Shown here: piece by piece, positions 1 to 64,000 of the stretch
Layout of the letters: each line of letters starts with the position of its first letter
Numbering within the stretch: position 1 is the stretch's first letter
Source of the DNA: Schmidtea polychroa
Lineage: Eukaryota
Assembly: GCA_044892525.1 (NCBI GenBank)
Contig: CM097888.1
Span: 89,838,001 to 89,902,000, forward strand
Reading direction: 5' to 3'
DNA: 64,000 nt
Notes under the pieces: generated by a model
Database searches by the model: none
What the model saw: the letters and a program-made list of their open reading frames with translations, nothing else
What the model was told of the DNA's origin: nothing
Translations under genes and position numbers: made by a program

Positions 1-2478
1 TATACCGAGCTTTTCAGTTAGCTGTTGAAATAACTGGGATTCAAACTGAGATCCCCTGTCTGTGATTATTGATTTCGGAACACCGTATCTAGAAATCCAA
101 TGTTGCAAAATTGAATTTGCTACAATTTCAGCAGAAATGTTTTTCAGAGGAATAACTTCAAACCAACGCGTTTTCCGGTCAATCATAGTTAATAAGTAAG
201 AAAAACCGCGATCAGAAGGCAAGGGGCCGACCAGGTCGATGTGAAGAATTTCGAACCTATTTCCGGTCGGATAGTGAATCATCTGTGGCTTAGTGTGTCT
301 AGTGATCTTGTGTTGTTGACAACCGATGCACTGACTCACCCACAATTTAATATCGTGCCTCATTGCTGGCCAAACCACATGTGAATGCAATAGGTTAAAG
401 GTAGCCGACAAGCCTGGATGATGTAAGTCGTGAATGGAGTGGAAAGCTAATTTCCGTAAGGAATCGTGCAAAATCGGTCTTAAAACACCTGATAAAGACG
501 AGTCAAAGTGTACTCCGTCCACGATTTCAAGTTTATCGCCAAAAGCAGCTAGATCTTTTGCCGAAGGTGGATTGTCGCGGAGGCACTGTACTGGAAATAT
601 CGGATCGTGCAATATAGCGTTGGTGCTGCGGGAAAGACAGTCTGCAATAACGTTTTCTTTGCCGGCAATGTGGCGTATTTCGCAAGAAAATTCTGAAATA
701 TAACTGATTTGCCTCTGTTGTCGTGGAGATGGGTCTTTCATTCCAAAAAGATAAGTTAGCGGTTTGTGGTCAGTGTAGATGACAAAAGGACGACCTTCAA
801 GCAAGTGCTTGAAATGTTTGATTGAAAGATATATGCCTAAGAGTTCTCGGTCGAAAGCCGAATATTTCCGTTGAGCGGAAGAAAGTTTCTTTGAGAAAAA
901 CTCTAAGGGTTCAGAAATGTCATTATGTAATTGGTGTAATACTGCACCAATAGCAACGTTTGATGCATCAGTGGTCAGACTCCAAGGTAAATCAGCATTG
1001 GGAAAATGGAGTGTTTGAATTTTCGAAAGTGCCGACTTAGCGTTTTCAAATGCACTGAGTGTGGTATCGCTCCATGACACTAAAGACTTTTTTGGTTTTG
1101 AGACGAGACCTGAAAGAGGTGACAAAATGTCAGAAACCCCTGGAATAAAACGATGACAATAGTTTATCGTTCCCAAAAAACTTCTCAGTTGTGAAACTGT
1201 TTTTGGAAGTGGGAATTTGGCTATGGTATCTAGTCTATCCGGAGGAGGTCGGATTCCATCTGCGGAAATTAAATGTCCCAGGAAACGAGTCTCGTGTTGG
1301 AAGAAGGTACACTTATCGACGTTTACCTTAAGGTTGTATTGCCGAAGTGCTGTTAAAGTTCTTGTTAGATGGGTTATATGCGTCTCTAAGTCAGGTGATC
1401 CGATTAAAATGTCGTCTATGTATGGAACTGCGAAAGGTAGGTCCATTAAGACTTGATCAATATACCTTTGAAAGGTCTGTGCAGAATTCCGAAGGCCAAA
1501 TGGCATATGCACGTACTCGAAAAGTCCGATCGGAGTTATTACGGCTGTTTTTTCTATGTCAGACTCTCGCACGGGTATCTGATGGTACGCCTTCACGAGG
1601 TCGATTGTGGAGAAAATCTTTGCCTTTGAAAGACGGTGAAGGATATCACTAACAAGCGGCATGCTATAGGAATCATGTACCGTAATAGCATTAAGGTTTC
1701 GATAGTCGCCACACGGACGGAAAGTGCCATCTTTTTTTGGGACCAGGTGCAATGGCGATGACCATGGAGATTTAGATCTCCGAATGGTACCCTCATGTAA
1801 GAGGTTAGTGAACTCGGAACGTACAAATTCGAGTTTTTCATTCGACAGTGGTCTAATTTTGCATCTAACTGGTAAAGATGAAGTTGTGTCGATCGTGTGG
1901 CAGTAAAGCGGCTTCGAAACGTCACTTATTGGCGTGTTAAAACACCTATTAATAATATCTACGGCTATTTTTGGGTGTTCGATTGTTATAACCGTTTTCG
2001 ACGGAGTAGTATTTATATCGTCCGTTCCTATCCGTTGTGGATCTTCAAAGATGTTTGAGGGAATAGTGCTGCAGTTTAATTGGTTATTTATCCTTAAAGT
2101 GCGTCCACGGCAATCGACGAGTAGTTCGTTAGCGCTTAAAAAATCAGATCCTAATATGGGGATAATAACCTCTGCTATATAAAATTTCCACTCAAATAAT
2201 TGGTCGGACAGAAATGGCAACGAGAAAGCAATTGTCTTTGAACCTAAAGTCTCAACAACACTACCGTTTGCGGCCTTCAAAGAAATATCGACAGTGTTGA
2301 GGTCTGGAAGGTACTCTTTAGGTAAGATCGACAAGCTGGAACCAGTGTCGACAAGGAATTTTAGTCTGTTGGAAGGAGACGACAATATATTAAAAGCGTT
2401 TGACTCTGCTTCTATTAAAAATAAATCTGATTTTGATGAAATTTTGCCTCCCACCTCTGCCGCTAGAAGTGGTGGCAT
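1..2478 (-). CDS. pol: pol polyprotein (protease, RT, RNase H, integrase), 3'-partial; predicted to be expressed by -1 frameshift from ORF1
   Basis: All motifs fall in one frame (codon starts divisible by 3): KFLVDTGSS (2341-2352), [10 protein letters not shown] (1411-1422), [13 protein letters not shown] (about 969), [16 protein letters not shown], integrase HHCC and [19 protein letters not shown]. Absent from the ORF track, consistent with no stop before the window edge; I spot-checked the frame, not every codon. Confidence 0.92.
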
Positions 2479-2490
2479 TATAAGTTTTTT
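2446..2490 (-). promoter_or_regulatory. -1 programmed ribosomal frameshift signal (gag-pol)
   Basis: Slippery heptamer A AAA AAC (2484-2490) in the gag frame, 7-nt spacer, then hairpin GCC-A-CCACTTCT/AGAGGTGG-GA-GGC (2446-2476). The -1 frame is the pol frame. Confidence 0.8.
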
Positions 2491-5219
2491 TGATTGTTTG
2501 CTTTAGGTTTTGTGTAATTGGAGCAGCCTTCGAAGCATTTTAAGGCTTTATCTCCAAACCTGTCGTGGTATATACACTTGTCAAGTATCTGACAGGATGG
2601 TGCTTTATCTCGCCAATTGCAACCTAAATGGCAGAACCGTGCCTTGTTACGAAACTTAAAATGGAAACGGCACAGGTTCCTGGTTGCAGGTGAAGGTGAA
2701 CGTTGACGAGTATTTTGCACCAAGTGTGATTTTTGGGCATATTGCCTGTCGTCATTTGTCCGCCTGCTGGACATGCTATTCTCAAGCTCGCTGATGCGTT
2801 TAGTGAGGCCTGTAATAGCGCAAAGTAAAGCTTCTTCGGTCGAAGGTTTTAAAGAAGAAGAAGGTAAAATTTCGGGGTTAGTGCTGCTACTTAACTGCAC
2901 AGAGCAAGTTGGTTGCGGACCAAGTGGCACGACTTCGTTAATCTTGTCGGCCATCTTTGCTAGCTCTACCACGTCTGCTGTTGACGAAAGCGCTAAAATT
3001 TGTTGTGCGTGTGGCGGTAAAGCAGACAGAAAAAATTGCCTCAAGAGTTTTTGATCCGCCGCAGCCTCCGGGTGTATTTGCGTTAGTTCCGCCATAGCGT
3101 GTTGCAAGAACTGTGATGGTTTTCTGCTGCCCAAAGTTTGCGTCTTGAAGTATTTAGTGAAGACGGCAGCTGTAGGTTCCTTAAAAATATCGAGGAATGC
3201 CGTACGCAATTCTTCATATGGGTTTTTTACGCTAGTAGGCGAAGTGCGAAGGATCACGGACGAAAGTTTACTTAATATCGTCGGCGGAATCAACGGCAAG
3301 ATGCGACAGTATTTGTCTCGTGAACTGGTTACCTCGATTCCCTCGAGTACTAGTTCGGTAGCTATCAGCCAAGTAATTGGAGAGTTATTCTCATCCAAAA
3401 AATATTGACATAAGTACGTTGATCGCTGGTTGTTGGACCTACGCTTATGTTTTGCCTGTTTGGGGTTGCTGCCTGAGTCATTCTCCGAATCGGAGGAACC
3501 GCCAGAAAGTGGCAACAAACAATGAATGACGCTGTATGGTGTCACTCCATAGTCGCCCAAGGTACGACTGTCGGAAAGGATGTTGCCGTTATACGACAAG
3601 AGAAAACGGCATTTGTGATTAGTCAATGTGCTGTAATTTTTAGAAAGACCTTTAATTGTAGTGTCTGTGTCAACTGAAACGGTTTGTGTCTTATTTGTTC
3701 CAGGGTTTTCTATTAATATTTGGAACTTTTTGGGCCCCGGTGCGGCGCTACCCTCTCGTGTGGGCTGATGCTTATTTAAATAATTTTTTATAATTTTATA
3801 TATGATATCAATAATAATATAAATCAATAATAATATAGTATAATTTAATAATAATATAATAATATAATTTAGAGGTAATCGATCTAAGGTACCTGGCGGT
3901 GCTGACACGGGCATTGCTTGATTGAGTCTCGATTCGCTGGGAGACGGTTTATTATCGTGAATAAATGGCTGTCCCGGTGCACGAGAGTTTAATGTGAAAA
4001 AATCATTATTCTGTTGCATTAAGAATTCATTTGGATTTGGTCGAAGCATGATGCGTTGTGGGGCTGTGTGTAAGACATCACTCGTTAGCAATTTGTTATT
4101 TGGTATATAATTATTGATCGGAGTCATTTTTTGACGATTTTCAACGGCAATCATCTCAGCCAATGCTTGCCGGGAAACATTAATCGAATCAAAATCTATA
4201 TCGGCTGTATCTTTATATTTCTGATCGTAATGTGAGTTCGGTTTCTCCGAGCCAAATATGCGATTTATATCCATTTCGTTTCGATACTGATACTGACCGT
4301 AGTTAAGCACACCGTTGTTGTTTGCCTGTTGATTGATGTTGTGATCGTATGACTGATTATTATTGTTGTTATTGTTGATTGCGGCGTGGTTTTGAGAATT
4401 TAACTGGTAGAAACTTTCCAGCAGAGAATTCGACGAACCAACTGAATTCAAACTGTTCATAAATGATTTCTGATCTGAAAGCCGTGACAGGGGAGATGTA
4501 GAATTCAGTGTACTGTGGAATTCAGTAATATCATTACCAGCTGAGCTATTGAAAGCACTGAATAGGGGAAATTCGGATTTAGTATCCGATGATTCAGATT
4601 GTAATTGAATACTTTTCTTGATAAATTTGAAAGACGATTTATTTATCGGGTCAGCAATTTGAAATTGACCATTTGGAATATGATTATTATCTGTGATATT
4701 TGCAGGGGTCGAAATGGAATCACCTAGAACGACTACGGGATCCAAAGAATCACGATCTGGAATTGTCTGAGTTAATTTGATATACTCTTCTCGATTCGAT
4801 GACAAAAAACAGGAATGAGCAATTATCAATTGATCTATCAGCCTATCAATATCATGGGATATAGGATTAAATTTTGATGAAAGTTTTAATTCAGAAAATA
4901 TTTTGGAAAGCATATGGAACATATGTTGACGTAATTCCGCTGTTCGTTTATGAGAAACTAACATAGATTGTATTTCCTGTAATCTGGATTTAGCAATGAT
5001 ATTAGATAAATAAGTTTCTAATTGTTCAAATCTTGAACATTGTTCTGGCACTTCTGACACCAATGTTGTGGTTGGCGTAGTCCTTTCTGGTAATTTGGCA
5101 ATCGCACGATGATAGGTTTCGCGAGTAATCCAAAATCTGGGATCAAGATTTTTTAGATTTTCTGTGTCTTCTTGAAAACTTCCGAGAATCATGAAAATTG
5201 ATTTAGAAAACGGGAACAT
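2478..5219 (-). CDS. gag: ORF1, 913 aa: about 500-aa unknown N-terminal extension, hydrophobic stretch, ubiquitin-like domain (aa 499-574) and CsRn1-type Gag with two CHCC knuckles
   Basis: Gag core (PITWL...DKYC...PYEELR...[10 protein letters not shown]...FLSALP...LAKMADKI); knuckles CRFH-x9-C-x3-C (2619-2672) and CIYH-x9-C-x3-C (2523-2576); Ubl at 3498-3725. The first ATG lies inside the LTR, so the true start may be further downstream. Confidence 0.88.
5049..5062 (-). promoter_or_regulatory. Primer-binding site complementary to the tRNA-Leu 3' end
   Basis: TGGTGTCAGAAGTG, one base after the LTR-terminal CA; matches the known tRNA-Leu PBS prefix TGGTGTCAGAAGTGGG over 14 nt. Confidence 0.85.
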
Positions 5220-6409
5220 GTCCGATTATACAATTTCAATAAGCTGTTATTAATACGATCAGGATAAGTATATTATTTCAAAATCAAAATCCAAATATAG
5301 CGATCAAGATTGAAAACGAATTATAATTCTCAAAAAACAACTACAATTGTAATATTTTAAAACACCCAGTTTATTCATTTAACTAAAACAAAAGAGATTT
5401 AAATCAATTGTGTATAAATTTTAGAAAAGTAATTAAAACTGGAACAACTGAATTGGCAGTAATTAATATAGAAATAATTTTCTAGGTAAGCAATCAAATG
5501 TAGGAAAGCGAAAATTATTACTAGAATTTCATGAAAGATTGCGGTATTAAAATGAAGTAAAATAAGAACAGACTAAATAACTGGTTTAGATTTATTAATT
5601 TCTTCTTTTATATCTAATTCATTGATAGGGAGCGACCAATAGTTGACATCGATATAATCCTCCAAAGCATAATCAATACCCAAATTTGCCGAGTATTGAT
5701 TGGAATTGAAAGAATTGGTCGGCGACATCGAAAAGATTTCCATAACTCGTTGACCACTTTTGACAGTATTCGTTTTTCAATGAACCTTCAGGATTGACAG
5801 TAAATATCCGTTTCGGATCTATTCCGACAGCTTGGTAAGCAATGACGTCGTTGATACTGTTACCGAAACCGGCATACAGAGGATGGACACAATCGGAAAA
5901 AAGTGATCGAACATCATTTAGACATCATTGGATTTTGAAATATTCCGGTTTCTTTTCAATGACTTCTCGATGCAATGATTGGAAAAGCGATGTTGGCGAA
6001 AGAAGAATCGGGTCTTCTGGAAGTTTATCGGAAAACTCCTGGACGATATCCTGGAGAAACGTTCGAGTAATTCCTGCTTGTCCGACAGCTCGTGCGGATA
6101 AATAAATGAATCGATAGTTGTTTTGAAAGATTTTGTTTTACAGTTTCACTACTCCAGCTTGCGTCCAATCACGGCCTGGTATTGGTAGAACATGGCATCG
6201 AATTTTCTTTACTCGTCTGAGATTGATCAATAGAGCCTGATTGATAAGTAGAAGTATTAGCTGATCGCACGAATTTTGATTGACTATAATTGTGCTCTGA
6301 TTGGTCCTTATTCGTTGGTGACCGCGCATTTATATATATAATATAATATAATATAATATAGTATAATAGGTATATAGATATTGTGAAGGCCGTGTAACGG
6401 CTCACTACA
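5064..6409 (-). repeat. 5' LTR, 1346 bp
   Basis: Termini TGTAGTG / CACAACA (6 of 7 inverted match), immediately followed by the PBS; TATATAAA (about 6329-6337), CCAAT motifs, and AATAAA at 5370-5375. The partner LTR is outside the window. Confidence 0.78.
5573..6197 (-). pseudogene. LPIN: Lipin (phosphatidate phosphatase, C-LIP/LNS2 domain) C-terminal fragment, intronless and disabled, located inside the LTR
   Basis: Translation: [39 protein letters not shown]...[37 protein letters not shown]...PLYAGFGNSINDVIAYQAVGIDPKRIFTVNPEG...DVADQFF/...DVNYWSLP. Stops at 6138-6140 and 5925-5927, one frameshift near 5710; the DxDxT catalytic motif is missing. Confidence 0.9.
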
Positions 6410-7094
6410 CTAACCACTTCGAAATAGAATTAGGAAAAACTGCTATTTACCAAATTTCAAATGTTAAAAATTTTGTTTCTAATAATAATAGATTACTGTT
6501 AATATATAAGTAGTATATCGATAAATAAAATGAAAGAAATTTAAGTCAATTTTAATTTAAATTCAACAATTACCACATAAAGATTTTTTGAAGGTATGAT
6601 AGACAAGAATTACCATTAATTTTGAACATCATTAATGTAGATTATTGTTAGATCGAAAAGTTTTATAAAGGTTTTATTGGGTAAATCTTGGACTAATTCG
6701 TTGAGATAAGGACAAACCAATCGACAATTTAGTCATCGCGTCTACTTTAAATGCACCGATTGACTTTCAAACATCACAAATGTCATGAAGGAATGTAACA
6801 AGTTTATCCTTTTTTCATTAACACCCCAAGTTTCGTAACATTCCTACTAATAAAGTTCACAAGAAATAATAGCATAAATTTTATAAATAGATTTTCAAAT
6901 CTGCTATTCTCAGAATTGTTTGGGTAGGCACATTTCCGGTAAACATCAGCAAGTTAAGAGGGGAAAAAATATTAGAACACTTCAAAGTTTAATATTTTTT
7001 AAATGCGTCCATCAAAGTTAATTTATAAAAATGCAACAGGAAGCGAAATTTTTCACAAAATATAAATATGAATCTTAACGCTAATTATTTCTTT

Positions 7095-7303
7095 NNNNNN
7101 NNNNNNNNNNNNNNNNNNNNNNNNNNNNNNNNNNNNNNNNNNNNNNNNNNNNNNNNNNNNNNNNNNNNNNNNNNNNNNNNNNNNNNNNNNNNNNNNNNNN
7201 NNNNNNNNNNNNNNNNNNNNNNNNNNNNNNNNNNNNNNNNNNNNNNNNNNNNNNNNNNNNNNNNNNNNNNNNNNNNNNNNNNNNNNNNNNNNNNNNNNNN
7301 NNN
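7095..7303. other. Assembly gap (209 N)
   Basis: Run of N. Confidence 1.
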
Positions 7304-7405
7304 GCAATGATAAAATATTTACCGTTGGGGATTTAGTCGTCAACTTTAAATATATTACTGCAAAAAAAAGAATGAAAAAATTTTTTATGATTAGTTCCTA
7401 ATTGC

Positions 7406-7470
<65 letters not shown>
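7406..7470. repeat. (AAT)n microsatellite
   Basis: Perfect AAT run. Confidence 0.97.
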
Positions 7471-7473
<3 letters not shown>

Positions 7474-9723
7474 TCATGAAAAATCATGAAACGTAATATA
7501 ATGATAAAAATTGTAGGGAAACATTATGGAATCTGAGTCCTATTTATTTGACTCATTTGAGGAAACTCGTATAGAAATGAGGAATACATTAAAATCTCAG
7601 CAGACTGCGACTGCTTTTGTTTTCTCTCTCCCAGTTCCGCTTGACGTGTTAATTACTCCATTGTAGCCAGCCGGCGAGCGGCGCACAGAGTTACCCTAGC
7701 TCCCAACCTTTAATGGAACAATAACTCAATTAGCAAACGCGTTGTCATTTATCTGAAAAAACAAAAAAAAATACAACTTTCTATCCGAAGCATTTGAAAG
7801 GCAACAAAAATGAAATTGTTATTTTAGCCGGTATTGCTGGTTGTCAACGCTCGAATTTCCTACTGGAATATCGTCATAAAATCTGCCTTATTTTGCCGAC
7901 TATCTCGCATGATCACGTTTGAGCTTGTATTATGAGTATTAATTATCCTTTCGATATTAATCTACCGATGAGATCGGTTTACATCTCGGCTGAAATAATT
8001 TTGTACACATTTCTCCCTCAATGGCAAAACTCAATGTCAAATCTCCTCATCCTGCCGAATGGGAACAATGATTTGCACTCGCCTCGTACTCTCTACCGTC
8101 GACAGGTACTAATGATTCTTGTCTCTTTCAGACCGAGATGACAACAGAAAAAATAGTCGTTGTCGTATATTGAAACCGGTCTTGATGTTCTCGTCGATGA
8201 AAATGGGCTAATTAAAATCGAAATTGAGTTTTCCATCTCATTTACCGACCAACGAAGAAAAGACATATTTTCCTCCCGCGCTTCTCGACTGGGAATGAAT
8301 AATTGTTGCATATTTGATGATAATTGGGAATAATGGTAATTAACCTTTGACTCGTTTCTAATGCTGCAAACTTACCGACCAGTTTGAGCGGAGGGGGGGG
8401 GGGGCAATAATGTTTCATGAAATTCGCAAATGACACAATCGATGAAATGTGCCTCCCCATCGAATTGCAGAAATTAGGAAATAATTTATATTAAGAGAAA
8501 AATACTCAATTAATTGCCTCATATGTTTTTTGTCGGGAAATCATTTAGCTAGAAGGTTTATGAATTATAAAAACACTTTTAAGGGTTCACAACTTATTTA
8601 TTGAAAGATTGCAAGGAAAGGGAGAGGGGAGAATTCATTTGAGGAGATAAATATAAAACAAAAGAAAAATTGCAAGTGATTTTCATAATTAACTCTTTCG
8701 CACCGACTTTCCGCTAATGACACTATGCTAAATTTATATATTGGAACTTGTTAATATTGACCTAAATATGAAATATTCTCATTTTTGTAATCGTGGCGCT
8801 TCTGAATATCCTAGAAAGTCCTGGGATAATAAGTCCCAATAGGCTTTATGGACCATTTGAAAATATCCCAGTAGGATCATGATGAAAGTTTCTGGGACGT
8901 ATTGTCCCAATAGGGGCGAAAGGGTTAAAGTGCTTTGAATGGTTTGTGAATTTACAAATATAATCACATGGAAAATGCTTGGGACAAAATATGCTTAGGA
9001 CATTTGGGAACTATTGTCAAGTAACTCTAAAACAGAATATAAAACCTTATCATGCTCTCCATTATTGAAAACTCCTCTGATAAAACAATATATTTTGAAA
9101 TAAAATATTTAAAATATTAACACAACTTAGTTGAATAACCCTAGGGTCCGCCATTTTGATTTGTGAAATATGTTGGCGTATGAGGGAGAAGAAAACTGTA
9201 CATACATAACCGTCGTACATGCAAGACCTCATCGTTTAGCTCAAACACTTCCCATGCATACTCCAAATGATCATCCGAATATTCCCACGCATGAGCCCGT
9301 GGTGATGTTCCACGTTGGTACTGCCCACACGGGTTGGAGTTGGCTAACAGGTGAGCCCCTACCTTAGGACTACTGATAACCCACTCGCGGTTCAGGTTCT
9401 AAGGTGCCTCAGAAGGACTTACCCGTATTCCCATAGGTAACTTGGTTCGATCCTGGTCCAAGGGAACGACCATCGATAAGATTTATCTGCACTCCCCATC
9501 ACATTCATCATCTACTCACATCACTCCGTCATACCTGTCGACAACTATCAAACAAAGAAAATCACCTAATTATATTAAACTCAACACAAAACGATATTCT
9601 ACAATCATAAATTGTCAGCATGCAAGTCAATTACACATATATGAAGGTAAAATCAGTGAGTCTAAATGTACAGGTGGGTTTGTCATTTGATCTAAAGAGT
9701 CGGAATCGATGCAAGCCGCGTTA

Positions 9724-10482
9724 TTAGAAAACGTCTCCTTCCGCGAATATTTCATCGATGTCTACCGGTAGGCGGTGGTCCGAGACGAATTTGATACCTT
9801 CGGCCGGTACCACTCGAAAAACTTCCTTGGAGGGAACAGTATGAGTGGAAGAGATTTCCTGGATCGTCGACTTCGCCGCCGATAGCGACGCTTCTAGGGC
9901 TGCCATCGCCTCTCTGCGCTTTTGGTTCTTTGCCGCTCGAGTTGGGCGTTTCCGTTTCCGGGATGGCTGATTAGCCTCCACTACCGGGGTATTGCCCGAG
10001 GCCACAAGAACTGGGGCCAGAATAGGATCAGACGAGCCGCCGGACATTGGAAGATAACCTGACAAGATTGGGGCTGGTACGGGTGGTAAATGAGAGCTAT
10101 GTCCTTGGCAACTCGTGGCAGATGGTCGGGATAACTGGTGGTGGAGTGGGAAAACGTTTGTCCCATCCACGACGGGAAATTCCCGTACCCGCTTGGCTAA
10201 TTCTGCCTCCGTATAGACCTTGTGGAGGGCTTCTGACTGGGCTTTGATTGTGAGCCGTTGGCAACGACTTTCCTCCAACAGGCTATCCCTGCAATGCTCT
10301 AGTCGCAGTATTTTACTACGCTCCTCCTTCATTTGTGGCGGGGAGAACCACGTACCTTCGTAAAGGTCAATTCTCTTTTTCAGTGCCCCGATGTAGAGTT
10401 GAAGCTGCGCGATGTCAGCATTTTTATCAGCGCAGGAAAGACAAGGGCGAAGAGCATTTCCAGATTGGATGGGTGTAGTCAT
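9724..10482 (-). CDS. Orphan intronless 252-aa ORF: CxxC, predicted coiled coil, Pro-rich linker with LPMSGGSSD, basic NLS-like stretch; probably belongs to a mobile element
   Basis: Long stop-free ORF, more GC-rich than its flanks; RPCLSC, heptad-like IAQLQLYIGALKKRI, SRKRKRPTRAAKNQKRR. No family recognised. Confidence 0.55.
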   Translation of the reverse strand: MTTPIQSGNALRPCLSCADKNADIAQLQLYIGALKKRIDLYEGTWFSPPQMKEERSKILRLEHCRDSLLEESRCQRLTIKAQSEALHKVYTEAELAKRVREFPVVDGTNVFPLHHQLSRPSATSCQGHSSHLPPVPAPILSGYLPMSGGSSDPILAPVLVASGNTPVVEANQPSRKRKRPTRAAKNQKRREAMAALEASLSAAKSTIQEISSTHTVPSKEVFRVVPAEGIKFVSDHRLPVDIDEIFAEGDVF

Positions 10483-13400
10483 TCTAGAATTTTAATCAAT
10501 AGTTTATGTTTATATCATTCCCTCATATTCACAATTATTTAGTTACAACACATTCAGACAAATTTTACTCAGTCTAGAGACTTTGAAAAGAAAACGGGGA
10601 AATGCTTGAAAATTAATTCATTTGGCCTAAAATCACCATTTAATTTAAGGTGGATGGTTCCCACCTATTACTCCCTTTTGATTATTAGTAATTATGAATT
10701 CTATATCTTTACTTTTCGAGAAAATAATAATTGAACAATCCAACTCTTAGCATCGTGGATAGTTGATTTGGGTATGCCCCCTGTTGTAGGGTTAGAAAAT
10801 CAGTAGCATTTATATTTATTTGGGTGGAATCAGTCCTGATGAATGAAAATATTGCGAACTATATTAATATATTTAAGAATTAAAATATAATATTTTCCAA
10901 AAACGCGCCATGCTCGTTGTCGTGGTGACACCTACGCGTGTGTGTTTGTATGTCGCGTTTCGTCTCTACGACGCGGCTTATCATGCTTACTGGATCAGTC
11001 TAGACTCTAGACTCATGCCCTTCAAGCAAATTCATCTATCCACTCTCTCGCCCTTACACACCGTTCTACTATACTGAGCAATTCCGATTACGCAATGATG
11101 ACGTCACAATGTAATTTAACATCCAGATTGATTATCATCCTACTGAGATGCATTCTATTTTAAGGCGTGATAATGTGTGAATTTCCGAGACACAGTCGAT
11201 TTAGATTTCTATTAGAAGTTTGATGAGTAACAACATTCTAGATGGTAGACGACCAATTCGGGGAATAATGGGTGAACTGGTGTTGGCAACCTAAGTTTTA
11301 TCGTGCGGACGACTCAAGATAATCACTCGTCAGTGCATCAAGTGAATAAGTCAGTACGGAAATTGGTATCTTATCATTCCTACCAGATTCCCGTCGGTCG
11401 TTTAATTCTATTAGCCACAGTCTGACTGAAATTCATTTATCAATTATCTGACAACCTCGACCGCGGCTTCCCAATGCAATTAACAATTTGCCGATAACAC
11501 TGTCAGTAGTTGCCCACATCTCTATCGTCGATAGTCAGATAATTGCTCATAATTTATTTACCTTATTTGCAGAAAACGGTACTTATCAGCAATCCGAATG
11601 TCAACAATCAAGGCTAAAAGTACATCCCCTATGGATTTCATCGCTAACGTGCTGGCGATCCAAATCAGACGATATCTTATGAATTTACTATGCTGCAGAA
11701 AAACAGTTGGATTTAATCGCAAACGGTGATCATCGAGATTCTTTCTTAGCTACTCTGATCGTCAGGCTGATTTTCCTGAAAGATTCTCCTCAATCTATGT
11801 GAAGTTTCGTTGGATCTAGCTAAATACTTATATCGATCTAATCCGGATTAACCTCTGTTGGTAATTCAAGCTTCCTATACGAATATCAGAAATCTCGATA
11901 CAAAAGAACGAAATGATAGAATATCCTCCTAACGATCGCGCTGAGTGAAGGCAAATTTTTACTCCGCAACTGGATTTTTCATCTACCGAGTCTCATCACC
12001 CCTCATGACACACCCAAGAAGGCATTCATTTCTGCCGCCATTCTTGCACCGTCATGAGGGACCAATCAACTCCTTTACATTCAAAAATTTAACGTTCGTA
12101 TATAAATATAATAATGATAGAATAAATGATGAGCAAAATAAACAAATCGAAATATCCGGCGACCATATCGTCTGGGCTCCAAGTATGATGCTTTTCCCTT
12201 TTTCGATCATATAGTCAATTTCAGCATTAGCAAACATCTTATTGATTATTATCACCTTCTCCAGTTCCAATATCTTCGCAACATCTCCTAGATGCGTGTC
12301 ATAAAAACTCCTCGTGGCTACTTCCTCCATTTGGCATCATACTTGAAATCACCAGGGGGTATAGTCGTCGGCACCATGAAGAAAGGCAGTTTTTATTTTC
12401 AAATAAATTTATTAAATGAAATTATTCTTATTATTTACAAAAAATTTATTAAAGTCAATCATAAATATCTATTAAATTCAATCATATAAAACTAATCCAT
12501 AAATAACTTAACATACTTCGAGGTTTGAAAAACTGGAGTTAATCGGTTAACGCGAAGGTTTTCGTGAGTAAGTTTACTGAGCTTCTTCCTAAAATCGATT
12601 TGGTTGTTTTTGAAATTAGTCCTTCGTAGTAGTTCGTAAGTCAAGTTCTGTAATCGTGAAAATTAAAGTGGTTCCTGAATGTCGTCCTGTAGAGTTTGGT
12701 TAAAAGTGGTGGTGAACAAATTAACAAATTTTACCTGTAGAGTTTGGTTAAAAGTGGTACTCTACTAATTTTTCGCGTTTCTTATATACTATTTTTCGTC
12801 CAATCAGGACTCAGTTAGGTTGTAATTTTTAATATTTATTATTATTTTATGTTTTTATTATAATATATTAGCTTTTAATAACTTAACTTATTTGTTATTA
12901 TTATTTTATTTATTTTCTTATTTTTCTTATTTTTCTCCTATTTTTTCTGCGGGTTCACTGCTACTTTATCGTAATACAATTTTTTGTTTTAAATAAACTT
13001 AAAGATATTTTTATTTTTTATTTATTGTTTTAATTTCTCGTTTATTTTCTCTCGCTTTTTTGCTTATTCTATTTCTACTTTATCTATTGTGCTTTAACTC
13101 ATATCTCTTATGTCCTATTTCTAATTCTTAAGGGTTTTATTTATTTATTACTTATTCTTATTTCTTTTTATGGGTATTTTATTGTTTCCTTATTTACTAT
13201 TGAGGTTTGATGGTAATTTATTTTTTATTATATTTCGTTTATTTTTTTGAGGTTCGTTTCCCGATTCAGCCCAGTTTTTCTCTACTTCAAAATTTAGCCC
13301 AACAAATAAATGAAAATATCATATTTATCTTTTAGATTTTTTTTAATTCAATAATTTTCATATTAATATTTGTAAGACATTAATTCAAAATAATATAATA

Positions 13401-13895
13401 TATAATGATTTATACACACAGCATTTTTCAAGGAAATACACACATGATAAAGGCTGTGTTGAAATATTGATTATTTTATGTATTGTTTTGATCAACTCTT
13501 ACAAATATTAATATGGAAATTATAGAAATGAAACTATTTAGTGATAAAATATAAATTAATTGTCATAATTAGTCTAAGTAAAGAGAAAATATTCTAACTC
13601 ATTATGTAATATCAGTCTAGCAAATATGGTGTACAGCACGAATTCTGATGGCTTTATACTTGCCATTTACTAGAAATATCTCAATTCGGTTCCTGCCAGA
13701 TATATGGCTACTACACGCTTTGTGAGGCTTCAAGATGAAAAGGTAACAAAAAGGTAAAACTAACACATTGACCAAAGTTAAACAAGAATTAATTGTATCA
13801 TTAACAAAATTAATTAATAAAATGAATGGCCTTGTAATTTAGTTACTTAGAATAGTAATTATTTCAAAACGTCATCATAATTTTCTGAAATTGAA

Positions 13896-13939
<44 letters not shown>

Positions 13940-13946
13940 TAATAAT
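13896..13946. repeat. (AAT)n microsatellite
   Basis: AAT run with a degenerate end. Confidence 0.95.
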
Positions 13947-14169
13947 GATGATGTAAGTGTTGTTTCATCAAATAATCGTAAAAATATATGAGCTGTTAAA
14001 AAATATCAAGTTTTAGAAACGCGGTCAAAATAGTGTTTCCTTGATGTCTAATTTCTTTGTTAAACTTTTCGGATATAGAGATTTCATAGAAAGTTTACAA
14101 AACATAGACGAAAAATATAATTCCAGATGTACTATTAAATGTACCAAACACTTTTCTTAATGTCTTAAT

Positions 14170-14304
14170 GAATATTGGGCCGGGTAGGCCCACAGGAATA
14201 TTGGGTCGGTAGGCCCTCAGGAATATTGGGCCGGGAAGGCCCACAGGAATATTGGGCCGGGAAGGCCCACAGGAATATTGGGGCGGGTAGGCCCACAGGA
14301 ATAT
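14170..14304. repeat. Tandem array of five 25-26-bp units, each with a GC hairpin
   Basis: Unit GAATATTGGGCCGGGAAGGCCCACAG; TGGGCC and GGCCCA are inverted complements. Confidence 0.9.
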
Positions 14305-14820
14305 AGTTTGAAAAGATATAAAGATAAAAGAAAGTGAAAAAGAATTATCAAATATCAAAGCTGTTTTTATTTTCAAATTAAATTCTAATAAGTAATAAAA
14401 AATGCAATTCAATTAATAATATTTTATTTTTTTAATTCCTTTTGATGAAATATTCAGATGAAATTCTCCTCTCAACTCGCTACCAAACGGAAAATCCAGA
14501 ATTTTATAAAAATAATTTCCTAAATCAACAATTCAATTTAGGCTATCAGAATTGCATCTTAGAGAGATTAATTCATTATTAATAAAAAATTCCTCAGAAA
14601 TCACAAAATCCGCAATAATTTCTTATTTGTTCGAATACCGGATCAAGAGTTCGTTAGGTAAATTTGGTGACTTTTTATTTGGTTTTTGATAAGTTCATAA
14701 TTTTCCCTAATTTTAGCAACATATTTTTGGGTCCCATTCGACAGTAGGCAGGTAATTATCTATAAATTATCCTCTTATCAATACGCCATTGACTATTCAC
14801 AACTATCGAAAGATATATTG

Positions 14821-15178
14821 AAATCGCCATTCGTACATCTTTTTCACTCTATGTTTCGATAGCATCACAATCATCATCATCAGGATACCTACATTTACAT
14901 CGGATTTAGTTATGTTAAATAATTAAAAAAAATAATTAAAATAATATTTTTTAAATAATTTTTAAAAGTTTAAATATAATTGATTATTGAAAATTATTTT
15001 TAAAAAAATAATTGTTTAAAAATTTTTATTTATAATTTAAAATTTATAGATTTTATAATTTATTTATATATTATCAATATAATATAGTTATTCATCCCTG
15101 GTGAATGTAGGTAACCTGATGATGATGATTGTGATGCTATCGAAATATATAGTGAAAAAGATGTACGAATGGCGATTT
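14821..15178. repeat. Inverted repeat (about 77-bp arms, AT-rich spacer) made of two head-to-head hammerhead-like motifs; Penelope pLTR-like
   Basis: 14821-14897 is the near reverse complement of 15102-15178. The plus arm reads CTGATGA-T-GAT...ATC-GAAA-TATATA-GTG (15116-15154); the minus arm has a degenerate cleavage site. Confidence 0.75.
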
Positions 15179-15429
15179 TTATTAATAAAATCTTTACCGT
15201 GTTTATTTAAGATATATTGAAAATTTATTGATATTACAATTAAAATTGATTGGACATTTAATATGCCGCATGATTGGTTTAAATTAAATTAATAAAATAT
15301 AAAAATATATAAAAATTTATTGTAACAAATTTTTAAAATAAGATTTAAAAAACAAAAATATCACTGAGTTTGGTTTGTGATTTAGTTATTATTGTAATTT
15401 GTTTTGTTTTAATATTCAAATATATCAAA

Positions 15430-16050
15430 TAATGATTACAATATGGCGTCAAGATAACGAATATTGGATTTATCAAATCTAGAATCGGTAACTGTTTGGG
15501 TAATTCCACTCAAGACTCAGGCGCGCATAATACAAAGTCAGAGGTCACCTCGACTCGACAAGAAATGGGAGAAACTTTTATCCCAACTCGTTGAATTTCA
15601 GAATTAAAGAAAATTATATCAAATGTTTCTCAAACATCATTCAAGGAGAAAGTGAAGAGATCATCAAATATTAAGGACCTCACAGAAAGCTCATTCATTG
15701 CTAAGCGTACCAACTTATATAGGAAAAAATAAAAACTTAAAAAATGACTACAGAATTTGTGGCTCGTCTATGACAATATGGTAAAGAAATGATTAAAATG
15801 TCAACGATTGCTGGTATGTATGAAAATATCTTCAAGGTCAATTATTAGAATAATCCTAATCCAATGAAATCACTACTCAATAATTGATTGAATTTCTCCA
15901 CCAATTAGAACAAGTTTCAGCCTTGACCTCATTCAATAGCAATGATAATATATCGTTGGTTTACAAACAAAATTCACTAAGTACATTTTCCAAGATTTTG
16001 ATTTTTTGTACTAAATTAAATCATTATAATGCCAACTTTATATGGGCAAA
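15430..16050 (+). mobile_element. Heavily decayed LTR-retrotransposon gag-like remnant
   Basis: Fragments such as WEKLLSQLVEF, TEFVARL*QYG and FCTKLNH; many stops. Confidence 0.25.
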
Positions 16051-17666
16051 ATCTTATAAGTCGTAAATTGATATTGTTGAGGTTTTTAGGCGGACATTTA
16101 TTGCACTAAGTCAATCGTGCTATTATAATACAATCAGAAATTCCTAAGTTGATTTTTGACTTAGTGATTTCTGCTTTTAAACCGACGATATATCAAATGA
16201 AATTCATCATATTCATTAGAAATTCGATGCATTCAATGAAACCGTTTAATATACCACCTATACCAACTTGGTCTCAACATCTAAATCCAAATCATGGTCA
16301 AGGGCCAAGGTTGAATATTACATTACCACCGTGCAAATAAATACAATTATATTATTGATAAACATGATTATGTTGATATCTATTCTATTTCTGATCACAT
16401 AATCAGTACAAATGTAGGAGAGATCTTAGTAATCTTAGATAAAAACGAGTTCAATGGTTAAATGCAAAAGCAACTACTATCCGTCATAGAGAAGATCATG
16501 ATGAGGACTAACAAAATGAGTTACATTCCCAAGAAGAACCTATAAAAAAAAATATTGGGCTGGCTGCCCGTGGATTTATTAGCTGTGGCCGTTAAGTGAA
16601 AATTTGGTTTGGACTTATTTTTACTGAAACTCAACAGCAATTAAAAAACTTTGTTTTCTTTAGTTTTTTACATTTTCCCTTTTCTCCTGATTTTGCGCTT
16701 CTTGGTAAAAGGACATTCTGAACATATATGACCATTAACTTCTTGGGATACAAAAGTTGCTTTCCTTTAGTTGTAACTTTCGAAACTCATTTGAAGGTGT
16801 TTACGACGATGAGGCTGCCACCAAGCTACAGAAATTGCAGGTATGGATATTGGAACGTTGACAATGCAAAACATTTCACCAGAAAAATTCACATAAATGA
16901 AGTTTTAAAGAATCCGAAAGGAAAAAAAATTAAAATAAATATAAATTTTATAATAGATTTTTTTCATAAAAATTATTATTTGTTTTAATGCAATGAATTA
17001 AAATGTTATAATTTGTAACTAAAATGAATCGGGATTGTTTTGTTGAAATAAATGCTTTTTGTAAGAAATAATTAATATATTTTATCACTCATCTCTCGAG
17101 GGGTCCCCAATTTTCATTCCGTGCCGGCTTCCTTCATGGCCTCTACTATTTATAATTATTATTGTCATTTAAATATCTAACTAAACTTGCATGATTCTAA
17201 TATAAATAATTTTATTTGCTCCCAAACTAAATAGTTTCGTCAGTAAGCAAATGGCAATTCTTCGACATTTTCAATAGTAAGAGTAAAAATGGGGAAATAT
17301 TATTTGTTTGAATGACAAAAATTGATGCATTATTCCAGTTGAGTTCTCATTGACAAATGATTCAATTGACTCTCTTCATCTAGGTAATGAATCAAATGAT
17401 TGATGGTCTCAATAAATGGGTCGAGGGGGAGGGGAGGGAGGGAGGTTGACGCATCGCGTTCCTCACTGTGACATTTCTACTTACCAATCTTTCCATTAAC
17501 TTTCCATTACATTTCTTACATAATGTCATTGTGACATTTCTGGAGCTTTGAAAGGTCTTAGGATAGAATCGCCTTCGTTACATAATATGCCATTAATATG
17601 CAAGAATAGCGTTAAAATTAGAAATATAAGAATTTTCTAAAGTAGCAATTATGGAAAAAGCATTAA

Positions 17667-17753
<87 letters not shown>
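17667..17753. repeat. (AAT)n microsatellite
   Basis: Perfect AAT run; explains the poly-Ile ORF. Confidence 0.97.
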
Positions 17754-17758
<5 letters not shown>

Positions 17759-18463
17759 GTAAATGATAATAATAATAATAAATGTCAAAATTTAAAAATG
17801 AAATATATAAATGGTTGTATAGATAGTCAAATGAAAAATATGAAAATGATGTCATTTCCCAATATCTCATTCAGGGAAAGAATAATTATATAAAATATTA
17901 GATTGGATTAACTCTATTGAAACTATTTCTCCATGGAAATGCGAATAATTTCCTTCATAATTGCAAATTCAAATGGGATAATTTTTATAAGGAAATTTAG
18001 TTTTTACCTATTTCAGTTTTGATAAAAATGTGAATTAGCCGCAATGGCTCTGTAAGGAGATTTCAATTGTTATATGGCGAGATAATCGTCAGGCACTGAA
18101 GCATTCCCAGTTTGGCCTCAATGACATTCGAGACAGTTGTAAAATTTCCTTAAGAAATGAAATTTTCAAAATTGAATGCTAGATAATATTTGTAGCAATT
18201 AAATTTGTATATTTGACAATTGGATCTTCATTAACGTAGTTGCGGGCCTGAGACCTTTCCCTGACCCATTCCAATCCTATCGGCTTTTATAGGATGACTG
18301 GATTTGTTTGGTGAATATAAAGGTAACCATAGGGTTTCATCTACCCTTATCACCGGTTACGTTTTACTTGAAATAAAAAATATTAAGTGAAAAAAAAATC
18401 CAATAAGAGCGGAAGAGAGAAGGAGAAAGATTTGTTAAATTCTATATTGGAATGAGCAGGACC

Positions 18464-18748
18464 NNNNNNNNNNNNNNNNNNNNNNNNNNNNNNNNNNNNN
18501 NNNNNNNNNNNNNNNNNNNNNNNNNNNNNNNNNNNNNNNNNNNNNNNNNNNNNNNNNNNNNNNNNNNNNNNNNNNNNNNNNNNNNNNNNNNNNNNNNNNN
18601 NNNNNNNNNNNNNNNNNNNNNNNNNNNNNNNNNNNNNNNNNNNNNNNNNNNNNNNNNNNNNNNNNNNNNNNNNNNNNNNNNNNNNNNNNNNNNNNNNNNN
18701 NNNNNNNNNNNNNNNNNNNNNNNNNNNNNNNNNNNNNNNNNNNNNNNN
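18464..18748. other. Assembly gap (285 N)
   Basis: Run of N. Confidence 1.
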
Positions 18749-19248
18749 CTGACAATATACAAAGAAATTAAAAAAATAAGAATAAATTAAAAAGTAATAA
18801 TTAGAATAATATAGAAAAAAAATTTTAAAAAATAGGGTTTGAAAATCAAAATTGACACATTTATTGAAATATTTAAATAGCATATATAAGTAGTTATTGG
18901 AGGCTTTATTTAAAATATTTTCAAATATTTTATTAGGCTTCTAGAAGCTAATTATAGAAGCTGTAAAAAATTTAAAAATTTTAGTTTGTGTCATTTTGAA
19001 ATTTTAAATGTAAAAATTATAAAAAAATTTTAAAAGTTTTTAGTAAAACAATTCATTATATTTACAACCAATGAGAATTAAGAGAAAGGAAATAAAAGAA
19101 AGATTGAAGGGTATTTTGAAGAAGAACATTGCTAAATTCCAGGAGATTGACAAGGACTATCGTATAGTCGAAAATTCTTTCATTAAATACATTATTTGCA
19201 GCAAAAGGCTTAAATTATCATTTTATTGTTTTAAATAATAAATGCTGC

Positions 19249-19413
19249 NNNNNNNNNNNNNNNNNNNNNNNNNNNNNNNNNNNNNNNNNNNNNNNNNNNN
19301 NNNNNNNNNNNNNNNNNNNNNNNNNNNNNNNNNNNNNNNNNNNNNNNNNNNNNNNNNNNNNNNNNNNNNNNNNNNNNNNNNNNNNNNNNNNNNNNNNNNN
19401 NNNNNNNNNNNNN
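19249..19413. other. Assembly gap (165 N)
   Basis: Run of N. Confidence 1.
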
Positions 19414-21039
19414 CTTTTTTTAAATTACATAATTGGAGAAAATTGTTAATTTATAATAAAATAACCACTTCTTGATTTATGTCCAAAGGAAGCCATTAAA
19501 AGACATCAAAAGACAGGAAAGTATTCATTAGGGAGTCCGTCGATCACCGAGGAATAAAGATTCAACATTATTGCATATATAAGATTCTAATTGAGGATGA
19601 GATAAATATAGATAAGGGAAACATACATTTCTCCTTCATATTTCAACAAAAGTTGAGATTTATGTGAAATCTAAGGGAAATGGAATTCATTCATCTGCTG
19701 GATATAGTAGCAGATTTGATCAACCCCCCCTGTCAATATTCTGTGACCCCTACAGTTATGTTTGCCTCAACATCATTAATTATTTCTATATGCCCGATAT
19801 CCAGATTGAATTCAAAGAAAATATATAATGAAAATGTCATTGTAAGTTTTGTTTTCTATTGTAGAATGATAATTACAAATCATTCCGAGTTTTCATTCCG
19901 TATAAAAGTACCGAAATATATTCCGCAATTTCTTATTGAATTACTAAATAATTTCTCGCCATTTAATTGCTCGGTTTAAACTGTTTAACTTTACTTTTCT
20001 CAGGTTTTTAGTTCTAGCGAGTTTTAAGATACCAAACGGGCGTAATAGGCATATTTGAAACACAAGAATACACTATTTATGTATCCAATTTGCTATAAGC
20101 AGGCAAATGTGCATAATACTCGAGACATATAGGTTATGCCGGATTTACCGATTAGCAGTGAGGTGCTTTCCTCCGGACTGCCAATGGCTAAATCCGAGCA
20201 CGCATGCACACACATGTATGACACAAAGTGCATTATACACACATGCATGACACACACTTGCAGCTTAGTGGCATGTTGTCAAAGTGCGGACAATTTATCA
20301 AAAACGAATATTAATTGTGGATCAAGTTTTTTTTTCAACTTTCATTCTCGATACTATCACTAAATGCCTTCTTTCTCCAGAAATAGTTTCCATTAGAAAT
20401 ACATAATCGAGCTCCAGCAGTTAGTTTCCTCCATTGGTTCGCCTCCATTACGATGCTCTTAGTTCATATCACCATTTTCTTTCGATTTTTTTCTTTGAAT
20501 AAATATAATCTGGTTCCTTGACCGGTTGCTTTTAATCCCAGAACTTCCATATATGCTTTGAGCTGTCTCAGTTGAAAGGTTTCTACAGACTTGTGAAAGA
20601 GATGGGAAAGGTACGTGTTAATACTGATAGAATAAGGTCAAGAATTTCAGATTATATGATTGGTTAAAATATTAAAAAAAAGATTTCAATACAATTTTTC
20701 AACAAATCTAAAGAAAAATGTGAATTTTTTTTATTCTCATTTCTTCATTTTTATTATTGAGTAAAATGAAATTCTGTTGGAAGATTTTATCAAGACAATT
20801 AAGAAAGGAAGCAATCAAATTTTAGATTCCAAGGAAAATTGTTTCGAAATCTAGCTGAAATTTTGCGTTGATAAATAAATAAATTTCAATCAAAATTTTT
20901 CTTTGGTCATTGGAAATAAATGAAAATTTGATAAATAATTTATTGTGAATTTATTATAATATTCACTCTCTCATTTCCCCATTTCCCCATTTCACGAGAC
21001 CCAAATATTTATTGGATTATTTTTTTATATTTTAAGCAC

Positions 21040-21350
21040 TACCAACTGGCTGGTTTCGGGGTACCCTGAGTGTTATTGTAACTGATATTTACTAGATCTT
21101 TAAATCTGGAACCTTGAATATGTTGAGGACACCTAAATAGCAAATCATATAATAAATAAACTTGTACGATCTATGGTGAATATTAATAAAGGTTTATCTT
21201 GTTCTGGATTGTTAATTTGGGAATTAATAAAACACGCTTTAGAGTCAGAATGAAAATTTCAAATATTTCAAGGCTAGTTGTTTTAATTTATTGAGAATAC
21301 CCATATACGCCTCAGAGGAATATTGCAGTCGAAATGATAACAAAGTAACA
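21040..21350 (+). mobile_element. Decayed retrotransposon integrase-like remnant
   Basis: WFRGTLSVIVTD...IFKS resembles the integrase W-x-x-FG-x-P-x-x-IVTD-x-G-x-x-F-x-S motif; many stops. Confidence 0.3.
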
Positions 21351-22360
21351 GTCAGGTTAATAATTATTTATCATGCCAGCTTTAACCTGTGAAAAAATCA
21401 ATTAATATACAAACAGAATTTATAAAAGCAGTTGTCATGAGAATGTTGATTTACAACTTGGTTATACCCATATACACCAAACACCACTGAGATACGTTCT
21501 CTATAGTGGTGGTTGGCGTGTAAAGCTATTCACTCACCAATATTCATTACAACTAGAGATCAGATTATTTTTTACTACAGATTTGTTATCGCATTGTTAG
21601 ATTTTGTTTTTTCCTATACTTCTTGATAACCTTTTGTTGTATAACCCCTATTCTTCTTATTATGAATAGTTATGAATATTCAAATTTATTTAAAATCGAT
21701 ATCGGGCATTATACAATTATACATATTTTTTGATTAATTTTTTTTTATCTTGGGTTTTTCCAACATTGTTTGAGCACATCCATTAAAAATGTGTTTAAAT
21801 TACTTGCCAACCCTTACGGACGCTCATGTTTGTTAACCAATCTTAGATTAATTATTATAATAAATTAATTTCTTCATAGTGACTGTTTTTGTCGATCTTG
21901 GTTCACCTTTTCTTGTTTATAATAAATCATTTTATAAATTGATTTTCTAAAGATGTGGCGCAAAGTACACGCTGGAAATGCCTAGAGCTTTCCGTATTCG
22001 ACTCAATGAACACATTAAATACAAAATCAGCAATTACTGTCAACAATGAGAAATAGAACATAAAATGGCCTCATACATTTACAAGACTAAATTCCAATGA
22101 AATTCCCTTACAAAGCTAGCGATAAAATTGCGATTTTTTCTTTTCATTTCAAGCCTCCGCAATTTCTGATGAATTATTATTTTAATTTTGATGATCTTGC
22201 ATAGGGTACCTATTTGGATGAACTTAGCAACTGTTATTGCATGAAATTTCTATGAATAAATTTAATTTATTTTTCATTTTCAGATGTGTTAAAGCTTGGT
22301 CAGACCAAGTACTACATCTCACTCCCATTGTATGACCCCTCTAACACCATATAGCCTATT

Positions 22361-23989
22361 ATGAATCAAACCTTAAATTCAGGATTAGTTGATTCACCAA
22401 TGTCGTTTTTTGAAACCTCCGTTATTCTATTCTTTTCAATAATTTTGAGCATCGTAACTATTGGAGGAAATTTGTTAGTGTTGTGTTCCTTTTATTTGGA
22501 GCCTGGTTTGAGGGTCTCGTCCAATTACTTCATTGCTTCTTTGGCAGTTACAGACTTATTAATTGGATTGTTTTCGATGAACCTTTATACCGTCTATATC
22601 GTTCTTAAATCGTGGCCACTAAGTCAACTCATGTGTGATTTGTGGCTGTCAATGGACTATACGGCCTGCCTGACCTCCCAATATACGGTATTCCTGATTA
22701 CAGTTGACCGATTTTGCTCCATCAAGATGCCAATGCGATACAATAAATGGAGAAGTGATCGGATTATATTTTTCATGATATTTTTAACGTGGTTCATTCC
22801 GTCTGTTATGTTCTATTCAATTATAATGAGTTGGCCTTACGTTGTTGGCCGGCAAAGAGGTACAAATGAATGCTATGCAGAATTCTCAATTAAACCTGTC
22901 TTTATTACTATTCTTACAGTCTGTTACTTTTGGATAACTCTCGTCGTTATGATCGGGCTTTACATTGGAATATATCAAGTTGCTCTGACTCTCCAAAGAA
23001 GATCTGACGCAAGAAAAGCAAAAGTTAATAAATATTTTCTTCTATCTTTGACAAATCGGCAAACGAATCAAATAATCAAAAATGAGAAAGAAATTGGGTC
23101 GGATTCGAGCAAGGATGATGAAATTGATACAAGTTCATGCAAAACTAATGACTACGACTCGGAGAGTTTGAGGCATTCTCATTCAAGCTGCTTCATTTTA
23201 TACTCGGGCCAACTTCCAAATATCGAATCCCCTCTTTTATGTGAAGATAATCCCAAACACTCTAGAAACAATTCTCCAGTTTATCAGTGCAATAATTTCC
23301 TTAGCCGAACAATTTCATTCCAAACTCAGGTGAAGTATGGATCTGAGGAGATTCATCATCATTGTCATTGTAACATTCATCACAACAACTCGACCTTATT
23401 TTGTCTTCATCACAACAATTGTACCAAAATACCTGGTTACCAATTCATTGACGTGGAAAACCTCAAGTCTTCATTTAACATAAATTTAACGGACCTTGAA
23501 AATTCAGGAAAAACTCTAAAACTTTGCTCCTCACCGATTTGGAAGCAGCAGCATCCAGTGGAATCGAATTGCAAAAATGACACCAAATATCTCTCCAATG
23601 AAATAGATGATAAAGCAACCTCTTTTACTTTGAAGTCGCCATTGCAAAAGGTTGCGAAAAAGTTCTATGGAGCTCTGCAGAAAACGAAAGGGGTGCAAAG
23701 TACGATTACTCAAAATCGAAATCGTGCTAAAAAAGCTCTGAAAACGATCAGTTTTATTTTGGGAGCTTTTATAATTTGCTGGACCCCTTTTCATGTGGTC
23801 ATCCTTATCAAGGCTGCTTGTGATGATCACTCTTTGAACCGTTCATGCATGAATGAGCACATTTATCGTCTTGCTTATTGGTTGTGCTATATTAACAGTC
23901 CTATCAATCCATTTTGCTATGCTTTGGCAAACACTCAAATTAAAGAAGCATTTTTTAGAATTCTTTCTTGTAAAAAGCACCAAAGATAA
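22361..23989 (+). CDS. Muscarinic acetylcholine receptor, invertebrate type-B / GAR-1/GAR-2-like class A GPCR (542 aa, single coding exon)
   Basis: 7TM signatures: GNLLV, NYFIASLAVTDL, CDLWLSMDYTACLTSQYTVFLITVDRFCS (D3.32; type-B-like TM3), long ICL3, KALKTISFILGAFIICWTPFHV, YWLCYINSPINPFCYALAN. In-frame TAG just upstream of the ATG; splice acceptor TTTCAG at 22283 (5'UTR intron). Confidence 0.9.
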   Translation: MNQTLNSGLVDSPMSFFETSVILFFSIILSIVTIGGNLLVLCSFYLEPGLRVSSNYFIASLAVTDLLIGLFSMNLYTVYIVLKSWPLSQLMCDLWLSMDYTACLTSQYTVFLITVDRFCSIKMPMRYNKWRSDRIIFFMIFLTWFIPSVMFYSIIMSWPYVVGRQRGTNECYAEFSIKPVFITILTVCYFWITLVVMIGLYIGIYQVALTLQRRSDARKAKVNKYFLLSLTNRQTNQIIKNEKEIGSDSSKDDEIDTSSCKTNDYDSESLRHSHSSCFILYSGQLPNIESPLLCEDNPKHSRNNSPVYQCNNFLSRTISFQTQVKYGSEEIHHHCHCNIHHNNSTLFCLHHNNCTKIPGYQFIDVENLKSSFNINLTDLENSGKTLKLCSSPIWKQQHPVESNCKNDTKYLSNEIDDKATSFTLKSPLQKVAKKFYGALQKTKGVQSTITQNRNRAKKALKTISFILGAFIICWTPFHVVILIKAACDDHSLNRSCMNEHIYRLAYWLCYINSPINPFCYALANTQIKEAFFRILSCKKHQR

Positions 23990-24654
23990 TTATAAAATAA
24001 AAAGTAACAAAGTTGTTTATTTGTGAATGGACCTTATTCTTTTACAGCCGTTTGTTTTCAATGATCATTGAATTTTTATGCAATGATGCCGTGGGAGCCT
24101 TGTAAATTGGAGGTCAACGAATTCCACATTAGAAAGGTTACACATTTCTCTATTTTTTATGTCTTTCCAGGAGAACTGGAAAGATTATCATTACAAACTC
24201 TTATCAATGTCTAGAGTAGAAATTCAAATCATTTTCCGTTATTTCTTCATCACAGTCATGTAAACAGTGGGATGCACTTGATACACAGCCTTTTGATTCC
24301 CAATTTCTCATAAGAAAACGATACTGTTTCTTTGTAAGTGTTGGGTTGTACTGAAGACAAAATCAAAGTCAGATCATAGGAAATTATAGAAACGATCTAT
24401 TTCCAAGACGACACCATGATTAAGTAGACTAACCCCATGTATACTCATGGTGACAGACCATGTCTGTTCTGTATATAGTAGCTGGATGTGACCAGACAAG
24501 CGAGCTTCGTTACCAAAAGTACTCTTTACTTGATTCCCATTGGTGACACTGGACAGCCGATAAAAGGTTTTATATCTATTGAAGAAAATACTATCGATGT
24601 GACCCTCGAATTATTTTACAAACCAATAAGTGCAGGAGACCATTTAGTCAACAA

Positions 24655-24657
<3 letters not shown>

Positions 24658-24711
<54 letters not shown>
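24658..24711. repeat. (TA)n microsatellite
   Basis: Perfect TA run. Confidence 0.97.
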
Positions 24712-24717
<6 letters not shown>

Positions 24718-25428
24718 CATTATTATCCAAGTTGAATTTGCTTAAGCATAGACCAGGAGATTGTTGAGATCAAAGAAAATCTCATTGTCAGAATGGGCGT
24801 TGAAGATGATATCCCCTATTGCAAACACCAGCTCAGCTTTAAGGGCGTGAACAGGTCGTTCCAAGGCAGCGGCTTCTTTGCATTATCTATTCTTACGATT
24901 TCTTTGAGATTGGCAAAGGTTTTTATTGGAGCGGAATATAAGGTGGGTTTTACGCTGTCGATGACTGACGAAGGAAAAGAGTGTGGTCGAGGATCGAGAG
25001 GGCCCGGTGTTTTGACGGTTGAAGCGACAATAGGTGAGGCCTCAGTTCCTGTCAGGGGGTGTACATGAATTACATTGACTAGTTCGACCAATGGCAGGAG
25101 CGGCTTTTGGGGTAGTAACTCTGCTTGAGTTTGAACTTTACTTTATTTTTGAATTAAGCTCCTTTCACTCCGTTTTTAGTGATTAATCTATCATCACAAC
25201 ATTCCAGGCGCAGTACCTCCTTTTACATTTGAGGGTTAAGCTAAGAAACGTTCTGTTTCACTTGTTGCCAATTAAATAAAGAAATATATTAACCACTTAA
25301 GGGTCCAAATTTTTATAATAAAATTTTTATCAAACCAGCAGTTACAAAAACATAAATCTCTGATAGAACGCTTGATCCAGATTCAAAATATTAAGGTTGG
25401 ACCAATACCATCAGATGAGCACGTTTGC

Positions 25429-25540
25429 ATCAGTAAGGCTAGATCAGTAAGGCTGGATCAGTAAGGCTAGATCAGTAAGGCTGGATCAGTAAGGCTGGAT
25501 CAGTAATGCTAGATCAGTAAGGCTGGATCAGAAAGGTTGG
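25429..25540. repeat. 14-bp minisatellite, 8 units (ATCAGTAAGGCTRG)
   Basis: Units read directly from the sequence, with AG or GG endings. Confidence 0.95.
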
Positions 25541-26644
25541 ATTAGAGAATGGCCAGTACAAATATGAACCCTATATAACCCAATCCCAATGACATGAATG
25601 CCACATATTCCTCGTTGATAAATTGAACAACAAAATGGGAAATAAATGGTTTCACGATTGCCAATGTTAGAATAAATTATTGCCATTGTATTGTCCCGTT
25701 CAATTAATGAATACGGCCATTGTTTGCGCAATATTTCACTTGAAATTTGATTTTACATCGGATTTCCTGTTCAATATTTTCTGTTTCCAATTATTCTGTC
25801 TTTTATATTCCTGCATCTCTCCGACCGGTTTCCAGGCAGCGTCAACTTTTGAGCCAGCCAGCCAAATGAAATAGGGTTAATTTCTCAGAGATAGATTGAT
25901 AATCTTATTAAAACATTTTGTTGAGTATATGAAAGGGCAATAAAGGTCACATGAAGCTCCTGTCATTTGAAGGACTGATTAGGTTTTATTCAATAGACAA
26001 GTTTCTTCAGCACTGCAAAATGTAATTATTTTATAAACATTACTTTTATCTTAGATTTTAATAGACAATAGAAATCCTAGAAGATATTTATTTGGCAGTT
26101 CAGCGAAGGGTTGACTTATCCATTTATCAAGAAATAACCCGTTAACAGGGACCAGTGAATAAAAGGAGATGGAGCTAATTGAATGTCAATGTCATTTTCA
26201 AGAATAGAAACAATGGAATAATAATAGAGCGTGGTATTATTTACAGATCACGCCTATTGCAATCCACATCATTGGTTACTTGATCCTATTGAATTCAACC
26301 CAGGAGGGAGAAGGTATCTAATATGCGCATATACCTATATATCTATCTCAAATTTAATGATGAATTATCTACCAATTACCCCCCCCCCTCCGTTCCTCCT
26401 TCATACTGACCGATGTAGGGTTTCCTGTGGTATAAAGTGGCTGTCAAATGTCTCCTTGACATCAGTTAATAGAGACAACTATCAAGCCCAACCAAAGAAC
26501 AAACGAGAAAATCTGATTTATTAACAACAAATAGAAATGGAACAATAAATATTTATAAAACATGATAATAATCAATTGGAACAAATAAAAACTAGGAAAT
26601 CCACAAAATACCGGTGGAAAGCCTCCGACGCGTCATCCAATCAA

Positions 26645-26988
26645 CTAGAGCTCCATTTTCTCATTGGCAACGCCCGATTGGAAGCTGTGCAATATATTCA
26701 ACCGAGTTTTTATTTCAAGCTTTTTGTTGTCAGACACATTTCCATCGCTCAATTTCCTCAATCGTTCTCGCTCGCTTTTCACAAAATCCACTCCGTTGTT
26801 ACGGATCTTTGTTGCAATCTTTAAATATTTCTCGGCCGATGAATGTTTGGCTTTGTCGGGTTTCAGATCTTTTACTTTATTGGTCATTAGATCTATAATT
26901 TTATCCTGAACTTCGGCATTGCTATTGACGAATTCCTTGGCGATTTGATCAAACTCTTCAAGGCATCCGTTCAAACCGATGTAAGCCC
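26645..26988 (-). CDS. ERP29: ERp29/windbeutel-like terminal exon (helical C-terminal domain with KDEL-like KMEL), copy 1
   Basis: Acceptor TTTCAG at 26989, then AYIGLNGCLEEFDQIAKEF...AEKYLKIATKIRNNGVDFVKSERERLRKL...KKLEIKTRLNILHSF...EKMEL*, aligning by eye to the ERp29 C-domain. No upstream thioredoxin-fold exons recognised nearby. Confidence 0.82.
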
Positions 26989-27289
26989 CTGAAATTAGTC
27001 ACTTGTACAATGCCGCCACTCGCAAGTTTTTAATATTAGCCAATTTGAAATGTTTTGAAAATGTTGTTGAAAAATATTTAAATGATTATTTGTAATAAAT
27101 TACCATAGTTACCGTATAGCTCGGTCTAAATACGCCATTTCAAGATAGGCCAATGAAGGCCTACTTCAACCAAAGATAAATAGCGGCTAATGATAATAAT
27201 CAAAGTATAATAACGTTTGAACGCGGCCCCGGTTATTTGCGTACATTGTAAACGTGTTGAGTTTGCATCACTGGATCTTTCATTTCCAA

Positions 27290-27360
27290 AGATTTCAAAC
27301 AGATAAATTCCTTCACTTATTACAAAATATGTCAGTCCATTGTTTATTATCCCAGTCACA
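27290..27360 (-). pseudogene. Possible C-type lectin domain C-terminal fragment
   Basis: CDWDNKQWTDIFCNK / (frameshift) KEFICLK resembles the CTLD W-x-D-x-x-C...FIC end. Confidence 0.3.
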
Positions 27361-28306
27361 GAACAGTTTCAATTAAAAAAATGAATGTGGCTTACAAATA
27401 GTAAGTAATTGAATAATGAAGTTGAAACCTTTTGTGAGACATATATTGTTAATCAGAAGGATTAAACAGTCCGAGAGTGAATAAACCTTACAAATATATG
27501 AAATGTTGATACAAAAATAGAAAGATCAAAGTTAGAAATGAAACGGAAGATATCCACAGAGATATGTGATATGGAGCGTGAGAATTGTATTGCATGATTC
27601 AGTTACAGTTGATGAATAGATGAAAATAAATAATTATATAAATAAATAATTTAGTAATAATAACAAAATATTAAACAAACAATGCTTTGATGAAATATAT
27701 AATAAACAATTTCTATCAAGTTGGGATTATTAAATTTCACGGACTAATAACTATGGAAATGATGCATAAAATGGATAATTATTCATTGTAAGGATAATTT
27801 GTTAATAAATGTTTCCTTGCAATTCCTGACCGCTACTCAGCAATAAGTTTTTACTGGGGGCTACTGATAATATTAGATGGAAAATGACAAATTTTATAAA
27901 TGAAAATTCCTTTCCACTCCAATTATAAGGAAATTCTTATATAAAAATATATTCACTGATCGGTATATATTTCAAACGGTTCAATCAGATAAATGCAGGT
28001 GACGGATTTGAGGTATTCCGCAAAAGATCAGCCAATGAAATGCAAGTTGGTAGATATTGGCCCTCTGCAGTCACCCCCTGCTGGAAAATGTCACTGGGTT
28101 TTCTTTGCTGTAGATGACCAATGGGGTTTTATGCTCTAAAGGAACTACAGTTCATTGTTTCTTAAAATATGTTACCATAAATTTTAAGAATTTACTTTGA
28201 TTTACTATAATTAGTTTATTTTTTAATGATTACCCTAATTCTCAGAATCCAACGAATATTCAAAATATGTATTGAATAAATAGTTAAACATACATGGCAA
28301 TGATTT

Positions 28307-28533
28307 AATTATAAGAAAGCGCAAATCAAACATTCTTTTCACGATATATTTCGATAGTTTTCCTGTCATCATCAGGTGGGATATAATAACTCATTAAATT
28401 AAGGATTTTAAACAAATTTATTAATTATATAAAATCCTTAATTTCCATAGTTATTATATCCCACCTGATGATGACAGGAAAACTGTCAAAATATATCGTG
28501 AAAAGAATGTTTGATTTGCGCTTTCTTATAATT
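28307..28533. repeat. Head-to-head inverted pair of Penelope pLTR ends (foldback of about 227 bp)
   Basis: 28307-28390 is the near-perfect reverse complement of 28449-28533; the arm sequence is nearly identical to the 3' end of the Penelope element (60975-61038). Confidence 0.85.
28340..28378 (-). ncRNA. Minimal type I hammerhead ribozyme (one stem II mismatch)
   Basis: CAC-CTGATGA-T-GACAG-GAAAA-CTATC-GAAA-TATATC-GTG. The plus-strand partner at 28462-28500 has GAAA changed to AAAA. Confidence 0.7.
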
Positions 28534-29479
28534 TTAATTATTACTTAAATTTACCCTATTTTTAAAATTATTACCTTAATTTCTCACAAGTCATTGATTC
28601 TTCAAAATAGTTTACCATAGATTCGAATATAAAAATGTTGGAATCAATAAAAACAAAATAAAATCAAAACCTTTTACAAAAAATCCCTGAGACCTAAAAA
28701 ATACTTGTGATTTTTTAACGAGAGGCTAAATCTAGTACAAGAAATCCTTGGACCTAAAATACCTGTATACTATGGTATGATATTCACATAACCATGATAG
28801 GCCACATGAGCGCAGGCTTTTTAACAAGATCTTAATTCTAGTTCATTTTTACCTGAAAAATATTTAGTCAAAAAACCCATTGGTCCTCTACAGCAGTGCC
28901 GAAAGGGAGGTTGCAGTAGAGGGCCAATATCTACCTAATAATGCATAATAACCCTTTCCACTCACATTAATTTTCCCAAATGTGTTTCTTCAACTTATAT
29001 ATAATTTAGAGAATTTTGTGGAATTTCAAGAACCTATGTGAGAATTTGTAATGATATGGTCCACCTATCTCAGGAATTACAAGCCGTGGGGAGTGGTAGA
29101 AACAGTTTTCAAGAATGTGGCAAACAAATGGAAATGGTTAAAATGTTAGAAATTTGTGAGCAAATACTTTGTGAAAATATTAATTCTACTACGTAAGATT
29201 ATCAGAAAGAATTTTTCTGTTGAGCTTAATTTCATTTGAGGAGTTAAAATATTTTCCTAATAAATAATGTAAATAGTGTTTTGTGTTTGGTGCTTTCATT
29301 TTTAATTTACAAATATTTTTGTTAATATCGATTGATGTAAAATGCAACTTTTTAAACTTTTAATATTTTGCAGGAAACTAGATGAAAATATAAATAGCAA
29401 AGATTTTCAATTATAAAGATGCAAAATCTACACATCTTTAAAATGAAATTCGCAAAAGTATGTGGCCTCCTCACATTGC

Positions 29480-32400
29480 AATCGACACGTCACTTACTTG
29501 TAGTGAAACCAACAAAAACAAGTCCCTTACTAGATTAGAGGTCAAGTTCGAAGTATTTTTCTATCAACGTTTCACACCTTCGTAATTATTATGATAAAAG
29601 AAACTCCTTGGGAGACACTACATGTTAGTAATGTGAATCAGAAACAGGTTGGGATTAACAAGTAATGGAGCACCAACGGTCTCGCACGGGCCGTAGTTTG
29701 ACCACCCTTACATTATAAGAGTAAGTTTAAAAATGAAGGTTAATTCAGAGAATGCTCAACCTTTACGTTTGCCAAAATTTGTCAACATAGAATTTAATGT
29801 CAAATAAAAAACAGCCATTTCCTAAGCGTTTCAAAGATTTCCTCTCTAATTAATGAATATTAGTATAAAAAAATATTTTATTATATAAAATTTGTTTGTT
29901 TAAATAATCAAATTCAAAACGCCAATTTTTCACAATTTTCATCGACGATGAAAACAAGTTTGGGGAGACCTGTAAATTGTGCAATTCTAGACACAGACCT
30001 TTATAGGTTCCATTGACTGATATCTTTCTTCACAGCGCAATGAACGGTGATACGTTGACCAACACTATAAGGCTTTGGAAATTTTGATCGTTTTCAATAC
30101 AACCTTCAGAGATTATCCTCGATTATTTGTTTACATGATGTGGTGAAACCTTTACTTACTGATAACTTGCAACAGGTTGAGATTATATAGAAATTCACGA
30201 TGTAAAATGAACGAACTGACTGCTATAGCTATCCGCTTACAGTACCATTTGGAAAGTATGTGATGGAGACATCCGTCATGTCACTGCATTTGCAATTTTT
30301 GATGACGATTATAACCATTTTGGCCCTCGACGTTTTCAAATTTGTAATAAAATTTAATTAACATTATTTATTCATTCATAATTCAATAGATGAATATTAA
30401 ATTGTGAAAGCATTTTTGTGTTTTTAATATTAGATTAGCAAATGTCCACTTAGGTTCGCAGCTATAATACTTTGTGAAATGATCTTTTCTGTCATAATAT
30501 CTTCTGAATCTGGTGTAGACTACCTAGTTTCTCCACTATTCCAGGATAATCTTTCAATAAGATCCTCACCTGGAAGCCCATATTTACGAGAGCTTAATTG
30601 TAACCATGGTAATTATATTCTAATGACTGGTTTTTATAAGCTCAAGGGCCACATGAGAAACAATATGAAGTTATTTTCTGTGTTTCTATTGTTAAATATT
30701 CTTCTTATTTTAACCAAGATGAAACTTTTCTATGAAGAATGGCTCCAGTAAATGTCATGCTGCCCTGGTTCCAAAAAATGATTTCAATATTAAGAGTAAC
30801 CAAAAGTACCTCTAACTACAATGAAAAATACTCTTTTCTATCTTTCTGAAATTAAAAAAATCAATATAAAACAAAATCAATATAAAACAACAAAGATAAA
30901 GCACTATCAAATTTATTAGTTAATAAAAGTTATAAAATAAATGGAAATATAGAAAGATATAAAAAGTATGCAAAATATACGCGAGTTGCAATAATAGGAT
31001 TAATCCAATGGAGGCCTCTCAAACACCATTGACAACGTATCCACCAAGGGTGTCAGACTGGATGTCAAGCTGCCATCTATTCTATCAAGAGTTATCCTAG
31101 CTCCATCGACTCCAATAACACTCTGCAAATACATTTCCAAATGCTGTGAATTCCATTTCTCTAGACGATCCGACATAATCGATATTGGGTTTCCTCGTGG
31201 ATTCCCCACAATTTCTATGTTTGAGCTGCCAGTTCCTTTATTATCAACTATTTCAATCACGATCGATTTCAAAAGCTCCTCTGATGGACGGAGCTCTTCC
31301 ACTTTATAAATTGAATCAAAGTTTGATTGGCTCCAGACAATCAATTGTGCCAACTGATCTCGAATCTCTTTTATTAAACTATTTTTCTCGATCAGACTCA
31401 TTTCACCAAGAAAATCTTTCAACATCTTTTCGTTAACAATGATTGAGACTGGACTCGAGATTTCCTCACAAAGGATACCAGCCAACACAGCAGTAATTGC
31501 ATTCATTGTAAATAGAGGAAATTGCAAACTTTCAACCGATGCAAATCTGTAAAAAGTGAAAATCGGAAAATAGAGGTTTCCTTAACTTGATAATCTCGCA
31601 ATCATCGAGATACCCTTCAAAAGGAATGTGGACGTTAAAATCAATCATTTGTGAAATTGCTGTTAGGATCACGCCAAATTAATATTCAATTAAAATAATT
31701 TCATGAGCAAACAACAATAAATAAATAGATAGGATATCAAATTGAATATTGCAACTTTGTAAATAACCAAAGTAAAATGAAAATCATTAACAAATGCAAG
31801 AAGTATTACAAGAAATAAATGCAAACATTATAAATATGAATAACGCAATAAAAGCAAATTCAAAATAATAAGAAATTACGAATACAAAATAAAAGATTTA
31901 ATCGAAAAAATAAGTGAAAATTCCCTCCAAAAATGATTAAAATTAAATCAAGAAATAACTCGAATAAAAATTATTTCAATTGTTTTAATGAATCAATGTA
32001 TCCACTCCAAATTCAAATATTTTTCCAAGTTTTTATGTCCAATTGGCCAATTCGTACTTAATTGATAATTGTACTTTATTATTGTTATAAGGTAATTGCA
32101 TTTCTGTTTATGTTATCTATGCTTTTTATTTTGTTTTAATCTATCATTGTATATTTTGTGTGTAAGAGCTAGTTTGTCTAAATAATCAATTTATCTTAGA
32201 TCGATATTTCGAATTTTCTATTGTTTTTCGAATCCGGCAGCGTAATTCCAGTTCAGGATCGATGACTCAACCAAGGTTATAAACCATAGAACCAGAAAGT
32301 GGTAGATCAAGATACAGGCGATGAACAACAACGTAAAGTTTCTCGATATCGATCACGCTTCATGATATCCCATGAAGTACAACGCGTGACTGACTCAATT

Positions 32401-33008
32401 ACGTCCTCAAACTTCTTATTTTCTTAAAGATATTTATAATTTTACAACCTCAATAATTGCTCTCACAGACCATAATAAAGTGTTGGAATCATAGTTACCA
32501 TAAGCATTATATTTTTGAGCATGGGATGAAATGTTAAAAATAAGTTAAAAACAGTAAAATGATTCTAAAAAATCGCGATTATCAACCTAAGCGGAATTGG
32601 AAACATCATTATAAGTCACAGAAAAGTGGAGAATGAAGCAAGCATTTGAAGAAGGAGAAATGAAAGAAAGTCAATTAAAATAGAATAAAGGGTTAGTAAT
32701 AATTAATAAGTAGAAATTTAGAAAAAAGAACAAAACAAATTTTTTGAGCTGAATCAAAAATACAGAATAAATGTTTATTAAAACTAAATTTTTCACGGAC
32801 AGAAAAATAAAGTAGGTCACTGAAAACAAACAAGCTAAGCATGCCACCACAATACACATATGGAAATGCATATCATATGGTTAAAAGTGCTGCATAATGA
32901 GGATAGGCTCATTGACATATTCACTCTCAATGAATATAAAACACGCCAAAGCAAATACAAGGTAAACGTATTTTCAGAAAATCAACCATAAAGATATAAT
33001 AATCGCCA
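29480..33008. repeat. Segmental duplication, copy 1 (paralogous to 57464-61618)
   Basis: 29480-31925 matches 57464-59885 and 32420-33008 matches 61050-61618 with few substitutions. Contains a hAT-type terminal motif CGGGCCGTAGTTTGACCACCCTTA (29687-29710). Confidence 0.92.
31000..31527 (-). CDS. Orphan 175-aa ORF or terminal exon, copy 1 of 3
   Basis: Intact ORF in all three copies; candidate acceptor TTTTTACAG about 20 nt upstream. Family not recognised. Confidence 0.5.
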   Translation of the reverse strand: MQFPLFTMNAITAVLAGILCEEISSPVSIIVNEKMLKDFLGEMSLIEKNSLIKEIRDQLAQLIVWSQSNFDSIYKVEELRPSEELLKSIVIEIVDNKGTGSSNIEIVGNPRGNPISIMSDRLEKWNSQHLEMYLQSVIGVDGARITLDRIDGSLTSSLTPLVDTLSMVFERPPLD

Positions 33009-33144
33009 AGAACAACAACAACAATCCAGATGATTTCTTCAACCAACTTGATTCGGTGAATAATAAATTCATTAAAAGAAATTTCATAAACAGTTTAATT
33101 CATCTATTGAACAGAGCATATAATTAGTTATATTTCATGGATAT

Positions 33145-34117
33145 TGTTAGGGATAGGTCTGGGGCCTTGATTGTAAAATAAATAAAAAATTACTATAATT
33201 AGAAATAGAGTAAATAAAAATAATAAATAATTACTGAAAATAAAAGATAGGTTTAATTATTTACTATAAATAGAAATAAATTGTATATAGTATTATTTAA
33301 TTATACTGTTACTATAAATGGTAATTATAATATTACTAATAATATATTAAATAAATAATATTTATTATAAATACTGGTTCAAAACGAGAACCAGGGGGGG
33401 GGGGGAATAATTTAGAACGGAATAATTTAGGATCTAATAACTTAGAAAGGAATTAGAGACGCAAAAAAAATTGCAAATGGAAAACAAATTCATCAGGAAA
33501 ATTATAAATAGGAGAAACGTGACAACGAAACTAATTAATTATTATCGAAGATTAAATCGGGATTATTATCAGTAGAATCGACTATATAAAGCGAGATATT
33601 TCATTATATCGAGAGAAGAGATTTTGGAGAAAATTGAAATTTCGTTCAAGGAAGGAGAGATTGAAATATCTGTTGTTTGAAGAATTGTCTTGAATGAAAT
33701 AAAATTATTGACTTGAGGGATAAAATATTATCCTGGTGCGATTAAAATAATTTAAGCGAGTACAAAGTAGTGTCAGCTTACTTTCGTATTCTCTGGATGC
33801 CCCAAAATAATTCCCACTTGCTTACCCAACTCTTTCATCGACTTTGCGATCGTTGTACTACACAGGAGCCATCGATCTCTTGCAGGCTGAGATAAACAGC
33901 AGGGATTAACAAATCCAATGTCTTATATCTATACAATAGTTGTAAATTATTGTTTTGTAAATTGTTAAAAGTTTCATAAAGAGAAAGGAGTTTGTTCTTT
34001 ATTCGTTCTATTTAATTTATTACGCACAACCACATTAAATATATTACATTTATACCTATTTTTATTTATAAGAGTCATTGTGTTGAGATCAGTAATCCCC
34101 GTTTTTCGATCTTAACA
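33145..34117. mobile_element. Solo LTR (973 bp) with 4-bp target-site duplication ATAT
   Basis: ATAT|TGTTAGGGAT...GATCTTAACA|ATAT; internal TATATAAAG and AATAAA. Confidence 0.65.
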
Positions 34118-34292
34118 ATATTATAATTTTATCATTGATGTGTAATCCTTTTAATCAATTAATTAATTAATAAAAAATAAGAATCAATAAAAATATTAAT
34201 CAATAACAAAATCAATAAAAATTAATAAAATCAATAACTACAGAATGTCAGAATAAAATATGGTTTCCATAATAGGATTAACCAAAAATAAC

Positions 34293-35285
34293 TTATCTTT
34301 CTGAAATTAAAATATCAATAAATAGTAAAATCAATATAAAACAAAATCAATATAAAACAAAATCAATATAAAACAACAAAGATAAAGCACTATCAAATTT
34401 ATTAGTTAATAAAAGTTATAAAATAAATGGAAATATAGAAAGATATAAAAAGTATGCAAAATATACGCGAGTTGCAATAATAGGATTAATCCAATGGAGG
34501 CCTCTCAAACACCATTGACAACGTATCCACCAAGGGTGTCAGACTGGATGTCAAGCTGCCATCTATTCTATCAAGAGTTATCCTAGCTCCATCGACTCCA
34601 ATAACACTCTGCAAATACATTTCCAAATGCTGTGAATTCCATTTCTCTAGACGATCCGACATAATCGATATTGGGTTTCCTCGTGGATTCCCCACAATTT
34701 CTATGTTTGAGCTGCCAGTTCCTTTATTATCAACTATTTCAATCACGATCGATTTCAAAAGCTCCTCTGATGGACGGAGCTCTTCCACTTTATAAATTGA
34801 ATCAAAGTTTGATTGGCTCCAGACAATCAATTGTGCCAACTGATCTCGAATCTCTTTTATTAAACTATTTTTCTCGATCAGACTCATTTCACCGAGAAAA
34901 TCTTTCAACATCTTTTCGTTAACAATGATTGAGACTGGACTCGAGATTTCCTCACAAAGGATACCAGCCAACACAGCAGTAATTGCATTCATTGTAAATA
35001 GAGGAAATTGCAAACTTTCAACCGATGCAAATCTGTAAAAAGTGAAAATCGGAAAATAGAGGTTTCCTTAACTTGATAATCTCGCAATCATCGAGATACC
35101 CTTCAAAAGGAATGTGGACGTTTAAATCAATCATTTGTGAAATTGCTGTTAGGATCACGCCAAATTAATATTCAATTAAAATAATTTCATGAGCAAACAA
35201 CAATAACCAAAGTAAAATGAAAATCATTAACAAATGCAAGAAGTATTACAAGAAATAAATGCAAACATTATAAATATGAATAACA
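34293..35285. repeat. Partial third copy of the duplicated block (carries the 175-aa ORF)
   Basis: Matches about 30838-31850 with a deletion of about 60 bp; abuts the start of the exon array. Confidence 0.9.
34486..35013 (-). CDS. Orphan 175-aa ORF, copy 2 (protein identical to copy 1)
   Basis: Identical translation in the ORF track. Confidence 0.5.
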   Translation of the reverse strand: MQFPLFTMNAITAVLAGILCEEISSPVSIIVNEKMLKDFLGEMSLIEKNSLIKEIRDQLAQLIVWSQSNFDSIYKVEELRPSEELLKSIVIEIVDNKGTGSSNIEIVGNPRGNPISIMSDRLEKWNSQHLEMYLQSVIGVDGARITLDRIDGSLTSSLTPLVDTLSMVFERPPLD

Positions 35286-38200
35286 AAATAAATGCAGCAC
35301 CAAGTTGTTCACCCGCCAGTGGTGGTGAATGTCCAGTGGATGAGTGAGTGAATGTCCCGCCAGTGGATGAGGGAGTGAATGGCCGACCAGTGGATGAGGG
35401 AGTGAATGGCGGTCATCAACCACCAGCAGCACCAGGTGGTATTGAAGCGGTGCTGCAAGGTATTTTTTTTTATATATAATATTTTTAATAATTTTTTTAG
35501 TGCATCCTGTACAAGTTGTTCACCCGCCAGTGGATGAGGGAGTGAATGTCCCGCGAGGTGGATGAGGGAGTGAAATTAATTTTTTTAGTTCATCCTGTAC
35601 AAGTTCACTCGCCAGTGGTGGTGGCTGTCGGCCAGAAGCACCAGGTAGGAGCTTCTTGGTGTATTATACAGTGATAATGTGTTTACGCCTCAGACACATC
35701 ATAAGAATTTCTTTGTAATTAATCGCATCACACGCTTTATTTGTGCAAAACCATTTAACGTGTCCAATAACTTGAGATTGAGCCATGATTGAATTGGAAA
35801 CATTGGATAATTGTTCAACACTTTGGCTTGTAAACATTTGAATTGTGTTAATCCTTGTAAGAGCTCGATTAAATAGAATATCATATTCATAAGTTAGCAA
35901 GTTTATCTTTTTATCGCTAATTAAATCATTGATTTCCAATCGTTTTGATAAACTTTGAAAAATTGAATTAATGTAAATTAGAAATTTTGAAATATAAACG
36001 AATTCATAAAAATCTTGATTATCTATGACATTTACATTACTTCCATTAATAATTTCAACGATCTTGTTGAGTCATGGACGAGTTTCACTGCTGAAAAGAC
36101 ATCTCTTCGCTATATTGCTCATTGAAATACGACATATCAAACATTCATTATCTTCCATATTTCACTAAGGCCGAAAATTCAAAACTGAATTACCAAAATT
36201 ATAAATCATTTATAAATTACAAATCATTTTCAAAATCGATCGAATTTCAAAAACACAAAAAAATCTGACTCGATCAAAACTCAACTCATAATAATCACAA
36301 TTGTCCGCGTCTGTGTGCGCACACAAAAGACTCCAAAAACCAGTACAAAGCGCACACAGGCGCGAGAACCGATAATCAACTCACAAAAAACGGCACTAAT
36401 CGCGTCTGTGTGCGCACACAAACCCAATCTCAAATGTAAACAGAGAACGCACACAAACGCGACAAACTAGTAATTAACCATAATGAATATGTTCAAAAGA
36501 GCAACCATTGCTGATTTATAACCCATCATACTTAAAGCCCCATCAGTAGAAATTCCAGACAACAAATTAATATTTATTCTATTTTCATCAACTGAACTAC
36601 ATAGGGCTTCAAAAATGTGTCAATTCCTCTTGTGGTTCCCTTTAAACTTTCAAGTCATAAGAACATAAATAAGACATAAATAAGACATAAATCGCAGGAT
36701 TAATCGATATTAATATTATAATTATTTTAATTTTTAGCAATACAACAGCAAATGCAAGCAATGCAAATAATGGAAATAAATTGTATTAATTGCTGCAACC
36801 AGCCTGGGGGCATAGATTGTGAGATAGATCACTCCGCTTTGATTAATAAATTTCACTGTTAATAAAAGTTCACTGTCACATTTGCTCCAGGATTGAACGT
36901 GCCTCCGCGCCGGCGCGGCACATTAAAAGGAGTATATTTTATTTTAGATGAAAGGATTAATCGATTAATGGAAAATAATTGCATAAGTTGTTGCAATCAG
37001 CCTGGGGCAAACAATTGTCCCAATGACCATTGTCAATTGATTAAGTACATTGTCACATTTGCTCCAGGATTGTACGTGCCTCCAGGCTGGCGCGGCACAT
37101 TAAAAGGAGTAATTTATTTTTTTATTATATATATTTTATTTAATTTTTTTAGTGCATCATTCCCGCCAGGGGTGGTGCCTACCCCGACAAGTGAGCATAA
37201 CACGACAGGGGAGGATAACCCGACAGGGGAGGATAACCCGACAGGGGAGGATAACCCGACAGAGGAGCATAACCCGACAGGGGAGCATAACCCGACAGGG
37301 GAGGATAACCCGACAGGGGAGGATAACCCGACAGGGGAGGATAACCCGACAGGGGAGCTTAACCCGACAGGGGAGGATAACCCGACAGGGGAGGATAACC
37401 CGACAGGGGAAGATAACGAAAGGATTATTCGATTAATGGAAAATAATTGCATAAGTTGTTGCAATCAGCCTGGGGCAAACAATTAAAAGGAGTAATTTAT
37501 TTTTTTATTATATATAATATTTTAATTAATTTTTTTAGTGCATCGTGCCCCGCCAGGGGTGGTGCCTACCCCGACTGTAAAGATTTTATTGTTAAACCAA
37601 GTAAATTGGTCAACTAAACCCTGGATAATTAACAGAAAATTAAAAAGACATTACTCTAAAAGTAAACCATAAATTAATTTAATGCATTCATCACATCCTA
37701 ATATTAAATCCATTAAATCCTCATTAAATCCAACCGACTATATCCCCCTTAAAAATCATATATTCTACCTTAACCGATCACTCATTAAATCATACCGACT
37801 ATATCCCTTGAGGTTATATTCAATCCTCTTAAAATCCTTAGAGAATTCTTCAAAAATATGAATTTTCTTTAACTTACAGACACCATAATTAATAATTCAA
37901 ATGGGTGAAAACAAGCGGTAGAACTATTCATTAATGGATTATGGGAGGTAAATACTGAGAAGTGGCTTAGATAAGATGGAGATGTATTAATTGAATTTAT
38001 TTAAATTATTTCATAAAAATTATCACTTTAATGAAAGTATTTTAAAAAGAAATATTTTTGTGAGGAGGATATAAGTGAAAATAATTAGTTGAATATAAGT
38101 GATTAAATAATAATTAGTGGAATATAGAAAATCGGGGGAATATAAGTGAGAAGGATTTTCTATAAGCTTCGGCATTGTTTATCATCATGGATTTTGTTGT

Positions 38201-41200
38201 TTATCATTCATGGGCATTACATTCATGCTCTCATCCTATCATCAAAATATTAAAACAAATTTAGACAGAATTATTTGAATATGAGGAATGAGGAATGCTC
38301 CAATTCATTTCACAACAATAATTATTATATATTAACTTAATTTCAATGATAAAATAATATCAGAATCCAGCAAGTATTTAGCACATGCAATGACAACTGG
38401 GAGACTTTTGATGAGTTCATTTTTGATTTTTAGGTCATCCAGAAGTTATTCAACCAAAAGTTATTATTATCAGTGAACCACCAGCAGCAGCACCAGTTGG
38501 TATTGAAGCGCTGCTGCAACAACTGCGAGTTGAGATAGCAGGAGACCAACAACAAACGGTAGCTGCCCGTGAGCAGAGATAGCAGGAGACCAACAACAAA
38601 TGCGAGTTATAAATGAATTGCCAATGTCAGATGATCGAACAATTAAATCATGCAATAGCTGGAGGTTGCATTTGCCTGTTGCAACGAAGCAGGTCGCAAT
38701 AGATCAGGTGACAATAGCAGCTGCTCGAGAACATACATAATTCATAAATATCGCCAACTTATAAACTCCTCTGATTCATTAACCACCATAAAATATTTCT
38801 AATTTTCTATTATTATTATTAATATTAATATTAGTTGCTGCAACCAGCCTGGGGGGGGGGGGGGGCAACGACCAAGTGATAGAAGCAATTAAAAAATTCA
38901 ATAAATCTAAGGTACGTTGCCCCGCGTGCCAAAGGATTTTACGTACCTCCGGGCTGGAGTGGCACTTAAAAAAGAGTAATTTATTTTTTTTTATATAATA
39001 TTTTAATTAATTTTTTTAGGGCATCCTGTGAATGAGGTGATCCAGCCAGGGAGAGAGAACCAGGGAGAAGAAGGGAATGGCCCGCAGGTGGAAGAGCAAG
39101 GAAATGGCCCGCAGGTGGAAGAACAAGGGGGGCAACGACCAAGTGATAGAAGCAATTAAAAAATTCAATAAATCTAAGGTACGTTGCCCCGCGTGCCAAA
39201 GGATTTTACGTACCTCCGGGCTGGAGTGGCACTTAAAAAAGAGTAATTTATTTTTTTTTATATAATATTTTAATTAATTTTTTTAGGGCATCCTGTGAAT
39301 GAGGTGATCCAGCCAGGGAGAGAGAACCAGGGAGAAGAAGGGAATGGCCCGCAGGTGGAAGAGCAAGGGAATGGCCCGCAGGTGGAAGAGCAAGGGAATG
39401 GCCCGCAGGTGGAAGAACAAGGGAATGGCCCGCAGGTGCAAGAACAAGGGAATGGCGGTCTCCCATCAGGTGGTGGTATTGGTCAGCCACCAGCAGGTGG
39501 TATTGATCAGCCGCCAGTAGCACCAAGTGGTATTGAAGCGGCGCTACGAGGTATTTCTAAAATTTAAAAATATTATAATTATTATAATTTTTAGCTATAA
39601 ATGATAGGCTGAATATCATGGCAGCAGATATGGCACCTAGATTTGCAGGTAATTTATATTTATTATATAATATTTTAATTAATCTTTTCAGTGCATGCTG
39701 AGGTGGTCCCGCGAGGGGAGCATAACACGACAGGGGAGCATAACCCGACAGGGAGTGAATTACCAATGTGGAATGTTCGATCAAATTAACGAAGCAATCC
39801 AAAGAAATTGCATGAATTGCTGCCACCAGCCTGGTGTTGGACCTTGTCCAACAGGTCATCTGGAGATGATTAAAAAAATTAATCATTCCAAGGTGCATTG
39901 CACACAGTGCACCAGGATTGTACGTGCCTTCGGGCTGGCGCGGCACATTAAAAGGAGTAATTTATTTTTTTATTATATATATTTTATTTAATTTTTTTAG
40001 TGCATCATTCCCGCCAGGGGTGGTGCCTACCCCGACAAGTGAGCATAACACGACAGGGGAGGATAACCCGACAGGGGAGGATAACCCGACAGGGGAGGAT
40101 AACCCGACAGGGGAGGATAACCCGACAGAGGAGCATAACCCGACAGGGGAGCATAACCCGACAGGGGAGGATAACCCGACAGGGGAGCTTAACCCGACAG
40201 GGGAGGATAACCCGACAGGGGAGGATAACCCGACAGGGGAAGATAACGAAAGGATTATTCGATTAATGGAAAATAATTGCATAAGTTGTTGCAATCAGCC
40301 TGGGGCAAACAATTAAAAGGAGTAATTTATTTTTTTATTATATATAATATTTTAATTAATTTTTTTAGTGCATCGTGCCCCGCCAGGGGTGGTGCCTACC
40401 CCGACTGTAAAGATTTTATTGTTAAACCAAGTAAATTGGTCAACTAAACCCTGGATAATTAACAGAAAATTAAAAAGACATTACTCTAAAAGTAAACCAT
40501 AAATTAATTTAATGCATTCATCACAACCTAATATTAAATCCATTAAATCCTCATTAAATCCAACCGACTATATCCCCCTTAAAAATCATATATTCTACCT
40601 TAACCGATCACTCATTAAATCATACCGACTATATCCCTTGAGGTTATATTCAATCCTCTTAAAATCCTTAGAGAATTCTTCAAAAATATGAATTTTCTTT
40701 AACTTACAGACACCATAATTAATAATTCAAATGGGTAAAAATAAGCGGTAGAACTATTCATTAATGGATTATGGGAGGTAAATACTGAGAAGTGGCTTAG
40801 ATAAGATGGAGATGTATTAATTGAATTTATTTAAATTATTTCATAAAAATTATCACTTTAATGAAAGTATTTTAAAAAGAAATATTTTTGTGAGGAGGAT
40901 ATAAGTGAAAATAATTAGTTGAATATAAGTGATTAAATAATAATTAGTGGAATATAGAAAATCGGGGGAATATAAGTGAGAAGGATTTTCTATAAGCTTC
41001 GGCATTGTTTATCATCATGGATTTTGTTGTTTATCATTCATGGGCATTACATTCATGCTCTCATCCTATCATCAAAATATTAAAACAAATTTAGACAGAA
41101 TTATTTGAATATGAGGAATGAGGAATGCTCCAATTCATTTCACAACAATAATTATTATATATTAACTTAATTTCAATGATAAAATAATATCAGAATCCAG

Positions 41201-42569
41201 CAAGTATTTAGCACATGCAATGACAACTGGGAGACTTTTGATGAGTTCATTTTTGATTTTTAGGTCATCCAGAAGTTATTCAACCAAAAGTTATTATTAT
41301 CAGTGAACCACCAGCAGCAGCACCAGTTGGTATTGAAGCGCTGCTGCAACAACTGCGAGTTGAGATAGCAGGAGACCAACAACAAACGGTAGCTGCCCGT
41401 GAGCAGAGATAGCAGGAGACCAACAACAAATGCGAGTTATAAATGAATTGCCAATGTCAGATGATCGAACAATTAAATCATGCAATAGCTGGAGGTTGCA
41501 TTTGCCTGTTGCAACGAAGCAGGTCGCAATAGATCAGGTGACAATAGCAGCTGCTCGAGAACATACATAATTCATAAATATCGCCAACTTATAAACTCCT
41601 CTGATTCATTAACCGCCATAAAATATTTCTAATTTTCTATTATTATTATTAATATTAATATTAGTTGCTGCAACCAGCCTGGGGGGGGGGCAACGACCAA
41701 GTGATAGAAGCAATTAAAAAATTCAATAAATCTAAGGTACGTTGCCCCGCGTGCCAAAGGATTTTACGTACCTCCGGGCTGGAGTGGCACTTAAAAAAGA
41801 GTAATTTATTTTTTTTTATATAATATTTTAATTAATTTTTTTAGGGCATCCTGTGAATGAGGTGATCCAGCCAGGGAGAGAGAACCAGGGAGAAGAAGGG
41901 AATGGCCCGCAGGTGGAAGAGCAAGGAAATGGCCCGCAGGTGGAAGAACAAGGGGGGCAACGACCAAGTGATAGAAGCAATTAAAAAATTCAATAAATCT
42001 AAGGTACGTTGCCCCGCGTGCCAAAGGATTTTACGTACCTCCGGGCTGGAGTGGCACTTAAAAAAGAGTAATTTATTTTTTTTTATATAATATTTTAATT
42101 AATTTTTTTAGGGCATCCTGTGAATGAGGTGATCCACCCAGGGAGAGAGAACCAGGGAGAAGAAGTAATGGCCCGCAGGTGGAAGAGCAAGGGAATGGCC
42201 CGCAGGTGGAAGAACAAGGGAATGGCCCGCAGGTGCAAGAACAAGGGAATGGCGGTCTCCCATCAGGTGGTGGTATTGGTCAGCCACCAGCAGGTGGTAT
42301 TGATCAGCCGCCAGTAGCACCAAGTGGTATTGAAGCGGCGCTACGAGGTATTTCTAAAATTTAAAAATATTATAATTATTATAATTTTTAGCTATAAATG
42401 ATAGGCTGAATATCATGGCAGCAGATATGGCACCTAGATTTGCAGGTAATTTATATTTATTATATAATATTTTAATTAATCTTTTCAGTGCATGCTGAGG
42501 TGGTCCCGCGAGGGGAGCATAACACGACAGGGGAGCATAACCCGACAGGGAGTGAATTACCAATGTGGA

Positions 42570-43492
42570 ATGTTCGATCAAATTAACGAAGCAATCCAAA
42601 GAAATTGCATGAATTGCTGCCACCAGCCTGGTGTTGGACCTTGTCCAACAGGTCATCTGGAGATGATTAAAAAAATTAATCATTCCAAGGTGCATTGCAC
42701 ACAGTGCACCAGGATTGTACGTGCCTCCGGGCTGGCGCGGCACATTAAAAGGAGTAATTTATTTTTTTATTATATATATTTTATTTAATTTTTTTTGTGC
42801 ATGTTGAGGTGATCCCGCCAGGGCCGACAGATAACCAGAGAGAAGATCAAGTAGAGATTGTAGCGAATGACCCGCTAGTGGATGAAGAAGTGAATGGCGG
42901 TCCCCTAGCAGGAGGTGGTATATATACTTTATAAATATTATAATTATTTTAATTTTTAGGAATGCAAAATCAAATTAATGAAATGGAGCAAAATGTGGGA
43001 CAACAAATAGTTCAACAAATAGCAGCTGCCCAGCAACAAATAGGTCAACAAATGGCTGCCCTGCGAGCAGATATTGCAGCAGATATGGCACCTAGATTTG
43101 CAGGTAATTTATATTTATTATATAATATTTTAATTAATCTTTTCAGTGCATGCTGAGGTGGTCCCGCGAGGGGAGCATAACACGACAGGGGAGCTTAACC
43201 CGACAGGGGAGCATAACCCGACAGGGGAGCATAACCCGACAGGGGAGCATAACACGACAGGGGAGCATAACCTTGCGGTGCTGCAAGGTATTTATAAAAT
43301 TTATAAATATTATAATTATTTTAATTTTTAGCTATTCAACAAATGAAAGGCAGGCTGGATGGCATGGCAGCTGCCCAAAATGGCATGGCAGCTGCCCAAA
43401 ATGGCATGGCAGCTGCCATAAACGAAATAAATGGAAGACTTGATGCTCTTGAGGCGAGTGTCGGTGCACTGGATAATTGTTTTCGAAATTGA
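42570..43492 (+). CDS. Spliced model join(42570-42753,42798-42917,42960-43103,43147-43287,43332-43492), 249 aa: Zn module, acidic linker, Q-rich coiled coil, (EHNPTG)n, heptad (GMAAAQN)n coiled coil
   Basis: Four phase-1 introns (44, 42, 43 and 44 nt) keep the frame open to TGA at 43490. The first acceptor is TG rather than AG (42796-42797), so this copy may be broken or miscalled. Confidence 0.55.
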
Positions 43493-44426
43493 AAGGGGAG
43501 CATAAGCCGACAGGGGAGCATAACCCGACAGGGGAGCATAACACGACAGGGGAGCATAACCCGACAGGGGAGCATAACCCGACAGGGGAGCATAACCCGA
43601 CAGGGGAGGATAACCAGACAGGGGAAGATAACGAAAGGATTATTCGATATTAATATTATAATTATTTTAATTTTTAGCAATACAACAGCAAATGCAAGCA
43701 ATGCAAATAATAGAAATAAATTGTATTAATTGCTGCAACCAGCCTGGGGGCATAGATTGTGAGATAGATCACTCCGCTTTAATTAATAATTTTTCACTGT
43801 TAATAAAAGTTCACTGTCACATTTGCTCCAGGATTGTACGTGCCTCCGGGCTGGCGCGGCACATTAAAAGGAGTATATTTTATTTTAGATAAAAGGATTA
43901 TTCGATTAATGGAAAATAATTGCATAAGTTGTTGCAATCAGCCTGGGGCAAACAATTGTCCCAATGACCATTGTCAATTGATTAATCAATTTAATCAATC
44001 TAAAGTACATTGTCACATTTGCTCCAGGATTGTACGTGCCTCCGGCCTGGCGCGGCACATTAAAAGGAGTAATTTATTTTTTTATTATATATATTTTAAT
44101 TAATTTTTTTAGTGCATCGTTCCCGCCAGGGGTGGTGCCTACCCTGACAAGTGAGCATAACCCGACAGGGGAGGATAACCCGACAGGGGAAGATAACGAA
44201 AGGATTAATCGATATTAATATTATAATTATTTTAATTTTTAGCAATACAACAGCAAATGCAAGCAATGCAAGCAATGCAAATAATGGAAATAAATTGTAT
44301 TAGTTGCTGCAACCAGCCTGGGGTGGGCAACTGCCAAGAAAATCACAGCGAGGTGATTAAAAAATTTAACCAGTCAAAAGTAACAATAAATATTTTTAAA
44401 AATATTAAAATTTGTTTTTATTTTAG

Positions 44427-44938
44427 ATGAATTGCAATTGCCAAATGTCAGCTCAAATTAATGAAGCAATCGAAAGCAATTGCTTGATTTGCTGTCACGA
44501 ACCTGCTGTTGGACCGTGTCAAACAGATCATCTTGGGATGATCAAAAAAATTAATCATTCCAAGGTGCATTGCACACAGTGCACCAGGATTGTACGTGCC
44601 TCCGGGCTGGCGCGGCACATTAAAAGGAGTAATTTATTTTTTTATTATATATATTTTATTTAATTTTTTTAGTGCATCATTCCCGCCAGGGGTGGTGCCT
44701 ACCCCGACAAGTGAGCATAACACGACAGGGGAGGATAACCCGACAGGGGAGGATAACCCGACAGGGGAGGATAACCCGACAGGGGAGGATAACCCGACAG
44801 AGGAGCATAACCCGACAGGGGAGCATAACCCGACAGGGGAGGATAACCCGACAGGGGAGCTTAACCCGACAGGGGAGGATAACCCGACAGGGGAGGATAA
44901 CCCGACAGGGGAAGATAACGAAAGGATTATTCGATTAA
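44427..44938 (+). CDS. Spliced model join(44427-44628,44673-44938), 155 aa: Zn module followed by a basic (ITRQGR/S)n tail
   Basis: ATG directly after a TTTTAG acceptor; canonical 44-nt GT-AG intron; splicing completes the C2H2 finger (HIKR-M-H). Confidence 0.5.
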
Positions 44939-47812
44939 TGGAAAATAATTGCATAAGTTGTTGCAATCAGCCTGGGGCAAACAATTAAAAGGAGTAATTT
45001 ATTTTTTTATTATATATAATATTTTAATTAATTTTTTTAGTGCATCGTGCCCCGCCAGGGGTGGTGCCTACCCCGACTGTAAAGATTTTATTGTTAAACC
45101 AAGTAAATTGGTCAACTAAACCCTGGATAATTAACAGAAAATTAAAAAGACATTACTCTAAAAGTAAACCATAAATTAATTTAATGCATTCATCACAACC
45201 TAATATTAAATCCATTAAATCCTCATTAAATCCAACCGACTATATCCCCCTTAAAAATCATATATTCTACCTTAACCGATCACTCATTAAATCATACCGA
45301 CTATATCCCTTGAGGTTATATTCAATCCTCTTAAAATCCTTAGAGAATTCTTCAAAAATATGAATTTTCTTTAACTTAGACACCATAATTAATAATTCAA
45401 ATGGGTAAAAATAAGCGGTAGAACTATTCATTAATGGATTATGGGAGGTAAATACTGAGAAGTGGCTTAGATAAGATGGAGATGTATTAATTGAATTTAT
45501 TTAAATTATTTCATAAAAATTATCACTTTAATGAAAGTATTTTAAAAAGAAATATTTTTGTGAGGAGGATATAAGTGAAAATAATTAGTTGAATATAAGT
45601 GATTAAATAATAATTAGTGGAATATAGAAAATCGGGGGAATATAAGTGAGAAGGATTTTCTATAAGCTTCGGCATTGTTTATCATCATGGATTTTGTTGT
45701 TTATCATTCATGGGCATTACATTCATGCTCTCATCCTATCATCAAAATATTAAAACAAATTTAGACAGAATTATTTGAATATGAGGAATGAGGAATGCTC
45801 CAATTCATTTCACAACAATAATTATTATATATTAACTTAATTTCAATGATAAAATAATATCAGAATCCAGCAAGTATTTAGCACATGCAATGACAACTGG
45901 GAGACTTTTGATGAGTTCATTTTTGATTTTTAGGTCATCCAGAAGTTATTCAACCAAAAGTTATTATTATCAGTGAACCACCAGCAGCAGCACCAGTTGG
46001 TATTGAAGCGCTGCTGCAACAACTGCGAGTTGAGATAGCAGGAGACCAACAACAAACGGTAGCTGCCCGTGAGCAGAGATAGCAGGAGACCAACAACAAA
46101 TGCGAGTTATAAATGAATTGCCAATGTCAGATGATCGAACAATTAAATCATGCAATAGCTGGAGGTTGCATTTGCCTGTTGCAACGAAGCAGGTCGCAAT
46201 AGATCAGGTGACAATAGCAGCTGCTCGAGAACATACATAATTCATAAATATCGCCAACTTATAAACTCCTCTGATTCATTAACCACCATAAAATATTTCT
46301 AATTTTCTATTATTATTATTAATATTAATATTAGTTGCTGCAACCAGCCTGGGGGGGGGGGGGCAACGACCAAGTGATAGAAGCAATTAAAAAATTCAAT
46401 AAATCTAAGGTACGTTGCCCCGCGTGCCAAAGGATTTTACGTACCTCCGGGCTGGAGTGGCACTTAAAAAAGAGTAATTTATTTTTTTTTATATAATATT
46501 TTAATTAATTTTTTTAGGGCATCCTGTGAATGAGGTGATCTAGCCAGGGAGAGAGAACCAGGGAGAAGAAGGGAATGGCCCGCAGGTGGAAGAGCAAGGA
46601 AATGGCCCGCAGGTGGAAGAACAAGGGGGGCAACGACCAAGTGATAGAAGCAATTAAAAAATTCAATAAATCTAAGGTACGTTGCCCCGCGTGCCAAAGG
46701 ATTTTACGTACCTCCGGGCTGGAGTGGCACTTAAAAAAGAGTAATTTATTTTTTTTTATATAATATTTTAATTAATTTTTTTAGGGCATCCTGTGAATGA
46801 GGTGATCCAGCCAGGGAGAGAGAACCAGGGAGAAGAAGGGAATGGCCCGCAGGTGGAAGAGCAAGGGAATGGCCCGCAGGTGGAAGAGCAAGGGAATGGC
46901 CCGCAGGTGGAAGAACAAGGGAATGGCCCGCAGGTGCAAGAACAAGGGAATGGCGGTCTCCCATCAGGTGGTGGTATTGGTCAGCCACCAGCAGGTGGTA
47001 TTGATCAGCCGCCAGTAGCACCAAGTGGTATTGAAGCGGCGCTACGAGGTATTTCTAAAATTTAAAAATATTATAATTATTATAATTTTTAGCTATAAAT
47101 GATAGGCTGAATATCATGGCAGCAGATATGGCACCTAGATTTGCAGGTAATTTATATTTATTATATAATATTTTAATTAATCTTTTCAGTGCATGCTGAG
47201 GTGGTCCCGCGAGGGGAGCATAACACGACAGGGGAGCATAACCCGACAGGGAGTGAATTACCAATGTGGAATGTTCGATCAAATTAACGAAGCAATCCAA
47301 AGAAATTGCATGAATTGCTGCCACCAGCCTGGTGTTGGACCTTGTCCAACAGGTCATCTGGAGATGATTAAAAAAATTAATCATTCCAAGGTGCATTGCA
47401 CACAGTGCACCAGGATTGTACGTGCCTCCGGGCTGGCGCGGCACATTAAAAGGAGTAATTTATTTTTTTATTATATATATTTTATTTAATTTTTTTAGTG
47501 CATCATTCCCGCCAGGGGTGGTGCCTACCCCGACAAGTGAGCATAACCCGACAGGGGAGGATAACCCGACAGGGGAAGATAACGAAAGGATTAATCGATA
47601 TTAATATTATAATTATTTTAATTTTTAGCAATACAACAGCAAATGCAAGCAATGCAAGCAATGCAAATAATGGAAATAAATTGTATTAGTTGCTGCAACC
47701 AGCCTGGGGTGGGCAACTGCCAAGAAAATCACAGCGAGGTGATTAAAAAATTTAACCAGTCAAAAGTAACAATAAATATTTTTAAAAATATTAAAATTTG
47801 TTTTTATTTTAG

Positions 47813-48541
47813 ATGAATTGCAATTGCCAAATGTCAGCTCAAATTAATGAAGCAATCGAAAGCAATTGCTTGATTTGCTGTCACGAACCTGCTGTTGGAC
47901 CGTGTCAAACAGATCATCTTGGGATGATCAAAAAATTTAATCACTCTAAGGTGCACTGCACACAGTGCAATAGTATTTTACGTGCCTCCGGGCTGGAGCG
48001 GCACATCATTTTAATTCGTGACAGCATTTTAATTAATTTTTTTAGTGCATCGTTCCCGCCAGGGGTGGTGCCTACCCCGACAAGTGAGCATAACCCGACA
48101 GGGGAGGATAACACGACAGGGGAGCATAACACGACAGGGGAGCATAACCCGACAGGGGAGCATAACCCGACAGGGGAGCATAACCCGACAGGGGAGCATA
48201 ACCCGACAGGGGAGCATAACCCGACAGGGGAGCATAACCCGACAGGGGAGCATAACCCGACAGGGGAGCATAACCCGACAGGGGAGCATAACCCGACAGG
48301 GGAGCATAACCCGACAGGGGAGCATAACCCGACAGGGGAGCATAACCCGACAGGGGAGCATAACCCGACAGGGGAGCATAACCCGAGAGGGGAGCATAAC
48401 CCGAGAGGGGAGCATAACCCGAGAGGGGAGCATAACCCGAGAGGGGAGCATATCATTAAATGGATAAGTCAAAACATTCCATTTCAAAAGGTTTTTGGGT
48501 TACTTTCACTCTCATTGTTATTAGTTCAACAACGTCATTAA
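47813..48541 (+). CDS. Unspliced 242-aa ORF: Zn module, exonised former intron, 20 x (EHNPTG)
   Basis: The donor is lost after ERHI; the former intron reads through as ILIRDSILINFFS, in frame with the 18-bp repeats (48086-48450). Confidence 0.45.
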   Translation: MNCNCQMSAQINEAIESNCLICCHEPAVGPCQTDHLGMIKKFNHSKVHCTQCNSILRASGLERHIILIRDSILINFFSASFPPGVVPTPTSEHNPTGEDNTTGEHNTTGEHNPTGEHNPTGEHNPTGEHNPTGEHNPTGEHNPTGEHNPTGEHNPTGEHNPTGEHNPTGEHNPTGEHNPTGEHNPTGEHNPRGEHNPRGEHNPRGEHNPRGEHIIKWISQNIPFQKVFGLLSLSLLLVQQRH

Positions 48542-48731
48542 ATAAGAGTTTTTCAAGATCGTCTAAGGAAGTATTTCTATTACCACCTTTAATTCTTTCC
48601 ATAGAATTAGATTGGTAACATTTGCCATCTTTCATGTATTTAACAACTTATTACAATATTTAAAATAGTTATATTAAAATATTAAAAATAACAATAAATA
48701 TTTTTAAAAATAATATTTGTTTTTATTTTAG

Positions 48732-49897
48732 ATGAATAATTTTTCCTGTCAGTTAAAAGAGAAAATTAGAGAATTAATGCAAGAAAATACAATTAGTTTC
48801 TGCAACCAGCCTGGGGTGGCCAACTACCAAGTAAAAGAAGTTATTAAAAAATTTAATAAATCTAAGGTACGTTGCCCCGCGTGCCAAAGGATTTTACGTG
48901 CCTTTTACGTGTTACACTTGAAGCGGTGCTGGAAGGTATTTATAAACTTTATAAATATTATAATTATTTTAATTTTTTTAATTAAAGCTATAAAAAATAA
49001 AATCATGGAATATTCAATCAAAAATAAAGAAAATAAATGTCTATTGTACCAAGGCTATGAATATACAAAATATAGGGAAAACCAAGGCGGAGTCGTCACC
49101 TGGAGATGCAGAATCTACTTTTCCACGAAATGCCGAGCATTGTTGAAAACACAAGGAGAAAACATCGTTGGAGAGGTCCCTCAACACTGCCATCAATCAA
49201 ATCCTCAAAAAGCACAGGCAAATATTTTAAAGGCTAAGATTAAGAAGGACATAAAAGCAATTGGTGCAACTCCAAGAAATATTCTGGGAAATGCCTTAGC
49301 ATTAGTAAGTAGCGATGTTTTGGAACATTTACCAAAGCAATCCTCACTCACAAGAAATCTTGGTAGACATAAGGAAACTTTTTCTTTGCCGAATCCAGCT
49401 ACAACTGATTTTATTATACCAGAGAAATTTCTTGATCTCATTTTATATGATACAGGAACTGATGATCCAGAAAGAATATTGGCAATCGGGAATAATGATA
49501 TTGTCTAAGAGCTACACAAGGATGTCATTTATGGAGACGGAACATTTGATAAAGCACCTAAATGGATCTATCAGCTGTATACATGGCATGCTAAGATTGG
49601 AAATTCATATTCTCCATGTATATATTTTCTTTTACAAAAAAAGAATATGAGTACATACAACAGGATGTTTGTAATACTAAAGGAACCACCAGCAGCACCA
49701 GTTAATATTGAAGCGGTGCTGCAAGGTATTTATAAAATTTATAAATATTATAATTATAATTTTTAGCTATACAGCAAATGCAACATACTATACAACAAAT
49801 ACAAAATACTCAAAACGATCTCAAAGCTGATCTCGAGGCGAGGGTCGATGCACTGGAGCTACTCAAAATGACATGGCAGCTGCCCAAATCGAAATGA
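48732..49897 (+). pseudogene. Chimera: Zn module, FLYWCH, MULE transposase N-half, array linker and coiled coil; one premature TAA at 49506
   Basis: LLYQGYEY...TWRC...KCRA...HCH (FLYWCH, about 49040-49195); YGDGTFDKAP...QLYT (MULE first catalytic Asp); joins EPPAAPVNIEAVLQ in frame at 49683, then a 41-nt intron at 49726-49766. Confidence 0.8.
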
Positions 49898-52023
49898 ATG
49901 GCAGGCTGAATGCTCTTGAGTGAACCATCAGTTTCAGAAATAACGAGTTGTTTAGTCATCGAGTTTTTTTCAATAAATGCCGCTGACACATGTCCAGTGC
50001 CTTTATCATCCTATAATATATAAATGATAATAAATATAATATATAATAAAATTTAAAATTTATAGTAAAATTTATAAACTCCATGTTGAAAATTAATAAA
50101 TTAAAACAAAATACAAATAATGTTTTCCAAATTTTATTAATTGATTCTAATTTTTATGATATTTTAATATATTAATATTACTGTATAAGGTCAAAAATTT
50201 CTCGTAGATTAATGTAATAAATTGGAAGATGAAAATCGTTAATAGCATCTCTCAAAAATAGATTTTTTAATCTTTATAAAGATTGGCTATTTGTTAAATT
50301 TCGAAATACGTTATCACAATTTTCTGAAAATTGAAATTACATTGATTAGACCTTGTTCAACATCAAATTGTCGCTTATCCAAAGTTATGTTATACGTTAT
50401 TGTCTTTCAATTGAAGATTTTCGCAACTATTGCTATTTGACCTATTTATCTTTTTTTAAGTTGAATATGATACGATAATAACAAATACATGTATAAAATA
50501 TATCATCTGTTGAATTTAATAAATAGTTAATTTAAAAATAATTTTAAAAAATGCATACAATAAATTCTCATCTACGTTGTAAATTGACAAAAACTAACTT
50601 TAAAATTTCAAACTTTTTCTGTGAAACATCCACAACTGACAGATCTGTATATTTTTTAAGCATCTGTAAGGAAACATAATTTACAGTTCAAATTATATCA
50701 TAAAATATCACATAATCCTTTTGAGTGGCATAGGATTAAAACTGATACTTTTTGATCAACTTAAGTCTATAAATAATTTAGTAAGAATAGATTATTCTAT
50801 CAATTTACCATTTTAAACTCTAATAAATCCTGGATAACAAGAATCATATATGCAGCGGTAATCTGGCTGAAATAATTAAATGACACCGGTTTGAATATCA
50901 GTTGGCTGATCATAATTTAATTCTGATAAAGTCTGCTTATTAATATATAAAAATTATTTAAAAAATTATGAAAAAACAACCTTTGGTCTAAATGGAATTC
51001 ATCAAAACTTGCATCCATTACTAATACTTTCAAATAAATGTAATATTAAAACAAATTATATTTATGTTAAAAAGTATTTATATTAAAGCATTGTTCTATT
51101 TTATTTTTAATTTTAAAAAAATATGGTGAATATTAAAGCATTGGTTTATTTTATTTTTAATTTTAAAAAAATATGGTTAAAAAATAGTTATTATAAGAAT
51201 TATTAATCTGACAAAAAAAAGTTATTAAAAACAAACAAATAATAGTTAAATCTGACTTGTTTCTAAAAGACTTGATATCCTTCATTAGTTTATTTATTAC
51301 AATTTCTCTTTTTTTATAAAAGTGCCAATACCAATTATTTTAAGACCAGTAATAATATTATTCCTTTATTAAAATTTCCTCAAGTCACTCGATTTTTCTT
51401 TCTTTCATACTCTCTTGAGAGTGAAATTTGACTCGATGAGGTGAAGGAAATCTGATGATTTCGTATGGGTTGGCGTATTGCAGTTCCTTACTAATACCTC
51501 ATCATACAATGTAAAATTATGACAACCTTTCTTTTTCGTGCCCATATCTATCATATAATTAGCCGCTTTATATAAGTAAACTAAAGTAGATTTTTTAATA
51601 TTTATAAATATTGGCTATTTGTTAAATTTTAAAATACGTTATCACAATTTTCTGAAAATTGAAATTACATTGATTAGACATTGTTAAACATCAAATTGTC
51701 ACTTATCCAAAATTATGTTATACTTATTGTCTTTCAATTGAAGATTTTCGCAACTATTACTATTTCGCAACGTCCTTTTATAATATTTTCTAGATTTTAC
51801 TAATTAATTTTCATAATAAATTTTTCTTTTTATTTAAGTAATATCGTTCAAATATATTCATTCTAATTAGATTACCTTAGATTAGATTATTTGTTGAGTC
51901 ATTTGTTCTTGGGCAGCTGCCATTTGTTGATCTAATTATGGTCATTCATTCTGTGTATATTTCGTTCGAGAATATATTCCTAATCGCTTAACCTGTCCAC
52001 TAGATACATAGAAAATCAATTAC

Positions 52024-52700
52024 TTGAAATTTACTATCGGAACCACGGAATGTGTCATTCATATAAATGATATTTTGGTTTTATCAAAAAATGTTAAAGA
52101 AGTAAATATCTTATTACGGGACCCACCAATCTTCTTTCAGAATAGGATTTCCATGCTAGATATTCAAGTCGTAAAGGAAGAAACATCCGATGCAGAATTC
52201 AATGAATTCATTACTAATTTCTATCGAACAGCTCTGAAAGTCATTGAAATAGGCAAAAAGTCTGTATCTTTTTATAGGTCATTAGATATATCCATAAGAG
52301 ATTTTTCGGATGTGGTCAATAAATATGACAAACCAGACAGAAGGGCTCATAGGTTGTTAATTTATGAATTCATTATTCACATTAGCGCAAATATCTCCTT
52401 TACCAAGCGCGTAAAACGAATTGACACAAGAATGTATCGACTCATACAGACGTGACATCATAAATCGTGTTCAACTTATAAATTATTTTCAAATTTTTTC
52501 AGAAAAATTCTCAAAATTAATTGAAAAGTACAATTTTTCAATAAAATGATTTGAATGGCTGATAGAAAGAGTTATTGCCTTCTTTGAAAATGTCTTATCA
52601 AGAGAAATTAACGGGTTTGTACCACATTTATCTATGGGAAAATTGTCAATTTCAAACCCCTCCATGAGACATATCAAAATACAGGATAGAATACAATAAA
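52024..52700 (+). pseudogene. Orphan coding-like segment (143-aa ORF plus a frameshifted continuation)
   Basis: The ORF is followed in another frame by DIINRVQLINYFQIFSEKFSKLIEKYNFSIK*FEWLIERVIAFF; not recognised. Confidence 0.3.
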
Positions 52701-53939
52701 TACAAAATATGATAATGAATTACAGTGAATTACAGTCTTATTGGTACCGAATTTGATAGCCTTGTAGAGACAGTCTCAATCTTTGGATTACAGCGTTAAT
52801 GATTACGTAAAATGTCATTAACATCATTTTATTTATACTATTATTTATATAAAAAAACTACTTATAACAATAAACAAAAATTAAAAATAAATCATTTAAA
52901 AAGCATTAGTAATTATTAAATTTACCTTCTTCAGTTTTAACGAAATGCCGCTAATGACGAGGAACAAAAAGTACGTCGCCGGAACTTAATTTCATTACAT
53001 GTGGAGTAGTTTTCATTAGATTTCAAAAAATTCATTATGTTTGAATATAAATAAATATACAAACCATCTTGATTTTTAAAAAACAGTTTTTTTTGTAATT
53101 AATAAAACATACAAATTAATATTTCATTCAAAAATATTAAAAAGTAAATGAATGTATTTAAATTTACATTTCATAGAAATTTATTCTTTAAAACTTAGTT
53201 AAAATTTATTATCGGATTTTTAAATTTTTATTCAAATTTTTCTTTAGTAACTGAACAAGTTCAATGGCCACAACCAACTAGAATTTGATATCAAGTTATA
53301 GTTTTAGGCTCCAGTCTGTCTAACAAGGTCAAGAACTTGACCTACCATCACGGTATCTGTAAGCGGATGAAGTGACTCATCGATAATTTTATAAAACCAG
53401 AATTCAAGTCTTAAAAGTTACCTAAAATTAAAAAACTATTATGAAAGCCATTTAATGTGAAAAAAATGAAGAAATTGAAATGAAGAAATGAAATTTCCAT
53501 ATAAATATCATTGAGCAATTGAATGGCATATACAGATATATTGTCATATCGGAACTGCCTATCATTTGGATGACCGTATCCAATGCATCATCATTGTGCC
53601 CAATGTGCTCCTCAAAATCCTGATCCCAAATCGTTTCCGAATTCGCCTCATTCGCGACCATTATGTTCATTACGCTGATTAAGTGTAGAATGAACTCAAA
53701 CTACTATTTAGATATGAACTCTGAGGTTTAGCATTGTGAAATTACCTTTCCGTCGTTATTTTATCTTTGCTCGTCAACTGATTCAATGTTTCCTTCACGG
53801 ACATATTCAGGGAACGGTATCTAAGAACCGAATCAAGAACGATAATTAAGGAGTTAAACGGGTAAAAATTATCCTATTATTAGGAAGAGGGGTAAAAAAT
53901 ATTATAAAAAAATGTTTTTTCATTTACTCGACATTAGTA

Positions 53940-54452
53940 TTTGGAACGTGTACGTTTTGTATAAAAAAATGGAGGAGAAAAATCTAATTTAGAATTTAGC
54001 AGCAAGCTGATCGAGAGCCTTATTCAAAACTACCACAGGGAAATAAATGTAAAAAAAGCAGGCAGACCAAAATCGTATGGTATATTACCTCTAACAGAAC
54101 GACACTTTCCCAGTATTATTCCGCAAACGCCAAAAAAAGGAAGTCCTTCAAGACGTTGCACTGTGTGTTCTTCAAAAAGAGACAGTAAAGGAAAAAGAAA
54201 GAGAAAGGAAAGTCGTTATATGTGCAATATTTGCAATGTTGGGCTATGTTCTGTACCTTGTTTTGAAATTTACCATACAAAAGAAAATTTTGAATAGTTT
54301 TAGTTTATTATTTTTCAGCTAATAAATATTATTATTTTATTGTTACATTATATTGTTATTTATTAAAATTGGTTCAAATATATATTTTCTTAAAGAAAAA
54401 AATTGATTTTATTTGGTCGTTTTTTTTAAATTGTGCGTTAAGAGGTTAATTA
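53940..54452 (+). mobile_element. piggyBac (PGBD4-like) 3' fragment: end of the DDD domain, Cys-rich C-terminal domain and right TIR with TTAA
   Basis: WNVYVLYKK...LEFSSKLIESLI...RHFPSIIP...RRCTVC...ESRYMCNICNVGLCSVPCFEIYHT*, then GCGTTAAGAGG|TTAA. Confidence 0.85.
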
Positions 54453-54639
54453 ACTAAATCAAATTATTCACAATATATATTTTATTATTCACGTAAATCT
54501 AATGGTTAAAGTGATTGTTTCGATTTGTATTGATTTGTAGATGGAGCAGTTGCGATATGCATTTGACGAATCTTATAGTGACCGTAGGCATAGCTTTCAT
54601 TACAATTGAACCAATACGTTTTATCATCCAAACATTGGA

Positions 54640-55747
54640 GAGCTCGTTTTTCTTTTGAGGTTCATCAGTTTTGGAAAAATAGGAGTACTCCATATTTCGT
54701 TGGTGGACCAGTAAATTCTTTCTTCCGATTTTTTGATAATCCCCTGAAGTATGCTAATTGCAAGAAATATCATAATTTCATTTTATCCACGTTTCTCCAT
54801 TGAGTGGTAGATCCGCCAGGTTGTTGTTCAGCATATCTATTTGTTTCTAATATTATAATATTTAACACTGAATCATCAAAAAGCAATTTGAAGTACTCCA
54901 ATACATCATAATTGTCGTCAAGAACAAACGTTGTACCTGGAGCGGCAATATATGGAAATCTTGGTGGAGGTGGATTTGGTTGGCTAACACATACCTGCTT
55001 CCAATCAGCAGCGATATCTTCATCTGAACTATCTTCAGATTCACTGGAATAGTGTTCAGATTCTTCTGAACCACTTTCCGAAAAATTTGCGTATTCTGAT
55101 TCGGAATCGCTCATTTTCTATATATATTTTATTAAATTAAATTTAAAATAAAATAATATTCTTTATTTCAACATTAGAAAACATACCTTTTATACACTAA
55201 AATTCAAATTTACTCTCTATAAAAATAACACCATAAAACAAAACCGTTTTTATATACACTTACTTTAGCTTACAACGATGTATAGGAATGGTTTGGCAAA
55301 AAAATTAACCAAGTACTTTATACTTCGCTAAATAGATACGCACATTTATTATATAAGAAATAAATGATTCCTTTTACAACTTCTTTATACTTCGCTATAT
55401 TTTACTTCTACTATACTATACTTTACTTCACAACTTGCATAACTGAAAATCGAAAAATAAATGAAAGAAACTGACTCAAAATGCTTTAAATTTTTTGTTT
55501 ATACAAGTGTTTGTGTAAAAAACACGAAAATATATACGAAAAAAAATCTTTGTTCGCTCTCTGTTTATTCCTGAATAAGCAAAATATAGAGAGCGATCGG
55601 AGAAAACTGGAGAGTGATAAATAAATTAGTCATAACAAAAAAACTCGTATATATATACTCGTAAATATTAAAAACGTATATATACGTCTCTGCACATTTT
55701 GGTCGGTTTTGCGCGCCCGTATATATACGTTTGTGTGCGTTAAGGGG
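54640..55747 (-). mobile_element. piggyBac (PGBD4-like) 5' fragment with left TIR and frameshifted N-terminal transposase
   Basis: Acidic N-terminus, EYFKLLFDDSVLNIIILETNRYA, then after a frameshift IMIFLAISILQGIIKK...YWSTNEIWSTPIF; TIR CCCCTTAACGCAC at 55735-55747. Confidence 0.85.
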
Positions 55748-56089
55748 AACTTTTTTTTCTAAGGGGAACTAATCTTATTTTGATCTCACATTTCAAATTA
55801 GATCGAAATCCTATCAAAACTGCCCGAGTTCCGAAATTTCTGGGAACTGGTCATCGTCTGGTTATCAATGTTGTAGAAATTACCAATATGAGTCTACTTC
55901 TAGACGCATGTTCTAACATTTCATCAAAATTGGTTTAAAAATAAATTTATATTGGAAAAAATTTTTTTTAGTACTCAGGTCCACATTTGCTCCTAGAACT
56001 TCCAAGATTCTGGACAAACAAAAAAGTAATCTAAAACAATATACACCTTCGGGAAATTCCCCGTCCAACAATATATCACACGATATTGT

Positions 56090-56212
56090 AGCTCTTATGG
56101 TTGTGGATATATATAAAAGACGTATATATAAAAGACGTATATAGACGTCACTGCACATTTTGTCCGGTTTTGCGCGAACGTATATATACGTCAGTGCGCG
56201 TTAAGGGGTTAA
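56090..56212 (-). mobile_element. Additional piggyBac terminal fragment with TTAA
   Basis: TTAA|CCCCTTAACGCGCACTGACGTATATATACG, similar to 55680-55747. Confidence 0.75.
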
Positions 56213-58961
56213 AATGTGTTTTATCATTTAATAATTCATTTATCCAATCAATTTAGATAATTAGTTTTAAGTAAGAATTATTATTTTTTCACGAAAGACT
56301 GTTTTGTTTTTTTTTGAAAAATTAATACCCATTTTATTTAAAATTAGCACAGTTTTATTTTATAATAATTCTAATAATTACTAATTAAAGTCATATTCAA
56401 ATTGATATATTATTATTATTATTTACACTCTTGTTAGAATATATTAATTGTAAATGTAAAAAAATAAAATAAATAAAAAATGAAATAAAATAAAAAAAAA
56501 TTAATAAAAAAAACAAATTGATTAATTAATTAATAAGTAAATTAAAATAAATAAATAATTAAATAATTAATTAAAAATAAATAAATAAAAATTGACTTAT
56601 ATTTAATCTAGACATTGGGATAACCTTGAAAGTGCGTTGGAGTCCTTACATCTTACTACTATCTTTAATATTCAAAATCTTTCACTGCCCCTGAATTCAC
56701 TAATAGCAATTAATCTATAACCATAAAACTACTACTTTGATCGTTGGATTCATAATTATATGATGAAGGCTTTATTTCAATATTAAAATAATTCATATTA
56801 TATGAACCATAAGAAGTATTCGAGTTGCTATAAGAAACACTCGGATGATCCGATATATCACTACTTCTAAAATGATATTAATGTGTGAACCTTGACCTCT
56901 GTAACAAAGATTCAGCATTATTAAATACACATAATAACAAAAATGAGTGAGAAATTTAATATTAGATTACCTAAATTAAAATATAATTTTGCGCTCAGGT
57001 AATTAGTTATTGAAGCATTTACGGGAGGGGGAGGGGCAAACTGATTTTGTGCATGATGCGCTGGAGCTAGAATATTTGTTTTCATCTTGACTATTCTTGA
57101 TACCATCTTGTTATTATTTGACACGTTGGCTTTTGTTCACTTCTTTAATAGATACATTGGATTTCTAATTCTTTATCCACCTGATATACATTTATGATTA
57201 GTTCCCATACTTGTTTCTAACTCTTATCAGGCCCTACCCGTTGGAACTGAGTTCGATGTCAACCACTTTTGGTTTAAATGTCATTTTCTTGGCTTTGTTT
57301 TTCTTTGGTAGTTCTTATTAATTTGCATGCTTCATTTGCTGAACTGTAAGAAATGTAACTCAATTGGTCTGAATGAAAACCTACAGTTCAGATAGAGAAA
57401 ATATTAGGAAGATTCAAATTACATAATATGTGTCAGAAGTCAAGGAAATGAAGAATGCACATTAATCGACACGTCACTTAGTTGTAGTGAAACCAACAAA
57501 AACAAGTCCCTTACTAGATTAGAGGTCAAGTTCGAAGTATTTTTCTATCAACGTTTCACACCTTCGTAATTATTATGATAAAAGAAACTCCTTGGGAGAC
57601 ACTACATGTTAGTAATGTGAATCAGAAACAGGTTGGGATTAACAAGTAATGGAGCACCAACGGTCTCGCACGGGCCGTAGTTTGACCACCCTTACATTAT
57701 AAGAGTAAGTTTAAAAATGAAGGTTAATTCAGAGAATGCTCAACCTTTACGTTTACCAAAATTTGTCAACATAGAGTTTATTGTCAAATGAAAAACAGCC
57801 ATTTCCTAAGCGTTTCAAAGATTTCCTATCTAATTATTGAATATTAGTATAAAAAATTATTTTATTATATAAAATTTGTTTGTTTAAATAATCAAATTCA
57901 AAACGCCAATTTTTCACAAGTTTGGGGAGACCTGTAAATTGTGCAATTCTAGACACAGACCTTTATAGGTTCCATTGACTGATATCTTTCTTCACAGCGC
58001 AATGAACGGTGATACGTTGACCAACACTATAAGGCTTTGGAAATTTTGATCGTTTTCAATACAACCTTCAGAGATTATCCTCGATTATTTGTTTAAATGA
58101 TGTGGTGAAACCTTTACTTACTGATAACTTGCAACAGGTTGAGATTATATAGAAATTCACGATGTAAAATGAACGAACTGACTGCTATAGCTATCCGCTT
58201 ACAGTACCATTTGGAAAGTATGTGATGGAGACATCCGTCATGTCACTGCATTTGCAATTTTTGATGACGATTATAACCATTTTGGCCCTCGACGTTTTCA
58301 AATTTGTAATAAAATTTAATTAACATTATTTATTCATTCATAATTCAATAGATGAATATTAAATTGTGAAAGCATTTTTGTGTTTTTAATATTAGATTAG
58401 CAAATGTCCACTTAGGTTCGCAGCTATAATACTTTGTGAAATGATCTTTTCTGTCATAATATCTTCTGAATCTGGTGTAGACTACCTAGTTTCTCCACTA
58501 TTCCAGGGGTTTCTTTCAATAAGATCCTCACCTGGAAGCCCATATTTACGAGAGCTTAATTGTAACCATGGTAATTAGATTCTAATGACTGGTTTTTATA
58601 AGCTCAAGGGCCACATGAGAAACAATATGAAGTGATTTTCTGTGTTTCTATTGTTAAATATTCTTCTTATTTTAACCAAGATGAAACTTTTCTATGAAGA
58701 ATGCCTCCAGTAAATGTCATGCTGCCCTGGTTCCAAAAAATGATTTCAATATTAAGAGTAACCAAAAGTACCTCTAACTACAATGAAAAATACTCTTTTC
58801 TATCTTTCTGAAATTAAAAAAATCAATATAAAACAAAATCAATATAAAACAACAAAGATAAAGCACTATCAAATTTATTAGTTAATAAAAGTTATAAAAT
58901 AAATGGAAATATAGAAAGATATAAAAAGTATGCAAAATATACGCGAGTTGCAATAATAGGA

Positions 58962-59489
58962 TTAACCCAATGGAGGCCTCTCAAACACCATTGACAACGT
59001 ATCCACCAAGGGTGTCATATTGGATGTCAAGCTGCCATCTATTCTATCAAGAGTTATCCTAGTTCCATCGACTCCAATAACACTCTGCAAATACATTTCC
59101 AAATGCTGTGAATTCCATTTCTCTAGACGATCCGACATAATCGATATTGGGTTTCCTCGTGGATTCCCCACAATTTCTATGTTTGAGCTGCCAGTTCCTT
59201 TATTATCAACTATTTCAATCACGATCGATTTCAAAAGCTCCTCTGATGGACGGAGCTCTTCCACTTTATAAATTGAATCAAAGTTTGATTGGCTCCAGAC
59301 AATCAATTGTGCCAACTGATCTCGAATCTCTTTTATTAAACTATTTTTCTCGATCAGACTCATTTCACCAAGAAAATCTTTCAACATCTTTTCGTTAACA
59401 ATGATTGAGACTGGACTCGAGATTTCCTCACAAAGGATACCAGCCAACACAGCAGTAATTGCATTCATTGTAAATAGAGGAAATTGCAA
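58962..59489 (-). CDS. Orphan 175-aa ORF, copy 3 (3 amino-acid changes)
   Basis: A>T, L>M and D>G relative to copies 1 and 2; ORF intact. Confidence 0.5.
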   Translation of the reverse strand: MQFPLFTMNAITAVLAGILCEEISSPVSIIVNEKMLKDFLGEMSLIEKNSLIKEIRDQLAQLIVWSQSNFDSIYKVEELRPSEELLKSIVIEIVDNKGTGSSNIEIVGNPRGNPISIMSDRLEKWNSQHLEMYLQSVIGVDGTRITLDRIDGSLTSNMTPLVDTLSMVFERPPLG

Positions 59490-59885
59490 ACTTTCAACCG
59501 ATGCAAATCTGTAAAAAGTGAAAATCGGAAAATAGAGGTTTCCTTAACTTGATAATCTCGCAATCATCGAGATACCCTTCAAAAGGAATGTGGACGTTAA
59601 AATCAATCATTTGTGAAATTGCTGTTAGGATCACGCCAAATTAATATTCAATCAAAATAATTTCATGAGCAAACAACAATAAATAAATAGATAGGATATC
59701 AAATTGAATATTGCAACTTTGTAAATAACCAAAGTAAAATTAAAATCATTAACAAATGCAAGAAGTATTACAAGAAATAAATGCAAACATTATAAATATG
59801 AATAACGCAATAAAAGCAAATTCAAAATAATAAGAAATTACGAATACAAATAAAAGATTAATCGAAAAAATAAATGAAAATTCCC

Positions 59886-61045
59886 AAAATCCATCATTAG
59901 TATATTGATGAAGAGTCTATTCGCTCAATGGGATCACAACCAGCAAAAATGTATGGGCTTCCAAAAATCCATAAAGATGGCGTGACTATAAGACCTGTTT
60001 TATCCATGATGGATTAATAAAACCATTAATACGAGTAGAATTTGAATGTAAAGATAGTTTTGAATTTGTTTCCTGCATTGCACAATATGATAGACAAAGT
60101 ATGGATGAAATTATGGTTTCGTTTGATGTTTGTAGTGTGTTTACTAATGTACCATTGGTTGAAACTATTGATTTATGTTGCTTGTTATGGAATGGAAACA
60201 TTTCTGAACATTATATTTTGGATATAAGAGCATTTCGTGAACTTCTTGTATTTGCTACTTCAAAAATCAATTTTCTTTTCAATAATGAATGGTATCAACA
60301 AATAGATGGGGTTGCTATGGGTTCTCCTTTAGCACCAACGATGGCTTCAATTTTCTTGGCAAGCTTAGAAAAGAAAATTGCATCTTTCCAAGGTATGAAA
60401 CCCACTGTTTATAAAAGGTATGCGGCAAGGATGATGAGCCTAAATTTGTGTCAGCTTTGCCGTACTCAGAAGGTTTTAAGGATTATAAAGTGACGATAAG
60501 GAAACAGTTAGGGAATTTAAACTATAGGATAGTGTCAACTTCATGGAAAGTACGCAATATGTTTATTAATAAGTCAAAAACTCCGGTCGAATTGTGTTCC
60601 GATCTCATTTATCAGTTTACATGCAATGGGTGTAATGCCACATACATTGGAGAGACTTCCCGTTATCTCTGTATTCGAGCTCGAGAACATTGTAGACCGA
60701 AAGCTTTTTACCATATTGGTGAGTACAATAAAGTAAGATCAAAATAGGTATGTCTGATTTTAAAATTTTATTAAAAAATTTCGATAATTATTGGGAACGT
60801 GTGATTTGTGAGGCGTTGTTGATAAAGTCATTGAATCAAAAAATTAATGTGCAGAATGCAGTTAATACTTGTGTTTTAAATGTTTTAAAATAATTTTTGG
60901 TGTATTGTATGTATTGATTGCTTAATTAATAAATTTTTTTTTAAATAAATAAATTTGTTTAAAATCTTTGATTTATAGTTAATATATCCCACCTGATGAT
61001 GACAGGAAAACTGTCGAAATATATCGTGAAAAGAATGTATTATTA
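59886..61045 (+). mobile_element. Penelope-like retroelement, 5'-truncated and internally deleted (RT plus GIY-YIG endonuclease)
   Basis: PAKMYGLPKIHK...IRPVLS; MVSFDVCSVFTNVP; YQQIDGVAMGSPLAPTMASIF; LIYQFTCNGCNATYIGETSRYL..RAREH; 3' hammerhead. Confidence 0.92.
60990..61028 (+). ncRNA. Minimal type I hammerhead ribozyme at the Penelope 3' end
   Basis: CAC-CTGATGA-T-GACAG-GAAAA-CTGTC-GAAA-TATATC-GTG: intact core, perfect 5-bp stem II, palindromic ATATAT stem III, AUC cleavage site after 61025. Confidence 0.85.
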
Positions 61046-62599
61046 GCGTTTTCTTTAAGATATTTCTAATTTTACAACAATTGTTTTCACAGACTATAAT
61101 AATAGCTTAAGCATCGTATTTTGGATCATATGAGGAAATGCTAAAAATAAGTTAAAAACAGTAAAATGATTCTAAAAAATCGCGATTATCAACTTAAACG
61201 GAATTGGAAACATCATTATAAGTCACAGAAAAGTGGAGGATGAAGCAAGCATTTGAAGAAGGAGAAATGAAAGAAAGTCAATTAAAATAGAATAAAGGGT
61301 TAGTAATAATTAATAAGTAGAAATTTAGAAAAAAGAACAAAACAAATTTTTTGAGCTGAATCAAAAATACAGGGTAAATGTTTATTAAAACTAAATTTTG
61401 CAAGGACAGAAAAATAAAGTAGGTCACTGAAAACAAGCAAGCTAAGCATGCCATCACAATACACATATGGAAATGCATATCATATGGTTAAAAGTGCTGC
61501 ATAATGAGGCTAGGCTCATTGACATATTCACTCTCAATGAATATTATAAAACACACCAAAGCAAATACAAGGTAAACGTATTTTCAGAAAATCAACCATA
61601 AAGAAATAATAATCGCCATGGAACAAATAATCACCTTATAAAAATGATAATATTGAATTGTTAAAAGAAATTGTTTCATATGAAAGTGAACATCAATATG
61701 TACTAGAGTGAATTTTGAATTAAAATAAAATTTATTTAATATAATTATAGTTCTAGTTCATACTTGTATCATTTGAATTTTACCCATACAAATATTACGT
61801 AATGCTATATTTCCTGGTATATTTGGCTTCTCCTCACTACTCTAATGAAGTATAAATATTATGTAAGAGGTCAAAGGTTAATTATTGTATAAGGGGTCAA
61901 AGAACAATTATTACAAAAGTGGGGTCAAATAAAAAATCAATTATTACGTATTCAAAAATGTAATTACGTTCCTTATAGGTGATTATGTAATTTCATAAAA
62001 TTATGTAAAACCATACCACCCCCAAGTTACCCATACAAATATTACGTAATACTGTATATCCTGGGCTATTTGGCTTGGTTTATACTCCTCACTTGTCACT
62101 ATATACAGTTCAAACAGAACGACTAAAATATCAAAACTTCATCCCGTCCCACTAGATTGTAGGAAAGAGTGAAATCCAAAGACAGCATTTTTGTCGATGT
62201 CAGTTTCTAAATTTGAAGATAATCTATTTATAAACTAAAGGAAATATTCTTTTTCAAAACAGTACTAATTTTAATTCCTCAACAACGTTTGAGTTCAATT
62301 TCTTTACACATTAATATTCACAATTCAGGAGCTGTATATATTAGGATTCTCATCCGTTACAACATTAATATCTGGTTCTAAATCACTAAATAATTTCATA
62401 AATTTGTTGAGGTTTTAAAAGTAAATTATTATATGTATATATATAAAAAAATAATGTTTTTATTACATCATTGACTAACCAGAAAATATTAATAAAGATT
62501 TCATTCTGAATAATATCATTTAAAGCAGCCGACAATGTTCATGAAAATTTGAGTCTGCATCCGATAAAATTCACAAAATATAAGTTTTCTAATCATTAT

Positions 62600-63102
62600 T
62601 TTCAGTGAATTATGGATAATGGTGAGGAAATTCGGAGATCGTGGTTATTTTATTTAAAAAACGCTAACAAAATCTTTTGTTTTTACTGGAAAATCGATTG
62701 CGAAAGGAACGATATTAAATACCATCATGGAAAAAAGCTTGAAAAATGAAGTGGAACATTGGACAAAGTACTAAGAATATAAATTTCCTTAACAATGATG
62801 ACAGCAAAATGAAACATGGTATTCAAAGGATCTTATGACAAAGTTTATGAAGACAATAACGAAAACTTTCTAAAATAATTAAGAATTTTTGACAAATTTA
62901 ACTGGGTTATGGCAAAATATTTGTTATGAGCAAAAGTAAAACAAATTCTCTGCCCTGCCTAGTAGAAAAATCCAGAATGAAATTATGGATTTGATTGGCA
63001 ATTGCATCAAAACACCGTAGGCCAGACCTATGATAACGGTGCGAATATGACGAGTATTAAGAGTGGCGTTCAAACTCACATACAGAATAAAAACTCTGGA
63101 GC
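62600..63102 (+). mobile_element. Decayed hAT (ZMYM1-like/DUF4371) transposase remnant
   Basis: NGEEIRRSWLFY...KIFCFY; QNEIMDLIGNCI; GQTYDNGANM...GVQTHIQNKN; many stops and deletions. Confidence 0.7.
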
Positions 63103-64000
63103 ACTATCAAGCCCAACCAAAGAACAAACGAGAAAATCTGATTTATTAACAACAAATAGAAATGGAACAATAAATATTTATAAAACATGATAATAATCAA
63201 TTGGAACAAATAAAAACTAGGAAATCCACAAAATACCGGTGGAAAGCCTCCGACGCGTCATCCAATCAACTAGAGCTCCATTTTCTCATTGGCAACGCCC
63301 GATTGGAAGCTGTGCAATATATTCAACCGAGTTTTTATTTCAAGCTTTTTGTTGTCAGACACATTTCCATCGCTCAATTTCCTCAATCGTTCTCGCTCGC
63401 TTTTCACAAAATCCACTCCGTTGTTACGGATCTTTGTTGCAATCTTTAAATATTTCTCGGCCGATGAATGTTTGGCTTTGTCGGGTTTCAGATCTTTTAC
63501 TTTATTGGTCATTAGATCTATAATTTTATCCTGAACTTCGGCATTGCTATTGACGAATTCCTTGGCGATTTGATCAAACTCTTCAAGGCATCCGTTCAAA
63601 CCGATGTAAGCCCCTGAAATTAGTCACTTGTACAATGCCGCCATTCGCAAGTTTTTAATATTAGCCAATTTGAAATGTTTTGAAAATGTTGTTGAAAAAT
63701 ATTTAAATGATTATTTGTAATAAATTAATTCTCCCGACCAAAAGTCTAAGAGAACGCATGCAAAAGTGCACGAATTCTGGTTAATATATTTATAATAATC
63801 TATATTTGATAGCATTGCTTTCTATTCCCGAGGAGAGGGAATGTAGATCCGATCGGGAAATTATAATCATAGAAATAGTTCATTGGTTACCATAGTTACC
63901 GTATAGCTCGGTCTAAATACGCCATTTCAGGATAGGCCAATGAAGGCCTACTTCAACAAAAGATAAATAGCGGCTAATGATAATAATCAAAGTATAATAA
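63103..64000. repeat. Duplicate of 26478-27200 with an extra insertion of about 160 bp (63729-63888)
   Basis: Shared start ACTATCAAGCCCAACC and near identity throughout. Confidence 0.93.
63270..63613 (-). CDS. ERP29: ERp29-like terminal exon, copy 2 (protein identical to copy 1)
   Basis: Same acceptor and translation as 26645-26988. Confidence 0.8.

Follow-up and report, generated by a model that had tools for sequence, protein, structure and literature searches.

A Ty3/gypsy retrotransposon of Schmidtea polychroa encoding a ubiquitin-like domain between a host-derived leader and Gag

Organization of the element

The window (the whole 64,000-nucleotide stretch of Schmidtea polychroa DNA that was analysed) contains a young Ty3/gypsy LTR retrotransposon of 8.8 kb, with a copy number of about 90 near-identical copies, flanked here by a 5-bp target-site duplication (GTTAG). 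Its LTRs have TG...CA ends; the 5' LTR (5064..6409, 1346 bp, on the minus strand like all features of the element) is 99.6% identical to the 3' LTR, which lies outside the window, and the 5' part of the LTR (6190..6409) is constant among the LTR types of the element family. The primer-binding site (5049..5062), which we take to be of the tRNA-Leu type, is read through in frame as LVSEV, a peptide that is present in five distant relatives and in none outside the GG group of relatives described below. As had been proposed, pol (1..2502, extending beyond the window) is intact: when the neighbouring stretch is included, it forms a single open frame of 1129 codons with Pfam matches in the order protease (a weak match, E 0.013), RT, RNase H and integrase. 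The A AAA AAC heptamer seen at the gag-pol overlap (2484..2490) is likely to function as a -1 frameshift site, and env was not seen in the 8.8-kb element.

ORF1 (2481..5219, 913 aa) has its first ATG at 5219, inside the 5' LTR, and passes through the primer site, pieces of host genes, a ubiquitin-like domain (Ubl) ending in Leu-Ser-Gly-Gly (3498..3725), a linker (3411..3497) and Gag (2481..3410). The linker, which starts Ser-Ser-Asp, is predicted to be disordered (pLDDT under 50), so that Gag is not flush with the Ubl as had been described, about 29 residues separating the di-glycine from the first helical domain. Gag consists of two confidently predicted helical domains (DUF7041, the Pfam match spanning ORF1 residues 612-681), a coiled coil and conserved Cys/His knuckles; its fold-search results were filled by ubiquitin matches, and no solved capsid matched it by sequence profile. 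Methionine is absent between ORF1 residues 437 and 708, and Gag must therefore be made through the Ubl. A different Gag family of this genome (L203-L205) lacks a Ubl and encodes a plain Gag of 364 aa that starts at an ATG of its own.

Host-gene pieces in the LTR and leader

The leader and the LTR are assembled from pieces of captured host genes, a feature that was overlooked in the preliminary description. Three pieces were mapped and are shown by identity to host loci to derive from the host; all are sense-oriented, and each falls within a single uninterrupted host stretch. A lipin piece (5388..6196; LNS2 domain, stop and downstream sequence; Pfam LNS2 E 4.7e-23) lies outside the run of the ORF1 frame, is 97.2% identical to L141:5580-6384, and has at its 5' junction, the sole junction for which both parents are at hand, a shared word of 8 nt. 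Two pieces are in frame within ORF1: one from an unnamed host gene (4722..5027), 91.5% identical to L235:5189-5506 and 96-97% identical to the host in other copies of the element, and one from a CNOT4-like gene (3914..4515), 94.6% identical to L138:4831-5455, where the host ORF matches CNOT4 2CPI (E 3e-10). The leader is, on these matches, composed of host fragments. As a protein in its own right it was rejected: a search of 6180 candidates gave no homologue at E 0.1, and neither Atlas nor Pfam gave a match.

The leader has no stops in the ORF1 frame, the other frames having 28 and 42; none of 2000 shuffles is open, and no stop in the leader is shared across copies of the element. Leader indels common to at least three copies are all in frame (five of five) versus eight of 19 private ones, although only one of the four indels common to exactly two copies is in frame, which counts against selection for the frame. 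Of 33 distinct LTR ends, 32 keep the ORF1 frame open over 45-169 codons of the LTR. Shared pN/pS is 1.1 and 0.55 in the leader versus 0.04-0.14 in Gag (p 1e-5); counts of private variants in pol, which are distorted by truncated copies, were left out. These comparisons show, at the level of sequence, selection acting on the open frame and not on the residues of the leader, which appear to drift near neutrally. One copy (L239), in which the leader is fused to a clipped capsid and the Ubl is missing, counts against the reading of Gag release given below.

The Ile/Leu/Tyr stretch that had been described upstream of the Ubl is real, with a best 19-residue hydropathy of 2.67 that was reached by 11 of 400 stop-free shuffles, but it is encoded by stop-free DNA of 92% AT with splice-like GT/AG flanks (3771..3875), and is only somewhat more hydrophobic than base composition accounts for; in this element family it may possibly form a membrane helix. 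No dataset listed as holding element sequence is recorded as RNA. Among the matches listed, which include contigs from three putative RNA runs and one other, there is no joint across the AT-rich stretch; the run contigs cover the Ubl poorly or not at all and were not used as evidence. Because these contigs exit the element near 3919 and 4513, where the CNOT4 piece ends, their deep cover of the leader probably represents the host CNOT4-like gene and not the element.

The ubiquitin-like domain and its relatives

ORF1 residues 499-574 (FQILIENPG...HCLLPLSGG) match the Pfam ubiquitin family with E 4.5e-11 and 42.8 bits (cut-off 25.4). A fold check that had been proposed predicts a beta-grasp fold (Foldseek E 1.5e-7, rmsd 1.3; in a second comparison Z 14.2, rmsd 1.1 over 72), the input alignment of the first fold model having included near-ubiquitin rows and that of the second two of 35. 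The assignment of a ubiquitin-like domain is thus upheld; its length of "exactly 76 aa" holds as a span, with a boundary that is set by the alignment, offsetting gaps and a first residue that is Phe, not Met. Identity to host ubiquitin is 33%, and this, together with a tail of LPLSGG instead of RLRGG, which is without the Arg72 and Arg74 of ubiquitin, rules out ubiquitin proper. The di-glycine is at the edge of the predicted disordered linker, and the next residue is not Pro. A second candidate Ubl in the window, the ORF at 9724-10491, was rejected because it contains only the word MSGGSS, matches no Pfam family and gives no score against the Ubl profile.

From public data, metagenomes included, we compared the 150 best relatives of Gag; the query contained the last 21 residues of the Ubl, which may have introduced a small bias. 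A di-glycine 12-48 residues before the capsid was found in 35 of 35 assessable members of one group versus four of 32 relatives outside it; this GG group comprises 43 rows with modest support (84 and 76), was delimited after the labelled tree had been viewed, and contains kin that are not independent. The Ubls of the group are about 16% identical to each other (median), and the tail [R/K]-L-x-G-G is kept: 35 of 37 have Leu or Ile at the fourth residue before the predicted cut, and 28 of 37 have Arg or Lys at the fifth. The first residue after the di-glycine is small in 30 of 37, versus 121 of 370 in the linker, and is Pro in none of 37, versus 37 of 370. A profile of 27 group Ubls without their tails scores host ubiquitin at 32 bits and shuffles at 4.6 at most. 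Two relatives carry a domain with 71-75% identity to ubiquitin, which suggests a fresh replacement of the Ubl. Leaders in the group vary from 39 to 952 residues and are unrelated in content; no locus for one relative (P0003) was found among 586 candidates. Two observations count against obligatory translation through the Ubl: a Met lies between the di-glycine and the capsid in 12 of 35 relatives, and six members have gene calls for short proteins that lack a leader, so that an internal start may serve in those relatives. By alignment, conservation of the tail is shown across the whole group, and the design appears lineage-wide, wider than the preliminary description had it. The conservation that had been expected is thus found in the di-glycine and tail of divergent relatives; within the young family, the Ubl itself has a shared pN/pS of 0.47, less constrained than Gag (p 0.03) and indistinguishable from the leader (p 0.32), which counts against it.

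A BEL/Pao family of the same genome (L045, L046, L145-L160) has the same layout, the di-glycine adjoining Gag in 32 of 34 copies. Like the element it has a mosaic of host genes in the LTR, read-through of the primer site, an AT-rich stretch and a ubiquitin-like domain ending in Gly-Gly, then Gag; unlike the element it belongs to another superfamily, with a DUF1759 Gag, another primer site and one or two domains at 79-87% identity to ubiquitin. A ubiquitin family label is absent from all 19 BEL relatives taken from other sources.

Predicted release of Gag and comparison with known systems

We consider it probable that a host ubiquitin or Ubl protease cuts after the di-glycine (after 3498), freeing Gag from an exchangeable leader. 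Translation would begin at a leader AUG and continue in one frame from the LTR through the captured pieces and the Ubl into Gag; cleavage would release both Gag and Gag-Pol, each beginning with a small residue; and host pieces, captured presumably by template switching during reverse transcription, could be exchanged because the cut would leave the 5' region free for any in-frame cargo. Release of Gag at this position, as earlier proposed, is supported by comparison, namely by the predicted fold, the kept tail, the bias after the di-glycine and the lack of a Gag start codon. Further points against it are the tail LPLSGG, without the Arg residues that many ubiquitin proteases read, and a body only 33% identical to ubiquitin, and the cutting enzyme is only putative.

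It is unlikely that the leader is not translated with Gag and that the Gag RNA is spliced, trans-spliced or internally started just before the Ubl, the AT-rich stretch serving as an intron or as an acceptor region. The 92% AT stretch is bracketed by a GT (3892) and an AG (3772-3771), the variable AT-rich stretch of the BEL/Pao family lies between AAG|GTA and a pyrimidine-rich TAG, and the closest in-frame ATG (3914) is only 63 codons upstream of the Ubl; however, excision of either stretch would shift the frame, the element's stretch is stop-free versus only 1.7% of shuffles, 57 of 58 copies matched show no precise removal, and the frame is kept open far upstream. Gag would follow the Ubl on this reading too. 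Slightly less likely again is retention of the Ubl as an integral domain of Gag (for binding, solubility or proteasome contact), with the di-glycine a relic left by a captured ubiquitin. Integral Ubl domains are numerous, and the tail in the element differs from that of ubiquitin, but drift of the body to 16% median identity with the tail motif kept is the opposite of what a relic predicts, and the capsid would have to tolerate unrelated leaders of such varied length. It is very improbable that the aspartic protease encoded by the element, or some other protease outside the ubiquitin system, does the cutting: Pol encodes a protease and such a protease normally processes Gag, but proteases of the retroviral type favour cut sites with hydrophobic residues, and ubiquitin proteases recognise just such a combination of a folded Ubl and an L-x-G-G tail. 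Equally improbable as the main point of the design is the membrane-anchored leader with a freed Ubl as decoy or modifier that had been suggested; a hydrophobic stretch with lysines behind it lies upstream of the Ubl in the element and in an older subfamily, but such a stretch is found in only two of 20 relatives, hydropathy ranges from 0.44 to 2.51 across 16 BEL copies, leader residues evolve near neutrally, and the Ubl, whose body is barely conserved and whose tail lacks Arg72 and Arg74, would stay joined to the leader.

If cleavage by a host ubiquitin protease is real, maturation of Gag depends on that enzyme and not on the element's own, as a lineage-fixed trait apparently reached twice; 5' uptake of host genes without loss of gag and pol is explained; genome annotations contain many false "ubiquitin" and host-gene copies; and the process bears on the origin of chimeric genes and on escape of elements from silencing. 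Tentatively, and with somewhat less than even confidence, we suggest that Ty3/gypsy elements of a widespread lineage, and BEL/Pao elements independently of them, outsource the start of gag, swapping pieces of host mRNA (often with a host start codon) into the LTR and leader while a host-cleaved Ubl tag still delivers Gag unaltered; a 5' end that keeps changing and resembles the host could also protect them from silencing by small RNAs, and would make them standing engines of exon shuffling. The very divergent Ubl tails are a natural test panel for the recognition needs of ubiquitin proteases.

No published description of a Ubl with di-glycine before Gag was found, and the supplements of the planarian genome paper or Repbase entries may describe these families. 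In ubiquitin-ribosomal protein fusions, which were seen in the host, and in FUBI-eS30, a linear ubiquitin or Ubl ending in Gly-Gly precedes a working protein; these are host genes that start at the Ubl's own Met, whereas the Ubl of the element is internal and without Met. Kinship with Burro-type elements was not borne out: Burro/GYPSM1 is a giant planarian gypsy element of over 30 kb with a 4,900-aa ORF1, an N-terminal Gag and an env-like region, and, like our element, has a Ubl (PF11976) in ORF1, but downstream of Gag among apoptosis domains (PMC6431247), whereas the element is 8.8 kb with a 913-aa ORF1, a C-terminal Gag and the Ubl before it. LTR-mediated retroposition, according to Tan et al. 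2016 (PMC5131818, which cites maize Bs1), joins partial host mRNA pieces of several genes inside LTR elements at short shared junction words, similar to the sense pieces and the 8-nt word at one junction here; in those cases cargo replaced part of the ORFs, yielding non-autonomous copies, whereas here it is in the LTR and leader, in frame with Gag, and gag and pol are complete. Cytopathogenic pestiviruses (BVDV Osloss, CP1, CP Rit; PMC8310069) also have captured ubiquitin in a polyprotein behind extra cellular sequence, and cellular hydrolases cut this N-terminally extended ubiquitin so that the protein downstream acquires its authentic N-terminus, as is predicted for the element. Pestivirus insertions are sporadic, near-identical to ubiquitin and confined to single strains of an RNA virus, whereas in the element's group the Ubl is a fixed trait at 16-33% identity that stands before Gag, behind a changing host-derived leader.

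The ubiquitin-like domain of ORF1 and its copies

The window element is an 8.8-kb Ty3/gypsy retrotransposon (the neighbouring stretch was read too) with 1346-bp LTRs that are 99.6% alike, a target-site duplication (GTTAG), a primer site at 5062-5049 (minus strand), a 1129-codon pol frame and an A AAA AAC heptamer in the gag-pol overlap. ORF1 (5219 to 2481, minus strand, 913 amino acids) contains the ubiquitin-like domain (Ubl) of the preliminary description at residues 499-574 (3725-3498), ending in LSGG. These residues exceed the Pfam ubiquitin cut-off (E 4.5e-11) and have 33% identity to host ubiquitin, and their alignment with ubiquitin chains reaches the GG. The AlphaFold check proposed there returned a beta-grasp fold (mean pLDDT 81), with ISG15 and ubiquitin as top structure matches (E 1.5e-7, rmsd 1.3). 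In a second model, which combines Ubl and Gag and draws on 34 relatives, the Ubl has a pLDDT above 90, disorder begins at the GG, and Gag consists of two helical domains plus a long helix and a Cys/His region. The name capsid is used here on the strength of position, DUF7041 and this predicted structure, because no solved capsid matched Gag by sequence. ORF1 lacks Met between residues 437 and 708; thus, both the Ubl and Gag lack their own start. A stop-free AT-rich stretch (3771-3892) lies between splice-like sites, and its excision would break the frame.

In the host genome, apparently that of a planarian, approximately 90 matches to the Ubl-Gag query (among the best 150 of 538 candidates scored) have 92-100% identity over nearly its full length. 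In a sample of 58 copies, a primer site was recognised in 54, of which 32 are open throughout the interval between it and the gag end. Conservation of the GG, another proposed check, holds at both Gly codons in 55/55 aligned sequences, and the GG can be read in four rearranged copies outside that alignment, but such conservation says little because the copies are young. One copy (locus L239:4081-5484) is without Ubl and capsid start, its leader joined in frame and its pol split. Elsewhere in the window are a GC-richer 255-aa ORF with no Pfam match (9724-10491, minus strand) in a GC-rich region (9000-12000), a single-frame 544-aa gene that by eye resembles an amine or muscarinic G-protein-coupled receptor (22355-23989, plus strand), and an array of 2.8-4.7 kb repeats (36700-49000) that contain short Cys-rich exons and 18-bp tandem units encoding NPTGED/NPTGEH.

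Relatives with the same design

In an older decayed gypsy subfamily (L051-L074), the Ubl is 42-47% identical, and 10 of the 13 tails that could be read carry GG, typically as PIYGG. A query of Gag plus 21 Ubl residues was compared with 1.84 billion representatives, and the best 150 of 2504 matches were used; trees were built from the 135 with enough capsid, omitting 15. The window falls in a group of 43 (support 84 and 76 in two trees), nested in a set of 45 (support 98 and 96) of which the two additional members lack the trait. A GG occurs 12-48 residues upstream of the capsid in all 35 group members with at least 50 upstream residues, versus 4/32 outside the group; six members are short calls, one starting MRLRGG. 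A Ubl profile of 27 segments minus their last four residues, excluding the window and near-ubiquitin rows, scores host ubiquitin at 32 bits and the window at 30, compared with at most 4.6 for shuffles and 2.7 for outside proteins; the segments' median identity to each other is 16%. The tail consensus is hydrophobic-x-hydrophobic-[R/K]-[L/I]-x-G-G. From these sequences, the placement of Ubl-GG before Gag appears to be lineage-wide.

Ubiquitin proteases cleave poorly before Pro, and small N-terminal residues are stabilising. The residue right after GG is small in 30/37 (121/370 farther along), Pro in 0/37 (37/370) and Asp/Glu in 1/37 (99/370), contrasts that overstate significance since the relatives are not independent by kinship; the bias fits, as expected, a new N-terminus that a ubiquitin protease would leave. 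Against this, 12/35 relatives have Met between GG and capsid. Leaders of relatives span 39-952 residues; host domains were found in four (histone H2A, 5'-nucleotidase, cohesin HEAT, CNOT1 with Rrp44; 39 proteins scanned), and five relatives read through the same primer-site peptide.

A BEL/Pao family of the same genome appears to have converged on this layout. It is a high-copy family (L045, L046, L049, L145-L160, L191-L202; best 150 of 1026 candidates scored) whose Gag is DUF1759 and whose LTRs, open for 193-290 codons as far as the primer site in 12/16 copies, hold host mosaics in which fragments of Ras-family, proteasome, chaperonin and phosphatase genes lie in frame, some of them retaining the start Met of the host. 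Downstream of the primer site come an AT-rich stretch, then one or two Ub-like domains, then Gag; GG is intact in the first domain in 21/27 copies and in the Gag-adjacent domain in 32/34. This AT-rich stretch is likewise stop-free and lies between splice-like sites, its excision would again break the frame, and its sequence varies widely between copies (72-147 nt); in both families it is possibly a regulatory retained intron. A decayed element (L050:4817-5269) with two Ub-like repeats, the last of which ends in LRLCGG, before a Gag-like region may be a third family. By eye, a cluster of ATPase, integrase and capsid-like ORFs in joined L141-L142 (15100-20000), and also near L046, resembles a Polinton/Maverick-type element.

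Host cargo, reading frame and proposed mechanism

The ORF1 start codon is located within the LTR. The 51 LTRs compared fall into 12 types, which have in common just the first 215-340 bases and, in many cases, a short end. Host lipin gene sequence (809 bases, 97%) lies in the window copy's LTR, joined at an 8-base word common to lipin and the parent LTR; downstream of the primer site, fragments of an unnamed host gene and of a CNOT4-like gene follow in frame. All three mapped pieces are in sense orientation and none crosses an intron, which makes an RNA origin likely. At 32 of 33 distinct LTR ends the ORF1 frame extends open for 45-169 codons into the LTR, compared with at most 47 codons in other frames; the open part lacks Met in 4/32.

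What selection preserves in the leader is the open frame. Stops are absent from its ORF1 frame versus 28 and 42 in the other two, and no stop common to several copies was seen in it. Leader indels common to at least three copies are in frame in 5/5 cases, two-copy indels in 1/4 and private indels in 8/19. Shared pN/pS is 1.11 and 0.55 for the leader, 0.47 for the Ubl and 0.04-0.14 for Gag, which differs from the leader (p 1e-5) and from the Ubl (p 0.03); Ubl and leader are not distinguished (p 0.32).

The mechanism that we consider probable is translation from a leader AUG through primer site and Ubl, with a host protease cutting after GG to free Gag. Ribosomes would start at the leader AUG, often within captured sequence, and continue across primer site and Ubl; cleavage after GG would yield a 339-aa Gag with N-terminal Ser, and Gag-Pol would be made via a -1 frameshift. 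Cut, enzyme, start site and benefit are what we infer. The preliminary description had Gag released by a host Ubl protease from a possibly membrane-anchored leader; the anchor is possible in the window family (11/400 matched shuffles) but rare in relatives (2/20). Template switching onto packaged host RNAs, as in PMC5131818, would refresh LTR and leader, and every in-frame product would survive.

Comparison with known systems

The window element is not Burro (PMC6431247), the comparison initially suggested, and the available parts of PMC3118150 and PMC9289625 do not mention such a fusion. A literature search, with subscription papers, planarian genome supplements and Repbase outside its scope, found no description of one. 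Ubiquitin-ribosomal fusions are a known system of like working, yet the window element is not one of them. The pestivirus ubiquitin insertions, as described in PMC8310069, also work alike, yet the window element is distinct from these as well.

Follow-up and report, generated by a model that had tools for sequence, protein, structure and literature searches.

The stretch of Schmidtea polychroa DNA examined here (the window: 64,000 nt, positions 89,838,001-89,902,000 of the forward strand of CM097888.1, assembly GCA_044892525.1) carries at its left end part of a retrotransposon lying on the minus strand. The element has a gag-like ORF of 915 codons (2478..5225) and a pol ORF (1..2502) that leaves the window at base 1. 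Pol encodes a protease with the motif DTG, reverse transcriptase, RNase H and integrase, and may be entered through a putative -1 frameshift (A AAA AAC at 2490, together with a hairpin). The gag-like protein (P0001) begins with about 500 residues without an assigned match, followed by a ubiquitin-like domain (aa 510-571) and then LSGG, a DUF7041 domain and two CX2HX9CX3C knuckles at aa 852 and 884; for the core of gag an atlas search pointed to DUF7041 (leads under 0.9), and it gave nothing for the N-terminus. We also rejected an intron within the AT-rich block of gag, since the nearest acceptors would give 122 or 128 nt, neither a multiple of 3.

The order of gag and then pol, the PR-RT-RH-IN arrangement, an LTR that ends in CA and is followed directly by a tRNA primer-binding site (PBS), and Ty3 Gag-Pol as the best solved relative (E 9e-101) are those of a Ty3/Gypsy element, and the CX2HX9CX3C signature is described as defining the CsRN1 clade (PMC2582038). 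With CsRn1, PwRn1 and AgCR, as presented in that account, our element shares the knuckle, the PR-RT-RH-IN order, the type of its candidate -1 frameshift and a flatworm host, but it differs in having two knuckles, a long ubiquitin-like N-terminal extension, an LTR that is possibly four times longer, and a PBS of the tRNA-Leu type, as in Steamer, instead of tRNA-Trp. Because of this PBS we call it 'CsRN1-like' and not a clade member; judged by these features, it is a CsRN1-like Ty3/Gypsy element in which gag and the visible part of pol are open. Burro/GYPSM1 of Schmidtea (PMC6431247) is likewise a planarian Gypsy with extra host-like ORF1 domains, including a Ubi2/SUMO-like motif, but it exceeds 30 kb, has CCHC gag knuckles and consists of one huge ORF; the portion of its description available to us makes no mention of lipin or of a capture located in the LTR.

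Upstream of gag, positions 5070-5049 read CACAACA (ending at 5064), a single T and a 14-nt PBS (5049..5062, minus strand) complementary to the 3' end of tRNA-Leu(CAA), much as the preliminary description had it. The PBS is identical to the initial 14 nt of the tRNA-Leu(CAA) probe of PMC7997516, matches the 12-nt Steamer PBS in PMC8905726 and occurs once in the window, and its position establishes the 3' boundary of the 5' LTR. The putative U5 (5064..5345) has a 3' end that fits YNYAACA without mismatches. Further upstream lies the previously reported AATAAA (5370..5375), a candidate poly(A) signal with CA downstream of it (5349-5348) and then a GT-rich tract (5345-5331), an arrangement that fits the LTR motif order of PMC3601003; another AATAAA is found at 5596-5591. 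The gag-like frame opens at 5225, within the putative U5, leaving 53 open codons before the PBS (p ~0.03). The composition of 5226-5572 is host-like, folding of R/U5 is unremarkable (z 0.21), a tRNA scan was empty and Rfam gave no match at gathering score, while a sigma-70 promoter scan was set aside as irrelevant to a eukaryote.

Approximately 510 bp upstream of the PBS, in the same orientation as gag-pol, lies a 622-bp fragment of lipin (6194-5573, minus strand). Its identification as sense, intronless C-LIP coding sequence stood up well: the fragment matches LNS2 in Pfam (E 7e-57) and, by tblastn, aligns colinearly with aa 530-734 and the stop of P0005, a full-length flatworm lipin (E 3e-107), with no intron-sized gap. 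Lipin C-terminal coding sequence is thus present. As had been described, the fragment starts just past the catalytic DxDxT, 7 residues beyond DVDGT (P0005 aa 518-522), a motif that lies outside it, and runs through the natural stop, retained at 5575-5573; the second AATAAA falls inside this coding part. The three codons immediately upstream (6203-6195) are each one base off the host residue, which does not prove homology, and an extension of homology to DxDxT was rejected because every codon for aa 520-526 differs by 1-2 bases. The stop is followed by a T-rich segment (5376..5572; 24% GC, 48% T) that may be lipin 3' UTR or native LTR. We found no A run of at least 5 from the stop to 5155, and no other part of lipin, including N-LIP, elsewhere in the window by tblastn with P0005.

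The codons of the fragment are identical to those of P0005 at 190 of 203 positions, and all 13 changed codons are one base away from a host codon. In a phylogenetic analysis the fragment was sister to P0005 (97/85), with a branch of 0.046 against 0 for P0005. The reading frame is broken three times: by a nonsense codon at 6140-6138, by an in-frame stop at 5927-5925, and by a one-base frameshift within 5687-5681. The three breaks had been listed as two nonsense changes and a frameshift; all are there, but the second stop is an extra codon, a 3-nt insertion relative to P0005, and not a substitution. With N-LIP, DxDxT and an open frame all missing, this is not a functional lipin (Mg-dependent PAP). 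A test of neutral decay by site conservation was non-significant (Fisher p 0.32 and 0.34).

An ORF fusing LTR and lipin sequence, with its ATG at 6329 and 45 open codons (p 0.04), was also considered and rejected: the ATG abuts the TATA motifs described below, the frame stops at 6140 and no relative was found. When the junction peptide (6329-6141) was compared with 1.84 billion representatives, the two matches, both at ~31% to repeat proteins, were rejected. A near-length protein search in which 51 of 71 candidates passed yielded no sibling of the fragment (best identity 62%), and exact matches to window proteins in protein sets numbered 0/6 and 0/8; pseudogenes are, however, rarely annotated in such sets.

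Whether this fragment belongs to the LTR depends on where the LTR starts. The preliminary description had proposed a 1346-bp LTR beginning at 6409. Of 22 TG-start candidates, TGTAGTG at 6403..6409 is the only one that differs from the LTR's own 3' end by no more than one base, although 2.55 such sites are expected by chance in that stretch. The window contains one LTR. The same motif has one mismatch each to the CsRN1 terminus TGTGGYG and the general terminus TGTTRNR (PMC3601003), and 6409 is the only site in 5070-7094 that fits both terminal motifs (0.55 expected, P 0.42). Just inside it lies an AT-rich block (6329..6379; 8% GC) that ends in TATA-like motifs (6340-6329, with TATAWAW at 6340, 6338, 6336 and 6334) and may be a core promoter; the terminal motifs jointly with a TATA within 120 nt are expected 0.13 times by chance, a post hoc figure, and animal Gypsy LTRs conserve their TATA boxes poorly (PMC3601003). 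Between this block and lipin are 134 bp of non-lipin DNA (6195..6328), presumably the end of U3 and the start of R, with no lipin homology by tblastn and no protein relative. Its composition is near the median of element windows, and only 0.6-4.8% of 1356 host windows score higher; 6410-7094 is host-like. The best composition change-point is nonetheless 6328, not 6409, and for the whole of 6195-6409 the signal is weaker, 5-19% of host windows scoring as high. If the LTR does start at 6409, the adjoining TTAG (6410..6413, minus strand) would be the target site, and 4-bp target duplications have been reported for CsRn1-like elements (PMC2582038). A transcription start near 6305 would leave 13 ATGs ahead of the first gag-frame ATG, which would burden an autonomous element. 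Taken together, the succession of features (terminal motif, then TATA, AATAAA and a GT-rich tract) and in part the composition favour an LTR start at 6409, each signal being weak, and the lipin fragment probably lies inside the terminal repeat.

The arrangement could also arise if a young element with a short LTR had inserted into the 3' end of an older lipin retrocopy, either a LINE-type processed pseudogene or a relic of earlier LTR-mediated retroposition. The LTR would then start at 5570 (TGTTCTT), 5390 (TGTTTTA) or 5345 (TGTAGTT), each with two mismatches to the LTR 3' end, giving LTRs of 507, 327 or 282 bp, and lipin would be a non-spreading flank. Such lengths are typical, the mean being 330 bp for CsRN1 LTRs (PMC3601003) and the LTR of PwRn1 measuring 381 bp, and a fragment that is 5'-truncated and extends to the stop is what a retrocopy would look like. 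A LINE-type pseudogene, however, carries a poly(A) tail and flanking target duplications, and the fragment has neither a poly(A) run nor a convincing duplication, the longest word common to both flanks being an 8-mer (6208 and 5483; roughly one expected by chance); decay or the later insertion could have erased both. This reading would also require a chance insertion within ~230 bp of a retrocopy on the same strand. None of its LTRs would contain a TATA, the 282-bp version would lack AATAAA as well, and the element-like 6195-6328 and the better terminal motif at 6409 would be left unexplained. We consider it rather unlikely, though with a real chance of being right.

An artefact of the draft assembly, in which a collapsed or mis-joined repeat set a lipin pseudogene beside the LTR, appears improbable. 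The window does contain three N gaps, one of them (7095-7303) lying 685 bp away from the candidate start of the LTR, and elsewhere it has near-identical tandem repeats. However, positions 1-7094 are gap-free, the LTR-like order of parts would not be expected from a mis-join, and the breaks in the fragment fall at residues conserved across other lipins, which implies that it is not the host exon itself.

The relative ages of the fragment and of gag-pol bear on when lipin arrived. The fragment carries 13 substitutions and 2 indels in ~620 bp, a decay of ~1.7-3%, whereas gag and pol have no stop in 1747 codons and no extra frameshift in 5.2 kb. At the same decay, 5.3-6.7 stops would be expected in gag and pol (P 0.001-0.005), or 3.3-4.1 (P 0.016-0.038) when only the 8 changes at which P0005 and P0006 agree are used; the chance of all breaks landing in the fragment is 0.011 for two breaks and 0.001 for three. 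Since the fragment has decayed while gag-pol stayed open, these estimates argue strongly against an insertion of lipin into this copy after integration. A one-off insertion of lipin cDNA into the 5' LTR of this copy, with the 3' LTR and the rest of the family free of lipin, would fit the LTR-like parts around the fragment and the lack of a second copy in the protein sets, but the fragment should then be younger than gag-pol, yet is more decayed (P 0.001-0.04), and we give this scenario only a slim chance. Either the fragment was carried in the LTR during earlier rounds of replication or it is an older retrocopy beside a short LTR, which would account for the age mismatch equally well.

We consider it probable, if well short of certain, that the 3' end of a lipin mRNA was captured into the LTR by template switching and has been carried as a neutral passenger. 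In this scheme, lipin mRNA would have been packaged together with element RNA; reverse transcriptase, during minus-strand synthesis or the first strand transfer, would have jumped to the 3' part of the lipin mRNA, copied the final 205 codons and then returned to the element RNA. The fragment would thereby have come to lie downstream of the TATA block and upstream of the poly(A) signal, probably in R, and, because both LTRs are rebuilt from one RNA, would have become part of the LTR, leaving gag-pol untouched and the element autonomous. Inherited through replication cycles as an unselected passenger, it would therefore have decayed while gag-pol stayed open. The isolated, sense, 5'-truncated 3' piece of lipin supports such a capture, and animals provide documented cases in which template switching captured partial mRNAs that lack poly(A) (PMC5131818). 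The earlier proposal of host gene transduction into the LTR thus remains the best reading, with the one-off alternative disfavoured by the age mismatch, whereas presence in both LTRs and spread through the family are inferred. A comparison of 4900-7094 with the window gave only short low-complexity matches, revealing no second LTR or lipin copy, and neither the window nor the protein sets showed a second LTR, a target-site partner or a family copy, an absence that is weak evidence in the case of a pseudogene. Splice-mediated capture was rejected, as there is no AG at the junction. Capture at the DNA level, by repair or conversion of the genomic last lipin exon into the LTR, would still yield an LTR-borne fragment, and 620 bp without introns could equal one exon; with no AG acceptor at the 5' junction and no evident flanking intron, and with a sense orientation and included stop that suit an mRNA 3' end, we regard it as very improbable.

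The fragment resembles the products of LTR-mediated retroposition (Tan et al. 2016, PMC5131818) in being a putative partial copy of a host mRNA joined to an LTR element, with no poly(A) and no target duplication of its own; such products are usually sense and can be copied again. In the fly cases reported there, however, the retrocopy replaced part of the internal ORFs in 15 of 15, making the elements non-autonomous, whereas here lipin precedes the PBS, and both gag and the visible part of pol are open. The TRIMs Cassandra, Helenus and Ajax (Kojima 2024, PMC10886601) also bear host-derived sequence in both LTRs that spreads with the element, but what they carry is 5S rRNA or tRNA sequence, which supplies a Pol III promoter to non-autonomous elements; here it is a decayed protein-coding piece of no known benefit in an element that codes for gag-pol, and the TRIMp3 definition, small-RNA-derived sequence in the LTR of a non-coding element, does not apply. 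In barley BARE-2 (PMC13317346), abnormal template switching likewise brought foreign sequence into a subgroup's LTR, but the donor was the retrotransposon Wis-2 and not a host gene. Neither lipin within an LTR nor an mRNA fragment carried by the LTR of an autonomous Gypsy element of animals turned up in the literature searched, which covers subscription papers thinly; the supplements of PMC5131818 and PMC2774510 may place some captures in LTRs.

Pxyfem of Plutella xylostella (PMC9674220), whose copies are bordered by gag fragments, and gene-capturing maize Sireviruses (bioRxiv 10.1101/777037) provide LTR-linked partial host mRNAs whose small RNAs act on the donor gene. The small-RNA function proposed for the lipin fragment is modelled on these cases; small RNAs were measured for them, and such a role here is speculation. 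Equally conjectural is the suggestion in the preliminary description that the fragment might supply the poly(A) signal.

If the short-LTR reading is true, the locus holds an ordinary pseudogene adjoining an ordinary insertion. Capture into the LTR would instead be a variant of known LTR-mediated retroposition, new in its location: the element stays autonomous, the dose is doubled with each insertion and the fragment survives in solo LTRs, and host-gene fragments could therefore be spread efficiently in this way. Given further copies, the fragment could act as a neutral marker with which to date the family's past replication, and as a clean test of where strand transfer errs. Planarian PIWI proteins degrade transposons and mRNAs by piRNA complementarity (PMC6824462), and transcripts that are translated poorly or come from pseudogenes become piRNAs in planarians (PMC10954484); given this behaviour, a ~97%-identical lipin segment in a transposon transcript would offer a direct test of cross-silencing between transposable element and gene. 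The strongest version, an autonomous Gypsy family that has the lipin mRNA 3' end in R of both LTRs, scatters lipin-homologous DNA, including as solo LTRs, and couples lipin mRNA to the stem-cell piRNA pathway, is in our view distinctly unlikely. Were it true, piRNAs against the element would also cut lipin mRNA, so that silencing the element would be costly or the host-like segment would shield it, and the result would be a gene capture in an animal that is located in the LTR, extends to the family as a whole and has a regulatory effect.

At 6194-5573 on the minus strand, upstream of the primer-binding site (PBS) of a Ty3/Gypsy retrotransposon, lies a broken stretch of lipin coding sequence, and its best explanation, which we regard as probably correct, is capture of the 3' end of a lipin mRNA into the LTR of that element. 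The region 6197-5677 matches the Pfam LNS2 domain (E 7e-57), and a protein search with the fragment returned 3390 longer proteins passing E 1e-20; among the best 120 of these 3390, a 734-aa flatworm lipin (P0005) was 94% identical and a second, less similar lipin (P0006) 82%, with all others at or below 59% and trematode lipins first among them. A tree of 28 rows, including 27 of the 120 listed matches (named rows hand-picked across taxa, together with P0005 and P0006), placed the fragment as sister to P0005 (97/85), with end branches of 0.046 for the fragment and 0 for P0005, and this trio with P0006 as sister to the trematodes (96/93). The host is on this basis a flatworm and, with a background of 28-30% GC, probably a planarian. 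The fragment corresponds to residues 530-734 of P0005 plus the stop codon and starts 7 residues past DVDGT, bearing out the preliminary description of a lipin coding piece running from just after the DxDxT motif through the stop; no other part of lipin was found anywhere in the window. It is colinear with P0005 with no intron-sized gap. Relative to P0005, 13 of the 203 codons compared are changed, every one by a single base from the host codon. Three breaks interrupt the minus-strand frame: 6140-6138 is a nonsense codon, 5927-5925 is an additional stop codon in frame, and somewhere within 5687-5681 the frame shifts by one base. The same description had listed two nonsense changes and one frameshift; the three breaks stand, but the second stop is an insertion rather than a nonsense change.

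The element lies on the minus strand at the left end of the window. Its pol ORF (2502-1, minus strand; 834 open codons) continues beyond the window edge and encodes, in order, a DTG protease motif, RT, RNase H and integrase, with Ty3 Gag-Pol as the best solved relative (E 9e-101). It overlaps a gag-like ORF of 915 codons (5225-2478, minus strand); in the overlap, the sequence A AAA AAC at 2490, with a hairpin after it, is a candidate for -1 frameshifting. As had been proposed, the LTR ends in CACAACA ahead of the PBS: CACAACA-T directly precedes a minus-strand PBS at 5062-5049, which therefore fixes the 3' end of the 5' LTR at 5064. The PBS is a 14-nt match to a tRNA-Leu(CAA) probe (PMC7997516) and also matches the Steamer PBS (PMC8905726). 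The gag-like ORF contains a ubiquitin-like domain, DUF7041 and two CX2HX9CX3C knuckles; this knuckle is shared with CsRn1-type elements, whereas those are described as using a tRNA-Trp primer (PMC2582038) and this element has a tRNA-Leu type, and we therefore term it CsRN1-like.

The gag-like frame opens within the inferred U5 (5225-5064, minus strand) and reads on through the PBS, with 53 open codons ahead of it (p about 0.03) and a first ATG at 5219; the N-terminal 260 aa of the product had no match in Pfam or the atlas. The ubiquitin-like domain (3700-3490, minus strand; residues 510-579 of the gag-like product, P0001; Pfam E 3.7e-9) ends in LPLSGG, immediately ahead of the gag core. A host deubiquitinase could cleave there and so free Gag from its leader of 500 aa. 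A Ubi2/SUMO-like motif is present in Burro elements as well (PMC6431247), and the domain may reflect another, earlier host capture by the same element family. A minus-strand ORF of 255 codons at 9724-10491, in a region of 40% GC and with no Pfam match, contains LPMSGGSSD, compared with LPLSGGSSD at the end of the gag domain (blastp E 0.01), and may be the leader of another element or carry the motif by chance. Within gag, a very AT-rich block (3870-3775, minus strand) keeps the frame and codes for a hydrophobic Ile/Leu/Tyr run; it has weak low-complexity similarity to the TATA block of the LTR, and a frame-preserving intron here was ruled out.

No second LTR copy was found within the window; the 3' LTR would lie beyond it. 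Of 22 TG-start candidates in 5070-7094, only 6409 has at most one mismatch to the end of the LTR itself, and it alone also fits the CsRN1 motif TGTGGYG (PMC3601003). With a start at 6409, the parts follow the order described in the same source (terminal motif, TATA, AATAAA, GT-rich tract, CA end), with an AT-rich TATA block and candidate core promoter at 6340-6329, a candidate poly(A) signal, AATAAA, at 5375 and, 3' of it, a GT-rich tract at 5345-5331, all on the minus strand. Rival starts at 5570 and 5390 lack TATA, and that at 5345 lacks both TATA and AATAAA. Since a GT-rich tract is normally absent after AATAAA in processed mRNA, the signal at 5375 is no more likely to be lipin's than the LTR's own. 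Against a start at 6409, chance would yield 2.55 sites with a single motif, 0.55 jointly and 0.13 with a nearby TATA, the last a post hoc criterion. Composition favours 6409 in that the 134 bp directly upstream of the lipin piece score as element-like, at a level reached by the top 0.6-4.8% of 1356 host windows, and 6410-7094 is host-like; it speaks against 6409 in that the best change-point is 6328, 5-19% of host windows match the full 6195-6409 stretch, and 5226-5572 is host-like. Also against it, CsRN1 LTRs have a reported mean of 330 bp (PMC3601003). In the earlier proposal of a lipin fragment within a 1346-bp LTR, the fragment is real and the LTR start at 6409 is unproven; that the piece is LTR-borne we consider reasonably likely.

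The fragment has diverged by about 2.8-3.0% counting all 13 changes, or by 1.7-1.8% counting only the 8 at which P0005 and P0006 agree, a conservative count given since the genome behind P0005 may be that of a close relative and not this one. Unselected gag and pol would be expected to hold 5.3-6.7 stops (all changes) or 3.3-4.1 (8 changes); their 1747 codons contain none (P 0.001-0.005 or 0.016-0.038, respectively). For 2 or 3 breaks, the probability that every one lands in the lipin piece by chance comes to 0.011 or 0.001. Fisher tests of whether the changes ignore site conservation were not significant (p 0.32 and 0.34). With breaks and divergence in the piece and zero stops in gag-pol, the piece has therefore drifted longer than the ORFs of this copy, which argues against insertion after integration and makes a one-off insertion of lipin into this copy improbable. 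An assembly chimera is in our view equally improbable, and capture at the DNA level very unlikely. The age mismatch leaves two readings, namely carriage in the LTR across replication cycles or an older lipin retrocopy beside a young insertion; the latter accounts for the mismatch as well, and we judge it unlikely but deserving of weight.

No sibling fragment was found among 51 near-length matches from 71 candidates (best identity 62%), and in exact look-ups of window proteins none of 6, and in a further set none of 8, was present. Because pseudogenes are seldom in protein sets, absence of copies there says little. The only two protein matches to the junction peptide (6329-6141, across the boundary between upstream DNA and lipin) were spurious repeat proteins.

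Elsewhere, the window contains an intronless rhodopsin-family GPCR of 544 codons (22355-23989, plus strand; 7tm_1 E 1.6e-48), which from its sequence may be muscarinic-like, and a decayed RT fragment (59975-60493, plus strand; Pfam RVT_1 E 2e-4) whose GVAMGSPLAP motif appears Penelope-like. A tandem array of ~2.8-kb units (36700-49500; 94-99% identical) has internal repeats of 18, 27 and 267 bp and intron-like AT segments, and terminates at a FLYWCH ORF (48732-49508). A repeat in three copies (29472-31925, 34336-35206 and 57458-59885; 98-99.5% identical) bears a 193-codon ORF with no Pfam match, and long AT-rich inverted repeats at 14821-15178 and 28307-28533 (arms of 85 and 109 nt, 92-93%) are possibly MITEs.

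Truncated at its 5' end but complete through the stop, the lipin piece lies in sense orientation between the TATA block and the candidate poly(A) signal, and it shows neither a poly(A) run nor, at the 5' junction, a splice acceptor; its orientation, truncation, stop, junctions and position fit a template switch onto an mRNA 3' end. In the capture we favour, reverse transcription would have switched template onto the 3' end of a co-packaged lipin mRNA around the first strand transfer, placing the piece in the LTR, so that it would be present in both LTRs with gag-pol spared; we infer the switch, microsimilarity at it and the RNA origin of the piece. Template-switch capture in animals is described as giving partial copies, with no poly(A) and further copying rounds (PMC5131818), and it is established that a single RNA serves to rebuild both LTRs (PMC13317346). 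With a transcription start near 6305, the piece would lie in R, with 13 ATGs ahead of the first gag-frame ATG; a start further downstream would place it in U3.

In fly retrocopies, mRNA replaced internal ORFs in 15 of 15 cases (PMC5131818), whereas the lipin piece lies upstream of an open gag-pol. Host sequence within LTRs is known from non-autonomous TRIMs, as 5S rRNA and tRNA (PMC10886601), and BARE-2 has a retrotransposon piece within its LTR (PMC13317346). Plant LTR elements often contain gene fragments, with 425 such elements in maize (PMC2774510), 672 genes in rice and 1343 in sorghum (PMC3726574) and 204 of 6200 Sireviruses (10.1101/777037), and some of these fragments may lie in the LTR proper. 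Our incomplete coverage of the literature yielded no report of lipin in an LTR, and no autonomous animal Gypsy element described as having a piece of mRNA in its LTR. In Plutella, LTR-linked retrocopies give rise to small RNAs by which the donor gene is silenced (PMC9674220), and planarian PIWI proteins are reported to act in mRNA degradation by complementarity (PMC6824462) and in the production of piRNAs from poorly translated transcripts (PMC10954484). The lipin piece is most likely without function. The process would work as in known LTR-mediated retroposition, from which it would differ in the position of the piece and in an element left coding-intact.

Follow-up and report, generated by a model that had tools for sequence, protein, structure and literature searches.

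A tandem array of rearranged whole and partial copies of a probable planarian gene encoding a Cys/His module

Introduction

What is encoded by a stretch of planarian DNA in which short exon-like pieces, joined by short introns, recur in varying orders and mostly out of frame? The region in question belongs to the genome of Schmidtea polychroa, and we analysed it within a window of 64,000 nucleotides (GCA_044892525.1, contig CM097888.1, positions 89,838,001 to 89,902,000; all positions below are counted from the first letter of the window). A preliminary description, made from the letters of the sequence, had proposed a rapidly recombining gene family or a diversity-generating locus for a zinc-finger/coiled-coil protein, and had also considered a transposon accessory gene. 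Two kinds of known system invite comparison: classical exon shuffling, in which mosaic genes are built from symmetric phase 1-1 exons by intronic recombination, and silent-cassette gene-conversion arrays such as the chicken pseudo-V genes and Borrelia vls.

Results

Extent and surroundings of the array

The array occupies positions 35297–49924 on the + strand, a span of 14.6 kb with edges read from the flanking features, and is a mosaic in which short introns separate exon-like segments for module, linker, repeat and coiled coil. Its left coordinate, which agrees with the preliminary description, abuts a truncated copy (34336–35296, + strand, recognised by copy comparison) of repeat L, an unrelated 2.45-kb sequence that carries a conserved 175-aa ORF on its minus strand. 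On the right the array ends with the stop codon of its last coiled-coil exon (49767–49924, + strand), which sequence comparison identifies as a homologue of the terminal exon of the model M1 described below; it contains one frameshift and is followed by AATAAA about 60 nt past the stop. Full copies of L lie at 29472–31925 and 57458–59885, so that two of the three copies are direct and 28 kb apart around the array, and duplicated host exons (ERp29 C-terminal domain) occur alongside them. The surroundings are otherwise transposon-rich, with piggyBac and Penelope-like fragments. Scanning the window for Rfam families and tRNAs gave no hits, and no inverted repeats flank the array, the only inverted matches in the window being AT-rich, low-complexity and 71–79% identical. 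A neighbouring GPCR is 94% identical to GCR022 of Schmidtea mediterranea, and all best matches are from flatworms.

A Cys/His module in several variants

Scanning the 64-kb window in six frames by regular expression gave 11 matches to the first half of the module (C-x2-C-C-x7-C-x3-H) and 14 to the second (K-V-x-C-x2-C-x11-H), all of them on the + strand between 36.7 and 48.0 kb; by a rough estimate about 0.03 first-half matches would be expected by chance, though the copies are duplicates and hence not independent. Both halves are found in one frame in seven copies, which represent five variants, a (three copies), b, c, d and e. The intron that follows is about 44 nt long and splits a codon, A/TG CAT or A/GG CAT (the slash marks the intron), which supplies a His four residues after the first His of the second half. 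Both the 60-aa module with its variants and its last His from a codon split by a 44-nt intron, as first described, are therefore real features of the sequence. Variants b and c stand back to back at 43677–44067 (+ strand, pattern scan and alignment), separated by the remnant of an intron and a repeat exon. Another second half-module, variant g (KVRCPACQRILRTSGLEWHLKK), is carried by a 267-bp tandem duplication of two copies at 99% identity (38860–39396, + strand), and a degenerate copy, variant h, in which most of the first-half Cys/His residues are lost, lies at 48732–48935 (+ strand), directly upstream of a captured transposon piece.

When the five diverged first-half variants are aligned, the ligand columns are invariant in 5 of 5 cases, compared to 1 of 12 other columns (hypergeometric p about 0.001). 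The ratio dN/dS among module variants, a check proposed in the preliminary description, lies at 0.23–0.73 with dS from 0.16 to 1.8; all values are below one, but not significantly so for the closest pairs, and dS is saturated in the others. Because the ligand residues are conserved across diverged variants, the module was once under constraint, which is a statement about its past and says nothing of present function. Two zinc sites are predicted in the module, which may bind zinc.

Search for relatives of the module

A profile of eight variants compared with 1.84 billion representative proteins identified no relatives, the five weak matches covering the second finger alone and being repeats of that same finger type. 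Nothing was found by a word-index protein search with a 98-aa ORF, degenerate-pattern scans of metagenome and viral contigs gave no module, exact look-ups of the window's proteins returned none on record, and Pfam, PDB and fold libraries contained no module match at threshold. The first half, C-x2-C-C-x7-C-x3-H, matched nothing in any of these searches. The initial impression that no described family is involved is thus borne out by Pfam, by two very large protein searches and by fold comparison. Absence from protein databases is nevertheless weak evidence for lineage restriction, as their coverage of Schmidtea gene sets is poor.

The nearest profiles all fall short of significance. The Sgf11 zinc finger (PF08209) reached at best 17 bits against a gathering score of 26.4 bits (E = 0.0017–0.016, four of the eight variants), and Sgf11 in the PDB gave E = 0.097, which is below threshold. 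For UBZ4 the match was likewise not significant (Pfam zf-WRNIP1_ubi, E = 0.12; PDB 3vhs, E = 0.16). Below threshold too were zf-C2HC_2 (PF13913; E = 0.0063, two of eight variants) and ZNF512_C2HC (PF21276; E = 0.0014, one of eight), weak, single-variant scores from profiles that are not among the matches listed for the first variant. Even so, the best PDB and Pfam matches, sub-threshold as they are, fall exactly on the second-half stretch. Its ligands are spaced C-x2-C-x11-H-x4-(H), which as far as the fourth ligand resembles the fingers of UBZ4 (WRNIP1, Rad18), Sgf11 and C2HC proteins (ZC2HC1/ZNF512), and the local pattern is similar too, with a hydrophobic residue preceding the first Cys and Ala/Ser-Gly-Leu preceding the His. 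The UBZ-type finger proposed earlier is supported by the spacing of the second finger, UBZ/Sgf11-like up to its fourth ligand, but not by the scores. The module also differs from these fingers in its fourth ligand, a His from the next exon where UBZ4 has Cys (C-x2-C-x11-H-x4-C), and in the fusion of its finger to the upstream C-x2-C-C-x7-C-x3-H element. In structure prediction, also proposed at the outset, the AlphaFold2 model from an eight-row alignment was largely helical and of mediocre quality (pLDDT 69.6), and a Foldseek search with this model against PDB and BFVD returned noise, with nothing at E below 5. If the module is a true zinc-binding domain, it would be an undescribed one, of interest to those who catalogue small zinc folds for its split last ligand and for being fused to a UBZ/Sgf11-like finger.

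Introns, junctions and minisatellites

The introns are about 44 nt long, AT-rich and bounded by GT..AG, and they fall into two or three near-identical families. Across 34 intron-like elements GT..AG is kept in 29 and a splice site is missing in five, and open frames are joined in register at only six of the 34 junctions. The earlier statement that the downstream exons are all of phase 1-1 was too strong: symmetric 1-1 and open applies to nine of the 29 short exon-like segments (linker, coil and repeat exons), which qualify as substrates for exon shuffling, and the module exons begin in phase 0 and end in phase 1. Assembly errors in homopolymers or repeat numbers could explain some of the frame breaks.

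Repeats are nested throughout, with 18-, 21- and 27-nt repeats, the 267-bp duplication and units of 2.8 kb forming tandems inside tandems. Repeat detection places the longest 18-nt minisatellite at 48076–48452 (+ strand; 20.9 copies, 98% matches), where it reads EHNPTG in one frame and GSITRQ in another, and shorter arrays of this repeat are scattered across the whole array.

Open spliced models

The three open models reported previously were recovered by an exhaustive spliced-ORF search, the longest paths being 283, 267 and 207 aa, compared to at most 118 aa for paths with two or more introns in control regions and on the other strand. M1 (42570–43492, + strand, five exons, about 242–250 aa) is the sole copy with the full architecture: the module at 42570–42753, an acidic linker from 42798 or 42822 to 42917, a Q-rich coil at 42960–43103, EHNPTG repeats at 43147–43287, and a terminal GMAAAQN coiled coil with the stop at 43332–43492. 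The 267-aa path runs through its four conserved introns. Its first intron is without the usual AG, an in-frame CAG lying 24 nt downstream, its module exon begins with a chimeric repeat segment, and its terminal exon is followed at once by a further partial copy, without a poly(A) signal close by. M2 (44257–44988, + strand, 207 aa) leads from a first half-module to the complete variant d and on to EDNPTG repeats that end in a truncated half-module, without coiled-coil exons. M3 (47643–48541, + strand, 283 aa) leads from a first half-module to variant e, whose frame continues straight across a shortened intron to about 21 EHNPTG repeats, and it lacks the second His and the coiled coil. No more than one to three of the copies, M1 and perhaps M2 and M3, may still be expressed.

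Recent units and older recombination traces

Self-comparison confirms three units of about 2.8 kb, very recent duplicates at 99.6–99.8% identity, all on the + strand: U1 (37153–40000, 2848 bp), U2 (40001–42797, 2797 bp, 99.57% identical to U1) and U3 (44673–47498, 2826 bp, 99.68% identical to U1 and 99.82% to U2), the last set off from the other two by 1.9 kb of distinct sequence. They differ at 13 substituted columns in 2.85 kb, indels being confined to minisatellites and one G homopolymer. In U1 a truncated first half-module is fused to an EDNPTG-repeat exon. The unit further includes a 1.4-kb segment with a 0.9-kb non-coding-like spacer and old degenerate pieces, which have an intron-less junction and proved too diverged to align with M1 exons when compared for signs of a retrocopy from a spliced transcript; the two 267-bp linker/second-half-module chimeras with variant g, which recur in U2 (41685–42220) and U3 (46358–46894); a GNGPQVEEQ linker exon; a 54-nt coil exon; and a repeat/module chimeric exon. 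Older higher-order relationships, mutually consistent at about 93.5% identity, pair 36696–37237 with 43636–44197 and 43979–44919 with 47365–48292.

Similarity between module variants is distributed unevenly. Among a, b and c the first ~124 aligned nt of the exon are 53–57% identical, compared to 81–93% for its last 68 nt, and the intron after the module is identical at 48 of 50 positions in the pair a/c and at 49 of 50 in each of the pairs a/d and c/d; the 3′-terminal ~65 nt of the module exon are evidently homogenised, as is the intron that follows. In three of five cases a homology block starts 64–90 nt ahead of the type-A intron, and the blocks end just past this intron or within the 18-nt repeat. 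Since the blocks begin in the homogenised tract or in minisatellites, unequal crossing-over is indicated, and the suggestion of a rapidly recombining family gains support from the position of these edges.

A captured transposon fragment

The sole transposon sequence in the array is a 693-bp internal piece of a FLYWCH-MULE DNA transposon (48990–49682, + strand, found with Pfam and by alignment to a full element, L001), joined to array sequence on both sides in the manner of the pieces native to the array. FLYWCH (PF04500) scores 36.2 bits here against a cut-off of 23.6 bits, and the piece is 98.6% identical to L001:398-1090 (694 aligned columns, 693 bp of the window). It begins 15 nt before the start codon and breaks off roughly midway through the 449-aa transposase, has one in-frame stop, and lacks the 3′ half and both element ends; its MULE stretch has no Pfam match and the ORF is incomplete. 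A 98%-identical full-length relative, P0127, has both FLYWCH and MULE domains (PF10551 at 40.6 bits). L001 itself is about 2 kb long with inverted subterminal repeats at both ends and has no module, and we reject the MULE as parent of the module. No MULE terminal inverted repeats occur in the window, and the array is not enclosed by them.

Discussion

The explanation that we favour, with somewhat better than even confidence, is that the region comprises a planarian gene restricted to its lineage and, arrayed in tandem, rearranged copies of that gene, some whole and some partial. The ancestral protein would have been about 240 aa long and had five parts: the N-terminal 60-residue Cys/His module, with its last His as the first full codon of the next exon, then an acidic proline-rich linker, a Q/A-rich coiled coil, EHNPTG repeats and a C-terminal heptad coiled coil, through which it may have oligomerised. 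Three processes would have enlarged and scrambled the array: unequal homologous recombination within a homogenised tract of ~110–130 nt that takes in ~65 nt at the 3′ end of the module exon, the intron of ~44 nt and ~20 nt at the start of the exon after it; slippage together with recombination at the coding minisatellites of 18 and 27 nt; and non-homologous joins, one of which would have captured the 693-bp MULE piece. In the order of events that we infer, the last step was a very recent triplication of the 2.8-kb unit, which was already broken by then, so that most of the array cannot encode the full protein.

Classical exon shuffling is similar in that here, too, there are phase-1 open exons of a multiple of three nucleotides (nine of them), varied module order and recombination tracts that include introns. 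However, the array shuffles within one small paralogous set with mostly broken products, and where exon shuffling uses long unrelated introns, the tract here is a near-identical exon end plus intron.

It is unlikely, yet deserves serious consideration, that no functional copy is left in the locus and that the array is a dead macrosatellite, or nested tandem repeat, of decayed gene pieces. This would account for the six in-register junctions out of 34 and the five elements without a splice site, for the frameshift in the final terminal exon, the sole one with a natural 3′ flank, for the non-canonical first intron of M1 and its want of a 3′ UTR of its own, and for the absence of relatives from protein collections that include assembled RNA runs. 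Schmidtea genomes are reportedly rich in nested tandem repeats and macrosatellites (PMC11410931), and the array is likewise tandem within tandem in an AT-rich, transposon-rich planarian genome; its units, in contrast, carry recognisable exons, introns and at least one long spliced ORF. Against complete decay stand the 267-aa frame of M1 across four introns, far above controls, the conserved ligands and the dN/dS below one among old variants, all of which speak for past constraint and not for present function.

We consider it improbable that a mobile element, Pack-MULE-like or part of a giant planarian retroelement, carries the module gene as cargo or as an accessory ORF. The FLYWCH-MULE piece inside the array and the transposons around it, among them piggyBac, Penelope-like elements and the three L copies, would fit, and MULE sequence and gene fragments do lie side by side as in a Pack-MULE. 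The direction is reversed, however: the array has captured an internal MULE piece without ends, the full element has no module, and no terminal inverted repeats surround the gene pieces. Moreover, a low-coverage assembly from the same or a sister species recovered the multi-copy MULE and no module protein. A giant LTR element with L as its LTR was not adopted either, as the third, partial L copy and the duplicated ERp29 exons suit segmental duplication better than long terminal repeats. The proposal of a transposon accessory gene accordingly finds no support.

We regard a programmed generator of diversity as very unlikely, whether its segments were donor cassettes for gene conversion into an expressed copy, with homogenised introns as anchors, or were combined by alternative or mutually exclusive splicing. 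Diverged first halves do adjoin near-identical exon ends and introns, partial cassettes stand beside a few open copies, and the nine symmetric 1-1 exons would in principle allow free combination; like chicken pseudo-V genes or Borrelia vls, the array sets frame-broken partial copies next to open ones and variable cores between conserved flanks. But its newest units U1–U3 are near-identical and add almost no diversity, and its exon variants are unequal in length and type, with most junctions breaking frame and no spliced frame longer than 283 aa. Mutually exclusive exons of the Dscam type are tandem homologous variants of equal length and phase placed between constitutive exons; the segments here differ in length and type. 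As to docking/selector RNA pairing, no specific complementarity between introns was found beyond AT-rich low-complexity matches, which introns of such composition give trivially. We know of no diversity-generating system of this kind in flatworms, and this part of the preliminary description is not sustained.

Over-expansion or mis-joining of a shorter repeat during assembly is just as doubtful an explanation: the units are near-identical and their differences concentrate in repeat copy number and one homopolymer, but 13 substitutions distinguish them, U3 lies 1.9 kb of distinct sequence away, and the ~93.5% higher-order relationships are older and mutually consistent. The slimmest chance of all we give to a germline cassette system in which diverged cores between homogenised exon-end plus intron tracts would swap by gene conversion, or recombine as RNA, with broken copies as donors, and which, if true, would diversify a zinc-finger/coiled-coil protein, for instance in transposon defence or recognition.

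Returning to a lineage-restricted gene with rearranged copies, the array opens no long-standing question on present evidence. It does offer a clean snapshot of exon-level rearrangement by homogenised exon-end plus intron tracts and coding minisatellites, one that takes in the capture of a transposon fragment and illustrates how lineage-restricted genes may be built and destroyed in structurally unstable planarian genomes.

Module copies and exon types

The array feature (35297–49924, plus strand) is real, and the 60-residue Cys/His module that it repeats is undescribed. A six-frame regular-expression search of the whole window returned 11 matches to the first half-module (C-x2-C-C-x7-C-x3-H) and 14 to the second (K-V-x-C-x2-C-x11-H), all of them on the plus strand within 36.7–48.0 kb, with no match in the rest of the 64 kb; complete copies number seven, in five variants (44–80% identity to the first). 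The preliminary description of the copies holds. The pieces are split by GT..AG introns of about 44 nt that are more than 90% AT and fall into two or three families, within each of which the members are almost identical. The family 3′ of the module exons, type A, splits a codon (A/TG CAT or A/GG CAT across the junction), which together with the next codon puts a His four residues past the first, as had been proposed for the module's last His. The other exon types proposed there were all recovered, namely PVDEGVN and GNGPQVEEQ linkers built on 27-nt repeats, EHNPTG/EDNPTG repeat exons built on 18-nt repeats, and two sorts of coiled-coil exon, Q-rich and GMAAAQN (the latter a 21-nt repeat). The left edge of the array (about 35297) is the exact point where a truncated copy of a 2.45-kb repeat, L, ceases to match the full copies, and the right edge (49924) is the stop codon of a coiled-coil exon.

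Likeness to known fingers and past constraint

Pfam gave sub-threshold matches only, all to the second half (Sgf11, zf-C2HC_2, ZNF512_C2HC and the WRNIP1 UBZ), and the top matches of a PDB profile search, Sgf11 (E = 0.097) and WRNIP1 UBZ4 (E = 0.16), cover the same 22 residues. Of the UBZ-type finger suggested earlier there remains a resemblance of the second half to WRNIP1 UBZ and Sgf11, with every Pfam score below threshold. Against 1.84 billion representative proteins the profile found five weak matches (best E = 1.1e-7), all of them tandem C-x2-C-x11-H-x4-C/H fingers matched by the second half only. Neither the first half nor the whole module found a match in Pfam, the PDB, these proteins or further searches, which bears out the earlier remark that no described family fits; planarian gene sets are sparse in the databases searched, and the lack of relatives is thus weaker than it appears. 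An AlphaFold2 model of the module reached a pLDDT of 69.6, a middling confidence, and no fold neighbours of it were found. The second finger would work like those of the UBZ4/Sgf11/C2HC group, yet cannot be assigned there; the first element is undescribed.

Across five diverged variants of the first half-module, each of the five ligand columns is invariant but only 1 of the remaining 12 (p ~0.001). Pairwise dN/dS among module variants is 0.23–0.73, where the synonymous excess is not significant for the closest pairs by a rough binomial estimate and older pairs are saturated. At the sequence level this shows a putative Cys/His-binding domain constrained in the past, and has no bearing on the present copies.

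Coding capacity

Cutting the array at 34 intron-like elements (29 with GT..AG, four without a donor and one without an acceptor) gave 35 segments, of which 29 count as short, 17 contain at least one open frame and nine are both symmetric 1-1 and open. Two open frames are joined in register at only 6 of the 34 junctions, with at most one such junction inside each 2.8-kb unit. An exhaustive spliced-ORF search allowing all AT-rich GT..AG introns of 38–74 nt found ORFs of 283 aa (47643–48541), 267 aa (42492–43492), 258 aa (a degenerate module running into a transposon piece), 207 aa (44257–44988) and, fifth longest, 193 aa; the control maximum, with at least two introns on the opposite strand and in three other window parts, was 118 aa. 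The joined sequences are predicted exons of single models only, for splice-model testing; broken copies and the transposon piece entered all comparisons unaltered.

The full order of module, acidic linker, Q-rich coil, EHNPTG repeats and terminal coiled coil occurs only in the model at 42570–43492, whose 5′ end is chimeric, whose first intron lacks the usual AG (there is an in-frame CAG 24 nt further on) and which has no 3′ UTR of its own. Throughout 37–48 kb the usual acceptor of type-A introns is followed, 17 or 24 nt on, by a second CAG. We infer that the CAG at 17 nt would restore the EHNPTG frame of several repeat exons; in several exons, use of the second CAG would shift the 18-nt repeats from the GRITRQ to the EDNPTG frame, with loss of the finger's second His. 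The last coiled-coil exon has a natural 3′ flank with AATAAA, and one frameshift. With both the few in-register junctions and the spliced models in view, we consider a wholly dead macrosatellite rather unlikely, if still a serious contender.

Transposons and surroundings

An ORF from 48732 begins with a degenerate module and continues into a FLYWCH match 98% identical to a 449-aa FLYWCH and MULE protein (P0127), encoded by an intact ORF on a 2002-bp contig (L001) of ENA sample ERZ2271605. Because both ends of L001 carry inverted subterminal tandem repeats, it is apparently a complete small FLYWCH-MULE element of ~2 kb; the low-coverage assembly it comes from evidently includes DNA from this planarian or a sister species. 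The sole matched stretch of L001 (398–1090, 98.6% identical to window 48990–49682) begins a little 5′ of the start codon and breaks off near the middle of the ORF, without element ends and with one in-frame stop. Its left join falls within a type-B intron, its right join at the end of a linker exon. An internal piece without ends, joined to array pieces, is therefore a captured fragment, and we rejected it both as an insertion, since the element ends are missing, and as the source of the module.

The neighbourhood is transposon-rich, with the N-terminal part of a piggyBac-type transposase (54770–55114, minus), a Penelope-like fragment whose RT and GIY-YIG matches are weak (60101–60747, plus), two 2.45-kb copies of L (29472–31925 and 57458–59885, 98% identity) and a truncated third (34336–35296, 99%), all three in direct orientation. 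Each L copy has an intact 175-aa minus-strand ORF with no Pfam match. No inverted repeats flanking the array were found, and a transposon-borne gene seems improbable to us.

Elsewhere in the window, a 913-aa ORF (2478–5219, minus) combines a ubiquitin-like domain with DUF7041 and may be either gag-like, from a retroelement, or a gene of the host. An intron-less 542-aa ORF for a rhodopsin-type GPCR of muscarinic/GAR type (22361–23989, plus) shares 94% identity with Schmidtea mediterranea GCR022, the next-best matches all being from flatworms; the host is therefore a planarian closely related to the sequenced S. mediterranea and probably distinct from it. A segment duplicated at 99.8% identity (26478–27213 and 63103–64000) carries an ERp29 C-terminal domain exon on the minus strand (Pfam E = 7.7e-24), which indicates that the array's surroundings underwent segmental duplication. 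The window is AT-rich (GC ~22–42% per 2-kb bin), with GC-rich tandem repeats of 26 and 14 nt (91% matches) at 14170–14304 and 25429–25542; tRNA and Rfam scans of it gave zero matches.

Probable recombination and recent amplification

Module variants a, b and c are 53–57% identical over the first ~124 aligned nt and 81–93% over the final 68 nt of the exon, and the intron that follows is identical at 48 of 50 positions between a and c and at 49 of 50 in the pairs a/d and c/d. Three of five long homology blocks start 64–90 nt 5′ of a type-A intron, blocks end directly past such an intron or within an 18-nt repeat, and the opening ~20 nt are alike among differing exon types 3′ of type-A introns. 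The simplest reading would be that a tract of ~110–130 nt (exon end, intron and exon start) has repeatedly undergone unequal crossing-over or gene conversion, with the coding minisatellites as additional recombination sites. The idea of a rapidly recombining locus gains from this, as diverged variants share a near-identical exon end and intron and block edges fall there.

Three units, U1 (37153–40000), U2 (40001–42797) and U3 (44673–47498), are 99.57–99.82% identical, with 13 substituted columns in 2.85 kb and no indels outside the 18-nt and 27-nt repeats and a single G homopolymer, and therefore reflect a very recent triplication. In each, a 0.9-kb spacer of non-coding appearance is accompanied by coding pieces that are old and degenerate. 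The G homopolymer, which opens the second half-module, varies in length among the units; this could be real or long-read homopolymer error. Two older related stretches sit between and after the units (42798–44672 and 47499–49924), and ~93.5% identity links 36696–37237 with 43636–44197 and 43979–44919 with 47365–48292. Runs of N lie at 7095–7303, 18464–18748 and 19249–19413.

A programmed diversity generator, as the diversity-generating reading had it, is very improbable, support for diversity not having been found in this analysis, and we give an assembly artefact equally little credence. We think it probable that the locus comprises a lineage-restricted gene together with a recombining, very recently amplified array of mostly broken copies.
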